A stretch of DNA of 64,000 nt from an uncultured Chromatiaceae bacterium (GTDB lineage: Bacteria > Pseudomonadota > Gammaproteobacteria > Tenderiales > Tenderiaceae), in the NCBI GenBank assembly GCA_947085765.1, contig CAMTXZ010000075.1:7810-71809 (forward strand), given 5' to 3'. The notes beneath the pieces were generated by a model, which did no database searches, was not told where the DNA came from, and saw only the letters and a list, made by a program, of their open reading frames with translations. Below, one piece after another: positions 1 through 64,000 of the stretch. How positions within the stretch are numbered: the first letter of the stretch is position 1; every line of letters starts with the position of its first letter. The translations under genes and the position numbers were made by a program.

Positions 1-212
1 TTGAGTGCCAGCTCCTGCTGGCAGTAGTGGTGGCGCAGCGCCAAAGTGGAAAAGTCGAGAAAACCGAAGTTGACAGGTTTTTTGATCTTATAGGCATAGT
101 CACCGGTCAGCACGATCCAGGAGATGTGTGTCTCTATTACCTCGAAGCTCGATACAGGATGGTTGTAGATTTCTGGATTTTGCAGCGCCTGAATGAGGGG
201 GGTGGTGGCCAT
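1..212 (-). CDS. Partial CDS (N-terminus only; gene runs off the window start). Conserved protein resembling the COG2187-type bifunctional aminoglycoside phosphotransferase/ATP-binding (putative kinase) family
   Basis: Reverse-complement translation from ATG at 212-210 gives MATTPLIQALQNPEIYNHPVSSFEVIETHISWIVLTGDYAYKIKKPVNFGFLDFSTLALRHHYCQQELALN. The ETHISW..TGDYAYKIKKPV motif is recalled from that family. It is not in the ORF track because it lacks a stop inside the window. Confidence 0.45.
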   Translation of the reverse strand, partial: MATTPLIQALQNPEIYNHPVSSFEVIETHISWIVLTGDYAYKIKKPVNFGFLDFSTLALRHHYCQQELAL

Positions 213-338
213 GATCTTTTCCGGTTTGTCATCGTGTTGTCAGTATGGCTATATACTGCGCGTTTATCAGGCTAAAACACCTGAATTTTATAGCTTTATC
301 TGGCACTATAGCCGGAGCTGAACGATTAGGTAGATGCT

Positions 339-845
339 GTGTCCGTATACTCACTGGAAAAACTGATTGCTGAAACCCGGCGCATCGCCCGGGAGTATCG
401 CAACGCCACCGGCAAACCGCTGGGCGGCGTGAGTGGTGAGATTGCGCAGTTTGATGCCTGCAAAGAGTTGGGGTTGGAATCGGTGCCGGTCGGAACCGAG
501 GGTGGTTACGATGCCGTGGGCCGGGGTAAACGCGACGGCAAAAAGGTACAGATCAAGGCGCGCACGATCTTTGATGAGGGTAAACAGGGGCAGCGTATCG
601 GTCAGCTCAAGTTAGAGCAGGAGTGGGATAGTGTGGTGCTGGTACTGCTGGATGAGAACTTCGAACCCTTTGAGATGTACGAGGCTGAGCGTGCCGAACT
701 GACCGCGGCCCAGCACGAGAACGAGAGTAAACGTAGTAAACGTGGCGCTATGTCCGTCGCCAAATTCAAAGCCATCAGCCAGCTGGTCTGGACCCGCGAG
801 CGCGGTGAAGAGGATGAGGTCTGGGATAACCAGTCCGGCGTCTGA
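339..845 (+). CDS. Hypothetical protein (168 aa, GTG start), divergent from the partial gene at 1-212; possible PD-(D/E)xK-like fold, function unknown
   Basis: Intact ORF with plausible spacing to the next gene. No family recognised with confidence. Confidence 0.45.
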   Translation: MSVYSLEKLIAETRRIAREYRNATGKPLGGVSGEIAQFDACKELGLESVPVGTEGGYDAVGRGKRDGKKVQIKARTIFDEGKQGQRIGQLKLEQEWDSVVLVLLDENFEPFEMYEAERAELTAAQHENESKRSKRGAMSVAKFKAISQLVWTRERGEEDEVWDNQSGV

Positions 846-871
846 TTCACCTCTAATTCTGAACTCATTTA

Positions 872-2818
872 ATGCCATTTATTGAAGCAGCTGAAGTATT
901 GGGGCTTGACGGCCCGATGGCCCGTTGTATCGACGGCTTTTTGCCACGTCTGCAGCAGCAGGAGATGGCGCGGGCGGTAGAGGCGGCGATTAAAAATAAC
1001 CAGGCACTGATCTGTGAAGCGGGCACCGGCACCGGCAAGACCTTTGCCTATCTGGTGCCAGCGCTGCTGTCGGGACAGAAGGTGGTGATCTCCACCGGCA
1101 CCAAAAATCTCCAGGATCAGCTCTATCAGAAGGATCTGCCGCTGGTGCGCAAGGCACTCCAGGTGCCGGTGACCACGGCGCTGCTCAAAGGGCGCAGCAA
1201 CTACCTCTGCCTCTATCGCCTGCGTATCACCACTGCCGAGGGGCGTCTCGCCTCGCGGGAGATGATCCACCAGTTGCAGCAGGTGGGGGAGTGGGCCGGG
1301 CTGACCGAATCAGGCGACATCACCGAGTTTATGGAGATCGGCGAGGATTCGATGTTGTGGCCGATGGTGACCTCGACCATCGACAACTGCCTTGGCTCCG
1401 AGTGCCCGGACTTTGGTGAGTGCCATGTGATGAAGGCGCGGCGCGAGGCGACAAACGCCGATGTGGTGGTAATCAATCACCACCTGCTGCTGGCGGACAT
1501 GGTGCTGCGCGAAGATGGCTTCGGTGAGCTGCTGCCAACGGCTAACGCCTACATTATCGATGAGGCCCATCAACTGCCCGAGATCGCCGGTAACTTTTTT
1601 GGTACTCACCTCAGCAGTCGCCAACTCAGCGAGCTGGCCAAAGATAGCACCAAGGAGTACTACAGCTGCGCAGTGGATAGCCCGGTGCTGTTAAAGGTGG
1701 CGGACCGGCTTGAGTACGTGGTGCGTGATCTGCGTCTGGCGCTCGGTGATAGCAGCCAGCGTACTCCGTGGCAGACGTTGTGCAAGGAACCGAAGGTGGT
1801 CGAACAGCTGGGTAACCTGGCGCAGGTGCTGGATGACCTGCACGAATCGCTCAAGTTGCTGGCGTCACGCAGCAAGGGGCTAGAGAACTGCCTGGAACGT
1901 TGTGAGGCTCTGCGTGCTCACCTAAAACTTTTCAGCCACGCCGGAGATGATGAAAACGTCTATTGGGTCGACATCTACAGCCGTACCTTTGTGCTCTGCT
2001 GTACACCGCTCAATGTTGCCGAACCGTTTCAGAAACGGATGCAACACCATAAAGCGGCATGGATCTTTACCTCCGCGACGCTGGCGGTGAATGGCCGTTT
2101 TGACCACTACACCCGCCAGCTAGGATTGGAGATGGCGGCGACTGCGTTGTGGGATAGCCCGTTTGACTATCGCCGCAATGCACTGCTCTATGTGCCGGAG
2201 GCGATGCCAGAACCTAATAGCTACGGTTATACCGAGGCGGTGATCGAAGCGGCGCTGCCGGTATTGCAGGCCTCGCGGGGCCGCGCCTTTCTGCTCTTTA
2301 CCAGCCATCGGGCCTTGAAACAGGCAGCGGAGTTGTTGGCGGATAAGGTTGAGTTTCCGCTGCTGGTGCAGGGTAGCTACCCACGTAATGAACTGTTGCG
2401 CCGCTTCCGTGAACTGGGCAATGCAATTTTGCTCGGTACCGGCAGCTTTTGGGAGGGCGTCGATGTGCGCGGTGAGGCGCTCTCCTGTGTGATTATCGAC
2501 AAACTGCCGTTTGCCTCTCCAGATGACCCGGTGATGCAGGCCCGTGCCGACGTGCTGCGCAGCCAGGGTGGTAATCCATTTATGGAGCAGCAGGTGCCAC
2601 AGGCAGTGATCACACTTAAGCAGGGTGTGGGGCGTCTGATTCGTGATGTGAATGATCGTGGTGTGATGATGCTCTGTGATCCACGTTTGATCAGCAAACC
2701 CTACGGCAAGGTTTTTCTCGACAGTCTGCCACCCATGTATCGCACCCGTAAAGTTGAACGGGTAAAACGTTTTTTTGAGCTGGAACAAGCAGATCCCGTT
2801 GCCACTCCACCTGCCTGA
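872..2818 (+). CDS. yoaA: ATP-dependent DNA helicase, DinG family (YoaA-like), Fe-S cluster helicase
   Basis: 648 aa. Walker A motif AGTGTGKT. Fe-S cysteine cluster CLGSECPDFGECHVM. Length and motifs match E. coli YoaA/DinG. Confidence 0.9.
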   Translation: MPFIEAAEVLGLDGPMARCIDGFLPRLQQQEMARAVEAAIKNNQALICEAGTGTGKTFAYLVPALLSGQKVVISTGTKNLQDQLYQKDLPLVRKALQVPVTTALLKGRSNYLCLYRLRITTAEGRLASREMIHQLQQVGEWAGLTESGDITEFMEIGEDSMLWPMVTSTIDNCLGSECPDFGECHVMKARREATNADVVVINHHLLLADMVLREDGFGELLPTANAYIIDEAHQLPEIAGNFFGTHLSSRQLSELAKDSTKEYYSCAVDSPVLLKVADRLEYVVRDLRLALGDSSQRTPWQTLCKEPKVVEQLGNLAQVLDDLHESLKLLASRSKGLENCLERCEALRAHLKLFSHAGDDENVYWVDIYSRTFVLCCTPLNVAEPFQKRMQHHKAAWIFTSATLAVNGRFDHYTRQLGLEMAATALWDSPFDYRRNALLYVPEAMPEPNSYGYTEAVIEAALPVLQASRGRAFLLFTSHRALKQAAELLADKVEFPLLVQGSYPRNELLRRFRELGNAILLGTGSFWEGVDVRGEALSCVIIDKLPFASPDDPVMQARADVLRSQGGNPFMEQQVPQAVITLKQGVGRLIRDVNDRGVMMLCDPRLISKPYGKVFLDSLPPMYRTRKVERVKRFFELEQADPVATPPA

Positions 2819-2944
2819 ATCGTTGTAACAGTTGTTTGCCTTTCAGTGCCATCGCCCCCTCTCAAGTCCGTCTCACCACAGGCCGTTAGCCTTATGCAGT
2901 CGTAGTACTTTGTAATTTCTCGGGGCAGCACAAGGAGCGCAGCC

Positions 2945-3127
2945 ATGACAAATATAATGGGTATGATTATCGAGGCAGTAGTAGTGTCATTCTGTATGGG
3001 AGGCGCGTTGGGCGCAGTGGTGACCATGCATTTCCAGCACAAGCGTAACAAGGTCGAGAGCAGTGAGTTTGCCGACCATTCGTTAACGCCGGTCGAAGTA
3101 AGGTTTAATACTCGCCGTTTTAAATGA
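2945..3127 (+). CDS. Small putative membrane protein (60 aa, one predicted TM helix)
   Basis: Strong Shine-Dalgarno AAGGAG 8 nt upstream of the ATG. Hydrophobic segment IIEAVVVSFCMGGALGAVV. Followed by a terminator hairpin. Confidence 0.35.
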   Translation: MTNIMGMIIEAVVVSFCMGGALGAVVTMHFQHKRNKVESSEFADHSLTPVEVRFNTRRFK

Positions 3128-3143
3128 CCAAGTCTCTGTTGTA

Positions 3144-3184
3144 GCAGGCTGCTAGTTGTTCAGGCAGCCTGCTGATCTTCTTTT
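3144..3184 (+). terminator. Rho-independent terminator (9-bp GC stem gcaggctgc/gcagcctgc, then T-rich tail)
   Basis: Inverted repeat read directly, followed by tcttctttt. Confidence 0.5.
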
Positions 3185-3258
3185 ACCTGCATCACCCTTT
3201 ATCGCTTACCCCTTTCCCTCTATTATAGGGACCCCGCCCAAACGACTGGAAAACATCA

Positions 3259-3933
3259 TTGAATATTCTTGCCATTGAGACCTCAACCGAGGCCTGCTCC
3301 GCAGCGCTGCTGATTAATGGCGAAATCGAGGAGCGTTTTGAATTGGCTCCACGTGGTCATGGTGATCTGATTTTGCAGATGGTCGATGATCTGCTCGCTG
3401 ATGCCGCACTCAAACCGCAACAACTTACCGCCATCGCCTTTGGTCGTGGCCCTGGTGCATTTACCGGTGTTCGCATCGCCACCAGCGTGGTGCAGGGCAT
3501 CGCTCTGGGCGTGGATCTGCCGGTAGTGCCGGTCTCGACGCTGGCGGCGCTGGCCCAAGGCGCCTATCGTCACCATCAACAGCGCAAACTCCTGTGTGCG
3601 ATGGATGCACGTATGGGGGAGATTTACTGGGGTGCGTATGCAATTGAGGCGGGAGTGGCGCTGGCGCAGGCCGATGAGTGTGTCTGCCCGGCCGCAGCGG
3701 CACCTGCCGTGAGCGGGGGTGAATGGCAGGGGGTGGGCACAGGCTGGCAGGTCTATGGTGATGCCCTGGTGCAGCGTTATGGTGCGCTGGCATCTGTGTG
3801 TGATGCGGCTGCATTGCCCCATGCCCGGGATGTGGCGCTGCTGGCAGAGCATGGCTACCGCAACGGCAGGGCGGTGAGTGCCGAGCAGGCGTTGCCGGTC
3901 TATCTGCGCGATAACGTGGTCAGCCGTGGTTGA
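3259..3933 (+). CDS. tsaB: tRNA threonylcarbamoyladenosine biosynthesis protein TsaB (YeaZ)
   Basis: N-terminus MNILAIETSTEACSAALL and the GRGPGAFTGVRIA motif are typical of TsaB/YeaZ. 224 aa. Confidence 0.9.
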   Translation: MNILAIETSTEACSAALLINGEIEERFELAPRGHGDLILQMVDDLLADAALKPQQLTAIAFGRGPGAFTGVRIATSVVQGIALGVDLPVVPVSTLAALAQGAYRHHQQRKLLCAMDARMGEIYWGAYAIEAGVALAQADECVCPAAAAPAVSGGEWQGVGTGWQVYGDALVQRYGALASVCDAAALPHARDVALLAEHGYRNGRAVSAEQALPVYLRDNVVSRG

Positions 3934-3950
3934 GATGGTTATAAACAGAG

Positions 3951-4748
3951 ATGAAAAATAACAACGGCTGTATCAATATCGTTCAACTCTCTGACCCACA
4001 TCTGTTTGCGGATGAGCAGGGCAGTATGTATGGACTCAACACCCTGCAAAGCCTGCGGGCGGTGGTGGCCGAGGTGGCGCAACAGTCGTTTGATCTGGCT
4101 GTTGTCACCGGCGACTTGAGTCAGGATCTGCAACCAGCCGCCTATCAGCATCTGCGTCAAGCGTTGCAGGGGTTGGATATGCCGCTGCATCTGATGCCCG
4201 GCAATCACGATGACTGGTCGTTGATGATGACGGAGTTTCAGCAAGGCAACATCTCCTGCATCAAACAGGTGGTAATTGGACAGTGGCAGATTATCCTGCT
4301 CAATACTCAGGTGGTCGGTGAGGTAGGTGGATATCTGAGTGACGATGAGTTGAATTGGTTAGAGCAGACATTGGCTGACGCGGCGGCACCCAACGCCGTG
4401 GTCTGTATTCATCACCACCCGGTTGACATGGGGTGCCGCTGGCTCGACCAGATTGGTCTGCATAACTCTGACAAGTTGTTTGAGGTGCTGGCATCCCATG
4501 CGCAGGTGAAGGCGCTGTTGTGGGGCCACGTGCATCAGGAGTTTGATGAGAGCCGGGCCGGACTGCGGCTGCTCTCATGCCCCTCTACCTGCATCCAGTT
4601 CAAACCGGGCAGTGATAAATTTGACCTTGATCAGCGGGCGCCAGGGTATCGCTGGTTAAAACTTTATGATGATGGTTCACTCGATACCGGCGTCAAACGG
4701 ATCGACAAAATCCCCGGCCAGATTGACGCCAGCCAGAAAGGGTATTGA
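3951..4748 (+). CDS. cpdA: 3',5'-cyclic-AMP phosphodiesterase CpdA (class III metallophosphoesterase)
   Basis: Metallophosphoesterase motifs DPHL, GDL, GNHD, HHHP and GHVH. Strong similarity along the length to E. coli CpdA as recalled. Confidence 0.9.
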   Translation: MKNNNGCINIVQLSDPHLFADEQGSMYGLNTLQSLRAVVAEVAQQSFDLAVVTGDLSQDLQPAAYQHLRQALQGLDMPLHLMPGNHDDWSLMMTEFQQGNISCIKQVVIGQWQIILLNTQVVGEVGGYLSDDELNWLEQTLADAAAPNAVVCIHHHPVDMGCRWLDQIGLHNSDKLFEVLASHAQVKALLWGHVHQEFDESRAGLRLLSCPSTCIQFKPGSDKFDLDQRAPGYRWLKLYDDGSLDTGVKRIDKIPGQIDASQKGY

Positions 4749-4760
4749 TCCCTGAAACAG

Positions 4761-4794
4761 AAAAGGCCCGCTGAGCGCGCGGGCCTTTTCTGTT
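4761..4794. terminator. Bidirectional rho-independent terminator between convergent cpdA and phoU
   Basis: aaaaGGCCCGCtgagcGCGGGCCtttt: GC stem flanked by an A-tract and a T-tract. Confidence 0.7.
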
Positions 4795-4810
4795 TAGTAC
4801 AGCTACACAG

Positions 4811-5524
4811 TTATTTGTGCAGCTCTTCCTCCATCTGTTCAACGCTGATGTGTCTGACATTTTTACCCTTAACTAGGTAGATGATGTATTCACACATGTT
4901 TTTGGCGTGGTCGCCGGTGCGCTCCAGCGCCCGGGCGGCCCAGATCACATTGAGTACCCGTTTGATGGTGCGTGGATCTTCCATCATAAAGGTCATGTTC
5001 TGGCGCATGATCGCTTCATACTCATGGTCAACCTGCAGGTCCATCTTTGCGACGGCGATGGCGGCATCGACATCCATGCGCACAAAGGCATCAAGGGCAC
5101 CGTGAATCATCTTCTGCACATGGCTGCCAAGTGACTGGATCTCGATGTAACTGTTGCGGGGGCGTTCCATTTCGGCCAACTCTTTTGCCATCCGGGCCAC
5201 TTTTTTGGCCTGGTCACCCATGCGTTCCAGGTCGGTAATGGTCTTGATAACGGCAATCACCAGCCGCAGGTCACCGGCGGTGGGTTGGCGGCGGGCGAGG
5301 ATATGGGTGCACTCCTCATCGATCTCAACCTCCATGGCGTTGACCTTGTAATCACCGGTGATGACATCCTCTGCCAGATCGATATTGCCCTCTGTCAGCG
5401 CCGTAACCGCATTCATGGTCTGCTGTTCAACCAGCCCACCCAAGGCAAATACATGGTTGCGCAGGTGTTCCAGTTCAGAATCAAACTGCTGTGATATGTG
5501 ATGTTTATCCATGGCTCTCTCCAA
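4811..5524 (-). CDS. phoU: Phosphate signaling complex protein PhoU
   Basis: 237 aa with two PhoU repeats, directly downstream of pstB. Confidence 0.92.
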   Translation of the reverse strand: MERAMDKHHISQQFDSELEHLRNHVFALGGLVEQQTMNAVTALTEGNIDLAEDVITGDYKVNAMEVEIDEECTHILARRQPTAGDLRLVIAVIKTITDLERMGDQAKKVARMAKELAEMERPRNSYIEIQSLGSHVQKMIHGALDAFVRMDVDAAIAVAKMDLQVDHEYEAIMRQNMTFMMEDPRTIKRVLNVIWAARALERTGDHAKNMCEYIIYLVKGKNVRHISVEQMEEELHK

Positions 5525-5541
5525 TATAGGCGTTGTGCGGT

Positions 5542-6378
5542 TTAACCATAACGACCGGTAATGTAATCCTCGGTCTGTTTTTTGCCAGGATTAGTAAACA
5601 GGGTGTCTGTGCTAGCCAGTTCGATCAGCTCGCCCATGTACATAAAGGCGGTGAAGTCGGAGACTCGTGCCGCTTGCTGCATGTTGTGAGTGACGATGAT
5701 GATGGTATAGGTCGATTTCAGTTCGTAAATCAGCTCTTCGATCTTCAGGGTTGAGATTGGATCCAGCGCCGAGGCTGGCTCATCAAGCAGCAGTACCTCG
5801 GGTTCAATCGCGATGGCGCGGGCGATCACCAGGCGTTGTTGCTGGCCGCCGGAGAGGCCAAAGGCGCTGTCGTGCAGCCGGTCCTTCACTTCATCCCAGA
5901 GTGCCGCCCGTTTGAGTGAGTTCTCGACCGCCTCATCCAGTACCCGGCGCTCTTTCACCCCCTGAATTCGCAGGCCATAGGCGACGTTTTCATAGATCGA
6001 CTTGGGGAAGGGGTTGGGCTTCTGGAACACCATGCCAACCCGGCGGCGCAGGGCGGAGACGTCAACGGTCCGGGCGTAGATGTCGTCGCCGTCGAGCAGA
6101 ATCTGCCCTTCGATACGGACATCATCCACCAGGTCGTTCATGCGGTTGAAGCAGCGCAGCAGGGTTGATTTGCCGCAGCCGCTCGGACCGATAAAGGCGG
6201 TGACACGCTGTTTTGGGATCGGCATGTTGATCCCCTTTAGCGCCTCTTTATCGCCGTAGAAGAGCCTGAGGTCTTTTACTACGATGGTGTTTTCGGTCAG
6301 CACACTGTTTTGGGCCGCACGCTCGCCGGTGATGGCGCCAAGGTCAATGCCGTGTGTCATGGTTGCAGATTTCATCAC
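5542..6378 (-). CDS. pstB: Phosphate ABC transporter ATP-binding protein PstB
   Basis: Walker [13 protein letters not shown] signature LSGGQQQR, Walker B LLLDEP. 278 aa. Confidence 0.95.
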
Positions 6379-6403
6379 TTAAGTTTCCGTCTCTTGAATT
6401 TGG

Positions 6404-8068
6404 TTACTGTTCTAGCGCTTTGTATTTTTCACGCAAGCGGTTACGGATGGTAATGGCCGCCAGAGTGAGCACAACAATTACAATGACCAGCAGTAGCGCG
6501 GTTGCATAGACCAGTGGCCGGGCTGCCTCGATATTGGGGCTCTGAAAGCCAACATCGTAGATATGAAAGCCTAAGTGCATGAATTTACGATCCAGATGAA
6601 CAAAGGGGAAGTTGCCATCCAGCGGCAGCGATGGCGCCAACTTGACCACCCCTACGAGCATCAGTGGCGCCACTTCGCCCGCAGCCCGTGCAATCGCCAG
6701 GATCATCCCGGTCATGATGGCCGGGCTGGCCATGGGGATGATGGTGCGCCACAGGGTTTCGGCCTTGGTGGCGCCGAGCGCCAGGCTCCCTTCACGGATG
6801 GAGCGCGGGATGCGTGATAGTCCCTCTTCGGTGGCGACAATGACTACGGGCATCGTCAGCAACGCCAGTGTGAGGGAGGCCCATAGCAGCCCTGGTGTAC
6901 CAAAAACAGGCGCCGGTGAGGACTCGGGAAAAAACAGGCTGTCGATGGAGCCGCCGAGAAAGTAGACAAAAAAGCCCAGTCCAAATACACCATAAACAAT
7001 GGCCGGCACCCCGGCAAGATTGTTGACGGCGATGCGGATGGTGCGGGTGATAAACCCTTGCTTGGCATATTCACGCAGGTAGATGGCGGCGATCACACCA
7101 AACGGAGTCGCCAGCATCGACATGATGATGACCATAATGACGGTGCCAAAGATGGCAGGGAAGATGCCCCCCTCGGTATTGGCCTCCCGCGGATCCTCTG
7201 ACAGGAACTCCCAGACCTTCTCGAAGTAGAAGAGTGTCTTGGCAAAGAGGGAGAGTTTGTTAGGTTGGTAGGCGCGGACTATCTTGGCCAGCGGCAGATC
7301 AACCACCTGACCGGTAGATACCTTTACCGTGACAGTGGCTCGGTTGATCTCGTGATAGAGGCCCTGCAATTTGCTTTGCAGCCCCTCATACTCCTGCTGC
7401 AGCACCTCTGTTTCGAGTGTGATCTCAGAGAGGTTTTCCGGTGAGTCTTTGCCGTTCAGTTCCAGTTTACGCTTTGTCAGCCGCAGCTGTTCCATCGAAT
7501 AGTTGATAGAACCAATGTCGCTCTTTTCGATCTGGCGAATGGTTTTGAAGAGCGTCAGGGTTGTCTCGATCTGTTCTTGCAGGGCGTTCCATGCCGTTGC
7601 ACCTTCGCCCTCGGCGACCACAGCGCCATCTATTTTTAGCTGTAGCAGATCGCCGTGCAGATTGCCCCACTCAAGGCGTTCAAAGACAATAATGTCCTTG
7701 GGGGTGGTGGTGCCACTGATCAGCGGTTCGATGATCCAGCGGAAATCGCTGCCACCAATATCGCGGTTGCCCACTTTAATCAGGTAACGGCTGATGCGGT
7801 CACTGCTGCTCTCCAGCGCGACGCCGCTGTCGTGGATGCGTTCCAGCGATACCTCTTCTTTTTCGCGCAGTTCACCTACCACCTGGACGATTTCGCCGCC
7901 CTTGTAAGGGTCCTGGTACTGATAGGCGTGAATATCAGAGGGCCAGAAGTGGACCATGCCCCGGGCGATGATCAGACCGAGCAGGCCGATCACCGCAAGC
8001 AGGCAGATGGAGACAGCGCCGGCCGTGAGCCAGATCCAGGGTTTACCGCTTTTTATCCAGTTTTTCAT
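6404..8068 (-). CDS. pstA: Phosphate ABC transporter permease PstA, long form (554 aa)
   Basis: C-terminal ABC permease core with an N-terminal extension, as in Pseudomonas and Vibrio long-form PstA. Position in the pst operon. Confidence 0.9.
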   Translation of the reverse strand: MKNWIKSGKPWIWLTAGAVSICLLAVIGLLGLIIARGMVHFWPSDIHAYQYQDPYKGGEIVQVVGELREKEEVSLERIHDSGVALESSSDRISRYLIKVGNRDIGGSDFRWIIEPLISGTTTPKDIIVFERLEWGNLHGDLLQLKIDGAVVAEGEGATAWNALQEQIETTLTLFKTIRQIEKSDIGSINYSMEQLRLTKRKLELNGKDSPENLSEITLETEVLQQEYEGLQSKLQGLYHEINRATVTVKVSTGQVVDLPLAKIVRAYQPNKLSLFAKTLFYFEKVWEFLSEDPREANTEGGIFPAIFGTVIMVIIMSMLATPFGVIAAIYLREYAKQGFITRTIRIAVNNLAGVPAIVYGVFGLGFFVYFLGGSIDSLFFPESSPAPVFGTPGLLWASLTLALLTMPVVIVATEEGLSRIPRSIREGSLALGATKAETLWRTIIPMASPAIMTGMILAIARAAGEVAPLMLVGVVKLAPSLPLDGNFPFVHLDRKFMHLGFHIYDVGFQSPNIEAARPLVYATALLLVIVIVVLTLAAITIRNRLREKYKALEQ

Positions 8069-10323
8069 TAGAGTGAGCTGTATTTTTTCCGGAGTCGCTG
8101 ACGTACAACTTCAGCGATGGTGTTAAAAAAGAAGGTGAAGATAAACAGTACCAACGCCGCCAGAAACAGGATTCGGTAGTGGGTGCCGTTGACTTCGGAT
8201 TCAGGCATCTCCACCGCGATATTGGCCGAAAGGGTGCGCAACCCCTGGAAGATGCTGAAGTCCATGACCGGGGTATTGCCGGTAGCCATGAGCACAATCA
8301 TCGTCTCGCCGACTGCCCGGCCAAAGCCGATCATTACCGCCGAGAAGATGGCGGGACTGGCGGTCAGCAATACCACCCGTGTCAGGGTTTGCCAGGGGGT
8401 GGCGCCCAGCGCCAGTGAGCCGATGGTCAGATGTTTGGGCACGCCAAAGATGGCATCTTCAGTGATGGTAAAGATGGGCGGAATGATGGCAAACCCCATC
8501 GCGATACCCACAACCATGGCGTTACGCTGGTCAAAGTTAATGCCCATTTCGTGTGTCATCCAGATACGCATGTCGCCGCCAAAGGCCCATATTTCGATGG
8601 GATGGCTCAGGGTAAAGGCGAGCCAGACGGTAAAGATGATCACCGGGATTAACAGGGCAGCGGTCCAGCCGTCAGGGACACGGGTATGGATGTGTCTGGG
8701 CAGCATGTGCCAGAGGTAACTGCTGGTCAGGATGGCCAGTGGTAACAGCAAGACCAGGCTGAAGACGGCAGGCAGGTAGTACTCGATCAATGGCGCCAGC
8801 CACAGTCCGGCGAGGAAGCCGAGGATGACCGTTGGCAGCGCCTCCATTATTTCAATGGTGGGTTTGATGGTGGAACGCATCTTGGGTGTCATGAAATAGG
8901 CGGTATAGATAGCACCAAAAATTGCCAGCGGGATGGCGACCATCATGGCGTAAAAAGCGGCCTTGATAGTGCCAAAGGCGACCGGAACCAGGCTGAATTT
9001 GGATTCGAAGTCGTTGCTGGCCGAGGAGGATTGCCAGACGTAATCCGGCTTATCGTAACTTTCGTACCAGACCTTGCCCCAGATGGATGACCATGAGACT
9101 TCGGGGTGTTCATTATGCAGGTGCAGGAAGTGGGTCTTGCCTTCAGCATCTTCGATCAGTGCGGCATCGGCGCGCGGCGCGATGGCGACACGGCTGGCGC
9201 TGCTACTGAGCTGGTGTTTCAGTACGGTGCGCCCTGATGTGGTGTGAAAGACCTCCAGTTCGCCGTTCTCATCAATGGCGATAAAACCTTTGCGGAAGTA
9301 CTCAGGGGTGAGGGTGGCTAAGCCGTTGGGCATCTCAAACTGACGGATTTTGGTCAGGTGATGGTCGTTATTTTCATCCCGCACCTCAAACCATTGACTG
9401 ATTGTGCCGCTGCTATCGCCCACCAAAATGGAGATGTCACCCGCGAGAAACTCCAGCCTGACAATCCGGTTGCCACTATTGACGGCGGTGACCTGCTCTT
9501 CCAGTATCGGCGCACTGTAGTCGGATATGTCGAAGCGGGCGATGGTTCCAGCGGTGGTGGCGGCGTAGACGACACGTTGCTCCTTGTCGAGTAGCAGGTG
9601 GGAGATTTTGCTGGGGGCATTTTCCAGGGCAACGGTATTGGTCTCGATAGTGGTCTCATCATCCATCATCGAGGTCTCGATGGTGAGTGTGGTCAATAAC
9701 AGACGGCTATCGTTGGTCAGAGAGACCACTGTTGCCTGCTCCTCGTTGCTTTGTACGGCAAGTTTGGCGAGTGGGCGGCCGCTGCTGTCGATCTGGATCG
9801 GCGCTTCACCCAGTGGATAGCTAATGCGTGGCGTGATGGTGCGGACATTGTCAGGATAGCCGACGTCATACTCATGTTTGAGTACCTTGGCACTGCCGTC
9901 AGAGAGGCCAAAAGCAACAATCCTACTGGCGCCAGTGCCGGCGGCAAAGCTGGTGACGGTGACACTCTGGGGCAGATTCAGTGGCAGCCGGGAAATAATC
10001 TTGCCATCATGGGTATAAAAGAAGGTGGTCTGACCGTTGCTCTCAAAACGGACACCAACCTCGGCCTGCTCCTCCATTGCTAAATAGAGTGTGCTGGCGC
10101 CGCCATCATGTGGCAGCGTGTAATCGGCGCCCGTTTCAATTTTGCCGGGCATGAACAGCGGGACCACTACGTAGAGTAGATAGGCAAAGATCAGGGTGAT
10201 AGCGATGATGACACCGATACCACCAATGCCAATCAGATGCTTGGCAAGTTTGTCTTTGAAACGGCGGCGGGCACGATGGCGGATGCTGCTCGGGTGATTG
10301 ATGGGGGGAAGAAGTGCGGCCAT
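8068..10323 (-). CDS. pstC: Phosphate ABC transporter permease PstC, long form (751 aa)
   Basis: C-terminal permease domain with a large N-terminal periplasmic extension. ATGA start/stop overlap with pstA. Confidence 0.9.
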   Translation of the reverse strand: MAALLPPINHPSSIRHRARRRFKDKLAKHLIGIGGIGVIIAITLIFAYLLYVVVPLFMPGKIETGADYTLPHDGGASTLYLAMEEQAEVGVRFESNGQTTFFYTHDGKIISRLPLNLPQSVTVTSFAAGTGASRIVAFGLSDGSAKVLKHEYDVGYPDNVRTITPRISYPLGEAPIQIDSSGRPLAKLAVQSNEEQATVVSLTNDSRLLLTTLTIETSMMDDETTIETNTVALENAPSKISHLLLDKEQRVVYAATTAGTIARFDISDYSAPILEEQVTAVNSGNRIVRLEFLAGDISILVGDSSGTISQWFEVRDENNDHHLTKIRQFEMPNGLATLTPEYFRKGFIAIDENGELEVFHTTSGRTVLKHQLSSSASRVAIAPRADAALIEDAEGKTHFLHLHNEHPEVSWSSIWGKVWYESYDKPDYVWQSSSASNDFESKFSLVPVAFGTIKAAFYAMMVAIPLAIFGAIYTAYFMTPKMRSTIKPTIEIMEALPTVILGFLAGLWLAPLIEYYLPAVFSLVLLLPLAILTSSYLWHMLPRHIHTRVPDGWTAALLIPVIIFTVWLAFTLSHPIEIWAFGGDMRIWMTHEMGINFDQRNAMVVGIAMGFAIIPPIFTITEDAIFGVPKHLTIGSLALGATPWQTLTRVVLLTASPAIFSAVMIGFGRAVGETMIVLMATGNTPVMDFSIFQGLRTLSANIAVEMPESEVNGTHYRILFLAALVLFIFTFFFNTIAEVVRQRLRKKYSSL

Positions 10324-10370
10324 TGACTTAAGGGTCCTTCAGTTATGCCGGGCAATCATACGTGCGCAAT

Positions 10371-10388
10371 ATTACAGAATTGTTACAC
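10371..10388 (-). promoter_or_regulatory. Candidate Pho box (PhoB binding site) upstream of pstC
   Basis: Minus-strand reading GTGTAAC-AATT-CTGTAAT: two 7-bp direct repeats 11 bp apart, resembling the CTGTCAT-A4-CTGTCAT consensus, about 50-65 bp upstream of the pstC ATG. Confidence 0.45.
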
Positions 10389-10672
10389 TCATTTCATCCT
10401 AAGGTTGTCACTTAATTGCTTGATAAAATTTGAAAAACGGCTTAATAGACAATTTTGTGGTCAATATGGGGCAGAGACTCTTGCTGTCAGCCTGATCCTC
10501 TATTAACGCAGTGCAAAGCTGCCGAGTTGGGATACGAAAAACCAGGCGTGGGTACAGTTTAAGCAGCGCCACCTAACGTTTGCCGCAGCGTTGAACTCCG
10601 TTGAATGCCATAGGGTTTTAGTGCTAAAGCGTAATTTACCCTTGGGCTGGCGCTGTTGCACAGGGGTTATCT

Positions 10673-11290
10673 TTATCGATGGCGGGTAGAGACGTGGCTG
10701 TTGATAAGGGCGGATGCCTTGTCACGAATGATGTTGCCATCGATGTCGGAGAGCCAGAGGTGTATCAACCCTTTCATAAAAGTGTAACTGTCGAGGGCGC
10801 AGAGGGCCGGGTCGAGGCCAGGGCGCAACATCTCTTTTGCCTGTGCATTTTCGTACGCGCGGTTGAGTATCTGCATGAAGTTGCAGCCGGTTTTGAGTAC
10901 CCGATTGTCGAGTGAGGCAAATTCGTCGACGTATTCACATTTGAGGATGATGATTTCAAAGGTGGTGCGGGCAATATCATCTTCCTGCAATAATCGGACG
11001 ATTTCGTTCATGCTCTCCTGGATGTTGCGGAGGGGGTCGATCTGGTCGTTGTCAGGCAGGTTTTCGCCGATCTGGTCGATAAGAGGCAGGGAGACCTGCT
11101 CCATCATGGCAAAAAAGAGGTCTGGTTTGTTTTTAAAGTGCCAGTAGATGGCGCCGCGTGTGACACCTGCCGCTTTGGCGATCTGTTCAAGGGTGGTGCG
11201 ACTCACCCCCCGTTCGGCAAATACCTGACGGGCGGCGGTGATAATGTCTTGCCGGGTCTGTTCGGTTTCGGTCTTGTTTTTACGCACCAT
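10673..11290 (-). CDS. TetR/AcrR family transcriptional regulator, last gene of the RND efflux operon
   Basis: N-terminal HTH motif TLEQIAKAAGVTRGAIYWHFKNK. Only 18 bp downstream of the outer-membrane factor gene. Confidence 0.85.
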   Translation of the reverse strand: MVRKNKTETEQTRQDIITAARQVFAERGVSRTTLEQIAKAAGVTRGAIYWHFKNKPDLFFAMMEQVSLPLIDQIGENLPDNDQIDPLRNIQESMNEIVRLLQEDDIARTTFEIIILKCEYVDEFASLDNRVLKTGCNFMQILNRAYENAQAKEMLRPGLDPALCALDSYTFMKGLIHLWLSDIDGNIIRDKASALINSHVSTRHR

Positions 11291-11308
11291 AAATTTAGCC
11301 TATGTCAG

Positions 11309-12757
11309 TTAGTGCTGCGCTAATGGCGCGGTATTGTCTGCGGACCAACCACCGCCTAGCGCCTTCATCAGGTCGATACTGTAGAGCAGTTGCGCCTGAT
11401 GATTTTGCACCAGCGCCTGTTCGGCACTGTTGAGTGTGCGCTGGGCATCGAGTACTTCAAGGTAACTTGAATAGCCGGCGTCGTAACGCATGCGAGACAG
11501 GCGCAAGGCGTTGTGGGCGGCATCGGTTTTGATCTCCAGGTCAGTAACGTTGGCACTGTTCTGTTCAATGTTTGTAAGTGCATCGGCCACTTCCCTGAAG
11601 GCGCTTTCTACCGTCTTTTGATAGCTGGCCAGTGCTTGGCGCTGCACCGCTTCGGCACCGCGATTACGCGCTGAATATTTGCCTGCATCGAAGATTGGCA
11701 GGGTGGCGCCGAGGCCGAGTGACCAGATGCGGGCGCCGCTATTGAATACGTCACCCAGCTCCTTGCTCTGACCACCGAAATAACTGGTGAGCGAGAAGGT
11801 AGGGAGCTGCGCGGCCTTGGTAACGCCGATTCGGGCATTGGCGGCGATCAGTGCTTGTTCTGCCTGGTGTACGTCGGGACGGCGCTCCACCAGTGTCGAG
11901 GGAAGGCCGGCGGGTGGCTGTGTGGCGGTAGGCAGGGTGGCCTGGGGTGCTGCTGCAATCCTCAGGCCGGGTTTACCGCTGATCAGCCCAAGCTGATGCT
12001 CAATCAGTGTCCGTTGCCGTTGCAGTTCGCGCAGCTGTAACGAGACATCACTGCGTGCCACTTGGGCCTGGTTTATGTCCAGCTCCCCGGCAAGTCCACC
12101 CTTGACGCGGCTTTTGATCACGCTCAAAGACTCGTCACGTGCGGTGAGTGTTTCTATGGTGACGGCAATCTGAGCGTCAAGGGCGCGTAGGGTGAAGTAG
12201 GATTGGGCTGTGGTGCCTGCCAGGGTAAGGGCGACTACGTCATGGGCATAACGGCTGCCAAACATTTGCGCCCGGGCCGCCTCTGATGCGCGCCGAAGTT
12301 TGCCCCAGAGATCAATTTCGAAGGAGGTGGAGAGCGCCAGCCTGTTTGAGTTTGTGGTGAGCGGGACTCCTGGAAAGGCAGGCTGGGCATTCATTGAGCT
12401 GGAGCGTGTGCGTGCGCTTGAGGCGCCTAGGTCAATTTGAGGAAAAACACTGGCGCCGGTCTCATCCAGTACCGCCATGGCCTCGTCAATCTGTGCTACC
12501 GCCCTCTGCAGATCCTTGTTGTTGTGCAGTGTGGTTTTAACCAGTTCATTGAGGGTTGCATCGTTATAGAGTCTCCACCAGTCGTGCTGCAGCACCGCTG
12601 CTGCTGTGGTCTCTGCGGGTTGTCCCTCCGTGTAAGCGGCTGGCAGCACAACCTCGGGGCGGCTGTAGTTGGGGCCTACTGTGCAGCCACCGAGCAGGAT
12701 CAGTGCCGTTAAGGCGCTCACTTTTTTCACAGCAGGGAAGGGGCGTTGATAACTCAT
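11309..12757 (-). CDS. Efflux transporter outer membrane factor lipoprotein, NodT/OprM family
   Basis: Lipobox LLGGC. 482 aa. ATGA overlap with the RND gene. Confidence 0.9.
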   Translation of the reverse strand: MSYQRPFPAVKKVSALTALILLGGCTVGPNYSRPEVVLPAAYTEGQPAETTAAAVLQHDWWRLYNDATLNELVKTTLHNNKDLQRAVAQIDEAMAVLDETGASVFPQIDLGASSARTRSSSMNAQPAFPGVPLTTNSNRLALSTSFEIDLWGKLRRASEAARAQMFGSRYAHDVVALTLAGTTAQSYFTLRALDAQIAVTIETLTARDESLSVIKSRVKGGLAGELDINQAQVARSDVSLQLRELQRQRTLIEHQLGLISGKPGLRIAAAPQATLPTATQPPAGLPSTLVERRPDVHQAEQALIAANARIGVTKAAQLPTFSLTSYFGGQSKELGDVFNSGARIWSLGLGATLPIFDAGKYSARNRGAEAVQRQALASYQKTVESAFREVADALTNIEQNSANVTDLEIKTDAAHNALRLSRMRYDAGYSSYLEVLDAQRTLNSAEQALVQNHQAQLLYSIDLMKALGGGWSADNTAPLAQH

Positions 12758-15700
12758 TTTTTATCCTCCTGCACTGCTGCCGGCGGCTGCGTCTCAGGGT
12801 GTTTGTGTGAGGGGCGCGGTTTGCGCGCCAGCAGGGTGAAAAAGAGCGGTACAAAGATTGGCGCGACGAAGGTGGCGATGATCATGCCGCCAAACACACC
12901 ACTGCCCATCGACTGCCTCGCAGCGGCTCCTGCCCCAGTGGCGATGACAAGTGGCACTACGCCAAAGACAAAGGCCAGAGAGGTCATGACGATAGGACGG
13001 AAGCGGAGCCGTGCCGCTTCCAGTGCGGCATCAACAGCGCTCAAACCCTCTTCCATGCCCTGCATGGCAAACTCGGCGATCAGGATGGCATTTTTTGCCG
13101 CCAGTCCGATCAGTACCACCAGACCAATCTGGAAGTAGATGTCGTTATTGAGTCCGCGCAGATAGACAAAACCCAGCGCCCCAGCAATCGCAAACGGTAC
13201 TGCCAGTAGCACCGCCACCGGTACACCCCAGCGTTCATAGAGTGCTGCGAGTATCAGGTAGACCATGATAAGTGCAAAGCCAAAGGCAAATACTGAGGCG
13301 CTGCCGGTGCGCTTCTCCTGAAATGCCTGGCCGGTCCACTCCATGTCATACCCCTTGGGTAAATTCTCTTTTGCCACCTGTTCGACGGCGGCGATGGCGT
13401 CACCAGAGCTGAAGCCGGCCTTGGCGCTGCCAAAGACCTTGGCGGCGATGTAACCGTTGTAACGCTCTATCTGCTCGGGTCCGATGATACGTTCAACCGT
13501 GATCAGCGCCTTGAGTGGAATCATGGCGTTAGTGGTGGTGGAACGTACATAAATATTGCCGATATCCTCTGGTTTGGCGCGGTACTGGGCATCCGCCTGG
13601 ATGGTGACATGATAGGTACGCCCCAGTTTGTTGAAGTCGTTGACGTAGAGTGACCCCATCTGTGCCTGCAGGGCAGTAAACAGATCATTCACTGGCACGC
13701 CGAGTGCGAGTGCCTTCTCCCGATCTACATCAACACGCAGTTGCGGTACCGTGGGGCGGTAGAGGGTTCTCAACCCCTCCAGCGCCGGGTTTTGTCCGAG
13801 GGCGGCGATGAAGTCGTTAGTCACCTGTGCCAGCCGTTGTGGGTCAGGGTCTACGCGACCACGGACATAGACTTCAAAACCACCTGTGGCGCCCAGGCCA
13901 CGAATGGCAGGTGGGTTGATGGCGAAGGCGAGGCCATCCGGCAGCATCATGCCCTTGCCACTTACCTCTTGCACCAGCTCCTGCGCGGTCTGTTGGCGAT
14001 CTTCCCACGGTTTGAGTGGCATGAAGATGGTGGCGGAATTGCTCTTGCTGCTGCTACTGATGAGATCAAAGCCGTTGACGATGAAAATATTCGAAATAGC
14101 CTCATTGTTGACCATCATGCCGCGTAGCTGGGCAGTTGTCTTCATGGTGCGTTCAAGCGTGGCGCCGTCAGGCAGCATCACAACACTGACGATGTAACCT
14201 TGGTCTTCTTCGGGTACAAAACTGCCAGGTACCCGCATAAACAGCAGGGCAACGCCAACGAGTAGCAATATAAAGAGTGACATGGCTGCAATGCGCCAGT
14301 GCAGCGCCAGGTTGACGGCGCCGAGGTAACGCCGGGTTATCCAGCCAAAACCACGGTTAAAGAGTTTGAATAGTCTGTTGGGTTCGTGGTCACCTGGCGA
14401 ATGTGGTTTGAGCAGCATCGCACACAGGGCCGGGGTGAGGGTTAGCGCCACCACGCCGGAGAGCACCACGGCAATCGCTACGGTGACTGCAAACTGGCGG
14501 TAGAGTTGACCGGCGATACCACCGAGGAAGGCGACAGGGATAAAGACCGCCACCAGCGCCAGCACGATACCGATAACGGCGTTTTGCACCTCCCGCATCG
14601 CCTCGACTGCGGCGTCAAAGGGTTTGAGCAGCCGCTCGCGCATCAGCCGTTCGACGTTTTCCAGCACCACGATGGCGTCATCCACCACGATCCCCACTGC
14701 CAGCACCATGGCAAAGAGGGTGAGGGTGTTGATCGAGAAACCAAAGAGCCAGAGACCGGCGAAGGTGCCGATCAGTGATACCGGGACGGCGATCATCGGG
14801 ATCAACGTGGCGCGCCAGCTCTGCAGAAAGACAAATACCACCAGCAGTACGATAACGGCGGCTTCGAGCAGTGTTGTCAGGACGCTGCGGATGGAGGCGG
14901 TGACAAACAGAGTTGTGTCATAAGGGATGATGTAGTCAACATCTTCGGGGAACTGCTCGTTTTTAATCTGCTCCATCTTTGCCCGAACGGCATCGGCGAC
15001 ATCAAGCGCATTGGCGCCAGATTGCAGGAATACCGGCAAGGCGATGGCGGGCATACCGTTAACGCTGTTGGACTGGTCATAACTCTGGGCGCCAAGCTCG
15101 ATACGTGCCACATCCTTGAGTCGCAACACACCATGGGGACCGTCGGAGCGGAGGATGATCTGGCCAAACTCCTCCGGTTGCTGCATGCGACCACGGGTGG
15201 TGACTGTATACACCAGCTGCTGCCCTTCAGGTGCGGGGTCAGCGCCGATCTTGCCCGCGGCATATTGGGTATTCTGGGCGTTGATGGCGTTGGTAATATC
15301 GCTAGTGGTGAGGCCAAGCTGAGCCATGCGGTCCGGCTTGAGCCAGATACGCATCGAGTAGTCGCGTGCGCCAAAGATGATGACATCTGCCACGCCGGGA
15401 ATCCGCTTGAGTTCATCGGCGATATTGAGGCTGGCGTAGTTGGAGAGGTAGAGCATGTCGTAAGTGCTCTTGGGCGAGTTGAGCGCCACTACCAGAAGGA
15501 TGTTCTGTGACCGTTTAGCCACGGTCACACCGTTACGGCGTACCTCTTCGGGCAGGCGTGGCGTGGCGAGCTGTACCCGGTTATTGATGTTAAAGGTAGC
15601 CTTGTCAACGTCGGTGCCGACCTCAAACGTCGCGGTAATAGAAAGTGTGCCGTTGGAGGCCGCTGTTGAGTTGAAGTAGAGCAGGTTCTCCACCCCGGAG

Positions 15701-15906
15701 AGCTGCTGTTCAATCGGTGCTGCTACCGTTTTGGAGAGAGTCTCTGCCGAAGCACCAGGGTAGACAGCTGTGATTGTCACCGTTGGCGGAGCAATCTCGG
15801 GGTACTGGGCAATGGGCAGAATGCTTGCGGCTACCAGGCCCGCAAGCATCAGGATGATGGCCAGCACTGTGGCAAAGATGGGGCGTTCTATAAAAAATCT
15901 GGACAT
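12754..15906 (-). CDS. RND multidrug efflux permease, HAE1 family (AcrB/MexB-like)
   Basis: 1050 aa with 12-TM RND architecture and an N-terminus typical of AcrB-like pumps. Confidence 0.92.
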   Translation of the reverse strand: MSRFFIERPIFATVLAIILMLAGLVAASILPIAQYPEIAPPTVTITAVYPGASAETLSKTVAAPIEQQLSGVENLLYFNSTAASNGTLSITATFEVGTDVDKATFNINNRVQLATPRLPEEVRRNGVTVAKRSQNILLVVALNSPKSTYDMLYLSNYASLNIADELKRIPGVADVIIFGARDYSMRIWLKPDRMAQLGLTTSDITNAINAQNTQYAAGKIGADPAPEGQQLVYTVTTRGRMQQPEEFGQIILRSDGPHGVLRLKDVARIELGAQSYDQSNSVNGMPAIALPVFLQSGANALDVADAVRAKMEQIKNEQFPEDVDYIIPYDTTLFVTASIRSVLTTLLEAAVIVLLVVFVFLQSWRATLIPMIAVPVSLIGTFAGLWLFGFSINTLTLFAMVLAVGIVVDDAIVVLENVERLMRERLLKPFDAAVEAMREVQNAVIGIVLALVAVFIPVAFLGGIAGQLYRQFAVTVAIAVVLSGVVALTLTPALCAMLLKPHSPGDHEPNRLFKLFNRGFGWITRRYLGAVNLALHWRIAAMSLFILLLVGVALLFMRVPGSFVPEEDQGYIVSVVMLPDGATLERTMKTTAQLRGMMVNNEAISNIFIVNGFDLISSSSKSNSATIFMPLKPWEDRQQTAQELVQEVSGKGMMLPDGLAFAINPPAIRGLGATGGFEVYVRGRVDPDPQRLAQVTNDFIAALGQNPALEGLRTLYRPTVPQLRVDVDREKALALGVPVNDLFTALQAQMGSLYVNDFNKLGRTYHVTIQADAQYRAKPEDIGNIYVRSTTTNAMIPLKALITVERIIGPEQIERYNGYIAAKVFGSAKAGFSSGDAIAAVEQVAKENLPKGYDMEWTGQAFQEKRTGSASVFAFGFALIMVYLILAALYERWGVPVAVLLAVPFAIAGALGFVYLRGLNNDIYFQIGLVVLIGLAAKNAILIAEFAMQGMEEGLSAVDAALEAARLRFRPIVMTSLAFVFGVVPLVIATGAGAAARQSMGSGVFGGMIIATFVAPIFVPLFFTLLARKPRPSHKHPETQPPAAVQEDKK

Positions 15907-15949
15907 GGCTTGGGATTCGCTCTGTTGCGGCTCTGCTTAACAGTGATGG

Positions 15950-17140
15950 TTAGTGCTTGGCGCCAGCCATCGGCCCGGCGGGCATCTCTCCCGGCGCATG
16001 GGGCGCCACTGCGGCGCCAGGACGCATCTTCATCAGATTATCGATGATCACCTTGTCATCAGGAGCGAGTCCTTTGGTCACCACCCAGTTCTGCCCGGAC
16101 CAGCCATCGGTCTCTACCGGGCGCGGCGCTACCGTGTTTTCGGGGGTAACGGTGAACAGCATGTTGCCTTGTTCGGTCTGCGCCACGGCCGCATGGGGTA
16201 TCAGGTAGGCCTCACGCTCACCAACACGGACCTGGACGCGGACAAACTGCCCAGGCAACAACAGATGGTCAGGGTTGGGGAACTCGGCGCGCATCTCTAC
16301 CATGCCAGTGCGGTTATCCACCGTTGAGGCGGAGAAGTTGAGCTTGCCGGGGATTTGGTAGTTGCTGCCATCCGCCATAATTAATGTCACTTCACTACTG
16401 GCCTTGCTCTTGCGTAGTTGCAATGATTCACTTTCGGAAAAGGAGAAACGCACCCAGATTGGGTCGTTGATATGTATGGTCGTCAGTGGTGTTGATTGGT
16501 TGCCGGCAGTGATCAGAGTACCTTGGGAGAATTGTGCGCGATCAGTCACCCCTGATATTGGTGCTGTCACCTTGGTGTAGGAGAGATTTAACTCTGCATC
16601 GCGTAGTTTTGCGGCATTTATCTGTTGTGATGCCAGGGCCTCTTGCAGTGCCGTGTTGGCGTTGTCTAGTTCTCTGCTGCTGATAGCCTTTTCCGCCACT
16701 AGTGGTTTGAGCCGGCCTGCCTCACGCTGTGTCTGTTCCAGATTGGCCTTGTCCTGGGCCAGCGCCGCCTTGGCCTGAGACAGTGCAATTTCAAAAGGTG
16801 TACGATCGATGGTGAACAGTATTGCTCCAGCCTTGACTCGCGCGCCTTCCGTATAGTGCTGCTGCATCAAAATTCCAGAGACACGGGCACGCACCTCTAC
16901 ATCTTTTGATCCCTCCGTCTGGCCCACCGTCTCGATGAGGGTAGGAACCGATTCTGGTTGCACTGTAATCACACTCACCGGCATGGCGGGCATCTCTGCC
17001 TTTCCAGGTCCCGTTTCAGCGGTTGGGTTGTCTTTGGAGCAGCCGCTCAAAAGGGCGATCAGTACCATGGCGCCAGCCACTGAACGTAATTGAGAGCGTC
17101 TGTTTTGAGGGGAGTAAAAGCTGACTGGGAAAAGTGCCAT
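15950..17140 (-). CDS. RND efflux periplasmic adaptor (membrane fusion protein, AcrA/MexA family). The start is uncertain: candidates are 17185, 17140 and 17068
   Basis: Lipobox LLSGC preceded by RRSQLRS. Coiled-coil and beta-barrel regions typical of MFPs. None of the candidate starts has a strong SD. Confidence 0.85.
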   Translation of the reverse strand: MALFPVSFYSPQNRRSQLRSVAGAMVLIALLSGCSKDNPTAETGPGKAEMPAMPVSVITVQPESVPTLIETVGQTEGSKDVEVRARVSGILMQQHYTEGARVKAGAILFTIDRTPFEIALSQAKAALAQDKANLEQTQREAGRLKPLVAEKAISSRELDNANTALQEALASQQINAAKLRDAELNLSYTKVTAPISGVTDRAQFSQGTLITAGNQSTPLTTIHINDPIWVRFSFSESESLQLRKSKASSEVTLIMADGSNYQIPGKLNFSASTVDNRTGMVEMRAEFPNPDHLLLPGQFVRVQVRVGEREAYLIPHAAVAQTEQGNMLFTVTPENTVAPRPVETDGWSGQNWVVTKGLAPDDKVIIDNLMKMRPGAAVAPHAPGEMPAGPMAGAKH

Positions 17141-17181
17141 GACGTATGCCCGTGTGAGATTAAAGGCTGGATTATACACAA

Positions 17182-17195
17182 ACATACGTGTATGT
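17182..17195. promoter_or_regulatory. Perfect 6-bp-arm inverted repeat ACATAC-GT-GTATGT in the efflux operon/dsbC divergent promoter region; candidate TetR-type operator
   Basis: Palindrome read directly, at or just upstream of the adaptor gene start. Confidence 0.3.
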
Positions 17196-17350
17196 ATACT
17201 CGCAGGGCCACCCTAATGGGCGCGAAGGATGAGGGTATGTTTATTGGAGGAAGCCGCTTGATAAGCGTCGCACAAATCAATGGCAGGTTCTCGGGGCTGA
17301 TGTTTCTGTTTGAGCTGGAGCGTTTTTCAGCTGTAGTGGAACTCTATAGG

Positions 17351-17356
17351 TATAAT
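17351..17356 (+). promoter_or_regulatory. Candidate sigma-70 -10 hexamer (TATAAT) for dsbC
   Basis: Perfect TATAAT 42 bp upstream of the dsbC ATG. Confidence 0.35.
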
Positions 17357-17397
17357 GCGTTCACAACTGTAACTAAGTGAATTAAGGAATGTTTAGG

Positions 17398-18117
17398 ATG
17401 AAGTCTCGAATTTTGCTGTTGGCCTCTCTGTTGGTGTTGGCGTTGTGGAATCCGGCCTGGGCCGCCGATGAAGTGACACAGGTACGGAATGCGGTGGCCA
17501 AGATTGTGCCGGGCATGGCGCCAGACTCAATTGTGAAGAGCAGTGTGCCAGGTTTCTATGAGGTGGTTTATGGGGCGGATATCTTTTATGTCTCGGCCGA
17601 TGGGCGATATCTGCTTAATGGCAGTGTAATTGACCTGAAAGATGGCAAAAATCTGTCAGAGGTAAAGCGTGGCCAGGGGCGTCTTAAGATGATCTCTGAA
17701 ATAGATCAGAAATCGATGATTGTATATAGCCCGAAGCAGGTCAAACATCGAGTGACAGTGTTTACTGATATCGATTGCCAGTATTGTCGTCGTCTACATC
17801 AGGAGATGGCAGAGTTAAATGGTATGGGCATTGAGGTGCGTTATCTGCTCTTCCCACGGGCCGGTGTAGGCTCTAAATCCTATGATAAGGCAGTGACAGC
17901 ATGGTGCTCAGCCAATCAGCAACAGGCACTGACCGATTTAAAGGCTGGTAAAAACCTGCCCAATAAGACCTGTGACAACCCGCTTGATAAACATATGGCG
18001 CTGGTCGAGAAGCTGGGCATCACGGGCACGCCGACCATGGTTCTGGAGGATGGCAGCATGATCCCGGGTTATGTGCCAGCAGCGCGTTTGCTGGCGGCGT
18101 TGGAAGGCAAAGAGTAG
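17398..18117 (+). CDS. dsbC: Thiol:disulfide interchange protein, DsbC/DsbG family
   Basis: Signal peptide ending AWA. Thioredoxin-fold CxxC (CQYC). About 239 aa. The ORF track start at 17389 has its SD abutting the ATG, so 17398 is preferred. Confidence 0.8.
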   Translation: MKSRILLLASLLVLALWNPAWAADEVTQVRNAVAKIVPGMAPDSIVKSSVPGFYEVVYGADIFYVSADGRYLLNGSVIDLKDGKNLSEVKRGQGRLKMISEIDQKSMIVYSPKQVKHRVTVFTDIDCQYCRRLHQEMAELNGMGIEVRYLLFPRAGVGSKSYDKAVTAWCSANQQQALTDLKAGKNLPNKTCDNPLDKHMALVEKLGITGTPTMVLEDGSMIPGYVPAARLLAALEGKE

Positions 18118-18164
18118 GTAGAGTGGCCGCCGCCAACGCAATGTTGGCAGGCGGCACTGTTTGG

Positions 18165-18665
18165 TCAGGCGCGGCGCCGGTAGAGGGGCAGTGGTTCGTC
18201 GGATGAAGCCTGATATTTGACGCTGATCTCATTAAAGGCGTTGAGTGCATCTTCAATCTTCTGCGTCGGATCGATCTCAAAGGCATCAAAACCGGCGCGC
18301 GCCATGTAACCCAGTTGATCACGTAGCACATTACCGACTGCACGCAGCTCGCCGGTGTAACCATAATGTTGACGCAAGGCACTGGCCATGGAGTAGCTGC
18401 GGCCGTCCCGGAAGCTTGGGAACTGTAAGGCAATGATGGCAAAGTGTGAAAGATAGGCACTTATATCGGCCACATCATGATCACTATTCAAACGTATTCC
18501 TAGCACTCCTGTGTGTTGCAATAACTGCTCTTTATCGGTTTGCCAGAGTGCCAGTGGCACAATGATATTGCCAGTGGGCAGTGGAGTCGCTTCGACACCT
18601 TCGACAATGTCGGGGATGTGTTGCCACTGATCTTCAACGATCTGGTGGTTCTTAATGATCTGCAT
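18165..18665 (-). CDS. DUF934-family protein, the conserved partner of CysI-type sulfite reductase
   Basis: Overlaps the sulfite reductase stop by 14 nt. The internal Met MQIIKNHQ has an SD, whereas the track start at 18773 lies inside the upstream gene. Confidence 0.7.
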   Translation of the reverse strand: MQIIKNHQIVEDQWQHIPDIVEGVEATPLPTGNIIVPLALWQTDKEQLLQHTGVLGIRLNSDHDVADISAYLSHFAIIALQFPSFRDGRSYSMASALRQHYGYTGELRAVGNVLRDQLGYMARAGFDAFEIDPTQKIEDALNAFNEISVKYQASSDEPLPLYRRRA

Positions 18666-20373
18666 AGACACGCTCTTGAAAAGGTACGATTCCGATGCGT
18701 TGGAAAGTATCGATAAACTGCTCGCCTTCAATCCTCTGTTCGACATAGACATGGGCGATATTTTCGACGGCATCCGCTACTTCATCCTTGGAGACAGCAC
18801 GTCCCAGGCGCTGGCCTAGCTCGGCAGTAGTCTCGGCGTAGCCGCCCAGTGTTAACTGGTACCACTCTTCACCCTTTTTATCGACGCCGAGAATGCCGAT
18901 GTGGCCGATGGCATGGTGGGCGCAGCCGTTCATGCAGCCTGACATTTTAAGTCTGATCTCGCCGAGATCGTAGAGATAGTCAAGATTATCGAAACGGCGC
19001 TGGATCATGTCGGCAACGTCGATGGAGCTGGCATTGGCCAGTTCGCAGAAATCGAGACCAGGGCAGCAGATCATGTCATTGAGCGTGCCGATAGTCGGTG
19101 TTGCCAAGCCATGCTGGTGCAGTGACTGCCACAGGGGATAGAGGTCACCCTGTTTGATATCACTCAATACCAGGTTCTGTTCGTAGGTGCTCCGGATCAG
19201 TCCGGCACTGTAGCGGTCAGCGAGTTCGGCCGCCAGGTCCATCTGTTTGTCGGTGATGTCGCCCGGCGCTATACCCGGCGCTTTTAGTGAGATAAAAACA
19301 CCGCGATAACCGTCTACCTTATGGTCGAAGGTGTTGTATTTGAGCCAGCGGGAAAAGTCGCTGCTGTTGTTGGCATAGCCTTCGTGGCGTTTGTCAGCCG
19401 CCGCGCTCACATCATAGGGCAGTGGGGCGAAGAATGCTTTGACACGATTGATCTCAGCCGTATCAAGGATGAGTTTATCCTTGTTATTGTTCCACTCCTT
19501 ATCAACCAGTGCCCGAAACGCCTCCATGCCCATCGCGCTGACAAGAATCTTGATACGGGCTTTATACTTATTGTCACGCCGCCCTTTGAGGTTGTAGACA
19601 CGCACAATGGCTTCCAGGTAGGAGAGCAGATGTTGCTTCTCAAGGAAGGGGCGAATGGTCTGGCCGATGATGGGGGTGCGGCCGAGACCACCGCCCACAC
19701 TGACTTGAAAGCCAATATCGCCGATCTCATTTTTGACCAGTCGCAGGCCAATGTCATGGACCAGAGTGGCGGCACGGTCACGGCTGGCCCCAGTGACCGC
19801 GATTTTGAATTTGCGTGGCAGATAGGCAAATTCAGGGTGCAAGGTGCTCCACTGGCGAATGATTTCGCAATAAGGCCGTGGGTCTTCCAGCTCATCGGCG
19901 GCAACGCCCGCCAGTGGGTCGGTTGTGGTATTGCGAATACAGTTGCCGCTGGTCTGGATGGCATGCATCTGCACCGAGGCCAGATCAGCAAGGATGTCGG
20001 GCACCGTTTCCAACTTAGGCCAGTTGAACTGGATGTTCTGGCGGGTAGTGAAGTGGCCGTAGCCTTTGTCATATTTGCGGGCAATGTGCGCCAGCATCCG
20101 CATCTGATCGGATGAAAAGAGGCCATAAGGGATGGCGATGCGCAGCATAGGTGCATGGGTTTGTATGTAAAGACCATTCATCAGACGCAGCGCCATAAAT
20201 TCGTCGGCACCCAGCTCACCCGCCAGATAGCGCTGAGTCTGGTCGCGGAATTGGCTCACACGCTCATCAACCAGCCGTTGATCATACTGGTCGTAGATGT
20301 ACATGCCAGGACGCTGGGTGCTAGTGCGGGCGGGCAGGGGCACTGCCGGGGCTATGTTCTGGATTTGACTCAT
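18652..20373 (-). CDS. cysI: Assimilatory sulfite reductase hemoprotein, nitrite/sulfite reductase family (CysI-like, ferredoxin/NADPH type)
   Basis: 573 aa. Siroheme and 4Fe-4S cysteine motifs CCPGLDFC and SGCMNGC. Two NIR_SIR repeats. Confidence 0.85.
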   Translation of the reverse strand: MSQIQNIAPAVPLPARTSTQRPGMYIYDQYDQRLVDERVSQFRDQTQRYLAGELGADEFMALRLMNGLYIQTHAPMLRIAIPYGLFSSDQMRMLAHIARKYDKGYGHFTTRQNIQFNWPKLETVPDILADLASVQMHAIQTSGNCIRNTTTDPLAGVAADELEDPRPYCEIIRQWSTLHPEFAYLPRKFKIAVTGASRDRAATLVHDIGLRLVKNEIGDIGFQVSVGGGLGRTPIIGQTIRPFLEKQHLLSYLEAIVRVYNLKGRRDNKYKARIKILVSAMGMEAFRALVDKEWNNNKDKLILDTAEINRVKAFFAPLPYDVSAAADKRHEGYANNSSDFSRWLKYNTFDHKVDGYRGVFISLKAPGIAPGDITDKQMDLAAELADRYSAGLIRSTYEQNLVLSDIKQGDLYPLWQSLHQHGLATPTIGTLNDMICCPGLDFCELANASSIDVADMIQRRFDNLDYLYDLGEIRLKMSGCMNGCAHHAIGHIGILGVDKKGEEWYQLTLGGYAETTAELGQRLGRAVSKDEVADAVENIAHVYVEQRIEGEQFIDTFQRIGIVPFQERVYADH

Positions 20374-20540
20374 GCTTATCCGCTTGCCTTAGTGTTTTTA
20401 TATCAGGATGGTCATCGCAATCGCGTGGTAGACAACCGCCAACCGTAAGATTAGGGTATTTTTTATATAATATAAATTAAATGTTTTATATATTTTATAT
20501 CAACTAATTCTATAAAGGAGGGTGATGCAATGAAAGAAAT

Positions 20541-20616
20541 TGGTGCCCCGGGCTGGACTCTAACCTGCGACCTATCCCTTAGGAGGGGATTGCTCTATAC
20601 ACTGAGCTACCGGGGC
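20541..20616 (-). tRNA. tRNA-Arg(CCT)-like, 76 nt with CCA encoded
   Basis: The reverse complement folds as a cloverleaf with a perfect 7-bp acceptor stem, a 4-bp D stem and a 5-bp anticodon stem. The anticodon loop is CTCCTAA. The T arm GCAGG-TTAGAGT-CCAGC has an A·A mismatch, lacks C56, and the D loop lacks GG. Confidence 0.6.
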
Positions 20617-20683
20617 TTTGCTTTAGACTGCTGTGCCTGCGAAGCAGGGGGCGCCAGTATATCAAGTTGAATCAGAAAGGAAA

Positions 20684-21391
20684 TCAACTGTTGCGCTTTT
20701 GCTGGGCGGCGCGTTGCAGTAACATCACGCAGCGTTCAATTTGCCTCTCCTGAATATTGCTGATGCCTATAAACTCACCACCGATGAAGGCCGCTTTGTG
20801 GCTCTCATGCCGCCCTTTAACTGCGCGGACTCTAATATCGCAGGTGAACTGTTGTTTGTTCTCGGGTGGGAGAGAGAATGAGCAGTTCATTAATTGGTCT
20901 GGCTCGATGTTTTTAGGTAGATCTTTATTAAATTGGATACGAACGCCGCCAAGGGAGAGGTCCGCAATATTACCTTTCAATATCAGACGATCCGCTGTGG
21001 TTAGCGTGACAGGCATCGAAATGGTGGCGCTCAATGGGATCCTGATGTTTTCCCGGCGTTGGAAATAGTTCAATGAATCAGGGATCGCCAATTGGTAATA
21101 GGCAATGCCATCCTCTTCTCCAAATGTGGTTACGGTGGAGCTGAAGTCGAGTGTGACGCCATCAAGCATGGCGCTTACTCGGATCGTGGGCGTTAGTTTG
21201 AGTAGGTCATGCCCCTGTCTGGGGTGGAGTTCATCAAGTAGTAGATACCCATTGTGTTCGCTGGAGAGCTTTATAATGGCTGTGGTGAATCTCTGGGCAT
21301 GGTCTGCTATCTGGATCGTGATTAATGCGCGTCGTTCCAGGAGTCGGTTGAGAAAAACGGTGATTCGCGCTGTGTCTGATAATGTCTCCAT
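20684..21391 (-). CDS. flgZ: PilZ-domain flagellar brake protein, FlgZ/YcgR-like
   Basis: N-terminal YcgR-like domain plus a PilZ domain with RRENIR (RxxxR) and DLSLGGVRI (DxSxxG) motifs. Downstream of flgMN, as in Pseudomonas flgZ. Confidence 0.75.
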   Translation of the reverse strand: METLSDTARITVFLNRLLERRALITIQIADHAQRFTTAIIKLSSEHNGYLLLDELHPRQGHDLLKLTPTIRVSAMLDGVTLDFSSTVTTFGEEDGIAYYQLAIPDSLNYFQRRENIRIPLSATISMPVTLTTADRLILKGNIADLSLGGVRIQFNKDLPKNIEPDQLMNCSFSLPPENKQQFTCDIRVRAVKGRHESHKAAFIGGEFIGISNIQERQIERCVMLLQRAAQQKRNS

Positions 21392-21474
21392 GGGGTTACG
21401 TTTGGCTGTCGTTAATGATGCTCAAATTATAATCGTTGATATTGTTAACAATCAGCATTCCTGTCTGCTCCTTT

Positions 21475-21984
21475 CTAAGCCTTAATCACTGGTTTTGATT
21501 GTGAGCTTACTACTGCTTGCCCACCCGCACTATATATAAGACTGTCTGGTGCACTCTGGCCGCGTAAAATTGCCAGTGCTGTTTCAGTGGTATGTTTGTT
21601 GGCAGCGATGATGTTGCCGTTGACCATATTTAATCGTTGACATCCCTCAAGCAATATTTTCAATTGTTGCTGTTTCTTTTGCAGTTGTGCGGCACTGGCG
21701 AGTGCCAGATTGCTGACAAACTCCTTCATGCCTTCAGATGAATATCTGAAGCCATTTTCCTCTAATAATTGACGTTGTTTTTGGCTAAGCTCTTCTAGGG
21801 CCGCACTCTGGTCGTTTTTTTTCTGATTTAGTTTTTGTATGTCGTCATAGCTCCTCTTCACCAAACTATCACTTTCGTTTTTTAAGATCTGTTCCAGCAG
21901 CTCAGCGCCCTGAATTTGCTGGTGCAGTAGATTGTTGATTTGTTGTGCGATACGAAGAGTTGTTGTGGTTTCATGTTCTGGCAT
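21475..21984 (-). CDS. flgN: Flagellar export chaperone FlgN
   Basis: 169-aa helical protein directly downstream of flgM, with an overlap. Confidence 0.75.
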   Translation of the reverse strand: MPEHETTTTLRIAQQINNLLHQQIQGAELLEQILKNESDSLVKRSYDDIQKLNQKKNDQSAALEELSQKQRQLLEENGFRYSSEGMKEFVSNLALASAAQLQKKQQQLKILLEGCQRLNMVNGNIIAANKHTTETALAILRGQSAPDSLIYSAGGQAVVSSQSKPVIKA

Positions 21985-22306
21985 TGTTTAAATCCTTCTC
22001 AAAATCAATCATTCTGGTTGCCAGATCAAAGGATGTTATCTGTGGTCCGCCTTCATTAACGATCTCTTGCAGTTGTGTAACCCGTTGATTATTGACTACA
22101 GGCTGAGCCGTAATCACCCGCTCGAGATGCTGCATGCGTGCTGCCGTATCAGTAAGTGTGACGGCGTCGTTCTGGCCGGTTTTTGCTGTTGGCTGCAGGG
22201 AAGCGGCAATGTTGATAGCTTGTGGCGTTTCTGGTCTTCCCCGTTCTTTTGGGGATTGTGTCAAACTGGCGACTAAACCAGAATTGTCAATTTTCATTCT
22301 CATCAT
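21971..22306 (-). CDS. flgM: Anti-sigma-28 factor FlgM
   Basis: 111 aa. The C-terminus VTQLQEIVNEGGPQITSFDLATRMIDFEKDLN is typical of the sigma-28-binding region. Confidence 0.8.
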   Translation of the reverse strand: MMRMKIDNSGLVASLTQSPKERGRPETPQAINIAASLQPTAKTGQNDAVTLTDTAARMQHLERVITAQPVVNNQRVTQLQEIVNEGGPQITSFDLATRMIDFEKDLNNART

Positions 22307-22405
22307 CTCCTACGATATTGAGTCATCTAAATATCGGTCAACGTTAGTGACACTTGAAGTGTTTTCCGTGGTTTATAGGGCACTGTTGTCGGTTCGAGGT
22401 GTGCA

Positions 22406-23113
22406 TCACATTTGTACCTCAACAATTCCTGGTCTCAATGCCACTGCCTCGATTACCCGTTTTGATGAGAGATTTTCAACCTTAACTAATCCCCCTTCAA
22501 TCGCATCATCCAACGCCTTGCCGGGCATCTTTACCGTGATGTTGTTATTGCGGGCAATAATGGTGACCCTGTTGCCGCGCTGGATGATCTTGTTTTGTTC
22601 GAGGTCTTTAGGGCTGATGGTCGCCCCTTTGGCGAGTGAACGTTTAGGTCTGCGTCCTACTATCTCCTCGACGTTTTCATAATAGCCATTGCGAAGCTGG
22701 TTGGTTTCCCGTTTTTCGTACTGTATATCTGACAACTGAATAACAGCCCCAGTGACGAGTGGTCGGGCGGCGATAAAAACGTTGGAAAATGTAGATATTT
22801 TTACCGGCACATGAACGCTCCAGGGCTTTTCGCTCTGACATTTTACTGTTACGGTAATATTGGCGCTGTTGCGGTGCTGGCCCAGTTGCTCGGTACTGAG
22901 TGGACGGTTGCAGAGTGGTAAATGGAGGCGCGCATCAAGATAACCAACGTCGATAACGCTGTTTTTTTCGACCGTTGCTATCTGTTTTGTAGCAAATTCT
23001 TTGGCGCTTTTGCGGATATCATCCAGCGGATGGAAGTCGCCCGCTACTGCGCCTGCCACATATAACATTGTGGTTACAAAAATGACTATTAATCTATTCA
23101 TACACTCTTTCAT
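22406..23113 (-). CDS. flgA: Flagellar basal-body P-ring formation chaperone FlgA
   Basis: Signal peptide and SAF-like C-terminus. Start chosen at MKECMNR, which has an AGGA SD; the track start at 23152 is probably an extension. Confidence 0.8.
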   Translation of the reverse strand: MKECMNRLIVIFVTTMLYVAGAVAGDFHPLDDIRKSAKEFATKQIATVEKNSVIDVGYLDARLHLPLCNRPLSTEQLGQHRNSANITVTVKCQSEKPWSVHVPVKISTFSNVFIAARPLVTGAVIQLSDIQYEKRETNQLRNGYYENVEEIVGRRPKRSLAKGATISPKDLEQNKIIQRGNRVTIIARNNNITVKMPGKALDDAIEGGLVKVENLSSKRVIEAVALRPGIVEVQM

Positions 23114-23246
23114 GGCTGGTCCTGTCATCTGGTAGCACCAAATACAATGCAAAAACCACGCCCATTGTGTTGTCTCAAGAAGTTTTGTTCAGGGTCGATA
23201 GAATCAGTATCAAAATCCTGAGTAAGCGGCAAAAGGGGCTTAATTA

Positions 23247-24188
23247 ATGGCCAATGTCATGGATACGGTAAATCAGCGAACCCAGCTGGCAGGTCATAAC
23301 CGATTGGAATTGTTGACATTTAAGCTGTCAGGAAGACAGCGTTTTGGCATCAATGTGTTTAAGATTCAAGAGATTGTTCAGTGTCCGCGTTTGAACCACA
23401 TTCCACACGCGCACGCAGTAGTGCGAGGTGTTGCCACAATGCGGGGCAATACCATTCCGGTGATTGATTTGAATATGGCGATCGGCCGCGCTGCGATGGT
23501 GGATATTACTGGGTGCTACATGATTGTGACGGAATATAATCGTTCCGTTCAGGGGTTTTTGGTGGGTAGCGTCGAGCGTATCGTCAATCTTACCTGGTCA
23601 GATATTATGCCGCCTCCTAAAGGGTCGGGAAAAAATAGCTACCTTACTGCCGTTACCAAAATTGATGATGATTTGGTCTCTATCATTGATGTTGAGAGGG
23701 TATTGGCTGAAGTATCGTGCTTGCCAACGGAGGTTTCTAAGAGTATCACCGAAAACCTGGAAGATGCGATTCGTCAGCAGCATGTCTTGGTGGTTGATGA
23801 TTCGAGTGTGGCACGTAACCAGATAAAACGTACCTTGGAACAGCTGGGTATCGAAAATACTTTGGCAAATAATGGTCGTGAAGCATTAAATTTATTGAAG
23901 TCATGGGCCAAAACCAAAGACCCTAAGCTGGAACACCTGGCTATGATAGTGTCGGACGTGGAGATGCCAGATATGGATGGCTATACTCTGACTACTGAGA
24001 TCCGTCGTGACCCAGATTTACAAGGTTTATTTGTCCTGTTGCATACATCGTTGAGTGGAACATTTAACAATGCCATGGTGGAGAGTGTCGGGGCGAACAA
24101 GTTTGTACCAAAATTTAAACCTGATGATCTGGCAAAAGTGGTGCTTGAACAGGTGAGGGCATTTGCCAGCTCAAAGTGCAGTGAATGA
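23247..24188 (+). CDS. cheV: Chemotaxis protein CheV (CheW-like domain plus receiver domain)
   Basis: N-terminal CheW-like region and a C-terminal REC domain (VLVVDDS...MPDMDGY). Confidence 0.85.
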   Translation: MANVMDTVNQRTQLAGHNRLELLTFKLSGRQRFGINVFKIQEIVQCPRLNHIPHAHAVVRGVATMRGNTIPVIDLNMAIGRAAMVDITGCYMIVTEYNRSVQGFLVGSVERIVNLTWSDIMPPPKGSGKNSYLTAVTKIDDDLVSIIDVERVLAEVSCLPTEVSKSITENLEDAIRQQHVLVVDDSSVARNQIKRTLEQLGIENTLANNGREALNLLKSWAKTKDPKLEHLAMIVSDVEMPDMDGYTLTTEIRRDPDLQGLFVLLHTSLSGTFNNAMVESVGANKFVPKFKPDDLAKVVLEQVRAFASSKCSE

Positions 24189-24219
24189 TAACTAACACTA
24201 GAAGGATCTAGGGGCGCAA

Positions 24220-25107
24220 GTGGTAAATCACTCAATATCGAGTCGGGACTATGAATCTTTTCGCACCTTTCTTGAAGAGGCGTGTGGAATAGTATTAGGT
24301 GAAAATAAACATTATCTGGTTGCCAGTCGCTTAAATCGTCTACTCAAAGAGCTTGATTTGACGTCAGTTGGGGATCTGATTGAGTCCATGCACTCACGCC
24401 CCCATTCAGGTATCCGCGAACGGATTATTGACGCGATGACCACTAATGAAACATTCTGGTTTCGTGATAACCATCCCTATGTACTTTTGAAGGATCTGAT
24501 GTTTCCTGAGATAGCTAAAAAGCGCCAGAATCAGGTGCGCATCTGGTCGGCTGCCTGCTCATCCGGTCAAGAACCCTATTCTATTAGTATGATTGTTCAA
24601 GAGTATATTCAGTCCAGGCCAGGCAGTTCAATCAGCAGTGTTGAGATTGTTGGTACTGACATCTCGCCAACAATGTTGGCGCATTGCAAGGCTGCAAAAT
24701 ATGATGCCTTGGCCCTGTCCCGAGGATTGTCGCCAGAACGTAAGAAGAGGTTTTTTAAGAGTCTGGGTGATTGCTGGGAAGTTAATGAGGAGGTGCGAAA
24801 AAGTGTTCGTTTCATCGAAATAAACCTGATGAATAATTACACTTCGCTTGGAAAATTCGACATTATTTTTTGCAGAAATGTGATGATCTATTTCTCTAGT
24901 GAACTAAAAAAAGATATTCTTCGTCGAATTTCACAGGCCCTGGTTCCGGGGGGGTACCTTATTTTAGGGTCTACGGAAACATTGGCAAGTTATTCGGATG
25001 ATTTTGAATTGGTTCGTTATGAGAGTGGCATGGCTTATCAATTGAAAACCAGTTCTCAATTGAGCGCGATACAACCTTCCTGGGTCTCCTCTCTACCAAA
25101 AGCTTAA
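24220..25107 (+). CDS. cheR: Chemotaxis protein methyltransferase CheR
   Basis: CheR N-terminal helical domain plus a SAM methyltransferase domain. GTG start. Confidence 0.85.
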   Translation: MVNHSISSRDYESFRTFLEEACGIVLGENKHYLVASRLNRLLKELDLTSVGDLIESMHSRPHSGIRERIIDAMTTNETFWFRDNHPYVLLKDLMFPEIAKKRQNQVRIWSAACSSGQEPYSISMIVQEYIQSRPGSSISSVEIVGTDISPTMLAHCKAAKYDALALSRGLSPERKKRFFKSLGDCWEVNEEVRKSVRFIEINLMNNYTSLGKFDIIFCRNVMIYFSSELKKDILRRISQALVPGGYLILGSTETLASYSDDFELVRYESGMAYQLKTSSQLSAIQPSWVSSLPKA

Positions 25108-25273
25108 CTATCCCTTCTTGTTTCAACAATATCGCATCCGCGAATTGTTTCATGACCCCCCGTTTTTTTGGCATCTGCTGGCCATTGCCGCTGAGGTCGG
25201 CATATTTTTGCCGCTTGCGCCACTCGATACCACCTGATCGTGTAATTTTCCAGATAAAACTGGCCTGTTTTAT

Positions 25274-25290
25274 TTGGCATTAGCCTTGCA
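25274..25290 (+). promoter_or_regulatory. Sigma-54 promoter of flgBCDE (TGGCAT-N5-TTGCA)
   Basis: GG and GC are exactly 10 nt apart. 47 bp upstream of the flgB ATG. Confidence 0.6.
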
Positions 25291-25336
25291 AGTATTGTTT
25301 AAACACTTAATTCGTGTACAGACACAAGGTGATGGA

Positions 25337-25747
25337 ATGGCATCAGGCATTGATAATGTTTTTGGAATACATGAGCAGGCACTAAGGCTGCGCGCCCAAC
25401 GTACTGAACTTCTGGCCTCTAATCTGGCCAATGCTGATACCCCTGGCTACAAGGCAAAGGATATCGATTTTGAGGCTGCATTGAGCAGTGCAATGAGTGG
25501 TAGTGGTGGGCAGGAGACCGCTCTAAAAACCACTAGTAAGGGGCATATTAAAAATATCTCCGGTGGTGATATGGATGGCTGGATAAAATATCGTGTTCCG
25601 CATCAGCCGGCGCTTGATGGAAATACAGTTGAGTCGCATGTGGAGCAGGCGGCCTTTGCCAGAAATGCGGTTGAGTATCAGGCCACACTTCAGTTTCTTG
25701 GCGGAAAATCAAGGGGCCTGCTGCAGGCCATCAAAGGGAGTGAATAA
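25337..25747 (+). CDS. flgB: Flagellar basal-body rod protein FlgB
   Basis: MASGIDNVFGIHEQALRLRAQRTELLASNLANADTPGYKAKD. The track start at 25274 lies inside the sigma-54 promoter; the true start at 25337 has a GGTGA SD. Confidence 0.9.
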   Translation: MASGIDNVFGIHEQALRLRAQRTELLASNLANADTPGYKAKDIDFEAALSSAMSGSGGQETALKTTSKGHIKNISGGDMDGWIKYRVPHQPALDGNTVESHVEQAAFARNAVEYQATLQFLGGKSRGLLQAIKGSE

Positions 25748-25749
25748 TC

Positions 25750-26157
25750 ATGTTTAATATTTTTGATATTTCAGGCTCGGCAATGAATGCCCAAAGTGTG
25801 CGTCTGAATACCGTCGCCAGTAATTTGGCAAATGCTGACACTGTCAGCAGTACCCCTGATCAGGTCTACCAGGCAAAACACCCCATCTTCTCTGAGTTGT
25901 TGCAAGAGGCGGGTGGTAAACAGGGTGCCGCAGGCGTTCAGGTAAAAGAGATTGTAGAAAGCACGGCACCGCCCCTGGTGCGATACGAACCTAACCATCC
26001 ACTCGCTGATGCACAGGGGAATATCTACTCTCCGAATATAAATATGGTGGAGGAGATGGCTAACATGATGTCTGCATCACGCTCTTATCAAAATAACGTT
26101 GAGGTTTTTAACACCTCTAAACAGCTATTGATGGCGACATTAAATCTCGGTCGTTAA
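25750..26157 (+). CDS. flgC: Flagellar basal-body rod protein FlgC
   Basis: 135 aa with the ASNLANADT motif and a conserved C-terminus. Confidence 0.9.
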   Translation: MFNIFDISGSAMNAQSVRLNTVASNLANADTVSSTPDQVYQAKHPIFSELLQEAGGKQGAAGVQVKEIVESTAPPLVRYEPNHPLADAQGNIYSPNINMVEEMANMMSASRSYQNNVEVFNTSKQLLMATLNLGR

Positions 26158-26175
26158 TGGTAGGAGATATTTAAC

Positions 26176-26850
26176 ATGTCAACACATATTGATTCAACCG
26201 TATTAGAGGGGCTTGGTCTGGCAGCGCCACAGAAAAAGGCTGTTGCCAGTAATCAGACGGATGAGGATACGTTTATGAAACTTATCCTTACCCAGTTACA
26301 GAATCAGGACCCGACTAAACCGATGGACAATAGTCAGTTTCTGAGTCAGCTGGCGCAATTCAAATCTGTGTCAGGGATTGATGACTTGAAGAAATCTGTC
26401 GATTCAATGGCAGCGTCATTTCAATCTAATCAGGCACTGCAGGCATCATCATTAGTTGGACGTTGGGTGATGGTTGAAAGTAATAGTGGTCAGTTGTGGG
26501 ATAAGGCGGGCATGGCGGGTGCTGTCGAGGTGCCATCCTCTGCCAGTCAGGTGATGGTCTCTATCAAAGATGCCAGTGGTCAGGTGGTCAAGCAGGTCAA
26601 CCTTGGTCCGCAAGAGAAAGGTGTGGTGAACTTTAACTGGGATGGGCTGGATGATAACGGCAATACTTATGCTGCCGGGAATTATGCCATCGAGGCAAAT
26701 GCCAATATTGCGGGAAAGAGCCAGGCATTGGTCACAAATACAGTAGTTCCAGTAGACAGTGTAATCATGGGTAAGGTTGGTACAGGTCTGACCATCAACG
26801 CGACAGGTTTTGGCAAGGTCAGCTTGTCTGCTGTCAAACAGATTATGTAA
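26176..26850 (+). CDS. flgD: Flagellar hook assembly (capping) protein FlgD
   Basis: 224 aa. The N-terminus DTFMKLILTQLQNQDPTKPMD is typical. Confidence 0.85.
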   Translation: MSTHIDSTVLEGLGLAAPQKKAVASNQTDEDTFMKLILTQLQNQDPTKPMDNSQFLSQLAQFKSVSGIDDLKKSVDSMAASFQSNQALQASSLVGRWVMVESNSGQLWDKAGMAGAVEVPSSASQVMVSIKDASGQVVKQVNLGPQEKGVVNFNWDGLDDNGNTYAAGNYAIEANANIAGKSQALVTNTVVPVDSVIMGKVGTGLTINATGFGKVSLSAVKQIM

Positions 26851-26873
26851 TTGTGTAGTAAAGGAGAACAGTC

Positions 26874-28130
26874 ATGCCATTTCGTATAGCGCTTAGTGGA
26901 TTAAATGCATCTACTGCTGATTTGAAGGCCACTGGTAATAACATTGCCAATGCCAGCACTACCGGATTTAAATCTTCACGCACAGAGTTTGTTGATGTTT
27001 TTGCAGTAGGGTATGGCGGCATCTCCGCAACTGCTATTGGTGGAGGTGTACGGCTTGCCTCAGTGACACAGCAGTTTTCACAGGGAAATATCGATTTCAC
27101 TGACAACAATCTCGATCTTGCCGTGAATGGCCAGGGCTTTTTTGTTTTGAGTGATGCCGGGTCACGGGTATTGACACGTGCCGGGGCTTTTAGCACGGAC
27201 CGTAACGGAAATGTGGTCAACAGCAGCGGTCATAAATTGCAGGTGTTTCCTGCCATCACTACCGCTAATGGCACCTCATTTGATACTGGACGGTTGACCG
27301 ATTTGCAGCTCTCCACCAATGAAGGTGTGCCAAAATCAACCGATGAGATCAGTTCAAAGTTAAATCTTAATGCAGCTGAAACTGTGCCTCTGGTTGCCTT
27401 TAATGCGGCACTAACTACGCCAGATCCAGCCTCTTATAACAGTTCGACCTCTTTGACGATTTATGACTCGCTGGGTGCTCAACATTCGGCCACGCAATAT
27501 TTCGTGAAAAACAGTCCCAACAACTGGAGTGCCTATTTAAAGATAGATGGTGAAACAGTGACCGGCTCACCCGCAAACCTGGTCTATACCAATCAGGGTG
27601 TACTTGATACTACGGCGAGTTCTGGTAGCTTCGGCGTTGTAGCAATGGGACCTACCACTACAATTGCTACATCTACAGGTGCCGCTGAGATCTCTCTTAA
27701 TCTTGATTTTTCAAATCTGACACAATACGGTAGCCCTTTTTCAGTCGGTGCATTACAGCAAACAGGTTATTCAACTGGTCGATTAAGTGGTATTGATATC
27801 GATGCGGGGGGCATAGTTTCTGCCCGTTATACAAATGGTCAATCACAAACGCTTGGTAAAGTGGCGCTTGCCAATGTCTCCAACCCTCAGGGATTGAGTC
27901 CACAGGGAGATACGGTGTGGGGTGAAACATTCTCTGCGGGTGATCTGGTGCTGGGCGAAGCAGGCACTTCTAGTTTTGGATTGATGCAGTCGGGTGCGCT
28001 CGAATCCTCGAATGTTGATATTGCAGGTGAACTGGTAAATTTGATTACTGCACAACGTAATTTTCAGGCCAATGCCCAGGTGATTAGCACGGCGGATACG
28101 GTGACTCAAACCATCATCAACATCCGTTAA
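26874..28130 (+). CDS. flgE: Flagellar hook protein FlgE
   Basis: 418 aa with conserved N- and C-terminal rod/hook family domains. Confidence 0.9.
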   Translation: MPFRIALSGLNASTADLKATGNNIANASTTGFKSSRTEFVDVFAVGYGGISATAIGGGVRLASVTQQFSQGNIDFTDNNLDLAVNGQGFFVLSDAGSRVLTRAGAFSTDRNGNVVNSSGHKLQVFPAITTANGTSFDTGRLTDLQLSTNEGVPKSTDEISSKLNLNAAETVPLVAFNAALTTPDPASYNSSTSLTIYDSLGAQHSATQYFVKNSPNNWSAYLKIDGETVTGSPANLVYTNQGVLDTTASSGSFGVVAMGPTTTIATSTGAAEISLNLDFSNLTQYGSPFSVGALQQTGYSTGRLSGIDIDAGGIVSARYTNGQSQTLGKVALANVSNPQGLSPQGDTVWGETFSAGDLVLGEAGTSSFGLMQSGALESSNVDIAGELVNLITAQRNFQANAQVISTADTVTQTIINIR

Positions 28131-28153
28131 TTTTTAATAGCATGTTTTAACTG

Positions 28154-28180
28154 CGGGAGGACTTCGGTCCTCCTTTTTTA
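28154..28180 (+). terminator. Rho-independent terminator after flgE (GGGAGGAC-ttcg-GTCCTCC-TTTTTT)
   Basis: Perfect hairpin plus a U-tract, read directly. Confidence 0.65.
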
Positions 28181-28282
28181 CGCCTCTACATATTGCCGCA
28201 TCTGCGGCATATTTTTTCCGCTTTACTATTTTTATTCGACAATTAGTCACTTTGTTTCAGCTTGTCTGTAAATAAGTGACTG

Positions 28283-28299
28283 TTGGCATTCAGCTTGCA
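28283..28299 (+). promoter_or_regulatory. Sigma-54 promoter of flgFGHIJKL (TGGCAT-N5-TTGCA)
   Basis: GG and GC are 10 nt apart. 56 bp upstream of flgF. Confidence 0.6.
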
Positions 28300-28354
28300 T
28301 TTTACTTGCTCAATGAGTAATCAGTGTCAAATAAAAACCATAACGAGGTGATGC

Positions 28355-29098
28355 ATGGATAAGGTGTTATATCTGGCCAGCAGCGCAGGCAAAGAGATCA
28401 TGTTTGCCCAAACTCAAAACGCCAATAATTTAGCCAATGCCAATACCATTGGTTTCAAAGAGGATCTTGCCTACGCCAAGAGTCTGCCGGTATATGGACC
28501 AGGGCTGGATAGCCGTGTCTACACCATCACCGAGGGTAAAAGTTCAGATGTGACCTCCGGTTCATTGATGACCACCGGGCGTGAGCTTGATGTTGCCATT
28601 AATGGAAAAGGTTGGTTTGCAGTACAGGGTTTAGATGGCACTGAGGGGTATACCCGTGCTGGCGATCTGCGTGTTACCCCCAGTGGAATGTTAACCACGG
28701 CAGCGGGCCATCCGGTCTTTGGCAATAGTGGCGCGCCGATCACTATTCCACCTTACGAAAAACTTGAGGTTGGTACCGATGGAACGATTTCGATTCGCCC
28801 TATAGGCCAAGCACCCGCAACGTTGGCAGTGGTGGATCGTATTAAAATGGTTCAGCCGGACGAGACAAAAATCAGCAAGAGTGAAGATGGTCTGTTCCGC
28901 ATGAGTGATGGTACTACGGCGGTTGCCGATGCGCGTGTCTCAATGGTTTCGGGTGTGCTCGAAACCAGTAATGTCAATGTGGTGTCGAGCATGGTCTCCA
29001 TGATGGAGCTGGCGAAAAAATTTGAGATGCAGATCAAGGTGATGGAAAAAGCCAATGAACTGGATACCGCATCGCAACAGATCATGAAAATGAACTAA
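28355..29098 (+). CDS. flgF: Flagellar basal-body rod protein FlgF
   Basis: 247 aa, rod family. Confidence 0.9.
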   Translation: MDKVLYLASSAGKEIMFAQTQNANNLANANTIGFKEDLAYAKSLPVYGPGLDSRVYTITEGKSSDVTSGSLMTTGRELDVAINGKGWFAVQGLDGTEGYTRAGDLRVTPSGMLTTAAGHPVFGNSGAPITIPPYEKLEVGTDGTISIRPIGQAPATLAVVDRIKMVQPDETKISKSEDGLFRMSDGTTAVADARVSMVSGVLETSNVNVVSSMVSMMELAKKFEMQIKVMEKANELDTASQQIMKMN

Positions 29099-29120
29099 AC
29101 AGTAGCGCAAGGAGTTAACA

Positions 29121-29906
29121 ATGAATTCAGCACTATGGGTCGCAAAAACAGGTCTTGATGCACAACAAACCCGTATGACGGTGATTGCCAATAACATGGC
29201 TAACGTCAATACCACTGGTTATAAGCAGAGTCGTGCAGTGTTTGAAGATCTGCTTTATCAGAATGTCAGGCAGGCAGGTGGTCAGTCGTCACAGGATACT
29301 GTGCTCCCTTCGGGTTTGATGTTGGGTACCGGAGTACGTACCGTTGCCACTGAGAAACTCTTTACTCAAGGAAACTTGCAGCAGACTGGAAATCAATTGG
29401 ATGTAGCGATACAGGGACGTGGATTTTTTCAGGTGTTGCGTCCTGATGGTGGTCTGGGTTATTCACGTGATGGTAGCTTTCAAGTGGATGCACAAGGACA
29501 GTTGGTGACCTCGAGTGGTTATCAGGTGCAGCCAGCCATCACTATTCCCAGCGGTACACTCTCAGTCACCATCGGTAGTGACGGTGTAATTTCAGCCATG
29601 CAATCCGGCCAGACAGCACCGACGCAGGTTGGCAATCTTCAACTGGCTGACTTTATCAATCCCAGTGGTCTACAGCCTGTGGGCGAAAATCTCTTTCTTG
29701 AGACCGCTGCAAGTGGTGCACCGCAGGCCGGTACGCCAGGTCTTAATGGGGTTGGTAGCGTAATTCAGGGGGCACTGGAAAGTTCCAACGTCAATGTGGT
29801 GGAGGAGATGGTCGGCATGATTGAGGCGCAGCGCGCCTACGAAATGAACTCCAAGGCGATCTCTACCGTTGACCAGATGTTGCAGTACGCCTCCAATAAC
29901 CTCTAA
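29121..29906 (+). CDS. flgG: Flagellar distal rod protein FlgG
   Basis: 261 aa, highly conserved FlgG sequence. Confidence 0.9.
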
Positions 29907-29920
29907 GTGAGGGATGAGCG

Positions 29921-30646
29921 ATGAGTGAAAAGTTTAACCTAAGCACGTTTACAACCGTAGTGCTGTTGTTTGTAGTTGCAGTGATGTCGGGATGCTCAAC
30001 TTCGTCAGTGCGTCCAATATCTGAAGGGTTTGAGGCGTCGCGGCCCAATTACTATAGTCCGCCGCCGCATCAAAATGGCGCTATCTTCCAGGCCGGTTAT
30101 GAGGTCTCGCTGTATGAAGATATGCGAGCCAGACGTGTTGGCGATATCCTTACCATCATTCTGAGTGAGAGAACCAATGCCTCTAAAAAGGCGGCCACCA
30201 ATACGGCAAAAGATAGCTCCGTTGATGTAAAAAATCCAACGCTGTTTGGACGGGCATTTAAGTTTGATCTGCCCCGGCCATTTACCTCGGCACTGCCGGA
30301 CCTCTCTTTGGATGCGTCACTAAACAGCGCCAACTCTTTCAAGGGTGAAGGCGATTCGGCCCAGAGCAATAGTCTCACCGGTAGCATTACTGTCACCGTG
30401 GCTGAGGTGCTACCGAATGGCAATCTGTTTGTAAAGGGACAGAAGCGTCTCACTATCAATCAAGGAGATGAGTATGTTCAGTTCTCCGGCATTGTGCGTA
30501 CTGCCGATATCAATCCTGATAATTCGGTCATGTCCACCAAAGTGGCCGACGCCAATATTGCCTATATAGGTGATGGCATGGTGGCTGACGTCAATAGTCA
30601 AGGGTGGTTGGCCCGTTTTTTTAATGGTAAGTGGTGGCCGTTCTAG
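29921..30646 (+). CDS. flgH: Flagellar L-ring lipoprotein FlgH
   Basis: Lipobox VMSGC. 241 aa. Confidence 0.9.
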   Translation: MSEKFNLSTFTTVVLLFVVAVMSGCSTSSVRPISEGFEASRPNYYSPPPHQNGAIFQAGYEVSLYEDMRARRVGDILTIILSERTNASKKAATNTAKDSSVDVKNPTLFGRAFKFDLPRPFTSALPDLSLDASLNSANSFKGEGDSAQSNSLTGSITVTVAEVLPNGNLFVKGQKRLTINQGDEYVQFSGIVRTADINPDNSVMSTKVADANIAYIGDGMVADVNSQGWLARFFNGKWWPF

Positions 30647-30664
30647 TGGTCCGAGGATACTGAT

Positions 30665-31771
30665 ATGAAGTTTATGACCAAAAGATTACTGGTCGTGGTA
30701 TTGCTGATGTTTGCACAGAGTGCTGTAGCAGAACGTATCAAAGATCTGGCATCGGTGGCCGGCGTGCGTAGCAATCAACTTATCGGTTATGGCATTGTGG
30801 TCGGGCTTGATGGTTCAGGCGATCAAACGAGCCAGACCCCCTTCACGGTACAGAGTATCAAGACGATGCTGGCGCAGTTTGGAGTGCAGATCCCGGCTAA
30901 CGTGAATCCACAATTAAAGAATGTAGCCGCCGTCTCCATTCATACTGAATTGCCTGCCTTTGCAAAACCAGGGCAGCGCATCGACATTACTGTTTCATCC
31001 CTGGGTAACGCCAAGAGCCTGCGCGGTGGCAGTCTGTTAATGGCGCCGCTGAAGGGGGCGGACAATCAAATCTATGCCATGGCCCAGGGTAACTTGGTTG
31101 TAGGTGGTTTAGGTATCGGCGGCGGAGATGGATCGAAGGTCTCTATTAATATTCCCAGTGTCGGTCGCATCCCCGGTGGTGCAACGGTGGAGCGTCCGGC
31201 GCCCACAGTGTTTGGCGGAGAGAGCAGCATTGTATTAAATCTTTTTAACCCAGACTTCACTACCGCCAACCGTCTTGCCGAGGCCATTAACGAGAAAGTT
31301 GGCATGGGGACCGCAGCACCGATGGATGGTTCATCAATTATGGTTCAGGCGCCGCGTGACCCTGGGCAGCGTGTCGCTTATGTATCGTTACTTGAAAATT
31401 TAACCCTCGAACCCGGCAATGCATCGGCCAAAATTATCATTAATTCACGTACCGGAACGGTGGTGATTGGTCGCCATGTACGTGTCACGTCGGCGGCGGT
31501 GACTCATGGCAGTCTAACGGTGACGATCAGTGAAAAAGCCAATGTCAGCCAGCCTGGACCATTGGCAGGTGGCGGCACAGTGGTAGTGCCCGCCACTGAT
31601 ATCAATGTGTCGCAGGATCAAAACAAAATGTTTCTTTTTGAACCAGGCACCTCACTCGGCGATATCGTTCAGGCTATTAATAATGTGGGTGCCTCACCGG
31701 GTGACCTGGTTTCCATCCTCGAGGCGTTGAAAGAGGCCGGTGCGTTGCGTGCTGAACTGGTAGTTATTTAA
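30665..31771 (+). CDS. flgI: Flagellar P-ring protein FlgI
   Basis: Signal peptide ending [10 protein letters not shown]. 368 aa. Confidence 0.9.
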
Positions 31772-32739
31772 TGACAATCCCCTCCAACAGTGGCGACATT
31801 TATACGGATGTAAGTTCGTTACGCAATCTTAAACGTGATGCTGCACAAGGCTCGCCAGCCGCGCTGCAGAAGACCGCCGAGCAGTTTGAAGCGCTGTTCC
31901 TGCAGATGATGCTTAAGTCCATGCGCCAGAGTTCAAGTGGCGAAGGCATGTTTGAGAGTGATCAAACCCGTTTTTATCAGCAGATGTTTGATCAGCAGAT
32001 TGCGATCGATATGGCCAAAAAACGGCAGTTGGGGATTGCTGACATATTGGTAAAACAGTTAGGTAAAGAGCAGCCTGATCAGCCAGAGCCGTTAGGGCTG
32101 TCAAAAATTGATGTCGAGAGACTACGTCTTGCTAAATTTAGACCAGAAAGCTCAATTCCGGCATCAGCATTTTCAACCGTTAAACCCGTTACAGAATCGC
32201 CATCAACACCCGCAATCGCAGCAGAGCTAACAAAAGGTGCGGCGATCAGCGCGAGCCGTTTTGACTCGCCAAGCGATTTTGTCGAAAAGCTTATGCCACT
32301 GGCAGAGAAATATGGCGCCGAGCTGGGTGTTGATCCCAAGGTGCTGTTGGCACAAGCGGCGCTGGAGACCGGCTGGGGTAAAAAGGTTAGTCGTAGCAGC
32401 AACGGCGTGAGTAGCCATAATCTGTTTAATATCAAGGCCGATCAGCGTTGGTCTGGAGAGCAGGTAACAGTCTCCACGTTGGAGTATGAGCGTGGCCAAC
32501 CCCTGCGGCAGCAGGCGGCATTTCGTGCCTATCCCGATTTTGAAGCGAGTTTTAAGGATTATGTTGGGTTTCTGAAATCCAATCCGCGTTACCAGCAGGC
32601 GTTGGCCAGAACAGATGATGGCCCCACGTTTGTGCGCTCGCTGCATGAGGCTGGATATGCCACTGATCCACGCTATGCGGCCAAGATTACGACCATTATG
32701 AAGAGTGATGTTTTTGGTGATAGCTCCCGGCAGCTGTAG
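31771..32739 (+). CDS. flgJ: Flagellar rod assembly protein / peptidoglycan hydrolase FlgJ
   Basis: N-terminal rod-binding domain and C-terminal glucosaminidase domain. 322 aa. Confidence 0.85.
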   Translation: MTIPSNSGDIYTDVSSLRNLKRDAAQGSPAALQKTAEQFEALFLQMMLKSMRQSSSGEGMFESDQTRFYQQMFDQQIAIDMAKKRQLGIADILVKQLGKEQPDQPEPLGLSKIDVERLRLAKFRPESSIPASAFSTVKPVTESPSTPAIAAELTKGAAISASRFDSPSDFVEKLMPLAEKYGAELGVDPKVLLAQAALETGWGKKVSRSSNGVSSHNLFNIKADQRWSGEQVTVSTLEYERGQPLRQQAAFRAYPDFEASFKDYVGFLKSNPRYQQALARTDDGPTFVRSLHEAGYATDPRYAAKITTIMKSDVFGDSSRQL

Positions 32740-32838
32740 GAACTGGTGCAGAGGCCGTTAACATGGCTATGAGGTTTTGTATCGAACGGTCACTCGCGAT
32801 CACCGTGGTGATCATGTAAAGACAAATGAGGCAGGGCT

Positions 32839-34752
32839 ATGGCATCAGGTATGTTAGGTGTAGGTATTTCCGGACTGCTGGCGTATCAACGCAGCCTGCA
32901 GACGGTGAGCCATAATATCGCCAACGCCAATACCGAAGGATATAGTCGCCAGCGTGTCGATCTTGGTACCCAGTTGCCGAATCGTGTGGGTACCAGTTTT
33001 ATTGGCAATGGCGTCACTATTACCGGGGTTACCCGGATCTACGACAGTTTTCTTACTGATCAGGTCCGTACCTACACATCCAGCTATAACCAGTCTGATA
33101 TCTACGCGCAGCAATCAAGCATGATTGATGAGTTGCTGGCCGATCCTCAAGTCGGCCTGATGCCGACTATGGAAGGTTTTTTTAGCTCTGTTCAGGGAGT
33201 ATCCAATGATCCTTCGTCAATACCTGCGCGACAGGCGTTGGTCACCCAGGCTGAGACGATGGTGGATCGGTTTAAATATCTTGATAGACGTTATGAGGAT
33301 ATCCGTTCTCAGGTGAATCAGCAGATCAGTGGCACCGTCGCTGAGATCAATGGCCTTGCCAAGGCGATTGGTGATATCAATCGCGAGATTGTATTGAGTC
33401 CTGGCGGAAGTCCACCCAATGATCTGCTCGATAGTCGCGATATTCTGCTGAATAAACTTTCAGAGCGGGTATCGGTCACCACCTTGATGCAGGACAATGG
33501 GGCGATAGATGTGTTTATCGGTAAAGGGCAGACCCTGGTGCTTAATTTTGATGCCAATAAACTGGCAACAACTCAAAACAAATATGACATTAGCCAGCTT
33601 GAGATAAGCATCGACAACGGTTTTGGCGGTAAGTTGGAGATATCTGACTATGTCAGTGGCGGCAAGCTTGGTGGGTTGCTCGATTTTCGTAAAAATGTGC
33701 TGACACCGGCGCAGAATTCATTGGGCGCGTTAGCGATTGGTCTGAGTGAGACTTTTAATGCCCAGCATAAATTAGGGCAAGATCTTAACGGGGTGCTTGG
33801 GACTGATTTTTTCAAGACCTCACCACTGCAGGTATTGCCAGGTAAAGGCTCCCCTTCAACCGTAGCCGCTACTTTGGTGGATGCAAAGCAACTCACTAAC
33901 GATGATTATACATTGCGGTTTGATGGCGGTAATAACTACACCATGATCCGTAGCTCCGACAAACAGGTCTTTGCCATCAATACCGGTGGCGCATCGCCTT
34001 ATACTACGGCCACGATGGATGGTTTTAACTTAACCATTAGCGCAGGCGCGGCCGTGGGCGACAGCTATCTTATCCGTCCCGGTAAAACCGGTGCTTCATT
34101 GATTGATTTGAACATCACTAATGCCCGGGAGGTGGCGGCCGGTACACCGATTCAGGCGCAGAAATCTATCGGCAACCTCGGCACAGGAACGATCTCGGCG
34201 GGCAATGTTACCAACACAGCCACGCTGCCATTAGGTGGGGGGGGTATCACGCTGACATATAACACCGGCAATATCATGGTAAGCGGTGCTACCCCAGCCT
34301 CTGTTCCTTATGTGAATGGTGGCAAGATTCTGCTTAATGATCCCGGTAATGGTACGGGCATTGAGTTTTCTATCAGTGGCATACCCACTAATGGCGATGT
34401 CTTCACTATTGGCGATAACATCAAAGGTGTAGGGGACAATCGTAATGCACTGCTGCTAGGCAAGTTGCAGACTCAGCGCATGTTAGGCGGTGGTAATGCC
34501 AGCTATGACGAATTTTATGGCGGCATGGTGGCAGAGGTAGGCATCAAGACCAATCAGGCCCGAGTCACCAATGAGTCACAGTTACGCCTGAAGGATCAGG
34601 CGGTAAATGCACGTGATGCGTTGTCGGGTGTCAATCTCGACGAAGAGGCCGCCAATCTGGTGAAGTTCCAGCAGGCCTATCAAGCGGCCTCCCAGATCAT
34701 CGTGGCCACCAATACGATGTTCCAATCACTGTTAGCGGCACTGCGAGGGTAG
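32839..34752 (+). CDS. flgK: Flagellar hook-associated protein 1 FlgK
   Basis: 637 aa with the N-terminal SGLLAYQRSLQTVSHNIANANTEGYSRQ motif. Confidence 0.85.
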   Translation: MASGMLGVGISGLLAYQRSLQTVSHNIANANTEGYSRQRVDLGTQLPNRVGTSFIGNGVTITGVTRIYDSFLTDQVRTYTSSYNQSDIYAQQSSMIDELLADPQVGLMPTMEGFFSSVQGVSNDPSSIPARQALVTQAETMVDRFKYLDRRYEDIRSQVNQQISGTVAEINGLAKAIGDINREIVLSPGGSPPNDLLDSRDILLNKLSERVSVTTLMQDNGAIDVFIGKGQTLVLNFDANKLATTQNKYDISQLEISIDNGFGGKLEISDYVSGGKLGGLLDFRKNVLTPAQNSLGALAIGLSETFNAQHKLGQDLNGVLGTDFFKTSPLQVLPGKGSPSTVAATLVDAKQLTNDDYTLRFDGGNNYTMIRSSDKQVFAINTGGASPYTTATMDGFNLTISAGAAVGDSYLIRPGKTGASLIDLNITNAREVAAGTPIQAQKSIGNLGTGTISAGNVTNTATLPLGGGGITLTYNTGNIMVSGATPASVPYVNGGKILLNDPGNGTGIEFSISGIPTNGDVFTIGDNIKGVGDNRNALLLGKLQTQRMLGGGNASYDEFYGGMVAEVGIKTNQARVTNESQLRLKDQAVNARDALSGVNLDEEAANLVKFQQAYQAASQIIVATNTMFQSLLAALRG

Positions 34753-34755
34753 TCT

Positions 34756-35658
34756 ATGCGTATCTCCACTCAGATGATGCAACGGTTGGCGGTCGGTTCG
34801 ATACTTGACCGGCAATCCTCTTTGAGTCAAACCCAGCAGCAGTTAGCAACGGGACGCAAGTTTCTAACCCCTTCTGAGGATCCTTCGGCATCAACGCAGG
34901 TGTTGACGAATAATCAGCGGCTCAGTATCACCAAGCAATATCAGACAAATGCCGATCGGGCCACCTCTCGTTTAGAGTCTGAAGAGTCGATACTGGCGGC
35001 GGCAGGCAACTCATTGCAACGTATTCGCGAGTTGACAGTTCAGAGTCAGAATGGTCTGTTAGGAACAAACGAGCGTGGTGCTATTGCTGCTGAGTTGGAT
35101 CAGCGGCTGGCCGAACTGATGGATCTGGCCAATAGCAAGGATGGCAGCGGTGAGTATCTCTTCTCCGGTTTTCAGGGCAATACCGAACCGTTTGTGAACA
35201 GTGCTCCGGGTGTTTACGATTATCAGGGCGATCAGGGGCAGCGTAAATTGCAGGTGAGTCCAACCCGCCAGATACCCACATCCGATCCCGGCTCTGCGCT
35301 ATTTGTTGATTTGCCCTACAGCGGTGGTGGCACACAGAATATTTTTAAGACGATCTACGATTTATCCACAGCATTGAAAAGCGGTACCCCGGTAGGCGCG
35401 GTGCTGGATGATATTGATACATCGATGGACAGACTTTTCAGTGTCAGAGCCGAAATCGGCGGTCGCATGAATTCGATTGATAGTCAGAAGAATATCAATG
35501 AACAGTACACCGTACAGCTCGAGGGCTTGCTCTCATCGATACAGGATCTCGACTATGCCGAAGCGATAGGGCGACTGAATCTGCAACTCACCGGACTACA
35601 AGCAGCGCAGCAGTCGTTCCAGAAGATTCAGAGTCTGTCGCTTTTTAATTACATCTAA
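34756..35658 (+). CDS. flgL: Flagellar hook-associated protein 3 FlgL
   Basis: 300 aa with flagellin-like N- and C-termini, directly after flgK. Confidence 0.85.
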   Translation: MRISTQMMQRLAVGSILDRQSSLSQTQQQLATGRKFLTPSEDPSASTQVLTNNQRLSITKQYQTNADRATSRLESEESILAAAGNSLQRIRELTVQSQNGLLGTNERGAIAAELDQRLAELMDLANSKDGSGEYLFSGFQGNTEPFVNSAPGVYDYQGDQGQRKLQVSPTRQIPTSDPGSALFVDLPYSGGGTQNIFKTIYDLSTALKSGTPVGAVLDDIDTSMDRLFSVRAEIGGRMNSIDSQKNINEQYTVQLEGLLSSIQDLDYAEAIGRLNLQLTGLQAAQQSFQKIQSLSLFNYI

Positions 35659-35926
35659 CGGCTGACACTCTCTATAGTCGTGGCGGTGGGGTAGACCCTA
35701 CTGTTTAGACGTTGTTTATAACCCCTCTTGCTACAAGATAGGCCAATGTGATGGCCATTGCCTGGCCACGTCAATGTTTCGCCGTTACCCCATCAAACCC
35801 GATACAGCTATCGCCAACAAATTGTCGAACTCCCTGTATCTGCACCTATGCTTATGAAACTAAGTGAAATTATATATGGCACAAATATTGAATTGATCTA
35901 CTTTAGAAGCTCAATCTAAAACATGA

Positions 35927-38087
<2,161 letters not shown>

Positions 38088-38091
<4 letters not shown>

Positions 38092-38954
38092 AACAGGGCC
38101 CTAAATTTATTGCTGAGGTCTCCAGCAACCACAGCCGTGATCTGAATCGTGCGCTTGAATTTATTGATACCGCCGCCGCAATCGGTTGTGATGCAGTGAA
38201 GTTCCAGCTCTTCAAAATCGAGCAGCTCTTTGCCCCGGTGATCCTGGCGCAGAGTGAAAATCATCGTAAACGCAAAGAGTGGGAGCTGCCGTTAGAGTTT
38301 CTGCCGCACCTGCATCAACGCTGCCGTGAAAAAAATATCGAGTTCAGCTGTACCCCTTTTTATCTTGAGGCGGTTCAGGAGCTGCTGCCCTATGTCGATT
38401 TTTACAAGATCGCTTCGTATGAACTGTTGTGGGATGAGCTGCTGATCAAGTGTGTTGAGACCGGTAAGCCGGTCATCGTCTCCACTGGCATGGCAATCCT
38501 GCCGGAGATCAACCACGCCATCGAAGTGATGCAGAATGCAGGTGGCAACGCGTTGGCGTTGCTGCATTGTGTCTCGGCCTATCCAACCCTGGCGCAGGAT
38601 TGCAATCTGGCCGCCATCACCACGATTCGTGAAGCGACAGGCGTACCACTTGGCTGGTCCGACCATACAGTAGATCCCGCCGTGATCTATCGCGCCATCA
38701 ACTATTGGGGTGCTGAATATATAGAGTTTCATCTTGATCTCGATGCCAATGGTGCCGAGTACGCCAGCGGCCACTGCTGGTTGCCGCAGCAGATGGCGGA
38801 GGTAATCGCCACCGTCAAACGTGGTTTTAGTGCCGATGGTAATGGCCGCAAAACGCCATCACCAGCAGAGCTGGCGGATCGTGACTGGCGCGCCGATCCC
38901 AAGGATGGCTTGCGACCGATGCAGAAGATTCGTGATGAGTGGGAACAACATTAA
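38088..38954 (+). CDS. NeuB-family sugar-phosphate:PEP condensing synthase (PseI-like nonulosonic acid synthase) lacking the C-terminal SAF/antifreeze-like domain
   Basis: 288 aa. N-terminus FIAEVSSNHSRDLNRALEFIDTAAAIGCDAVKFQ matches the NeuB TIM-barrel domain. An SDR gene starts 16 bp after the stop, so there is no SAF domain. Confidence 0.75.
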
Positions 38955-38969
38955 CAGGGAGTTTTACCG

Positions 38970-39716
38970 ATGGAACAACATCCACTAGTCATCATCCCGG
39001 GCGGTACACGTGGCATCGGTTTGGCTACGGCCAAGGTGCTGGCAATGCAGGGCTACGCGCTTGAACTCTGGTATCAGAGCCGTAAGGATGATGCCGATAG
39101 CGCCCAAGAACAGTTGCAGCAGTTCTCTGTGCCGGTGCTCTGTCGTCGTGTCAATATCGTTGATCGTAAACAGGTTCAGGATGCGCTGAATGATGTTGTC
39201 AGAAATCACGCGACCATTCATGGTCTGGTAAATAACGCCGGCATCCTGCAACAGAAACCCTTCGCCACCATCAGCGATGATGATTGGGAACGTATGGTCA
39301 ACGTCAACCTCAAAGGGGCGTTTATCTGTTCGCAGGAGGTGATGGCGCGCATGGCAGACAACGGTGGTGTGATTGTCAATGTCGCCTCATCGGGTGGCCA
39401 GCTGGGTGGCATGTTGGCTGTTCACTATGCCGTGACCAAGGCTGGCATCATTGCGCTGACAAAATCGTTGGCACGTGTCGGCGCTGCTAACGCAATACGT
39501 TGCAACTGTGTATCCCCTGGACTGATTGTGACGGAGATGACCCAGGGTGAACTAAATTCAGACGCCGGCCGCGACAAAATCTCCCTGCATGTACCGCTGG
39601 CCCGTGCCGGTGAGGCGCAGGAGGTGGCCGATGCCATTGCTTATTTGCTTTCTGAAAAAGCAACCTACATCACCGGCCAGACACTTAACGTCAACGGCGG
39701 GTTGTACATGGGATGA
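38970..39716 (+). CDS. SDR-family oxidoreductase (FabG-like; PtmA-like flagellin modification dehydrogenase)
   Basis: TGxxxGIG motif (GGTRGIGLA), NNAG motif, and catalytic Y and K (YAVTK). Confidence 0.8.
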   Translation: MEQHPLVIIPGGTRGIGLATAKVLAMQGYALELWYQSRKDDADSAQEQLQQFSVPVLCRRVNIVDRKQVQDALNDVVRNHATIHGLVNNAGILQQKPFATISDDDWERMVNVNLKGAFICSQEVMARMADNGGVIVNVASSGGQLGGMLAVHYAVTKAGIIALTKSLARVGAANAIRCNCVSPGLIVTEMTQGELNSDAGRDKISLHVPLARAGEAQEVADAIAYLLSEKATYITGQTLNVNGGLYMG

Positions 39717-40783
39717 AGCAGCTGAATCAACAGCCACACGCAGCAATCATTGGTCTTGGCCGCATCGCCTGGCGTATGGAAGATGATCTCTTGCGCACCA
39801 AACCCTGTACCTACGTGGGTGGCTATCTCAAACATGGCTGCCATATTCAGGCTGGCTGTGATGTGGATGAGAAGGCGCGGCGTGAATTTGGCAAACGTTA
39901 TGGTGTTGCACCGCTCTATGAAAACTATCAGCAGATGCTGGCAGAGCAGCAGATCGATCTGCTCAGCATTTCGGCCTACGCCACCGAGCGTCATGCGATG
40001 GTGATGGCCGCTATCAAACAGAATATCCTGGCCATCTTTTGCGAGAAGGCGCTGGCCACTTCGTTGGAGCAGGCGGACGAGATGGTTACAGCACTTGAGG
40101 CGAGCAACACCACGTTTGTCACCGGCCACATGCGACGCTGGTCTAACAATTATCAACAGGTGAAGAGCATGATCGACAGCGAGACCATTGGTCGCGTGCT
40201 CTCGGTCAATGTGCTCTTCTCCGGCAGCCTGATCCACACCGGCACCCATGCCTTTGATCTGCTGCACTGGTGGTTTGGTGCGCCGTTGGCGGCGCAGGGG
40301 CGAGTGGTCAGCAAGGCCAAAAAAGATAAACAGAGTGGTTATCGTTATAGCGACAAGGAACTTGCCGATGGTGGAGGTGTGGGACGTCTGCATTTTGCCA
40401 ACGGCGTGGTGGCGACGATTGAAGGACAGGTGAAAGATTATTTTATTTTTGAGTTCGATATCGTCGGCACAAATGGGCGTATCAGGATCGGCAATGATGG
40501 CCTCGTGCTTTATCGTCCCACTGCAAGCAAGCAGATGAGTGGCTTTGATGAGCTAATGCCTGCAACGGTTGAAACAGCAGCCCCTGTTTATGAAGGCAGT
40601 GCCTGGGATGCCGCAGTGGCAGCGTTGTTGGGGAATCAGCAGTGTCTGCAAGTAGCATCCACCGCACAAGATGCACGTATGGCACTGGAGATGGCGCTGG
40701 CCTTCTATCACTGCCAGCAACAGGGTGGTCTTGAGGTGATGTTCCCTCTGTCGCGCAACGGATTGTCAGTCCCTTCAAGATAA
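39713..40783 (+). CDS. Gfo/Idh/MocA-family NAD(P)-dependent oxidoreductase
   Basis: N-terminal Rossmann motif AIIGLGRIAWRM, the EKAL motif and the family's C-terminal alpha/beta domain. 356 aa. Confidence 0.8.
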   Translation: MKQLNQQPHAAIIGLGRIAWRMEDDLLRTKPCTYVGGYLKHGCHIQAGCDVDEKARREFGKRYGVAPLYENYQQMLAEQQIDLLSISAYATERHAMVMAAIKQNILAIFCEKALATSLEQADEMVTALEASNTTFVTGHMRRWSNNYQQVKSMIDSETIGRVLSVNVLFSGSLIHTGTHAFDLLHWWFGAPLAAQGRVVSKAKKDKQSGYRYSDKELADGGGVGRLHFANGVVATIEGQVKDYFIFEFDIVGTNGRIRIGNDGLVLYRPTASKQMSGFDELMPATVETAAPVYEGSAWDAAVAALLGNQQCLQVASTAQDARMALEMALAFYHCQQQGGLEVMFPLSRNGLSVPSR

Positions 40784-40790
40784 TGGTGAG

Positions 40791-42026
40791 ATGATAAATA
40801 TGAATGAGTTGCCATGGACCGGCGTACAACGGCTGCAACGTAGCGATGCTGCTACACCGTTGCAGTTAACACGCCATTGTCCCTTATGTAAAAGCAGTGC
40901 GGAGCATGAACTGTTTGCACTGCACGACTTCCAGTTTTTCACCGACCAGGCAGGCCGCAATCGCGCCGACCATCGGGTGGTTCACTGCCAGCAGTGTGGC
41001 CTGATCTATACCAACCCCTGTTATACACCGGCAGGATTTCAGCTGCTATTTGATAAGGCCGGTTGCAGTTATGGCCATACTGCCGGGCGCATCGGTGAAC
41101 AGGTGGCGTGGCTGAACGAACAATTTCCCATCGCACAATCGCTGCTGGATGTTGGCTGTGGTAATGGCGATCTGCTTAAGGCGCTGCCGCAGACGCTCGC
41201 GCGTCACGGTATCGACATTGATGAGCAGACGCTCAACCGCGTGGCGCAGGATGCCCCCGGGATTGATTTTAGTGTCTGCGATTTTAATGGTCTGAAGGGT
41301 CTGCCGCAGGTGGATGTGATCACCATGTTCCATGTTCTGGAACATCTGCCCGACCCCGATGATTTTCTTGCTCAACTCAGATCTCTGTCGAAGCCTTCTG
41401 CTGCGCTGGTGGTCGAGGTGCCGGTGGTCGATCGCGCCGCTGAGTTGCAGGATCGTGATGTGGTTGGTTTTTTCACCGTGCAGCACCTCACACACTTCAG
41501 CAAGACAACGCTGGAACAGATGTTAGCGAAAAACGGTTGGCGTGTTGTACATGCCGAGGCGATTGCGGGTTACAACGGTTGGCGGGTAGTGGCGGAGCAT
41601 GGCCCGGTGCAAACAGATGTTGGTAATGATGCCAGCGGCCTGATAGCAGCACGTAGCTATCTTGAGGTCTGGAAACAAAATGTTGAGCTGGTGCAGCGCC
41701 GCATCGAAACATTGAATTGCGCACCGCAAATAATGATCTGGGGAGCAGGGCAGCACACTGAGTATCTGGCGTTGCTGACACGCCTGTTTGAACTGGATGC
41801 CAGTTTTGTTGTGGTGGATAGTGATCCGATGAAACAGGGAGAGCACTACCACTCGTTGCCGGTGCTATCGCCGGATCAGGTTCCAGAACATGAGTGGCGC
41901 AGCGGAAACTTCCCAATAGTGATCTCCACCTATGGTGGCCAGGAAAGCCTGTTGGCAATCTTGAAAGAGAAGGGTGTGGCTGCCGCCAGAATCATCACAC
42001 TCTATGACCGGACATCACGTTACTAA
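40791..42026 (+). CDS. Class I SAM-dependent methyltransferase with N-terminal Cys4 zinc-ribbon and C-methyltransferase-like C-terminal domain
   Basis: CPLC...CQQC zinc ribbon. SAM motif I LLDVGCGNGDL. 411 aa, an architecture seen in sugar C- and N-methyltransferases. Confidence 0.7.
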   Translation: MINMNELPWTGVQRLQRSDAATPLQLTRHCPLCKSSAEHELFALHDFQFFTDQAGRNRADHRVVHCQQCGLIYTNPCYTPAGFQLLFDKAGCSYGHTAGRIGEQVAWLNEQFPIAQSLLDVGCGNGDLLKALPQTLARHGIDIDEQTLNRVAQDAPGIDFSVCDFNGLKGLPQVDVITMFHVLEHLPDPDDFLAQLRSLSKPSAALVVEVPVVDRAAELQDRDVVGFFTVQHLTHFSKTTLEQMLAKNGWRVVHAEAIAGYNGWRVVAEHGPVQTDVGNDASGLIAARSYLEVWKQNVELVQRRIETLNCAPQIMIWGAGQHTEYLALLTRLFELDASFVVVDSDPMKQGEHYHSLPVLSPDQVPEHEWRSGNFPIVISTYGGQESLLAILKEKGVAAARIITLYDRTSRY

Positions 42027-42052
42027 ATCGAAGATGAAATGGAATTTTAATC

Positions 42053-43747
42053 ATGACAATTGGTGCTGAAGTTATCGTCGACGCATTTGTCCGCCACGGC
42101 TGCGAGCGTCTCTATGTCTACCCCGGCGGCACGATTGCGCCGATCCTGGATGATGCCAAAAAAAGAGGGCTGGATATATTTTGCGGCCGCCACGAGCAGG
42201 GTGCCGGTTATGCCGCACTGGCGGTATCACGCTTGCGGCTGCAGCCGCAGGTGGTGATGGTGACCTCGGGGCCGGGTGTGACCAACCTCATCTCGGCAGT
42301 GGCCGACGCCTATTACGACAATACTCCGTTGATTGTGATTACCGGCCAGGTGGGGACGGGGGATCTCAAGCGTGATCTGCCACTACGGCAGCGTGGTTTT
42401 CAGGAAACCGACAGCTGTGCCCTGATGGCCTCGATCACCAAGGCGCAGTTTTTGGTAGAGCATCAGGACGATCTGGCACGGGTAATGGAGCAGGCGTTTC
42501 ATATCGCCAGCAGCGGCCGCTTTGGTCCGGTGTTGATCGACATGCCGATGAATGTGCAGCGTGGTGAGTTGTCTGCCCCTGCAGTTGTGCCAGCCATGTC
42601 GAAAGATGATCAGGCAGACGATCTTGCTGGCGTAGCAGAGTTGGCGCAGTGGCTGAGTGTGGCGCAGCGTCCGGTCATCATTGCCGGGCAGGGTGTGTTG
42701 TTGTCACGCAGCCATGAACTATTACGCGAGCTGGCAACGACCTATGGCATTCCCGTTTCACATTCGCTGTTAGGCCTGGGGGCGATGCCCTCTGATTCTG
42801 AATTAGCGCTGGGGTTTCACGGCCATACCGGCAATCAGTATGCAGGCAAGGCGATTCAAAATGCCGATCTGGTTGTGGCGGTGGGTTCACGTCTCGATGT
42901 ACGCCAGACCGGCAATCAGTTTGACCGTTTTGCTCCAGGTGCACGCATTGTGCGTATCGACCTGGATGCCAACGAGGCCAAACACGGCCGGGTGCGTACC
43001 AATCTGTTGATCAATGCCGATGCCAATGCAGCTTTGGCAGCACTATTATTGGCATTGAAAAAGGTGCAGCTGCCGCAGTGGTCGGTTTGGCGGCAACAGA
43101 TTGCGGGGTGGCGGCAAGAGCATGCCCTGACCTATAACAAACAAGGCAAACTTAAACCGCAACTGGTGGTGGAGAGTGCTGACCGTTTAAGCCGTGATAA
43201 ACGGGTGATCTGTCTCACCGGTGTGGGTTCTCATCAACACTGGGTGGCACGCCATTTCAGTTTTGACTATCCACAGCGCACACTGCTGACATCGGGTGGC
43301 CACGGCACCATGGGGTACGACCTGCCGAGTGCGGTAGGGGCACAACTAAATGATAAAGATGCGCTGGTGATCTGTATTGTCGGTGATGGTTCGTTTCAGA
43401 TGAACATGCAGGAGCTGGGGGCCGTGGCTGAACGTGGTCTGCCGGTGAAGATCATCGTGCTCGATAATCATCGCCTCGGCATCGTCTCGCAGTTTCAGAA
43501 CTTCAACTGGCAGGATGACCCCACCACTGGCAATAAGTGGAATCCCGATTTCGCCGCGATTGCCCAGGGATACGGAATTCGTGCCTTTACGGTGAGCGAG
43601 AGCGGTGATGTTGAGGCGACGCTGCAAGCGGCATTTTCCCATAACGGTCCGGCGCTGATTCATTGTGTGATCGATGAAGAGGAGGATATCTCGCCGATGT
43701 TGCTGGCAGGTCAAACACTCGACGGGATGTGGCCCCATGTTAAATAA
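42053..43747 (+). CDS. Thiamine-diphosphate-dependent enzyme, acetolactate-synthase-large-subunit-like (carboligase)
   Basis: 564 aa with three TPP-enzyme domains and a GDGSF...N TPP-binding motif. Confidence 0.8.
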   Translation: MTIGAEVIVDAFVRHGCERLYVYPGGTIAPILDDAKKRGLDIFCGRHEQGAGYAALAVSRLRLQPQVVMVTSGPGVTNLISAVADAYYDNTPLIVITGQVGTGDLKRDLPLRQRGFQETDSCALMASITKAQFLVEHQDDLARVMEQAFHIASSGRFGPVLIDMPMNVQRGELSAPAVVPAMSKDDQADDLAGVAELAQWLSVAQRPVIIAGQGVLLSRSHELLRELATTYGIPVSHSLLGLGAMPSDSELALGFHGHTGNQYAGKAIQNADLVVAVGSRLDVRQTGNQFDRFAPGARIVRIDLDANEAKHGRVRTNLLINADANAALAALLLALKKVQLPQWSVWRQQIAGWRQEHALTYNKQGKLKPQLVVESADRLSRDKRVICLTGVGSHQHWVARHFSFDYPQRTLLTSGGHGTMGYDLPSAVGAQLNDKDALVICIVGDGSFQMNMQELGAVAERGLPVKIIVLDNHRLGIVSQFQNFNWQDDPTTGNKWNPDFAAIAQGYGIRAFTVSESGDVEATLQAAFSHNGPALIHCVIDEEEDISPMLLAGQTLDGMWPHVK

Positions 43748-44978
43748 AGACTCAAATAAAGAAAATAAAACACTGTTGGTGATCAGTGGCGGCGCCGAGG
43801 CGGTGCCGGGCATCAAACGCGCCAAGGCGATGGGATTGTATGTGGTAGTGAGTGATATGAACCCCGATGCGCCAGGATTCGAGTTTGCTGATGATCGACT
43901 CATCGCCAGCACTTACGATCTGGAGCAGACGGTTTCAGTTGCCCGTGATTACCACCTCAACAAGCGCAGGCTCGATGGTGTTATATGTATGGCCGCCGAT
44001 GTGCCGCTGACGGTGGCCTCGGTGGCGGATGCCTTGGCATTGCCGGGTTTGACTCTGGAGACGGCGCATCTTGCCGCCGACAAACTGCTGATGAAACAGC
44101 GTTTCCTGCGTGATGGCATCGCCATCCCCTGGTTCAGTGCGGTGGAGTCGCTGGTACAGCTGCAACAGATTGTAAACGAGCGTGGTGCACGTCTGATTAT
44201 TAAACCTGTCGATAGCCGTGGCGCCCGTGGTGTGTTGCTGCTGAATGAAGATGTTGATCTTAGCTGGGCCTATGAACATGCGCGATCACAATCACCCACC
44301 CTGCGGGTGATGGTGGAGCAATATCTGCCGGGACCACAGGTGAGCAGTGAAACGGTGATGGTGGATGGCGTCGGCTACACCTCTGGATTTGCTGATCGTA
44401 ACTACGAATACATGGAACGTTTTGCACCCTATGTGATTGAGAACGGTGGTGACCAACCTTCACGCCTGAGCAGCGAGCATCAACAGGCGATCATTGCGCT
44501 GGCAGAGCAGGCGGGGCGTTCGATGGGGATTATGAACGGTATCGCCAAAGGTGACATGGTGATGACCGTAGATGGTCCGAAGGTGATCGAGATCGCCGCA
44601 CGGCTTTCTGGTGGTTGGTTCTCCAGCGACCAGGTGCCGCTGGCAACGGGTGTGGATCTGGTAGGTGCGGCAATTCAACTGGCCCTGGGTGAACAACCGG
44701 ATGTTGAAGCGTTGCTGCCAAAACATCATAAAGGTGTGGCGATCCGATACCTCTTTCCTACCCCCGGTGTGGTGAAGGCGATTCAACACACCGAGCAGTT
44801 TGCCAACAAACCGTGGGTTCATCGGCTCGGGTTTTTTATCGAACCGGGCGAACAGATTGGGGCGATGAGTGACCATACCAAACGCGCCGGTTTTGTTATT
44901 ACGTTGGGGCGTGATCGAGCCGAGGCAGTGGCCCGTGCTGAAGAGGTTATCAATAACATCGTGATCGAGATGCAGTGA
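43737..44978 (+). CDS. ATP-grasp domain ligase
   Basis: IIKPVDSRGARGVLLL and EIAARLSGG motifs typical of ATP-grasp enzymes. The track start at 43674 lies inside the upstream gene; ATG at 43737 is chosen (11-nt overlap). Confidence 0.65.
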   Translation: MLNKDSNKENKTLLVISGGAEAVPGIKRAKAMGLYVVVSDMNPDAPGFEFADDRLIASTYDLEQTVSVARDYHLNKRRLDGVICMAADVPLTVASVADALALPGLTLETAHLAADKLLMKQRFLRDGIAIPWFSAVESLVQLQQIVNERGARLIIKPVDSRGARGVLLLNEDVDLSWAYEHARSQSPTLRVMVEQYLPGPQVSSETVMVDGVGYTSGFADRNYEYMERFAPYVIENGGDQPSRLSSEHQQAIIALAEQAGRSMGIMNGIAKGDMVMTVDGPKVIEIAARLSGGWFSSDQVPLATGVDLVGAAIQLALGEQPDVEALLPKHHKGVAIRYLFPTPGVVKAIQHTEQFANKPWVHRLGFFIEPGEQIGAMSDHTKRAGFVITLGRDRAEAVARAEEVINNIVIEMQ

Positions 44979-44982
44979 CACC

Positions 44983-46749
44983 ATGAACAGGTGCAGAGTC
45001 CTGGGTATTGTGGGGGCGCGTCTCAACTCCAGCCGTTTGCCGGGCAAACATCTGCTCGACCTGGCGGGCAAACCACTCATCGCCCGCATCTTTAAACGGT
45101 TGGAACAGATTGTTGAGCTGGATGCCATCGTGCTCGCTACCACCGCCGATGACTACAACCTGCCGCTGGTGCAGTGGGCAGAGCAGGCGGGTAAAGAGTT
45201 GTTTGCCTATGACGGTGATGTTAACGATGTGGTGGGGCGTGTTGATGCCATCGTTAAACAGTACCAGCCACAGATTGTTGTCTATTTTTGTGGCGACTCA
45301 CCGCTGATCGAACCGCACATGGTTACTCGTCTTATCAATGCACTGCTTGCTGCACCTCAAGCTGATTTAGTTGAACTGCGTTCCAGCCGGGAAGAACGGC
45401 GCTCCATTCATGAGGGCTTCATGCCCTGGCCGATCAAAACATGGCAGCGGTTGGTGGCATTGGCAACCGATGTGAGTGAGCGGGAGCATGTAGGCAGTTC
45501 GCTGAAAAAAGCGACGGGGCTGACAAAGATTTATGTTACCGATGATGAGGTGTTTTCACGCATTGAACAGCGCATTTCGGTTGATACCCCCTCTGATTAT
45601 CAATTTATGGCCACCGTTTACCAGCGCTGGTATGCACAGAATCCATCGCACTCTATCGTTTCACTCGAGTGGGTGATCGATCAACTGCTGGTCGATGAGT
45701 CGTTATCTCTTATGAATCAGCAGGTACGGCAGAAGGGTGTTAATGATCGATCGGCCAAGATTGTTCTGCTTACACATTGCGGTGAGTCGATCGGCCTGGG
45801 CCATCTGCGCCGTGCCATGGTACTGGCACGGGCGTTACAGGATCGCCACGCGGCCGCAGTTGAATTGCTGATTGTGGGCGATGCAGTTGCGCTGGCCGGT
45901 TTGGAACTGTTGCCACACCGCTTTATTGTTGCAAACAGTGATATTGACCAGTTGGCGCAACAGCTGATGGAATGCCACCCCGAGGCGGTGGTGATAGATG
46001 TGGCGGCTGATCGTTTGAACATTGATTTTGGCACGTTGTTGGCATCACTGCGTCAGCAGCAGATTGTCACGGTAGCCGTTGATGGTCTGGTTGAACAGCA
46101 TGAGCTGCTCGATCTGATCTTCATCCCATCGTTCTATCTCGCCCCCGAGCAGAGGGTGCTGGCAGTGCAGGAGAAGATTTTGTTTGGTTGGCATAATTAC
46201 TTTTTTGATCCGGCGTTGCAGCCGTCTCCCTGGAGTGGTGGCAATAAAATAATTGTGATGACAGGTGGTAGTGACCATTACGGTTTGGGCGCGCTCTGGC
46301 CAACCATGCTTGATGGTGCGTTGCCAGCAGGAACAATCATCACCTGGATTACAGGGCCTTATGCCAACGCGCCTGAAGTGCCAGCGAATCCACGGCTGAC
46401 ATGGCAGGTTGAACACGCACCTGAAAATCTGGCGCAGTTGATGGCACAGGCCGATTACGCACTGACGCCGTATGGCGTGACGCTGTTTGAGTTGTTGAAG
46501 TTGGCAAAACCGGTGGTTGCCTATCATCCGGGTAATACCCAGCAGGCCGAGATGGCAGTTTTTATCGCGGCAGAGGTGGCGCGGTTGGCCATGACGCCGG
46601 AGGGTGCGGTGGCGGCGTTGGTGGCGTTGATGGCTGATGATAAGGCCGCCAGGGAATTGGTAAAAAATGCAACGCAAAGGATGGCTGGCAGCAGCGGTGG
46701 CATCAAACTGGCCGCCAGTGTGATGGGACTATTGGAGCGCCGACAATGA
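44983..46749 (+). CDS. Bifunctional fusion: N-terminal CMP-nonulosonic acid cytidylyltransferase (PseF/NeuA-like) plus C-terminal PseG-like UDP-sugar hydrolase (GT-B fold)
   Basis: N-terminus GARLNSSRLPGKHLLDLAGKPLI is the cytidylyltransferase P-loop. The C-terminal half carries GESIGLGHLRRAMVLARAL, the PseG signature, and a GT28-like C-terminal domain. 588 aa. Confidence 0.7.
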   Translation: MNRCRVLGIVGARLNSSRLPGKHLLDLAGKPLIARIFKRLEQIVELDAIVLATTADDYNLPLVQWAEQAGKELFAYDGDVNDVVGRVDAIVKQYQPQIVVYFCGDSPLIEPHMVTRLINALLAAPQADLVELRSSREERRSIHEGFMPWPIKTWQRLVALATDVSEREHVGSSLKKATGLTKIYVTDDEVFSRIEQRISVDTPSDYQFMATVYQRWYAQNPSHSIVSLEWVIDQLLVDESLSLMNQQVRQKGVNDRSAKIVLLTHCGESIGLGHLRRAMVLARALQDRHAAAVELLIVGDAVALAGLELLPHRFIVANSDIDQLAQQLMECHPEAVVIDVAADRLNIDFGTLLASLRQQQIVTVAVDGLVEQHELLDLIFIPSFYLAPEQRVLAVQEKILFGWHNYFFDPALQPSPWSGGNKIIVMTGGSDHYGLGALWPTMLDGALPAGTIITWITGPYANAPEVPANPRLTWQVEHAPENLAQLMAQADYALTPYGVTLFELLKLAKPVVAYHPGNTQQAEMAVFIAAEVARLAMTPEGAVAALVALMADDKAARELVKNATQRMAGSSGGIKLAASVMGLLERRQ

Positions 46750-48710
46750 AACAGGCCTATACCATCTTCCATCTCAATCTGGCCTACTCATCCATTGCGG
46801 AAGGGCAGCGCCGCACGGTGATAGATAACTGTTATATGCCGCTGCTCGAATTGATTGAACAGCGTGATTTTAAGATTGGCATCGAGCTGACTGGCTGGAC
46901 GCTTCTGCAGATTAATACATTGCTACCAGAGTGGGTGACACGCTTCAGGGCGGCGCTGGCAGCGGGGCGTACCGAGCTGATCGGCAGTGGATATTGTCAG
47001 ATTATTGGACCGTTGATTCCGTTTGAGGTCAATCAGTGGAATCAGCGTATCGGTTTGAATATCTATGAAGAGTTGCTGGGCGTTAAACCAAGGCTGGCGT
47101 TGGTCAATGAGATGGCCTACTCGTCGGGCATGTTGGAGCTGTATCAGGATGCGGGCTATGAAGGCATCATCATGGATAGTGACAATGTGACGCTGGCTCA
47201 TGATTTCATCGCTAGCGAACAGCGTCTTCCCAGTTACGCCAACGATCAGAGTGGGAGTATTAAACTGCCCGTGCTCTGGTCTGATTCAATCCTGTTCCAA
47301 AAGTTACAGCGCTATTGCCACGGTGATATTCGTCAGGTCGATTATCTCGGTTATTTCGAGAAGCGACTGGTCAATAGTCGCGTGCCCTTAGCGCTCTACT
47401 GCAACGATGCCGAGGTATTTGATTATCGCCCCGGTCGTTATGACTCCGAATCGAAACTGCACCCCGAAGGTGAGTGGCAGCGCTTAGCGAATCTGTTTGA
47501 TAAGCTTGTTAATGAATATGCTATTGAAATGGCACTGCCTTCGATTGTGCTGAAGAAACATTTGTCACTCAATGGTCTTGAGTCACTCTGTCTGACATCA
47601 GCAACACAGCCGATCCCGGTTAAAAAGCAGGCCAAGTACAACATCAGCCGCTGGGCCATCACCGGGCGCGACGACCTCTGGTTAAACACCATGTGTCAGC
47701 GCCTCTATCAATCTCTGAAGGGTGGTCATGATGAGGTGCAGTGGCGCAGACTTTGCGAACTCTGGTCGAGTGACATCCGCACCCACATTACCGTCGAACG
47801 TTGGTCTGCTGCACAACAGCAGGTGCGGCAGATGTTGGCCGCACTTGGTGACAATGGTGATTTTGATGGTGGTGTGAAACAGCAGTTTCCTACCGCGAAT
47901 ATTATTCGCGGTGTATGTGATGGTGTGACTGTTGAACGTGACCCCGAGGGCATCATGCTGACACTTGTTACGCCTGACATCCGGCTGCGAGTAAACCTGC
48001 GGCGTGGCATGGCGATTGATTCACTCGCCTTCAGGAGTCATGGCTGGCAGCCGGTGATTGGTACCTTACCCCACGGCTATTTTGACTCTATTGAACTGGG
48101 TGCAGATTTTTACTCGGCCATTACCGTGATCGAAAAGGTGACACAACATCAACGTATCACCGATCTGGAAAAGGTCGAGCCAGTGATGACACATGATGAA
48201 CACTACCTCTATCTGCGCGCCGTGCTTGTCACCAAAGATGGCGAGATTGTCAAACAGCTGCGCATTTCACGTCATGGTGAAACGGTTGGTTTTGGCATTG
48301 AGTTTCCTGGTTGGAAGCGTCCCTATGGCACCGTGCGTACCGGTTATCTCACCTTTCTGCCCGAGGCCTTTACTGGAACCGTGAAGGTTAAGAGCCGCAA
48401 CGGTGGCAAGATGGCGGAGTCTTTTGAACTCGACCGTGATGTACTGCATACCCAACCCGCCTCGACGCTGGTCTCTGCGACCACCGGTCTGGGCGGGGAG
48501 AACGGTTCAATCATTGTGACGGATGATGTGGTAGGGGTGGTGATCGACTGGCAGCCATCGGCGTGTGCAGCGTTCCCGATGCTCTATCATCGTGAGTGTT
48601 CACCCGCGGCGCTGACAAGAGTTATCTTCTCGCTGGCAGAGCTGGATGAGTCATCGCGTGATGGTGCCGAGCTGCCAGGCTTCTCTTTTTCAATCAGTCC
48701 TTCAAGGTAG
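46746..48710 (+). CDS. Large conserved protein with an N-terminal region resembling the glycoside hydrolase family 57 catalytic domain; function unknown
   Basis: Block-wise resemblance to the GH57 N-terminal barrel: FHLNLAYSS (cf. HQHQP region), GWTLLQI, ELIGSGYCQIIGPLIP, VNEMAYS (candidate nucleophile Glu), IIMDSDN. 654 aa, translationally coupled on both sides. Confidence 0.4.
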   Translation: MKQAYTIFHLNLAYSSIAEGQRRTVIDNCYMPLLELIEQRDFKIGIELTGWTLLQINTLLPEWVTRFRAALAAGRTELIGSGYCQIIGPLIPFEVNQWNQRIGLNIYEELLGVKPRLALVNEMAYSSGMLELYQDAGYEGIIMDSDNVTLAHDFIASEQRLPSYANDQSGSIKLPVLWSDSILFQKLQRYCHGDIRQVDYLGYFEKRLVNSRVPLALYCNDAEVFDYRPGRYDSESKLHPEGEWQRLANLFDKLVNEYAIEMALPSIVLKKHLSLNGLESLCLTSATQPIPVKKQAKYNISRWAITGRDDLWLNTMCQRLYQSLKGGHDEVQWRRLCELWSSDIRTHITVERWSAAQQQVRQMLAALGDNGDFDGGVKQQFPTANIIRGVCDGVTVERDPEGIMLTLVTPDIRLRVNLRRGMAIDSLAFRSHGWQPVIGTLPHGYFDSIELGADFYSAITVIEKVTQHQRITDLEKVEPVMTHDEHYLYLRAVLVTKDGEIVKQLRISRHGETVGFGIEFPGWKRPYGTVRTGYLTFLPEAFTGTVKVKSRNGGKMAESFELDRDVLHTQPASTLVSATTGLGGENGSIIVTDDVVGVVIDWQPSACAAFPMLYHRECSPAALTRVIFSLAELDESSRDGAELPGFSFSISPSR

Positions 48711-48716
48711 TGGCAT

Positions 48717-50000
48717 ATGCAGAGTGACTTTTTGCAGCAAAATCTTCAGCTGATTGAACGGCGCTGGCCGCTGTTGCATCGGTCGCTGGTTGAACTCAAC
48801 ACGATTGAGCGGGCACACTTCATCAGCGAGACACAACAAGCAACGCTGCTGGTGGATGGCATTCATCTGAGCAGCTGTTTTGATAGCCGGAGTGAGGCGC
48901 GCCTGCAAGCTACTATGGTTTCAGAGGCCGCAACAAAGGTGTGGGTCTATGGTGTGGCAACGGGTGATCTGCAACGTGAGTTGTTGCAAAGGCAGTGGCT
49001 GCAGCGATTGGAGGTGGTAATACTGAATCTGGAACTATTCAGAAGTTGTCTCCGATACTTTGACCATCGCGACTGGTTGGCAGATAACCGCAGCAGACTA
49101 ACATTGGCTACGGCAACAACCGATGTTCGGGCGCCGTTTGCTGTGGTGCCTGCCTGTCTTAAACTTATCGAACCGGCCGCCGCCAGGGTGCGCGATCTTA
49201 TTGTGCTCGATCTGGATACTGGTTATCTCAATAATCGGGTCAGGGGTAACCGCCAGTTCCAGCAACAGATCGATGAGAATTTACCACTGGTTAAACAGGA
49301 TGGTGACGTTGAGGTGCTATTTGGACGTCATGGAGATGGCCCCTGCTATGTGGCAGCGGCAGGGCCATCGTTGAGTGAACACTATGAGCAGCTGCGTGGG
49401 CGGGGCGCAGATAGCTGTTTGATTGCGGTTGATGCGGCGCTCAAACCGTTATTGCTGCAAGGCATTATTCCCGATGCGGTGGTGACCATTGACGGTGTGC
49501 GTGACCACATCATGAAGCTTTTTGATGTTGATCTTGCGCCACTGAAAGATATTCCACTGATCTATTTTCCGATTGTGCATGGTGATGTGCTTAAACAGTG
49601 GCCCGGGCCGCGTTATGCCGCCTACTCTAATAGTCCACTCTATGAACAGTTAATGTCGCACTCCCCCAAAGGCATGCTTTACGCAGCGGGTACTGTGCTG
49701 CATGCCGCCGTTGATCTGGCGGTAAAGATGGGCAGTTGTCAGCTCCATCTGTTGGGGGCAGACTTCTCATTTCCGGGCAACAAGACGCATGTTGCCAGCG
49801 CGGTCTTCTGCCAGTCGGCCGATCAAACTGGTTATCAGGAGTGGCTCGAGGATGGCCATGGCCAGCAGGTACGGACCTCAAAAAATCTGCGCGGTTATAT
49901 GCGTGATCTTGAACGCTACATCGCCCAACATCCACAGGTAACCTTTATCAATGCCAGCCGCAGCGGCGCGGCAATTATGGGGACACGTTATGTGGATTAA
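48717..50000 (+). CDS. maf: Motility accessory factor (Maf) / DUF115-family protein, candidate flagellin glycosyltransferase
   Basis: Maf-type N-terminus FLQQNLQLIERRWPLL. DUF115 core VAAAGPSLSE...LIAVDAALKPLL...IIPDAVVTIDG...LLGADFSF. Confidence 0.65.
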   Translation: MQSDFLQQNLQLIERRWPLLHRSLVELNTIERAHFISETQQATLLVDGIHLSSCFDSRSEARLQATMVSEAATKVWVYGVATGDLQRELLQRQWLQRLEVVILNLELFRSCLRYFDHRDWLADNRSRLTLATATTDVRAPFAVVPACLKLIEPAAARVRDLIVLDLDTGYLNNRVRGNRQFQQQIDENLPLVKQDGDVEVLFGRHGDGPCYVAAAGPSLSEHYEQLRGRGADSCLIAVDAALKPLLLQGIIPDAVVTIDGVRDHIMKLFDVDLAPLKDIPLIYFPIVHGDVLKQWPGPRYAAYSNSPLYEQLMSHSPKGMLYAAGTVLHAAVDLAVKMGSCQLHLLGADFSFPGNKTHVASAVFCQSADQTGYQEWLEDGHGQQVRTSKNLRGYMRDLERYIAQHPQVTFINASRSGAAIMGTRYVD

Positions 50001-50015
50001 AAGTAAGGTGTCAGA

Positions 50016-50279
50016 ATGATAAAAACCCCGTGTGATATATACAGGATGGAGGCAGTTGAGGCGTTTCGTCTTGGCATGGAAGGCAAGGGCAGTGATGCCA
50101 TGATGCGGTTGATGGATTGCATGGCGCCGTTGTTGGAGAGCAATGCTGCCCATCTTGGCACAGATGATGCGGAGTTGCTGAATCTTATTGCTGAGGCACA
50201 ACAGCGTGGCGACAACATCTTTGTGGCCGACCTTCTTGAATATATGATTCCAGATAGCGCGTTTGGTATGTCTCTTTGA
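50016..50279 (+). CDS. Small hypothetical protein (87 aa) at the 3-prime end of the glycosylation operon
   Basis: SD AAGGTG 6 nt upstream. 16 bp after the maf stop. No recognisable family. Confidence 0.3.
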   Translation: MIKTPCDIYRMEAVEAFRLGMEGKGSDAMMRLMDCMAPLLESNAAHLGTDDAELLNLIAEAQQRGDNIFVADLLEYMIPDSAFGMSL

Positions 50280-50316
50280 ATTTTATTTTAACGAGGGCAT
50301 ATCTTTTTGGTGGAAG

Positions 50317-52848
50317 CTATTCCAATTTTAGTGCTTGAGTAAGTTTCTCGACACCGGGGTGGTTTGGGTCTGTATCTATAATGTGGATGAGCGCACTTTC
50401 CGCAGCCTCGCGTGCACCAACATCGGATAGCAGTATGCCGAGTTCAAACATGGTGTCGAGATCGCCTGGAAATTCTTGTAAATAACCGGTATAGGCCACT
50501 ATTGCTTCGTTTATATATCCTGCCAGCGTCAGGAAGCGGGCATAGAAACTTTGGTAGCTCACTCTGCTTTCTGCGAGCAGTTTTAATGCAGGTAGAATTG
50601 TCTGGTAATCCTCATTAGCCAATGAGAAGTTGATAATACGCTCAAGTGCCATCTGTTTTAGATCACTGTTGATCGCTGTATCAATAGAGTAGTAAAGCGT
50701 TTCGGCCATTTTGTAGTTATGCTCCAACTCCGATGTGAGTCCATCTACAAATAACTTTGTCTGTATTGCCAGGGGTTCTATGCGTTTCGATAGCCCTGTG
50801 GTGATGCGCCTTAGTCCGACAGCATCACCTTTGGCATGGTAGGTGATGGCACTTTCGACAATCGATCCAAAGGTGTTGGTAGCTGATATAAGATCCTGAA
50901 AGCTCTGTTCAAAATTTTTGCTATCCGTACTGAGCATGGTATGGAATTGAGAGTGCATCAATTTAATACGTTCTTTTACCTGGGGCGATCTTTTTTTGTA
51001 GGTTTCAGGGTGGCGTTGTTTCCACATGTCAGCGCGGCCATAGACTATATCCTGCCGCCATTGACTGAACAGGGTCTCAAAATCGGGTGATGGGCGCTCC
51101 TCTTCAATGCGGCTGAGGAGGCGATTTTTGGCATCATGGACAACCTCTAACAGAACGGTGGCGCCATGGAGAAATTCTTCATAATAAATTTTTGTTTTGT
51201 TGAAAAGTTCATCGGCTGACCAGTCATCACCAGAATCGGCAGTAATGATCTTAGCAAAACCGACAGAGTTATAGTGCTTCACTGTTTTACTCATCATTTT
51301 AAAACGGATTTCAAGTCTCCTTTCTATTTTTTCCATCTGTTTTTTATATTTTGAGTATTCTGAGGTGTTGACCATCTCCGCCATCTTTGCATTGCAGTTA
51401 AGGGCAATAGCGCTAAGTTTTTTAATCCATCTTAAGTCATTGACGGCCTTGTCGAGTAGTTCGATCATGGTGTTGTAATAATTGCATCTATCTTCACGGC
51501 TATCTTTGTCGAGAAGTGATGAGAGGGTCTGCCAGGCAGATTGGGTAAGTGGCTCATCAATGATAAGTGCATCGGGATGAATGTATTCCACCCCTTCAAT
51601 TTTTGCGGCAGTAATGGCTAGATTGATAATTTTGCAATTATTCTTACTGGCCGCCACGGCCTGCCTTGATATAACCTTGATTGCTTCGTAATAGCCCTTG
51701 TTGGTTTCAGCCTCTACGTCAGCATTGGTAGTCACGGTGTAATCGATCCTCCCCAGCATCGGTCCGGCGGCATACTCAACGGTGCCCTGGGCGTGGGTAT
51801 GGCCAGCAGCGCTGTAGCATAGATCGACACCGGTGAGGACTATTTGCGAGCAGCCAAACTCTTGAGCAATTAGAATGGCGTTGTTAGTGACGGTAGGTGA
51901 TATGGTTTCAATGTTATCAAAATCATCATCGTTCCATGGCAGACGCGGACCGAGGAACAGATTTCGATGTGGCCATTGGCCGAGTAACAGCGGTGTGGTG
52001 TGGCAGCCATTGATGAAGATGGTTTTGTTGCCTAGGTTGAGCATCTCTTTGCTGACGGAGAAACTGACAAATTGTGGATCAATGGAAACGACTATATCGG
52101 GTTCTATTTCGGCCTGGAGCAGCCGTGCAGAGATCCTTGATACCGCAATCAAGATGGCTTCGTTTCGATGTCTTTTAATCCAGGGGATCAGTTCATCAAG
52201 TGATGGACCTGCACCCAGGATGATCGCGCATTTACCTTTTAAGCTGCCACGTAGATCAGCGGCAGGGATGCGGTTTTCTGCCAAATTTGCCAGCTGGCTA
52301 TTAAAGAATATGTGGCTGTCAAACTGTGCTGTGAAGAGCCAAAATATATGGCGTAGCTCTCTGTTAACCGACTGGGTTAGTGCCGGGTAGGCTGGGTGAG
52401 CCGCCTGTTGCGCTGCACATGATCTGACATAACTGATCTTGCCGGAGTAAGTGTAGTTGAGTAGGGCTAGTTCATGTGCGCGCTCGACCCAGTGAGTTGC
52501 ACAGCTGATGGCAACCCTGGTGGCCAGTTCGGTAGAAATAAATTTACTGTCGATGTGGGGGGCGATCTCATCCGGCTCTATAAATAGATAGCGACTACCA
52601 CGTGGCAGACCACGGTCGATAATAAACTGCGGTAACAGGCCGGAATCGCTGCCTACCACAACGTAGAGGGTGTTCTCCTGAAACAGGGCATCGCCAAAAC
52701 GTTTTTGGAATTCAGCGGTAGCACTGGCGGATTCAAAAATGGTGCCCACAAATTCCGTGATGTAACAATCACCAAAACAGTTTTCTGTGGTCGGCAAGGG
52801 AATTATCTCTGCTGTATTGATGTTTGATCCTGGAGACTGTGTGGTCAT
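50317..52848 (-). CDS. Second Maf/DUF115-family protein fused to C-terminal TPR repeats (about 843 aa; start could instead be 52899)
   Basis: DUF115 core CAIILGAGPSLDE...ILIAVSRISARLL...IEPDIVVSIDPQ...VLTGVDLCYS. Tetratricopeptide-like helical repeats at the C-terminus. Markedly AT-richer than its neighbours. Confidence 0.6.
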   Translation of the reverse strand: MTTQSPGSNINTAEIIPLPTTENCFGDCYITEFVGTIFESASATAEFQKRFGDALFQENTLYVVVGSDSGLLPQFIIDRGLPRGSRYLFIEPDEIAPHIDSKFISTELATRVAISCATHWVERAHELALLNYTYSGKISYVRSCAAQQAAHPAYPALTQSVNRELRHIFWLFTAQFDSHIFFNSQLANLAENRIPAADLRGSLKGKCAIILGAGPSLDELIPWIKRHRNEAILIAVSRISARLLQAEIEPDIVVSIDPQFVSFSVSKEMLNLGNKTIFINGCHTTPLLLGQWPHRNLFLGPRLPWNDDDFDNIETISPTVTNNAILIAQEFGCSQIVLTGVDLCYSAAGHTHAQGTVEYAAGPMLGRIDYTVTTNADVEAETNKGYYEAIKVISRQAVAASKNNCKIINLAITAAKIEGVEYIHPDALIIDEPLTQSAWQTLSSLLDKDSREDRCNYYNTMIELLDKAVNDLRWIKKLSAIALNCNAKMAEMVNTSEYSKYKKQMEKIERRLEIRFKMMSKTVKHYNSVGFAKIITADSGDDWSADELFNKTKIYYEEFLHGATVLLEVVHDAKNRLLSRIEEERPSPDFETLFSQWRQDIVYGRADMWKQRHPETYKKRSPQVKERIKLMHSQFHTMLSTDSKNFEQSFQDLISATNTFGSIVESAITYHAKGDAVGLRRITTGLSKRIEPLAIQTKLFVDGLTSELEHNYKMAETLYYSIDTAINSDLKQMALERIINFSLANEDYQTILPALKLLAESRVSYQSFYARFLTLAGYINEAIVAYTGYLQEFPGDLDTMFELGILLSDVGAREAAESALIHIIDTDPNHPGVEKLTQALKLE

Positions 52849-52938
52849 TGACTGGCGGTCCTTTCGCAGTTTGCTTCGATGATGCAGGTTTGGTGCCATC
52901 GAGTTATGACTGAGTACCTCTGAAAAGCCGCATTTGAC

Positions 52939-52966
52939 TAAAGTTAGCTGTTCAAGGGGCCGATAG
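52939..52966 (+). promoter_or_regulatory. Sigma-28 (FliA) promoter of the flagellin gene: TAAAGTTA-N12-GCCGATAG
   Basis: Near-perfect match to TAAAGTTT-N11-GCCGATAA, about 110 bp upstream of the fliC ATG. Confidence 0.7.
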
Positions 52967-53078
52967 ATTCTACGGGAGCGGTAAATATTTCAAATTAGGA
53001 AGTATATCCGCTGAAAGTGAGTGGGCGATGTGACACAACTTTGACACATCGCCTTGAAGTATCGTAGGAGTAGTCATC

Positions 53079-53900
53079 ATGGCACAAGTTGTAAACACTA
53101 ATATCATGTCTCTTAACGCGCAGCGTAACCTGAATAGTACCAATTCAGCGATGCAGACTGCGATTCAGCGCCTCTCTTCTGGTATGCGCATCAACAGCGC
53201 CAAGGATGACGCGGCTGGTTTGGCGATTTCGGAACGTTTTACCGCACAGATCCGCGGTTTGAATCAAGCCTCTCGTAACGGCTCTGATGCCATTTCTTTG
53301 GCACAGACTGCTGAAGGTTCTTTGAAGGAGATAACCACAAACGTACAGCGTATCCGCGAACTGGCGGTACAATCGGTCAACGCCTCAAACAGCACCTCTG
53401 ACCGTACTGCTTTGAACATTGAAGTAACAGAGTTAAAAGCAGAAATTTTACGTATCGTCGGCACCAAGTTCAATGGCAAGGCCATCATCGGCGCCAGCGC
53501 CGCCACCTTCAACTTCCAGATTGGTGCCGACGCGGGCGAGACAGTCGGTATTACAACCACCAACCTTTCAACGGCTGGTACTAGAACAGCCATATCCAAT
53601 CAGACTGTTAATACCGCAGCATCGGCGGCCACTATGATTACAAGGGCGGATGCATTTCTGAGTACACTCAACTTAGAGCGCGCCAAGTTGGGTTCGGTAC
53701 AGAACCGTTTTGACTCAGTAATCCGAAATGTACAAAACTCGGCAGAGAATATATCAGCTGCGCGTAGCCGTATTATGGATGCTGATTTTGCGGTAGAAAC
53801 AGCTGCACTGACTCGTGCCCAGATTCTGCAACAGGCCGGTGTGGCGATGTTGAGTCAGGCAAACTCCATACCTAACAATGTATTAAGTCTTTTGAGATAA
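53079..53900 (+). CDS. fliC: Flagellin (short form, 273 aa)
   Basis: Conserved N-terminal ([19 protein letters not shown]...) and C-terminal (...[16 protein letters not shown]) D0/D1 regions with a very short central segment. Confidence 0.9.
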
Positions 53901-53989
53901 GCCACTCCTTAGTTTGGTGAATATTATGAATAACTTGGCCGCAGCAGCGTCTGCGACCAAGTTGGATTAATAAATTAGAGGCCAAAGTT

Positions 53990-54391
53990 ATGGTCAATGA
54001 ATTAACAGGATATACAGCGCCGCGGCAATCTTTCGTACCTGGCGCTTCAGGATCTACCGTATCAGGGAAAGGAGATAATGCGGTAGTACCAGTGAAAAGT
54101 TCAGAAGTGAACGCTCTTGCCACGGCGGGCAAAGATTTGCCGTCCGGTCAACAGCTTGACTCTCAAACCCCTTCAGATGTTGTTGAAGCCGTTCAAAAGA
54201 TGCGTGACCTCATGCAGGTGATTGATCGTGATCTGCACTTTAGTGTTGACGAAGATAGTGGTCTTACAATCGTTAAAGTGATTGATTCGGAAACCAAAGA
54301 GGTTATTCGCCAAATTCCGTCAGAGGATATAATGAGAGTTGTACGATCCCTCGAGAGTGGAGGAGGATTGCTTTCTGACGTAACAGCTTAA
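53990..54391 (+). CDS. flaG: Flagellar protein FlaG
   Basis: 133 aa. C-terminal motif LHFSVDEDSGLTIVKVIDSETKEVIRQIPSE is typical of FlaG. Position between fliC and fliD. Confidence 0.75.
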   Translation: MVNELTGYTAPRQSFVPGASGSTVSGKGDNAVVPVKSSEVNALATAGKDLPSGQQLDSQTPSDVVEAVQKMRDLMQVIDRDLHFSVDEDSGLTIVKVIDSETKEVIRQIPSEDIMRVVRSLESGGGLLSDVTA

Positions 54392-54442
54392 GTATGGCAT
54401 GGAAGGTGCATTTTACTAGATGGGTTTTGAAAGAGGTGAATT

Positions 54443-55795
54443 ATGGCATCAATAACAGCGAGTGGAATTGGTTCAGGATTAGATGTCAATAGTATAGTTT
54501 CTCAGCTCATGAGCTTGGAACGTCGCCCTCTTGATACCCTTAATGCGCTTGGAACCAAGCTTACCTCCCAACTCAGCGCCTATGGCCAGTTGAAAAGCAG
54601 TATTGCTACTTTTCAGTCCGCCATGAAAGAGTTGAGCAGTGCTGATAAATTCCAGGTCTTTTCTGCGGCCTCTTCCAATGTTGATGCCTTTACGGTCACT
54701 GCAAATAAAACAGCCTCCGTGGGTAAATACTCCATGGATGTTCTTGCCCTTGCTCAGACCCATAAAATGACATCCGGTAAGGCAGGATCGGCTAGTTATG
54801 CAAATGAAAATACCTCTACTGGAGCGCTTGGAGTTCTCGAAATAACCCAAGACTTCGGGGGTACCCCAAGAACCTTCCAAATTAATATTGATGGTACCAA
54901 CGATTCGTTGGGTGGTATTAGAGATGCAATTAACAGTTCAGCAACCAATACCGGTGTTAGAGCATCTATTGTCAATACGGGAACCGAGAGTAAGTTGGTT
55001 TTAAGTGCCAATGATACCGGTCTATCAAATGCTATTACCATTGGAGTGGGCACATCGTCATCAGTTTCTGTAGCGCTGGGATTTGAAACTTTAGCAGGTA
55101 ATTCTGCGGCTGATGCCAGTGTGAAGATAGATGGTGTCACCATTACAAATTCAAGCAATGTAATTAGCACGGCATTAAGCGGTGTCGACATTACATTAAA
55201 AAAGACAGGTTCTAATGAAACATTGAACGTTGCCCGAGACACCTCTTCGGTTAATGCCTCTGTGCAGAAGTTTGCTGATGCTTATAATGATGTGCGCAAG
55301 GTAATAAAAACACTCAGTGCCAATAATGCCACCCTTGAAGGAGAGTCTGTTCTTAAAGGGATAGAAAGAAAAATACAGAGTATTTTTAATACCAGCGCTG
55401 TTGGTCTGACAAAGCAGCACGTATCAGAAATAGGGATAAAAACAGATCCAAAAACGGGTGATCTGTCGCTGGATGCTGCTAAACTCAACACCGCATTGGC
55501 CGCTAATTATTCCTCAGTGGCAGAGCTTTTTTCTGATAGCACGCAAGGTTTTGCGGTACGTTTTGAGACCATGGCAAATGATATGATATCTGCAACGGGA
55601 TTGATTGAATCGCGTAAGGAAGGTATCAACTCACGTATTTCAGGCATTGATAAAAATAGATTTTCTATTGAATACAGGCTTGATCTTAAAGAGGCTAGTT
55701 ATCGAGCACAGTTTTCTGCTTTGGATGGCTTGATTTCAAAGCTTCAATCGACAGGAAGCTTTTTGACACAGCAGTTGGCGAGCTTGCCTCGCTAG
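54443..55795 (+). CDS. fliD: Flagellar filament capping protein FliD
   Basis: 450 aa with N- and C-terminal FliD coiled-coil domains. Confidence 0.85.
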   Translation: MASITASGIGSGLDVNSIVSQLMSLERRPLDTLNALGTKLTSQLSAYGQLKSSIATFQSAMKELSSADKFQVFSAASSNVDAFTVTANKTASVGKYSMDVLALAQTHKMTSGKAGSASYANENTSTGALGVLEITQDFGGTPRTFQINIDGTNDSLGGIRDAINSSATNTGVRASIVNTGTESKLVLSANDTGLSNAITIGVGTSSSVSVALGFETLAGNSAADASVKIDGVTITNSSNVISTALSGVDITLKKTGSNETLNVARDTSSVNASVQKFADAYNDVRKVIKTLSANNATLEGESVLKGIERKIQSIFNTSAVGLTKQHVSEIGIKTDPKTGDLSLDAAKLNTALAANYSSVAELFSDSTQGFAVRFETMANDMISATGLIESRKEGINSRISGIDKNRFSIEYRLDLKEASYRAQFSALDGLISKLQSTGSFLTQQLASLPR

Positions 55796-55845
55796 GTTTT
55801 TGATAAGGTGCCTGTTTGCTCCTTGTGTAGACTTTGGAGAGATGT

Positions 55846-56274
55846 ATGAGTTATTCAAGTAGTATGAAGGGCGCGTCACAATATAAGCAGGTTGGTGCTC
55901 AGACGGGAGTGGAATCAGCTACGCCACATCGTTTGATTCAGATGCTTCTTGAAGGGGCCCTTGAAAAGATAAATTTGGCAAAAGGGTATATGCAGCGTAG
56001 TGACATTGCCTTGAAAGGTACCCATATATCATGGGCGATCTCTATTATTGATGGTTTACGTATGAGCCTCGACAAAGAGGCCGGTGGTGAGATTGCAGAA
56101 AATCTTGATGCATTATATGACTATATGGGGAGGCGCTTAGTGGAGGCCAATCTAAATAATGATCCTGTAATTCTGACAGAAGTGACTAGTCTGTTGCTGG
56201 AAATAAAGTCAGCATGGGATGCTATTCCTGGCATTATGAACAAACAAAATTCTACTGCACTCCCGGTGGCGTGA
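55846..56274 (+). CDS. fliS: Flagellin-specific chaperone FliS
   Basis: About 142 aa four-helix FliS sequence. ATG at 55846 with a GGAGAG SD; the TTG-initiated track start at 55834 is less likely. Confidence 0.85.
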   Translation: MSYSSSMKGASQYKQVGAQTGVESATPHRLIQMLLEGALEKINLAKGYMQRSDIALKGTHISWAISIIDGLRMSLDKEAGGEIAENLDALYDYMGRRLVEANLNNDPVILTEVTSLLLEIKSAWDAIPGIMNKQNSTALPVA

Positions 56275-56278
56275 GATT

Positions 56279-56644
56279 GTGTTGAAGTCTGACATCAGAA
56301 AATATGAGGTATCTAGAGACTCTTTGAATAATCTGTTGACTGAAATCTTACGCTTGAGTCAGCAGATGGTTTGTGCTGCACGGAAAGAGCAGTGGGATGC
56401 TGTCATTGAGTTGGAAAACGTGAGAGTTCCGCAGTTTGAATCTCTGACGAAGGTTCTGGATGTGGCGGAAGAGATGCCCGACATGATAGATTTTTATCGT
56501 CAATCCATAATTTCTCTAATCGATATGGATAAAGAGGTTGAGGAATTGGCTGAGTTACAGAAGAGCGTTATTTCACAAGGGGCTAGTGATCTAGGTGGTT
56601 GCCGTAAGGCAGTGAGTGCTTATTTGGATAATGTTACTCCTTAG
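56279..56644 (+). CDS. fliT: Probable flagellar export chaperone FliT
   Basis: 121-aa helical protein immediately after fliS with a FliT-like N-terminal helix. Confidence 0.5.
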   Translation: MLKSDIRKYEVSRDSLNNLLTEILRLSQQMVCAARKEQWDAVIELENVRVPQFESLTKVLDVAEEMPDMIDFYRQSIISLIDMDKEVEELAELQKSVISQGASDLGGCRKAVSAYLDNVTP

Positions 56645-56706
56645 CCTGTTATTTTGTGGGATAACCACTGTATATTCTGTTGCTACTTATGAAAAGGAGT
56701 CTATAG

Positions 56707-57255
56707 GTGTCTGAAATAACAGTAAGTGGTCTTTCTTGTGATTTGAATATCCCTTTTTCCTGGTCTCAGATGAGTGGGGATATGGGGTGTGGTGCCGCAG
56801 TTTTAGCCCAGGAAAATATCAATCGCCTTCAGGTCATCCTCGGCTTGGATGATTACTCTTCCCATGATGTTCATGATGATGAGAAGGGGCTAGCTGCTGA
56901 GATTCAGCGTCTCGATTTTAAAATAAATATTATTCTGGGTCTGGTTGCGCAGCTGGTGACGACGCGTAGCGAACTACCACTGCCGGTTCCTGTCACCCTC
57001 AGTGCTGATATTTTAATTTTTAACTCTTCTGAAAATGTGCCGCCTCAAGGTGCAATGGTGGCTCTGCAACTGTTTCTTGATAAGCGCTATCCCTTCCCTC
57101 TGGTTTTTCACGGCAGAGTCGAGACAGTAGTTCATGCCGCTGGCACAAACGTAATCTTAGAACCGTCCCCGCCCGTCTTTCAGGAACTACTGGAAAAGTA
57201 TATCTTCCGCTGTCATCGTCGCCATATCGCCAGCCTTAAAAAAAACACTGTTTAA
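56707..57255 (+). CDS. Hypothetical protein (182 aa) between fliT and fleQ; possible non-canonical PilZ-like beta-barrel, function unknown
   Basis: Intact ORF between flagellar genes. Canonical PilZ RxxxR and DxSxxG motifs are absent. Confidence 0.4.
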   Translation: MSEITVSGLSCDLNIPFSWSQMSGDMGCGAAVLAQENINRLQVILGLDDYSSHDVHDDEKGLAAEIQRLDFKINIILGLVAQLVTTRSELPLPVPVTLSADILIFNSSENVPPQGAMVALQLFLDKRYPFPLVFHGRVETVVHAAGTNVILEPSPPVFQELLEKYIFRCHRRHIASLKKNTV

Positions 57256-57412
57256 AGCGAATTTTTTCACAAAATACTGCATATAATCCCAATCTGCTAT
57301 TGTCCTGACGACAATTTTTTGACATTATCAGTTTGACGGCTATGTTACTAAAAAGCCAAATTATTTTAATGTCTCCAATGTGGTTTGTTTAAGGAGTATA
57401 TCCAACGTGCCC

Positions 57413-58879
57413 ATGCGTGAATCGGCGGTTTTTCTGATAGATGACAATGACTCCAGACGTCATGAACTTCAAGCCATTCTTGAGTTTATTGATGTACCAA
57501 AAGTGTGGACCTCTGACTGTGAAACATGGGAACGTGAAATCAGCAATATTGATCAGCCGCTCCAGGCTGTCATGGTGGGGGAGTGTAGTTCTTCTGAGCA
57601 GTTGGATGGTCTGTTGCTGGCGCTGAAGAAAAAAGATCCCATCGTACCTATCCTGCTGTTTCGTGAGTGTCAGGCACAGGGACTCTATTCTGACAAGGTG
57701 ACCAGAGAGGCGATCGGTTATCTCGAACATCCGATAAAATACAAACAGATGATCAATGGCCTGCAGCAGGCACAGATCTATCGTGAAAATCGTGAGAGCA
57801 CCCCAACAGGGCGTGGTACTTCGCCCGAGCTGTTTCGCAGTTTGGTGGGCAATAGCCGTAGCATCCGCCAGGTGCGTAAACTTATCGAACAGGTTGCCGT
57901 CTCTGACGCCAATGTGTTGATCCTTGGTGAGTCTGGCACCGGCAAAGAGGTGGTAGCACGTAACCTGCACTATTACTCGACACGTCGCTCGAAGCCATTT
58001 GTACCAATCAATTGCGGCGCCATTCCGGCAGACTTGCTGGAGAGTGAACTCTTTGGTCATGAGAAGGGGGCATTTACTGGCGCCATCAGCGCCCGTCAGG
58101 GGCGCTTCGAGTTGGCCGAAGGTGGGACTCTATTTCTGGATGAGATCGGTGATATGAGTCTGCATATGCAGGTGAAACTCTTGCGTGTATTGCAGGAGCG
58201 TACCTTCGAACGTGTGGGTAGCAATAAAAGCATCACCAGTAATGTCCGTATTGTTGCTGCTACTCATCGTGATCTAGAGCAGGCGATTATCGATGGGCGT
58301 TTCCGTGAGGATCTTTACTATCGTTTAAATGTCTTCCCCATCGAAATGCCGCCGCTACGCGAGCGTATAGAAGATATTCCGCTGCTTGTCAGCGAGTTGA
58401 TTACCCGTCTTGAGTGTGATTCCCGTGGTTCAGTGCGGCTTACCCAAGGCACGATGATGGCGCTGTGTCGTTATAGCTGGCCCGGTAATGTGCGTGAACT
58501 GGCCAATTTGATAGAGCGGTTGGTGATTATGTATCCGCAAGGGGTGGTTGATTTCCAGGATCTGCCCGTCAAGTTCCGGGAACTTACGGAGGAGCTCTCC
58601 CTTGATCCTGCGGCGCTTGAAGTGCCGATCCTGTCGCCAATGGTGATGCGTGAGATACCAGCATTGGAGCCATTGGTCGATGGCATGCCACGGTTGCCGG
58701 CTGAAGGGTTGGATTTGAAGGAGTATCTGGCCGATCTGGAACGTCATTTTATCCAACAGGCGTTGGATGACGCTGATGGCATTGTTGCTCATGCCGCCAA
58801 TCGTCTGCGACTACGGCGCACAACGTTAGTTGAAAAGATGCGTAAATATGGTATGCAACGTACAGAAGAGATGATGTAA
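57413..58879 (+). CDS. fleQ: Sigma-54-dependent flagellar master regulator FleQ/FlrA
   Basis: The N-terminus MRESAVFLIDDN parallels Pseudomonas FleQ. AAA+ sigma-54 activator core with GESGTGKE and the GAFTGA motif. C-terminal HTH. Confidence 0.85.
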   Translation: MRESAVFLIDDNDSRRHELQAILEFIDVPKVWTSDCETWEREISNIDQPLQAVMVGECSSSEQLDGLLLALKKKDPIVPILLFRECQAQGLYSDKVTREAIGYLEHPIKYKQMINGLQQAQIYRENRESTPTGRGTSPELFRSLVGNSRSIRQVRKLIEQVAVSDANVLILGESGTGKEVVARNLHYYSTRRSKPFVPINCGAIPADLLESELFGHEKGAFTGAISARQGRFELAEGGTLFLDEIGDMSLHMQVKLLRVLQERTFERVGSNKSITSNVRIVAATHRDLEQAIIDGRFREDLYYRLNVFPIEMPPLRERIEDIPLLVSELITRLECDSRGSVRLTQGTMMALCRYSWPGNVRELANLIERLVIMYPQGVVDFQDLPVKFRELTEELSLDPAALEVPILSPMVMREIPALEPLVDGMPRLPAEGLDLKEYLADLERHFIQQALDDADGIVAHAANRLRLRRTTLVEKMRKYGMQRTEEMM

Positions 58880-58938
58880 TTTTGACGCTGGTCTTAAAAC
58901 ATTATTTCAAGCTATTGAAATTAATCGATTATAGATAG

Positions 58939-58955
58939 CTGGCCCGCAATTTGCT
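58939..58955 (+). promoter_or_regulatory. Sigma-54 promoter of flrBC/fleSR (CTGGCC-N5-TTGCT)
   Basis: GG and GC are exactly 10 nt apart, 58 bp upstream of the flrB ATG. Confidence 0.55.
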
Positions 58956-58962
58956 GTTTGAC

Positions 58963-58996
58963 TGTGACGGCCCACCGTAGTGGTGGGCGCGTCACA
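58963..58996 (+). other. Strong imperfect inverted repeat (about 14-bp GC-rich stem, tgtgacggcccacc / ggtgggcgcgtcaca) in the flrB 5-prime leader
   Basis: Read directly. It lies between the sigma-54 -12 element and the flrB start codon and has no T-tract, so it is not an intrinsic terminator. Confidence 0.4.
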
Positions 58997-59012
58997 ATCA
59001 GGACGGCGAGAA

Positions 59013-60209
59013 ATGAGTGGCCAGAATGCACATAAAATAGAACATCTCGAAAGCGCCTTTCAGACATTTAATCAGATGTCTGAGCAGCTTATCTCCTCCT
59101 ATCACCTGCTTGAATGCCAGGTTGAACGGCTCAACCGCGATCTCGCTGTAGCCCGTGACGAACGTCTCCAGCAGTTTGATGAGACAACAAAACTTGCCAA
59201 CCGTCTTAAACATCTGCTTAACGCCCTACCTGGTGGAGTGGTGGTGCTGGATGGCATGGGCATGGTCCGTGAAATTAATCCCGCCGCCATTGAGCTGCTC
59301 GGTGAGCCGCTGAAGGGTATTGTCTGGCGGAGTGTCATTCAGCGCGCCTTTGCCCCTCAGTTTGATGATGGTCATGAAGTTTCGTTACGTGATGGTCGGC
59401 GTGTCAGCATCGCAACCAGCTCGCTGGGTGGCGAACCGGGTCAGATACTCCTGATCAAAGATGTCACTGAGACACGCGAATTACAGGAAAAACTGAGCCG
59501 TTATCAACGGCTCTCGGCGATGGGGCAGATGGCGGCCTCGTTAGCCCATCAGATTCGCACACCGACGGCCGCCGCACTGCTCTACCTCTCAACATTGCGC
59601 AGCCATAAAGCCGCTCCCGACGCGGTTGATAAGTACTGCGATAAAGTGCGTGATCAGTTGCGTCATATCGAGGCCATGATCAGTGACATGCTCACCTATG
59701 TGAAAGGTGGTGCAGCGACTCAAGAGAGCCTCTTTCAGCTCGACAGTTTTATTCAAAAACTCTCAGAAGCAGTGCAATCTCAGGCTCAGATCAAGGGGTG
59801 TGAATTGCGATTTCTCAATCAACTACCGCAGCAGCAGATCAGGGGTAACCAGGATGCGCTATTAGGGGCGTTGATCAATCTGATTATGAACGCACTAAAT
59901 GCCAGTCACGGCGTGACGGCACCGCTGATTGAAGTTGTCTTTGGTCGTCATGATGACAGCACGATGCAGATCATGGTGCGTGACAACGGTTGCGGCATTC
60001 CGGATGAGATCAAACAGCATATTTTCGAACCCTTTGTGACCACCCGGCCACAGGGGACCGGCCTTGGATTGGCCGTAGTGAAATCTGTGATCGAAAAATT
60101 TGGTGGTCAAATCACTTTTAGTACAGAACCAGGGAACGGTACTGAGTTCAGGGTAGTGCTGCCACATCTGTTGGGCACAAACGACTCCCCTGAACGGAAC
60201 TTACAATAA
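59013..60209 (+). CDS. flrB: Flagellar two-component sensor histidine kinase FlrB/FleS
   Basis: PAS-like region, HisKA H-box (LAHQIRTPTAAA) and a HATPase_c domain. Confidence 0.8.
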   Translation: MSGQNAHKIEHLESAFQTFNQMSEQLISSYHLLECQVERLNRDLAVARDERLQQFDETTKLANRLKHLLNALPGGVVVLDGMGMVREINPAAIELLGEPLKGIVWRSVIQRAFAPQFDDGHEVSLRDGRRVSIATSSLGGEPGQILLIKDVTETRELQEKLSRYQRLSAMGQMAASLAHQIRTPTAAALLYLSTLRSHKAAPDAVDKYCDKVRDQLRHIEAMISDMLTYVKGGAATQESLFQLDSFIQKLSEAVQSQAQIKGCELRFLNQLPQQQIRGNQDALLGALINLIMNALNASHGVTAPLIEVVFGRHDDSTMQIMVRDNGCGIPDEIKQHIFEPFVTTRPQGTGLGLAVVKSVIEKFGGQITFSTEPGNGTEFRVVLPHLLGTNDSPERNLQ

Positions 60210-60218
60210 GAGGTGTAT

Positions 60219-61553
60219 ATGAGTTCAGCAGCTGTTCTGGTGGTAGAAGATGATAGTTCATTGCGCGATGCACTCTGCGACACCTTGGTGATGGCCGGTT
60301 TTAAGGTCAAGGCAGTGGCCAATGGCCAGGCCGCCCTTAAGGTGATGGAGAGCGAAAAGTTTTCCATGGTGGTGAGTGACGTACACATGCAGCCGATGGG
60401 GGGGCATGAGCTGTTGCAGCAGCTAAAGGCAAAATGTCCCAGCCTGCCGGTAGTGCTGATGACCGCCTATGGCAGCATCGAAAAGGCGGTGGCGGCGATG
60501 CGTGATGGTGCCAGTGACTATTTGGTCAAGCCTTTTGAGGCCGAAGTGCTGATCAACATGGTGAGCCGTTATCTGGAGCAGGAAAATACCAGTACCGACC
60601 TTATCGTGCTCGATAAACGCATGATGGAGGTTGTTGCGCTCTCTGAAAGAGTTGCTGTCACTGATGTCACGGTCATGATCAATGGTGAGAGTGGCACTGG
60701 CAAGGAGGTGATCGCGCGCCACATTCACAACAGTTCACCACGTCGGGCAGGGCCATTTATTGCCATTAACTGCGCGGCCATTCCCGAGAACATGCTTGAG
60801 GCGATGTTGTTTGGTTATGAAAAGGGGGCGTTTACTGGCGCCTATCAGGCGTGTGCCGGTAAGTTTGAGCAGGCCCAGGATGGCACCATTTTACTGGATG
60901 AAATTTCTGAGATGGATCTCGCTCTTCAGGCCAAACTGCTACGGGTATTGCAGGAGCGTGAGGTGGAGCGTCTGGGCGGGAAAAAGCCGATCACACTGAA
61001 TGTTCGGGTATTAGCCACCAGCAATCGCAACATGAAGAGTGAAGTGGCCGCCGGCCGCTTCCGTGAGGATCTCTATTATCGTCTCAACGTCTTCCCTTTG
61101 ACGCTGCCGCCATTGCGTTCACGCAGACAGGATGTGGTGGCGTTGGCGGAGCTATTCATCCGTAAATATTCAGAAGGCAAAGCCGCTCCAGAACTCAGCA
61201 GTGAAGCTCAAGCGGCGCTTGAACAGTACAACTGGCCCGGCAATGTGCGCGAGCTGGAGAACGTTATTCAGCGGGCATTGATACTTTGTTCGGGCAATCT
61301 TATTTCTGGGTACGATCTTTGCTTTGAAGAAGAGAGTGGCGAAGTTATGACACCGGATGTCAATGAAGTGATCGAGGCTGGCTTGAGTGGTGATCTCAGG
61401 GCCAAGGAGAGTGATCTGATCTTGAACGCCCTGCATGAGTGTGGCGGCAGTAAAAAGATGACAGCAGAACAACTCGCCATCAGTCCACGCACCCTGCGCT
61501 ATAAGTTGGCGCGGATGCGGGAACAAGGGATTGCCATACCGGGTGATTATTAA
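60219..61553 (+). CDS. flrC: Sigma-54-dependent flagellar response regulator FlrC/FleR
   Basis: REC domain (VLVVEDD...DVHMQPMGG), sigma-54 activator AAA+ core with GAFTGA and a C-terminal HTH. AAGAGG SD 5 nt before ATG 60219. Confidence 0.85.
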
Positions 61554-61583
61554 GTACCACTGATGTTTGTGGAGAGTGCAGCA

Positions 61584-61907
61584 ATGAGTGACATGAATAT
61601 AGATAAAGTGTTGATGCAGATGCGAGTGTTGGCAGCACAGGCCAGCGGCGCACCAGCAGCAGCTGAAACAGCATCAGCAGGCGGCGTTAATTTTTCTGAG
61701 CTGCTGGGCCAGTCCGTCAGCGCCGTCAACAAAACTCAAAAAATATCCGGTGACCTGAAAACCCGTTTTGAGATGGGCGACCAGGGTGTCAGCATGGTTG
61801 ATATCGCCGTTGCTTCCGAGAAGGCCAGGATCTCTTTTACCGCCATGACCGAAGTGCGCAACAAATTGGTCGAGGCTTATAAAGATGTTATGAGCATGCC
61901 GGTCTAA
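61584..61907 (+). CDS. fliE: Flagellar hook-basal body protein FliE
   Basis: About 107 aa. C-terminus VDIAVASEKARISFTAMTEVRNKLVEAYKDVMSMPV is typical of FliE. GGAGAG SD before ATG 61584. Confidence 0.8.
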   Translation: MSDMNIDKVLMQMRVLAAQASGAPAAAETASAGGVNFSELLGQSVSAVNKTQKISGDLKTRFEMGDQGVSMVDIAVASEKARISFTAMTEVRNKLVEAYKDVMSMPV

Positions 61908-61928
61908 TGAGACAGCGCGGGAGTTATT

Positions 61929-63521
61929 ATGGCGTTAGTTAAAGCAGCTGATATCGGCGCGGGTTTCAATACCCTGCCACTTGTCAGACAAGTGGGGCTC
62001 ATGGTCGGTTTTGCCGCTTGTGTGGCACTGGCGGTGGCGATTGTGCTCTGGGCACAGGAACCCAGTTATCGCATGCTCTACGGCAACCTTTCAGATCCAG
62101 AGGTGATGGAGATCTCCTCGGCGTTGAATCAGGCCGGTATCAAATTTCAGGTTAATGACGTTACCGGCGCCATCATGGTTGATGCGCCACAGGTGCATGA
62201 AGCACGAATGAAACTTGCCAACTCTGGACTGCCTAAGGGCAGCGGCACCGGTTATGAGCTATTGGATAAAGAGCAGGGGTTTGGCACCAGTCAGTTTGTT
62301 GAAACCACTCGCTATCAACGTGCTGTTGAAGGTGAACTGGCTAAAACTATCTCCTCGTTAACCAATGTGCAGTCTGCCAGGATTCATCTTGCAATTCCCA
62401 AGCAGTCAGCCTTTGTCCGTGACCGCAAAAAACCCACCGCCTCAGTCATGCTCAATCTTTATCAAGGGCGTGTCATGACGCCAGAACAGGCCTCTTCTAT
62501 TGCTCACTTAGTCGCTTCCAGCATTCCTAATCTTGAGGTGGAAGATGTCACTGTTGTGGATCAGAACGGACGTTTGTTAAATAAAACGGAAGCAGCCGAT
62601 GAGATGGGCCGCTCCAGCACTCAGTTTGAATATAAAAAGAATCTGGAAGAGTATTACATGCGCCGGATTCAGGAGATCATCGAACCGATTATTGGTGTCG
62701 GCAAGGTCAAAGCGCAGGTAGCAGTTGATCTTGATTTTACTGTCAGTGAGCAGACGCAGGAGTCCTTTAACCCCGATCTGCCCTCTATCAGGAGTGAACA
62801 GACCGTTGAAGAAGAGACGATAGGTGCGGGTGGCAACGGTGTCCCCGGTACCTTGAGCAATCAGCCCGCACAGGCAGGCACTACCGTCGCGACCACTGCC
62901 AACGGCACAACCAACCCGGCCAAAAACAGTACCCGTCGCAGCGTCAGAAATTATGAACTTGATAAGACCATCAGCCATACCCGTCAACAGACGGGCACGC
63001 TGAAACGGCTCTCTGCCGCCATTGTTATCGATGAGCGGAGCAGTAAAAATGAAGCCGGTGAGCTGAGTTCAACACCACTCTCGGATGTGGAGATGGGTAA
63101 GATCACGGCACTGGTCAAAGAGGCGATTGGTTTTGATGTCAGTCGTGGTGATAGTGTCAATGTGATCAACGTTCCATTTCTGGCAGCACCCGAACTTGAA
63201 CCTGCTGTAGAGCCGTCACTGCTCAGTCAACCGTGGGTGTGGGGCACGGGCAAACTGCTGCTGGGCATTATCGCTGTGATGTTTATTATTTTTGTTGTAC
63301 TCAAACCCGTATTAAAGATGTTGGCAGCGCGCGGGGAGCATGAAGAGACTCTGGCGTTAGCCGTAAACGAGAGTGATGCATCACCCGCCAACAACGATCA
63401 TATGCCGATGTTGTCCGGTATTACCTACGCACAACAGTTGGAGATGGTTCAGTCGGTGGCTAAACAGGAGCCGCATCGGGTTGCTAATATTGTAAAAGGT
63501 TGGGTAGAAAGCGATGGCTGA
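61929..63521 (+). CDS. fliF: Flagellar M-ring protein FliF
   Basis: 530 aa with an N-terminal TM helix, conserved YcsJ/FliF domains and a C-terminal FliG-binding tail. Confidence 0.9.
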   Translation: MALVKAADIGAGFNTLPLVRQVGLMVGFAACVALAVAIVLWAQEPSYRMLYGNLSDPEVMEISSALNQAGIKFQVNDVTGAIMVDAPQVHEARMKLANSGLPKGSGTGYELLDKEQGFGTSQFVETTRYQRAVEGELAKTISSLTNVQSARIHLAIPKQSAFVRDRKKPTASVMLNLYQGRVMTPEQASSIAHLVASSIPNLEVEDVTVVDQNGRLLNKTEAADEMGRSSTQFEYKKNLEEYYMRRIQEIIEPIIGVGKVKAQVAVDLDFTVSEQTQESFNPDLPSIRSEQTVEEETIGAGGNGVPGTLSNQPAQAGTTVATTANGTTNPAKNSTRRSVRNYELDKTISHTRQQTGTLKRLSAAIVIDERSSKNEAGELSSTPLSDVEMGKITALVKEAIGFDVSRGDSVNVINVPFLAAPELEPAVEPSLLSQPWVWGTGKLLLGIIAVMFIIFVVLKPVLKMLAARGEHEETLALAVNESDASPANNDHMPMLSGITYAQQLEMVQSVAKQEPHRVANIVKGWVESDG

Positions 63522-64000
63522 GGATGGTGAAAGAACTAAATCACTGAGTGGTTCCGAGCGTGCCGCCATCCTCTTGATGAGTCTTGGTGAAGCGGATGCT
63601 GCCGAAGTGCTCAAACGGCTGGGGCCCAAAGAGGTGCAGCGGATCGGTAGTGCCATGGCGCGGATGGCCAATGTGGATAAACAGGTGGTGGCGGATGTTT
63701 TGAACTCATTTGTTGAGCAGATTGATGGTCAGGCATCCATGGGTGGTTCAGAAGATTACATCAAAAAATTGCTGGTGACGGCGCTGGGTGAGGGCAAGGC
63801 GGGACAGGTGATCGATCGCATCCTCTTTGGCCATAACTCCAAAGGGCTGGAGTCGCTTAAGTGGATGGAACCAAAGGCGGTCGCTGAAGTGATTAGGCTT
63901 GAACATCCGCAGATCATCGCCATTGTTCTTTCCTACCTGGATGCGGACCAGTCGGCGCAGGTATTGGCCTTGATGCCAGAGCGCACCCGTTCTGACACCA
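63514..64000 (+). CDS. fliG: Flagellar motor switch protein FliG (partial; runs off the window end)
   Basis: Translation from ATG 63514 gives MAEDGERTKSLSGSERAAILLMSLGEADAAEVLKRLGPKEVQRIGSAM..., a typical FliG N-terminus overlapping the fliF stop. It is not in the ORF track because there is no stop in the window. Confidence 0.85.
   Translation, partial: MAEDGERTKSLSGSERAAILLMSLGEADAAEVLKRLGPKEVQRIGSAMARMANVDKQVVADVLNSFVEQIDGQASMGGSEDYIKKLLVTALGEGKAGQVIDRILFGHNSKGLESLKWMEPKAVAEVIRLEHPQIIAIVLSYLDADQSAQVLALMPERTRSDT

Follow-up and report, generated by a model that had tools for sequence, protein, structure and literature searches.

Three adjacent genes of a Candidatus Tenderia-like gammaproteobacterium, encoding a zinc-ribbon SAM methyltransferase, an acetolactate synthase (AHAS)-like TPP enzyme and an ATP-grasp ligase, match sfmD, sfmB and sfmE of Shewanella oneidensis MR-1 in domain content, protein lengths and context. 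The trio has already been described genetically as part of sfmABCDE (SO_3261-SO_3265), the flagellin modification operon of MR-1 (Bubendorfer 2013, PMC3765264), and the present locus is another member. We give an even chance to a pathway in which the amine of the flagellin pseudaminic acid (Pse) would receive a polyhydroxy acid that is built by the TPP enzyme and an SDR, methylated, and ligated by the ATP-grasp enzyme.

The initial annotation reported these three genes, and open reading frames and domain matches bear it out: 40791-42026 (411 aa), 42053-43747 (564 aa) and 43674 or 43737-44978, all on the + strand. The TPP and ATP-grasp genes overlap by 11 nt, as had been noted, if the ATP-grasp start is ATG 43737; the protein of 413 aa that begins there is identical to the one recorded for the source contig, and homologues have 404-410 aa. 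The recorded methyltransferase has 408 aa and starts 9 nt downstream of 40791. The three genes lie in a tightly packed operon (intergenic gaps from PseB to Maf of -11 to +26 nt) flanked by flgL and a flagellin gene, and form one unit with the adjacent genes for a short NeuB, a FabG-like SDR, a Gfo/Idh/MocA oxidoreductase and a GH57-like protein. The trio is only a part of this larger gene set, a wider conserved module that the initial annotation passed over. The features are listed below by position in the window, the whole 64-kb stretch of DNA that was analysed.

35957..36955, + strand: PseB, UDP-GlcNAc 4,6-dehydratase (inverting); TIGR03589 545.8 bits, cutoff 407.75
36952..38091, + strand: PseC aminotransferase, giving the UDP-4-amino sugar; TIGR03588 444.5 bits, cutoff 423.5
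38088..38954, + strand: short NeuB-family synthase, 288 aa, SfmA counterpart, presumed nonulosonate synthase; Pfam NeuB 7e-59, residues 26-255
38970..39716, + strand: FabG/BudC-like SDR, SfmC counterpart; adh_short_C2 1.5e-58
39713..40783, + strand: Gfo/Idh/MocA oxidoreductase, variable accessory gene; Pfam matches
40791..42026, + strand: zinc-ribbon SAM methyltransferase with nucleotide-sugar C3-methyltransferase architecture (predicted), SfmD counterpart; Methyltransf_23, AlphaFold model
42053..43747, + strand: AHAS-like TPP-dependent carboligase, SfmB counterpart; three TPP_enzyme domains, TIGR00118
43737..44978, + strand: ATP-grasp carboxylate-amine ligase (LAL type), SfmE counterpart; LAL_C2
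44983..46749, + strand: fusion of a cytidylyltransferase (PseF-like) and a PseG-like domain; CTP_transf_3 residues 8-133, TIGR03590 residues 259-522
46746..48710, + strand: GH57-like protein, conserved ATP-grasp partner; catalytic-type Glu and Asp kept
48717..50000, + strand: Maf-type flagellin glycosyltransferase, 427 aa; MptE-like 5e-33
50016..50279, + strand: conserved 87-aa ORF adjoining Maf, candidate GlfM-like partner; tblastn against related loci, no match in a Pfam search
50317..52899, - strand: second Maf-type glycosyltransferase, 860 aa; MptE-like 1.6e-41
53079..53900, + strand: short flagellin, 273 aa, presumed acceptor; Flagellin_N and Flagellin_C matches

The window and MR-1 share five protein types of nearly equal length (288, 564, 248, 411 and 413 aa here; 290, 581, 255, 395 and 412 aa for SfmA-E). 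Both have a polar flagellar cluster with pseB and pseC, two Maf proteins, a short flagellin and an oversized cytidylyltransferase (SO_3269 in MR-1), and PseH is absent from both. The gene order differs, being pseB-pseC-A-C-(Gfo)-D-B-E here and A-B-C-D-E in MR-1 with pseC and pseB downstream, and the Gfo/Idh/MocA gene is an extra here. In MR-1, in-frame deletion of sfmA-D leads to loss of flagellin modification while an sfmE deletion mutant still has a filament and a modification of reduced size; the deletions that abolish modification cause no growth defect (PMC3765264). The core of the MR-1 glycan is a 274-Da unit, C11H18N2O6, a mono-N-acetyl Pse with a basic group. The second unit (C9H16O7 plus zero to two O-methyl groups, 236-264 Da) is nitrogen-free, yields no separate oxonium ion and is easily lost in the ion source; its methyls are O-methyl by NMR, and the wild type also has an unmethylated 510-Da glycoform (PMC3765264).

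About 15 phyla are represented among the 71 species-level genome loci that carry the module, a phylum range far wider than that listed in the 2013 Shewanella paper, and the same neighbours recur across these loci. Its core consists of the SDR, the ATP-grasp ligase and the GH57-like protein. Gene content was counted in 46 well-flanked loci: the SDR is found in 41 and the Gfo/Idh/MocA oxidoreductase in only 5, while the AHAS-like gene (26 loci) and a split transketolase/DXS-like pair (16 loci) are alternatives that never both adjoin the ATP-grasp gene. The two types interleave on the ATP-grasp tree.

PseB and PseC both score above their equivalog cutoffs, so the first two steps are canonical, as was initially proposed. 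The initial annotation also held that the island encodes no GNAT or PseH, and a Pfam scan of every plausible gene within the 64-kb window matched no acetyltransferase family. Nor does such a family recur in 150 small ORFs taken from 70 related loci, and the annotation of the RefSeq example on plasmid pDCAR1 lists no acetyltransferase. The locus thus shares with the canonical CMP-pseudaminic acid pathway of Campylobacter and Helicobacter (PseB, C, H, G, I, F) the PseB and PseC equivalogs, PseG-like, NeuB-like and cytidylyltransferase functions and transfer by Maf, but lacks PseH within the window and adds the TPP, SDR, methyltransferase, ATP-grasp and GH57-like genes. Unlike in that pathway, the NeuB homologue has no SAF domain and falls below the PseI and NeuB equivalog cutoffs alike (its homologues are about 60% identical across phyla), and the PseG-like domain, joined to the cytidylyltransferase, scores 54 bits on TIGR03590, under the cutoff. 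The simplest reading would be that a non-acetyl substituent takes the place of the PseH acetyl group. The initial annotation had proposed a non-acetyl or branched group. The first part agrees with the MR-1 glycan, which carries one acetyl and the nitrogen-free, O-methylated 236-264 Da unit; YerE-style branching of a keto-sugar does not, since PseC is intact and the MR-1 core is unbranched.

In the preferred pathway, PseB and PseC, as their equivalog scores show, produce UDP-4-amino-4,6-dideoxy-AltNAc as usual. We infer the steps that would follow. The amine would not be acetylated by a PseH; instead the TPP enzyme would extend a carbonyl acceptor by two carbons, the SDR would reduce the resulting alpha-hydroxy-ketone to yield a polyhydroxy carboxylic acid, and the methyltransferase would methylate this acid. 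The ATP-grasp enzyme would convert the carboxylate to an acyl phosphate and ligate it to the 4-amino group (N7 of the nonulosonate), a ligation that may precede or follow tailoring. The PseG-like domain, the short NeuB and the PseF-like domain would then complete and CMP-activate the sugar, and Maf would move it onto flagellin. The sole amide open to an ATP-grasp enzyme in the MR-1 glycan would join a carboxylate of the second, nitrogen-free unit to the free Pse amine, and by our arithmetic a saturated C9 hexahydroxy acid has C9H16O7 as its acyl residue. A product of this kind, a nonulosonate with an O-methylated polyhydroxy acyl group, is known from Treponema denticola flagellin, given at second hand in PMC13439194 (citing Kurniyati 2017) as 2-methoxy-4,5,6-trihydroxy-hexanoyl-nonulosonic acid; the acyl chain is C6 there and C9 in our proposal. 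Three features of MR-1 sit against the preferred pathway. The sfmE mutant is the mildest, which a simple scheme with the acid coming from B, C and D and attached by E does not predict; sfmB and sfmD mutants are null despite the unmethylated wild-type glycoform; and easy ion-source loss is seen more often with an ester or glycoside than with an amide.

The ATP-grasp protein belongs to the L-amino-acid-ligase type of carboxylate-amine ligases, consistent with its initial annotation. Its LAL_C2 domain scores 63 bits (cutoff 29), and among solved structures the protein most resembles L-amino-acid ligases (3vot, TM 0.83-0.87), then PurT. It has the ATP-grasp fold with LAL C-terminal domain and the acyl phosphate chemistry of carboxylate-amine ligation in common with L-amino acid ligases (BL00235, BacD, RizA) and PurT, yet it is only 14-22% identical to them, and here the amine would likely be a sugar amine and the acid a hydroxy acid. 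Orthologues from different phyla share about 60% identity. The GH57-like protein, always linked to the module, keeps a catalytic Glu/Asp pair to which the preferred pathway assigns no role.

The TPP enzyme has all three TPP_enzyme domains (Pfam) and, among the characterised families compared, is nearest to biosynthetic AHAS. With IlvB, IlvG and IlvI it shares the catalytic Glu, the GDGS...N motif and the Arg (RLDVR) that binds the acceptor carboxylate or 2-keto acid, and AHAS catalytic subunits are its top PDB and NCBIfam matches. Identity among its orthologues is about 60% across phyla. In most loci its gene neighbours that of the SDR, which gives scores against acetoin/butanediol reductase models as well. 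The top family match, TIGR00118 (AHAS large subunit), would suit an IlvB-type housekeeping enzyme that, with a generic ligase and a generic methylase, merely lies near flagellar genes while a pseH elsewhere completes canonical Pse synthesis, the genome being visible only within the 64-kb window. The score of 492 bits is, however, below the equivalog cutoff of 538, no regulatory small subunit is encoded adjacent to the TPP gene, the Trp of QWQ is replaced by Phe, and there is a 6-residue insertion with an invariant, family-specific RQRGFQ. The genes are also translationally packed within a glycosylation operon. This reading is contradicted by the conserved synteny of the 71 loci and by MR-1 genetics, and we regard it as highly improbable. 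It is also improbable, if somewhat less so, that the TPP enzyme substitutes for PseH by transferring an acyl group from acyl-TPP (formed from pyruvate or, in the transketolase variant, from a ketose) to the 4-amine, leaving the ATP-grasp ligase to add a dispensable outer decoration. The absence of a GNAT fits such a role, as does the finding that the TPP gene of MR-1 is essential to any modification, as a pseH would be, and the ATP-grasp gene is not; but the MR-1 core is mono-acetylated rather than di-acylated, the SDR and methyltransferase are left unexplained, and N-acyl transfer by an AHAS-like enzyme is, to our knowledge, without precedent.

The methyltransferase is a class I SAM enzyme (Pfam Methyltransf_23, 1e-20) with a zinc ribbon (CPLC...CQQC), each of whose four Cys is kept in at least 90% of 41 homologues. 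It had been described as C-methyltransferase-like, and its AlphaFold model (pLDDT 94) agrees: the only full-length matches are MtmC, KijD1 and TcaB9 (TM 0.62-0.67), and the modelled protein has the entire three-domain fold of these nucleotide-sugar C3-methyltransferases, including the N-terminal four-Cys zinc site. Identity to them is just 16-19%, their N- and C-terminal domain families have no Pfam match in this protein, and the methyls of the MR-1 product are O-linked. An architecture of nucleotide-linked-sugar binders sits against the preferred pathway and suggests that tailoring may occur on a nucleotide-linked intermediate rather than a free acid.

The same fold, that of C3-methyltransferases acting on 4-keto sugars, bears on a doubtful alternative modelled on yersiniose biosynthesis, where an AHAS-like TPP enzyme and a reductase (YerE and YerF) likewise act in succession. 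A nucleotide keto-sugar would gain a two-carbon branch from the TPP enzyme, be reduced by the SDR and be C-methylated by the methyltransferase; the resulting branched sugar would form the 236-Da unit or alter the nonulosonate skeleton. Keto-sugar branching is known for both AHAS-like and two-subunit E1/transketolase-like TPP enzymes, which parallels the swap seen in the module, and the GH57-like protein retains glycosidase-type catalytic residues. YerE, however, branches a CDP-4-keto sugar, whereas here the same 4-keto group is needed by PseC; the MR-1 core has both nitrogens and no branch, and the extra unit lacks an oxonium ion and carries O-methyls. The core module holds no second nucleotide-sugar pathway or conventional glycosyltransferase, and the ATP-grasp ligase would have no job.

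A different order of steps is possible, though unlikely: the ATP-grasp enzyme would first place a small keto acid on the nucleotide-linked sugar amine, and the TPP enzyme, SDR and methyltransferase would then extend, reduce and methylate the chain with the nucleotide sugar still attached. This would suit the nucleotide-binding C-terminal domain of the methyltransferase fold and the retained acceptor Arg. It would also explain the MR-1 phenotypes, since the free amine could bypass the pathway when SfmE is lost while loss of SfmB, C or D would let dead-end acylated intermediates build up. Against it, an N-acyl amide offers no free carboxylate to the Arg, and the repeated swap for a transketolase-type enzyme, whose acceptors are aldehydes, is less easily accommodated.

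What is new beyond the genetic description in MR-1 is the breadth of the module, the composition of its core, the predicted fold of the methyltransferase and the alternation of TPP and transketolase genes. As the AHAS-like gene is swapped for a split transketolase/DXS-like pair, the conserved trait would be TPP-dependent transfer of a two-carbon unit rather than AHAS itself.

The window carries a gammaproteobacterial polar flagellar cluster, as seen in a Pfam scan of its genes. Between flgL and the flagellin gene sits a tightly packed operon on the + strand (gaps of -11 to +26 nt) that contains the three genes considered here, encoding a methyltransferase, a TPP enzyme resembling acetohydroxyacid synthase (AHAS) and an ATP-grasp ligase.

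Flagellar and glycosylation genes of the window (coordinates, strand, product, basis of assignment)
about 21.4-35.7 kb: flgN, flgA, cheV-like, cheR, flgB-L (Pfam)
35957-36955, +: PseB (TIGR03589, 545.8 bits, cutoff 407.75)
36952-38091, +: PseC (TIGR03588, 444.5 bits, cutoff 423.5)
38088-38954, +: NeuB homologue, 288 aa, without SAF domain (Pfam/NCBIfam)
38970-39716, +: FabG-like SDR, 248 aa (Pfam/NCBIfam)
39713-40783, +: Gfo/Idh/MocA oxidoreductase
40791-42026, +: SAM methyltransferase, 411 aa (Pfam)
42053-43747, +: AHAS-like TPP enzyme, 564 aa (Pfam/NCBIfam)
43737-44978, +: ATP-grasp ligase, 413 aa (Pfam)
44983-46749, +: cytidylyltransferase fused to a PseG-like domain, 588 aa (Pfam/NCBIfam)
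46746-48710, +: GH57-like protein, 654 aa
48717-50000, +: Maf, 427 aa, MptE-like
50016-50279, +: conserved 87-aa ORF (no Pfam match)
50317-52899, - (opposite strand): second maf, MptE-like
from 53 kb onward: short flagellin (273 aa), flaG, fliD, fliS, fleQ-type regulators, fliF (Pfam)

The positions and nature of the three genes in the initial annotation are confirmed by Pfam and NCBIfam, and the 11-nt overlap that it described for the TPP and ATP-grasp genes is reproduced when the latter starts at the ATG at 43737. That start gives a 413-aa product, which is the protein on record for the source contig; homologues are 404-410 aa long among the matches listed. G+C content is 0.44-0.48 in the flagellar structural genes (20000-30000 and 50000-58000), below the 0.53-0.55 of the glycosylation operon and the 0.54-0.58 of the window's left third. 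The 87-aa ORF begins 15 nt past the 427-aa Maf and is kept beside a Maf homologue in related loci from the genome scan (85% in L003, 80% in L004 and L074, 70% in L005 and 40-42% in L011, L059 and L034). A possible counterpart is GlfM (SO_3260), a small partner protein on which Maf-2 of Shewanella oneidensis depends.

The gene set matches sfmABCDE (SO_3261-SO_3265) of S. oneidensis MR-1 (Bubendorfer 2013, PMC3765264), and the three genes are therefore a rediscovery, in a different host, of a module that is known genetically and unsolved biochemically. When Pfam and NCBIfam assignments are compared with the published description, all five protein types are present: a NeuB-domain protein (290 aa in MR-1, 288 aa in the window), an IlvB-like TPP enzyme (581 and 564 aa), a FabG-like SDR (255 and 248 aa), a SAM methyltransferase (395 and 411 aa) and an ATP-grasp protein (412 and 413 aa). 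The MR-1 operon lies in the flagellar region and adjoins pseB/pseC, an oversized cytidylyltransferase and two Maf proteins (PMC3765264). The window offers the same polar flagellar setting, with flgB-L upstream and two MptE-like Maf genes, flagellin, flaG, fliD and fliS downstream. The window genes are thus counterparts of the sfm-type nonulosonate tailoring module, a presumed orthology that rests on domain content, protein lengths and context. The 2013 paper saw the cluster in just one further Shewanella species (PMC3765264), and a preprint of December 2023 still called the proteins 'of unknown function'; among the 120 best matches listed in homologue searches, names are absent or generic.

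The window shares PseB and PseC with the canonical pseudaminic acid (Pse) pathway, both passing their NCBIfam equivalog cutoffs, whereas its NeuB and PseG-like parts fall below theirs, and PseH and a full-length, SAF-bearing PseI are lacking. The short NeuB scores 166 bits against the PseI model TIGR03586 (cutoff 340), its match reaching no further than position 274 of the 327 in the profile, and Pfam detected no SAF domain in it. In the 588-aa fusion, CTP_transf_3 matches residues 8-133 and the PseG model TIGR03590 matches residues 259-522 at 54 bits (cutoff 153.55). Although its C-terminal SAF (antifreeze-like) domain is missing, the short NeuB retains about 60% identity between phyla, and the short form is fixed in the module (284-290 aa in L001, L002, L074 and MR-1 SfmA). 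The claim that the island encodes no GNAT acetyltransferase is borne out within the 64-kb window, where every plausible gene was scanned against Pfam and none matched GNAT or any other acetyltransferase family. Nor are acetyltransferases recurrent in the related loci, according to a census of small ORFs that can miss families matched by fewer than three ORFs. Clear orthologues of PseH, G, I and F are likewise missing in MR-1, according to its authors (PMC3765264).

The ATP-grasp protein matches LAL_C2 (PF18603) at 63.2 bits (cutoff 29.4), and its leading structural match is 3vot (TM 0.83-0.87), followed by PurT. It is of the L-amino-acid ligase (LAL) type and therefore a carboxylate-amine ligase, in agreement with the amide-forming activity first ascribed to it. 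The TPP enzyme scores 492.1 bits against the AHAS model TIGR00118, below the equivalog cutoff of 538.35, and its nearest matches in the PDB are AHAS catalytic subunits (344 bits). By sequence, AHAS is its closest characterised family among the NCBIfam and PDB families compared. Alignment with Escherichia coli IlvI shows that the TPP enzyme retains the catalytic Glu, GDGS...N and the RFDDR Arg, which lies in RLDVR in this protein. It differs in a six-residue insertion with an invariant RQRGFQ and in the replacement of the QWQ Trp by Phe, with QFQ conserved in its own family. Biosynthetic AHAS has that Trp and pairs with a regulatory small subunit, whereas no small-subunit gene adjoins the TPP gene, whose neighbours are the methyltransferase and ATP-grasp genes. 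Despite its nearness to AHAS, the protein constitutes a subfamily of its own.

The methyltransferase had been described as a zinc-ribbon, C-methyltransferase-like enzyme, a description that stands for its architecture and fails for its sequence family. It bears a CPLC...CQQC motif in which each of the four Cys is at least 90% conserved in the family. Its AlphaFold (AF2) model (pLDDT 94) has full-length structural matches only to the nucleotide-sugar C3-methyltransferases MtmC, KijD1 and TcaB9, zinc and nucleotide-binding domains included (Foldseek against 4rv9, E 7e-21, TM 0.67 over the full length). Identity to these enzymes is just 16-19% (phmmer to 4rv9, E 2e-5), and the Pfam N- and C-terminal families of the C3-methyltransferase group are unmatched even at E 0.01, only generic methyltransferase families being hit. 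As modeled, the protein shares with TcaB9, KijD1 and MtmC the three-domain architecture and the N-terminal four-Cys zinc site, whereas the methyls of the MR-1 glycan are O-methyl groups.

The MR-1 glycan indicates what such enzymes might make. Its core unit is a mono-N-acetyl pseudaminic acid with a basic group (274 Da, C11H18N2O6), and its second unit (236 Da, C9H16O7) is N-free and can bear as many as two O-methyl groups, which bring it to 250 and 264 Da (PMC3765264). Since the extra unit contains no nitrogen, the only amide that a ligase of this type could form joins a carboxylate of the unit to the non-acetylated Pse amine. By our own arithmetic, a saturated C9 hexahydroxy acid, C9H18O8, has C9H16O7 as its acyl residue. 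A ketosidically linked nonulosonic acid was also considered for the 236-Da unit and ruled out, C9H16O7 being one unsaturation short of an ulosonic acid. The amine left free in the MR-1 core is the one that PseH normally acetylates. The proposed O-methylated polyhydroxy acyl group has a precedent in Treponema denticola, for which PMC13439194, citing Kurniyati 2017, gives the solved flagellin glycan as a 2-methoxy-4,5,6-trihydroxy-hexanoyl-nonulosonic acid.

In the pathway that we propose, PseB and PseC would first produce the 4-amino sugar. Gene identities and this first step are firm; the remainder we infer. A TPP carboligase yields an alpha-hydroxy-ketone. This would be reduced by the SDR, which is of the acetoin-reductase/FabG type, and the methyltransferase would supply methyl groups, so that the three enzymes together give a hydroxy acid. 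The ATP-grasp enzyme would ligate this acid where the PseH acetyl group would sit; the PseG-like domain, the short NeuB and the PseF-like domain would then complete and activate the sugar, and Maf would transfer it onto flagellin.

The initial annotation had proposed that either the 4-amino group or a keto intermediate receives a non-acetyl or branched substituent. The first option is supported by the MR-1 glycan. YerE-type branching of a keto-sugar by the TPP enzyme is unsupported and kept as a minor rival: a TPP enzyme, a reductase and a C-methyltransferase-like enzyme do resemble the enzymes of branched-sugar pathways, but PseC is canonical, the MR-1 core C11H18N2O6 is unbranched with both nitrogens present, and the extra unit behaves as an acyl rather than a glycosyl group (PMC3765264). 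Because the extra unit is easily lost in the ion source, it may instead be joined by an ester. It is less parsimonious that the short NeuB makes the C9 acid instead of serving as Pse synthase. Such a division of labor would suit L074, a related locus with a second, full-length NeuB, but in most loci the short NeuB is the sole NeuB beside pseB, pseC and pseF.

The phenotypes of MR-1 mutants misfit a simple linear scheme. In-frame deletions of sfmA, sfmB and sfmD leave flagellin unmodified and the filament absent, the sfmC mutant has flagellin of unmodified size and some filaments, and the sfmE (ligase) mutant is the mildest, retaining a filament with flagellin that is still slightly modified (PMC3765264). 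The TPP and methyltransferase mutants are null despite the existence of an unmethylated glycoform (PMC3765264). One way out is that, when the TPP enzyme or the methyltransferase is missing, the ligase attaches incorrect acids, which gives dead-end intermediates, whereas in a ligase mutant the amine stays free and can pass through the pathway. Another is that the chain is tailored after attachment, on a nucleotide-linked intermediate, which would fit the nucleotide-sugar architecture of the methyltransferase.

Homologues of the TPP and ATP-grasp proteins at about 60% identity are abundant (at least 120 matches each). The genome scan, which used an ATP-grasp alignment and two ATP-grasp peptide patterns, gave 71 loci from about 15 phyla, none of them from Shewanella; the closest relatives are Candidatus Tenderia MAGs (ATP-grasp identity 82-95%). 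Hosts include Gamma- and Alphaproteobacteria, Desulfobacterota, Geobacter, Myxococcota, Bdellovibrionota, Acidobacteriota, Actinomycetota (Solirubrobacterales), Chloroflexota, Bacillota (Syntrophomonadaceae), Planctomycetota, Gemmatimonadota, Nitrospinota, Marinimicrobia, Margulisbacteria, Bacteroidota and Rhodothermota, plus one contig binned as Methanothrix. The latter (L023) holds a complete module (PseB, PseC, short NeuB, cytidylyltransferase, SDR, AHAS-like TPP enzyme, ATP-grasp and GH57-like protein) and reflects either a pathway used by an archaeon or a mistake in binning. The closest non-identical relative is L074 (Gammaproteobacteria ND3_Bin_17; 2890-6039). Between pseC and the short NeuB it has four extra genes: one for an Fe-alcohol dehydrogenase, a pair of small ORFs (171 and 155 aa), of which one matches TPP_enzyme_C weakly, and one for a full-length 353-aa NeuB, and a Methyltransf_21 gene is inserted between its TPP and ATP-grasp genes.

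Components were counted in the 46 loci with sufficient flanking DNA; tblastn was used for this, since the ORF calls there were rough. The SDR and the GH57-like gene each occur in 41 of the 46 and usually directly adjoin the ATP-grasp gene; PseB was found in 22, PseC in 23 and the short NeuB in 26. The AHAS-like TPP gene is present in 26 loci. In 16 (L008, L016, L027, L029, L031, L033, L034, L036, L047, L050, L055, L059, L064, L065, L073 and L077) it is replaced by two genes for the N-terminal and the pyrimidine/C-terminal halves of a transketolase/DXS-like enzyme by Pfam (about 286 and 326 aa), which adjoin the SDR and ATP-grasp genes. Either type occurs in 41 of the 46, and one locus has both, with the transketolase genes 7 kb off on the other strand. 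The two types intermingle on the ATP-grasp tree and were therefore exchanged repeatedly, which implies that selection keeps a TPP-dependent two-carbon transfer beside a ketoreductase and a ligase. A plasmid search gave only distant matches, among them pDCAR1 of the cultured Solidesulfovibrio carbinolicus, whose independent annotation lists NeuB-family, pseF, cytidylyltransferase, methyltransferase, fabG, transketolase N and C, methyltransferase, ATP-grasp, glycoside hydrolase, pseB and pseC genes; no pseH is annotated in this module. Three related loci carry transaldolase/fructose-6-phosphate-aldolase genes (three small ORFs; TAL_FSA, best E 4e-59), a hint that some variants draw on carbon transfer between sugar phosphates to supply the side chain.

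The GH57-like protein has its best PDB sequence match in 1k1w, a 659-aa 4-alpha-glucanotransferase. It keeps a catalytic-type Glu and Asp: E122 and D221/E223, which lie within motifs similar to the GH57 catalytic regions, are invariant in 45 of 45 homologues examined. We know of no place for a glycosidase-type enzyme in a nonulosonate pathway, and the schemes proposed here give the protein no role. Taken as a whole, the survey tentatively suggests, at somewhat less than even confidence, a widespread PseH-independent nonulosonate route in about 15 phyla and possibly one archaeon, in which a TPP carboligase, interchangeably AHAS-like or a split transketolase, would act with an SDR to build a sugar-like polyhydroxy acid that the ATP-grasp ligase, helped by the GH57-like enzyme, would place on the 7-amino group.

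Many bacteria need flagellin glycosylation with pseudaminic acid derivatives for filament assembly. Since 2013 the 538-Da Shewanella glycan has awaited a solved structure and biosynthetic route. The module is conserved far beyond Shewanella, more widely than the 2013 paper reported. Its anatomy is now sharper, with a core of SDR, ATP-grasp and GH57-like genes, alternation between AHAS and transketolase types, two unrelated enzymes able to perform the TPP step and a methyltransferase built like a nucleotide-sugar enzyme. Each enzyme now has a concrete, testable assignment, and cultured hosts for such tests include S. carbinolicus, Plasticicumulans acidivorans and Roseiterribacter gracilis. Should the ATP-grasp enzyme indeed replace PseH, it would represent a new way to diversify sialic-acid-like sugars and a possible tool for making N7-modified pseudaminic acids. 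If the PseH-independent route is real, it would reveal a general, so far uncharacterised logic of diversification, with a GH57-like type of enzyme new to nonulosonate pathways.

Follow-up and report, generated by a model that had tools for sequence, protein, structure and literature searches.

A closely related described system is the flagellin glycosylation locus of Shewanella oneidensis MR-1. The flagellin glycan of this strain is composed of a 274-Da mono-N-acetyl nonulosonic acid, which retains its acetyl group, and a nitrogen-free moiety of C9H16O7, C10H18O7, or C11H20O7 with O-methyl groups, and this outer moiety is easily lost in source, as its authors remarked (PMC3765264). Deletions of sfmA to sfmD abolish all modification, and thus assembly does not simply proceed from a finished core to the side chain. 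In Treponema denticola, the flagellin glycan is a 2-methoxy-4,5,6-trihydroxy-hexanoyl nonulosonic acid (PMC13439194), which sets a precedent for sugar-acid N-acyl chains.

The window analyzed here, the whole 64,000-nucleotide stretch from an uncultured Chromatiaceae bacterium, contains a locus orthologous to the sfm/Pse locus of S. oneidensis. Its genes are as follows (positions counted from the first letter of the window).

35957 to 36955, plus strand: PseB-type UDP-GlcNAc 4,6-dehydratase, first gene of the operon (Pfam Polysacc_synt_2, E 2.5e-102)
36952 to 38091, plus strand: PseC aminotransferase (NCBIfam TIGR03588 PseC, 444.5 bits; cut-off, 423.5)
38088 to 38954, plus strand: short NeuB-family nonulosonate synthase, 288 aa (Pfam NeuB, E 7e-59)
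38970 to 39716, plus strand: SDR reductase, SfmC-like, of the putative side-chain module (Pfam adh_short_C2)
39713 to 40783, plus strand: GFO/IDH/MocA oxidoreductase, restricted to close relatives (top named match, inositol 2-dehydrogenase)
40791 to 42026, plus strand: SAM methyltransferase, SfmD-like (Pfam Methyltransf_23, E 1e-20)
42053 to 43747, plus strand: acetolactate-synthase-like thiamine-diphosphate (ThDP) enzyme, SfmB-like (Pfam TPP_enzyme_N/M/C)
43737 to 44978, plus strand: ATP-grasp carboxylate-amine ligase of the L-amino-acid-ligase type, SfmE-like (Pfam LAL_C2, ATP-grasp_3)
44983 to 46749, plus strand: fusion of CTP_transf_3 (CMP-sugar synthetase) and a PseG-like GT-B domain, like SO_3269
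46746 to 48710, plus strand: GH57-like protein (GH57L), ATG-started, 654 aa (Pfam PF03065)
48717 to 50000, plus strand: Maf-2-type flagellin nonulosonate transferase without a TPR domain (Pfam MptE-like, E 5e-33)
50016 to 50279, plus strand: 87-aa ORF, probably a GlfM-like specificity factor serving the Maf-2-type enzyme (weak match)
50317 to 52899, minus strand: Maf-1-type transferase with a C-terminal TPR domain (Pfam MptE-like and TPR_19)
53079 to 53900, plus strand: flagellin, presumably the protein that receives the finished sugar (Pfam Flagellin_N, Flagellin_C)

The MR-1 locus likewise encodes Maf-2, GlfM, NeuB, a ThDP enzyme, an SDR, methyltransferases (three in total), ATP-grasp, GH57L, the CMP-transferase/PseG fusion, PseC, PseB, and Maf-1, in a slightly different gene order. 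The short NeuB scores below both the NeuB and the PseI equivalog cut-offs, shows 58–68% identity across phyla, and is orthologous by position and size to SfmA (290 aa). The PseG-like domain scores 54 bits against the PseG cut-off of 153. The ATP-grasp ORF as listed opens at 43674, and the ATG at 43737 is the likelier start. The arrangement of the Maf-2-type gene matches that of S. oneidensis; the 87-aa ORF is weakly similar to the 89-aa protein in the same position there (29% identity, pairwise E 4e-5), and GlfM is described in bioRxiv 10.1101/2023.12.03.569772. The MR-1 ortholog of GH57L, AAN56266.1 (39% identity, full length), lies between sfmE with two methyltransferase genes and SO_3269. 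It is known by its UniProt name alone, "Flagellin modification glycoside hydrolase family 57"; our literature search found no characterization of the protein, and the papers searched did not mention it.

An earlier reading of this DNA (hereafter the sequence-only reading) had placed a 654-aa GH57-like protein, closely coupled to both neighbors, in a Maf-containing flagellin glycosylation island. The ORF is real and of GH57 type by both Pfam and fold, and it lies in a pseudaminic-acid/Maf operon between the CTP_transf_3/PseG-like fusion and an MptE-like (Maf) gene. The spacing is indeed very tight: the start codon shares ATGA with the stop of the upstream gene, and 6 nt separate its own stop from the next start. 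The PF03065 (Glyco_hydro_57) match covers residues 23–186 and, at 50.6 bits (E 2.2e-13), clearly exceeds the gathering score of 21.2. This is the sole Pfam domain of GH57L, the MptE-like domain being found in two neighboring genes instead, and every listed homolog carries it. No GH38 family was detected by Pfam at E up to 0.01, and the resemblance to GH38 described below is at the fold level alone.

The AlphaFold model of GH57L (pLDDT 87.8, pTM 0.89) consists of a (beta/alpha) barrel catalytic domain (residues about 1–275), a helical region (about 276–370), and a beta-sandwich (about 390–654). As strand 1 begins at residue 2, the protein has no signal peptide-like N-terminus. The best Foldseek match was 1K1X, the GH57 4-alpha-glucanotransferase of Thermococcus litoralis (E 5e-21), over all domains, and 1K1X, 7E1Y, 5WU7, 3P0B, and 9JLR each matched with probability 1.00. 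The (beta/alpha)7-barrel followed by a helical region, as in GH57, is present. GH38 mannosidases (e.g., Bl_Man38A/B/C, 7UFR–7UFU, and Golgi mannosidase II) share the order of barrel, helical region, and beta-sandwich and matched across the three domains (E 1e-20 to 1e-12, TM about 0.6 on the query), with whole-model TM-scores higher than that of 1K1X; these hits are far larger, at about 830–1180 aa. The nucleophile of GH38 is an Asp within the zinc site. The sequence-only reading had named NodB-type (CE4) deacetylases as a further candidate fold; none appeared among the 50 PDB matches listed by Foldseek, and the Pfam hits included no deacetylase family.

By sequence, the closest solved relative is the same T. 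litoralis enzyme (1K1W; E 4.5e-5 with the single sequence and 2.6e-6 with the family profile). The two proteins have similar lengths (659 and 654 aa) and the same three-part architecture, and the nucleophile Glu, the acid/base Asp, and the Glu of the "GQLEIV" region align, although the identity in the Foldseek alignment is only about 13%. GH57L differs further in having, probably, H-L-N in place of HQP, arginines at the positions of W221 and T224, an additional invariant Lys-rich loop, and a context of nonulosonic acid biosynthesis instead of alpha-glucan metabolism. The residues concerned are encoded on the plus strand as follows.

46770 to 46778: H9-L-N11 at the end of strand 1, likely counterpart of "HQP" in GH57 and "HxD" in GH38, assigned other than by direct alignment
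47109 to 47111: E122, predicted nucleophile (LVNEMAY), matching E123 of 1K1W and the WLPEMAY Glu of 1UFA and 3P0B in the alignments
47406 to 47414: D221-A-E223 (YCNDAEVF), with D221 the predicted general acid/base, aligned to D214 and E216 of 1K1W (HDDGEKF)
47427 to 47438: R228-P-G-R231, invariant arginines right after the acid/base, at the positions of W221 and T224 in the 1K1W alignment
47622 to 47651: basic loop K293-K294-Q-x-K297-Y-N-x-x-R302 (PIPVKKQAKYNISRW), 98–100% conserved

Conservation was scored over 397 family members. E122, which the sequence-only reading had picked out in VNEMAYS as the nucleophile, is invariant (397/397) and aligns with the "WLPEMAY" glutamate of the Thermus GH57 branching enzyme; the Glu of GH57 conserved region 3 (WLTERV/WLPEMAY) is thus matched. 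The acidic partner that it had sought in IIMDSDN is to be found elsewhere: the residue aligning with D214 of 1K1W is D221, which, like E223, is kept in 397/397 members, and D221-A-E223-x-F225 aligns with D214-G-E216-x-F218 of conserved region 4. D144 is a conserved D/E position outside the IIMDSDN motif. In conserved region 2, GRTE77LI aligns with GQLE79IV of 1K1W, and the Glu is present in 94% of members. The invariant segment W340..D343-x-R-T-H347, which lies beyond the alignments, may plausibly supply the counterpart of the Asp in conserved region 5 (AQCNDAYWH). Replacement of HQP by NLAYSS had also been proposed. Q-P is probably lost; the comparison was probably out of register with respect to the His, as H9 precedes that segment. 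Strand 1 spans residues 2–10 in the model and ends in the motif F-H9-L-N11-L-A-Y-S-S. Because H9 lies at the end of this strand and both H9 and N11 are conserved in every family sequence having an N-terminus, the His of HQP is most likely retained as H9.

E122, D221, E223, D343, R228, R231, K293, K294, and R302 are 99–100% conserved, the arginines of R228-P-G-R231 in 396/397 members. The basic loop (K293–R302) was also used as the search pattern for family members, and its residues 295–297 are of low confidence in the AlphaFold model. R228 and R231 may bind an anionic leaving group, and a role of the basic residues as a whole, including the K-rich loop, is predicted from the sequences. The best explanation for the intact catalytic residues in a GH57/GH38-type fold, in agreement with the retaining-glycosidase fold suggested earlier, is that GH57L is a catalytically competent retaining glycosidase.

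The family is a widespread, uncharacterized relative of the starch-cleaving GH57 enzymes, comprising at least 612 clusters at 50% identity in at least 259 species of many phyla. In Chlorobiaceae and Omnitrophota its genes adjoin those for LPS or polysaccharide; further members come from Verrucomicrobia, Bacteroidota, Patescibacteria, and one archaeon, and some loci are apparently non-flagellar. A single fusion of a member to an AAC(3)-type N-acyltransferase domain links GH57L to the amine-acylation step.

Gene associations were counted in 67 informative loci, each flanked upstream by at least 8 kb. The constant partner of GH57L is the L-amino-acid-ligase-type ATP-grasp enzyme (66/67) rather than Maf or flagellin, genes for which occur in 29/67 loci and are missing from the other 38. 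A PseG-like gene is present in 54 loci, the short NeuB in about 50, and the SDR and the methyltransferase in 48 each. Four enzyme types that require a free sugar aldehyde are mutually exclusive across loci: a DXS/transketolase-like enzyme (20 loci), the ALS-like (SfmB-like) enzyme (17), UxaC (6), and an IolB/KduI-like cupin (5), with none of the four in 19 of the 67 loci. UxaC of locus L029 exceeds the equivalog cut-off for glucuronate isomerase (575.8 against 387 bits), and the top named match of the SDR beside it is D-mannonate oxidoreductase. A gene of the UDP-glucose 6-dehydrogenase type directly follows GH57L in L015 and lies within the operon in L018; such genes, which are frequent in polysaccharide loci, were nearby in only three loci.

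These associations are best explained if ATP-grasp and GH57L are partners in a "side-chain module" that complements a pseudaminic-acid-type pathway. We tentatively propose, as a possibility somewhat short of even odds, that GH57L frees a hexuronate from an alpha-linked donor (UDP-glucuronate, for example), and that the remodeled acid is amide-linked to a pseudaminic-acid-type sugar. The aldehyde-requiring enzymes, UxaC in particular, and the UDP-glucose dehydrogenase-type genes speak for a free uronate, whereas the loci with none of the four enzymes and the small number with such a dehydrogenase gene speak against the proposal. PseB, PseC, the PseG-like domain, the short NeuB, and the CMP-transferase domain would provide a nonulosonic acid with one free amino group. 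In parallel, GH57L would cut an alpha-linked activated hexuronate, in the simplest case UDP-alpha-D-glucuronate, to give a free reducing uronic acid. Its aldehyde end would be remodeled, in the window by two-carbon extension (ThDP enzyme), SDR reduction, and O-methylation, and in other loci by UxaC or the IolB-like isomerase. ATP-grasp would then couple the carboxylate to the sugar amine to form an amide, and the CMP-activated product would serve the two Maf enzymes in flagellin modification, or other transferases in non-flagellar hosts. We infer the order of the steps and the amide linkage, and the substrate is deduced solely from gene neighborhoods. To our knowledge, no GH57 enzyme acts on a nucleotide sugar or a uronide. 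If the proposal is true, the functional analog would be PseG (UDP-2,4-diacetamido-2,4,6-trideoxy-beta-L-altropyranose hydrolase), also a dedicated hydrolase freeing a reducing sugar from its nucleotide within a nonulosonic acid pathway. PseG differs in its GT-B fold and inverting mechanism, and a PseG-like domain is encoded separately, in the upstream gene.

Formula calculation showed that the acyl residue of glucuronate, once extended by a C2 unit, reduced, and O-methylated one to three times, corresponds exactly to C9H16O7, C10H18O7, and C11H20O7, an agreement in mass that is not unique, as reduced Kdo, for example, shares the formula. The easy in-source loss of the outer moiety would fit a glycosidic link equally well. 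It thereby lends some weight to the idea of the sequence-only reading that GH57L works as a retaining transglycosylase, hence as a non-Leloir glycosyltransferase, and attaches a sugar either to the nonulosonic acid or to the glycan on flagellin, as do the true transferases within GH57, including the top match 1K1W, and the lack of any operon glycosyltransferase besides Maf and the PseG-like domain. However, the MR-1 formulas leave room for only one ring or one carbonyl, which rules out an outer moiety with both an acyl group and a glycosyl ring. Moreover, the amide-forming ATP-grasp tracked by GH57L would lack an obvious role, UxaC and the IolB-like enzymes of the module work on free open-chain uronates, and more than half of the loci lack Maf and flagellin. 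We therefore regard this idea as unlikely and do not favor a new glycosyltransferase class. The proposed tie to Maf and action on the flagellin-bound glycan found no support either: the predominance of ATP-grasp over Maf and flagellin, the non-flagellar (LPS and polysaccharide) contexts, and the absence of a signal peptide-like N-terminus point to a cytoplasmic small-molecule step of donor-sugar biosynthesis.

Within such a step, the order could be reversed, ATP-grasp coupling UDP-glucuronate through its C6 carboxylate with the amino sugar before GH57L removes the nucleotide and unmasks the aldehyde. The gene contexts fit this order as they fit our main proposal, and the N-acyltransferase fusion suggests an action consecutive with acylation. 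Glucuronate isomerase, however, normally takes the free acid with its carboxylate intact, and the UxaC found in the cluster is a true equivalog of this enzyme; we give the reversed order a similarly small chance.

Somewhat less probable is that GH57L itself performs the PseG step on the UDP-6-deoxy-amino sugar, leaving the PseG-like GT-B domain to, for example, glycosyl transfer. In its favor, this domain scores far under the PseG cut-off, GH57L usually neighbors both the short NeuB and the PseG-like gene, and a UDP leaving group would suit the basic residues close to the active site. Nevertheless, the short NeuB co-varies with the PseG-like gene and not with GH57L: both are present in 48 loci, the PseG-like gene alone in 6, and NeuB alone in none. 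In the 13 loci with neither (e.g., L061 and L079), GH57L still adjoins ATP-grasp, SDR, and ThDP genes.

We consider it improbable that the barrel serves non-glycosidase chemistry such as N-deacetylation, or acts as a scaffold for the short NeuB, in which the customary C-terminal domain is missing. The H-L-N motif, which we take to resemble the metal-binding HxD of GH38, and the higher TM-scores to GH38 would suit the former, and the frequency of the short NeuB the latter; against these stand the invariance of both GH57 catalytic carboxylates with their flanking motifs, the lack of deacetylase hits in Pfam, and the acetyl group kept in the MR-1 glycan. Finally, an ordinary alpha-glucan-active GH57 enzyme of glycogen metabolism, present in the operon by chance, would fit the family assignment and is very improbable, as the neighborhood is conserved across phyla in the 259 species, classical GH57 enzymes align weakly by sequence (E 1e-5 to 1e-3), and Arg replaces the aromatic residue of 1K1W after the acid/base; the genomic context argues for a different substrate.

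GH57L, the GH57-like protein of 654 codons with an ATG start, is encoded at 46746..48710 (+). Its start codon overlaps the stop codon of the upstream gene (caATGA), and its own stop codon lies 6 nt before the start of the next gene. The Pfam model Glyco_hydro_57 (PF03065) matches residues 23–186 (E 2.2e-13; bit score 50.6, gathering threshold 21.2), and no NCBIfam model was found for the protein. Its solved relatives by sequence are GH57 enzymes only: 1K1W, the 4-alpha-glucanotransferase of Thermococcus litoralis (E 4.5e-5, or 2.6e-6 with the family profile), and the branching enzyme of Thermus thermophilus. The nucleophile E123 of 1K1W and the Glu of "WLPEMAY" align with E122 of GH57L (LVNEMAY), and D214-G-E216-x-F of 1K1W (HDDGEKF) aligns with D221-A-E223-x-F (YCNDAEVF). 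The sequence-only reading was therefore correct in choosing the Glu of VNEMAYS as the nucleophile and incorrect in choosing the aspartate of IIMDSDN as the acid; the latter is D144, a conserved D/E residue outside the GH57 acid/base position. It also had the usual HQP motif replaced by NLAYSS. That register was probably misplaced: the end of strand 1 reads F-H9-L-N11, and H9 and N11 are kept in every member possessing an N-terminus in an alignment of 397 members.

An AlphaFold model built from 36 homologs was confident (pLDDT 87.8, pTM 0.89) and consists of a barrel, a helical region, and a C-terminal beta-sandwich. A Foldseek comparison, the check proposed earlier against GH57, GH38, and NodB-like folds, matched the model to 1K1X, a second structure of the T. 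litoralis GH57 enzyme (E 5e-21), and to GH38 alpha-mannosidases (E 1e-20 to 1e-12, TM about 0.6), with further GH57 enzymes ranking below these; NodB-type deacetylases were absent among the 50 matches listed. Profile and fold and, in the aligned regions 2 to 4, the region-2 Glu, nucleophile, and acid/base are all of GH57 type, and we assign the fold and active site to this type with high confidence. Strand 1 of the model begins at residue 2, which leaves no room for a signal peptide. GH57L is most likely a cytoplasmic retaining glycosidase.

The family is large. More than 2,300 relatives were found in a large protein collection, the 120 listed being near full length (about 630–690 aa). When 1.84 billion cluster representatives were searched exhaustively with a profile, at least 612 clusters at 50% identity emerged (E <=1e-30), and a scan of species-representative genomes found the family in 259 species. 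The hosts include Gamma- and Betaproteobacteria, Chlorobiaceae, Verrucomicrobia, Acidimicrobiia, Desulfobacterota, Acidobacteriota, Bacteroidota, Patescibacteria, Omnitrophota, and an Aenigmatarchaeote; the nearest genomes are Candidatus Tenderia and related gammaproteobacterial MAGs (88–95% identity). E122, D221, E223, D343, R345, K293, K294, and R302 are invariant in the 397 aligned members, an invariance that indicates selection of GH57L as an enzyme. R228 and R231, each altered in one of the 397, occupy the places of W221 and T224 in 1K1W directly after the acid/base, and a Lys-rich loop (PIPVKKQAKYNISRW) after the barrel is invariant. These two arginines and the loop may together accommodate an anionic group.

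In the window, which is a flagellar region, flgD to flgL are followed by the glycosylation operon and then by flagellin, flaG, fliD, fliS, fliT, a PilZ protein, and FleQ. The operon is composed as follows.

Genes of the glycosylation operon, in order
Gene 1: PseB
Gene 2: PseC, exceeding the equivalog cut-off
Gene 3: 38088..38954 (+), short NeuB, 288 aa
Gene 4: SDR
Gene 5: GFO/IDH/MocA oxidoreductase
Gene 6: 40791..42026 (+), methyltransferase, 411 aa
Gene 7: acetolactate-synthase-like ThDP enzyme
Gene 8: ATP-grasp ligase, L-amino-acid-ligase type
Gene 9: 44983..46749 (+), cytidylyltransferase fused to a PseG-like domain
Gene 10: 46746..48710 (+), GH57L
Gene 11: Maf without TPR
Gene 12: 50016..50279 (+), 87-aa ORF
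Gene 13: 50317..52899 (-), Maf with TPR, on the opposite strand

Several of these genes are unusual. The NeuB-family synthase has 288 aa as against about 330 aa in typical NeuB and PseI models, scores under both equivalog cut-offs, and is the most conserved gene of the cassette (58–68% identity between distant phyla). Gene 9 is a 588-aa fusion of a cytidylyltransferase, whose best named matches are CMP-Kdo synthetases and not PseF, with a PseG-like GT-B domain. The 411-aa methyltransferase carries additional N- and C-terminal regions, and its C-terminal part weakly matches (E 0.0015) the start of NeuD/PglB-type sugar acetyltransferases. The listed ATP-grasp ORF overlaps the end of the ThDP gene by 74 nt (43674..43747), and the gene more plausibly starts at an internal ATG, 43737 (MLNKDSNKENKTLLVISGG...), than at 43674.

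To compare gene neighbourhoods, ORFs were called stop-to-stop in 86 related loci, the genomic ones being the best 80 of 259, and were compared with the window proteins; neighbours were counted in those loci that were non-redundant and had 8 kb or more of upstream sequence, 67 in all.

Neighbours of GH57L (loci among 67)
ATP-grasp ligase: 66
PseG-like gene or domain: 54
Short NeuB: about 50
SDR: 48
Methyltransferase: 48
Maf or flagellin: 29

The cassette adjoins LPS-core glycosyltransferases in Chlorobiaceae and a Wzx-type flippase in an Omnitrophota MAG. These neighbours, and the near-constant ATP-grasp ligase set against Maf or flagellin in 29 of 67 loci, link GH57L to a biosynthetic module and not to flagella. 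The earlier proposal of an enzyme acting on the flagellin glycan is thus not borne out, and we hold with high confidence that GH57L belongs to the ATP-grasp module rather than to the Maf step. Cross-counting separates two sub-modules, the PseG-like gene co-occurring strictly with the short NeuB (both in 48 loci, neither in 13, PseG-like only in six, NeuB only in none). In the 13 loci with neither, GH57L still stands beside the ATP-grasp ligase, an SDR, and a ThDP enzyme. One true fusion was found, a 957-aa protein on two metagenome contigs (L087, 5609..8482; L088, 2005..4878) that joins GH57L to a C-terminal AAC(3)-type (aminoglycoside-3-N-acetyltransferase-type) N-acyltransferase domain (Pfam Antibiotic_NAT, E 4e-37). 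At this locus an adenylating (AMP-binding) enzyme, an IolB/KduI-like cupin, and a DUF4910/M28-like protein replace the ATP-grasp ligase. The fusion and the substitution tie GH57L to an amine-acylation step. Long ORFs in three high-GC loci (L037, L040, and L062) that resembled domain fusions were only stop-to-stop artefacts.

The variable part of the module offers clues to the substrate. A locus carries one of four enzyme types and never two: a DXS/transketolase-like ThDP enzyme (20 loci), an acetolactate-synthase-like ThDP enzyme (17, the window included), UxaC (six; Chlorobiaceae, Gamma- and Betaproteobacteria), or an IolB/KduI-like cupin (five, plus three shorter loci); 19 loci have none of these aldehyde-processing enzymes. 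UxaC, ordinarily a catabolic enzyme, and IolB act as isomerases on uronic acids at their free aldehyde end, and ThDP carboligases extend a free aldehyde by two carbons, so that all four types require a free reducing sugar acid, whose carboxylate could be what the ATP-grasp enzyme ligates. Glucuronate normally occurs in cells as UDP-alpha-D-glucuronate, and a hydrolase is therefore required; the sole hydrolase-type protein constantly present in the module loci is GH57L. UDP-glucose 6-dehydrogenase-type genes directly after GH57L in one locus (L015) and inside the operon in another (L018) are in keeping with UDP-glucuronate as the source. The UxaC of Methylomicrobium sp. wino1 (L029, 3868..5271) exceeds the NCBIfam glucuronate isomerase equivalog cut-off (575.8 vs 387 bits), and the adjoining SDR has D-mannonate oxidoreductase as its best named match, under that model's cut-off. 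UxaC also occurs in L025, L026, L027, L030, and L040, and lies inside nonulosonic-acid biosynthesis operons of methanotrophs, Methylophaga, Roseateles/Pelomonas, and Chlorobiaceae.

Our functional reading is built entirely on such neighbourhoods and one published glycan composition. GH57L would act on an activated donor in which a hexuronate is alpha-linked, UDP-glucuronate being the simplest candidate, and set the hexuronate free; remodelling would fall to the ThDP enzyme, SDR, oxidoreductase, and methyltransferase, and the ATP-grasp ligase would join the remodelled acid to an amine, which would be free because the pathway lacks the PseH acetyltransferase. The PseG-like domain, short NeuB, and CMP-transferase would then finish and activate the sugar, and the two Mafs would transfer it to flagellin. 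For the substrate and reaction of GH57L, we give this proposal somewhat under an even chance. Action on a UDP-linked conjugate after ligation would equally place GH57L with the ATP-grasp ligase and is unlikely; UxaC, one of the variable enzymes, normally uses the free acid. Just as unlikely is the transglycosylase suggested by the sequence-only reading. That GH57L performs the PseG step itself is rather improbable; a PseG-like partner is missing from 13 loci and accompanies GH57L in most. Non-glycosidase chemistry or a scaffold role is more doubtful again for a protein with invariant catalytic residues. We judge an N-deacetylase unlikely, given that the sugar of Shewanella oneidensis MR-1 is still acetylated and that the GH57 catalytic pair does not vary. 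The genomic context makes alpha-glucan activity unlikely, and an ordinary alpha-glucan enzyme is scarcely credible.

Hexuronate release can be compared with the flagellin glycan of MR-1. The MR-1 ortholog, AAN56266.1 (39% identity over the full length), is named "Flagellin modification glycoside hydrolase family 57" in UniProt. The MR-1 locus shares the gene set of the window, with Maf-2 (the Maf without TPR), GlfM, SfmA (NeuB, 290 aa), SfmB (ThDP), and SfmC (SDR), and also SfmD (methyltransferase), SfmE (ATP-grasp), two more methyltransferases, GH57L, SO_3269, PseC, PseB, and Maf-1 (the Maf with C-terminal TPR). Flagellin modification needs sfmA-E, and the glycan consists of a 274-Da mono-N-acetyl nonulosonic acid bearing an outer part that lacks nitrogen, has O-methyl groups, and has the composition C9H16O7, C10H18O7, or C11H20O7 (PMC3765264). 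By calculation, glucuronate with a ThDP-delivered C2 unit, when reduced, gives C8H16O8, or C8H14O7 (222.074 Da) as an acyl residue, and the addition of one to three O-methyl groups gives exactly the three reported formulas; the locus has three methyltransferases. The match is suggestive and not unique. We rejected an acyl group plus a glycosyl ring as the outer part, since a single degree of unsaturation is all that the published formulas allow. Such sugars can indeed carry O-methylated sugar-acid N-acyl chains, as does the flagellin glycan of Treponema denticola, 2-methoxy-4,5,6-trihydroxy-hexanoyl-nonulosonic acid (PMC13439194).

A database GH57 annotation and the MR-1 flagellin-modification name already exist, so the bare observation lacks novelty. 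The new elements are that the family forms a large and distinct clade, that it is obligately paired with an ATP-grasp ligase, that it is independent of flagella, and that a concrete hypothesis for the substrate can be offered. We found no mention of the GH57 gene in the papers searched on the S. oneidensis locus, nothing relevant in searches combining GH57 or PF03065 with flagellin or pseudaminic/nonulosonic acid or on SO_3266-3268, and no experimental study of the family (at least 612 clusters, 259 species), which lies within that much-studied locus. Sialic-acid-like sugars influence motility and are also connected to virulence, and the chemistry of their decoration in bacteria is still poorly mapped. 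The broader claim is possible, and we hold it only tentatively: GH57L may be the first GH57-fold enzyme whose substrate is a uronic acid that is nucleotide-activated or alpha-linked in another way, performing the committed "unmasking" step of a widespread route from UDP-glucuronate to O-methylated polyhydroxy-acyl side chains that explains the 236–264 Da part of the S. oneidensis flagellin glycan. If so, the pseudaminic-acid-type sugars of flagella, LPS, and capsules would receive these side chains by a previously undescribed, phylogenetically widespread route; the GH57 substrate range would be widened beyond alpha-glucans, and the co-occurring ThDP, UxaC, IolB-like, SDR, and methyltransferase genes would gain roles. 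Identification of the outer glycan part on Shewanella flagellin and engineering of Maf donor sugars would also come within reach. The hypothesis that UDP-glucuronate hydrolysis supplies the sugar-acid side chain put on by the ATP-grasp ligase is specific and cheap.

The 87-aa ORF directly after the TPR-less Maf weakly resembles the same-position 89-aa protein of S. oneidensis (29% identity, pairwise E 4e-5). The latter has been named GlfM, a specificity factor for Maf-2, in a 2023 preprint, in which SO_3269, the same cytidylyltransferase/PseG-like fusion as gene 9, is called unusually large and unstudied (bioRxiv 10.1101/2023.12.03.569772). By this likeness, the window seems to have both a "tripartite" (Maf-2 type with GlfM) and a "bipartite" (Maf-1 type with TPR) system.

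A scan of the operon for sigma-70 promoters and terminators performed no better than on shuffled sequence, and a sigma-28 pattern resembling that reported upstream of SO_3261 was absent. A sigma-54-like -24/-12 motif, TGGCACAAATATTG at 35877..35890 (+), lies in the intergenic region 67 nt upstream of the pseB start; it is not significant, since the window has two such motifs and at least two were present in 32 of 100 shuffles. A FleQ-type sigma-54 activator is encoded at 57380..58879. The G+C content is 0.44–0.48 in 20001..30000 (chemotaxis and flagellar rod and hook genes) and 50001..58000 (the Maf-1-type gene, flagellin, fliD, and fliS), as against about 0.52–0.58 for the majority of the remaining 2-kb windows, those of the glycosylation operon among them. 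The region 1..20000 includes ORFs of 1050, 751, and 648 aa.
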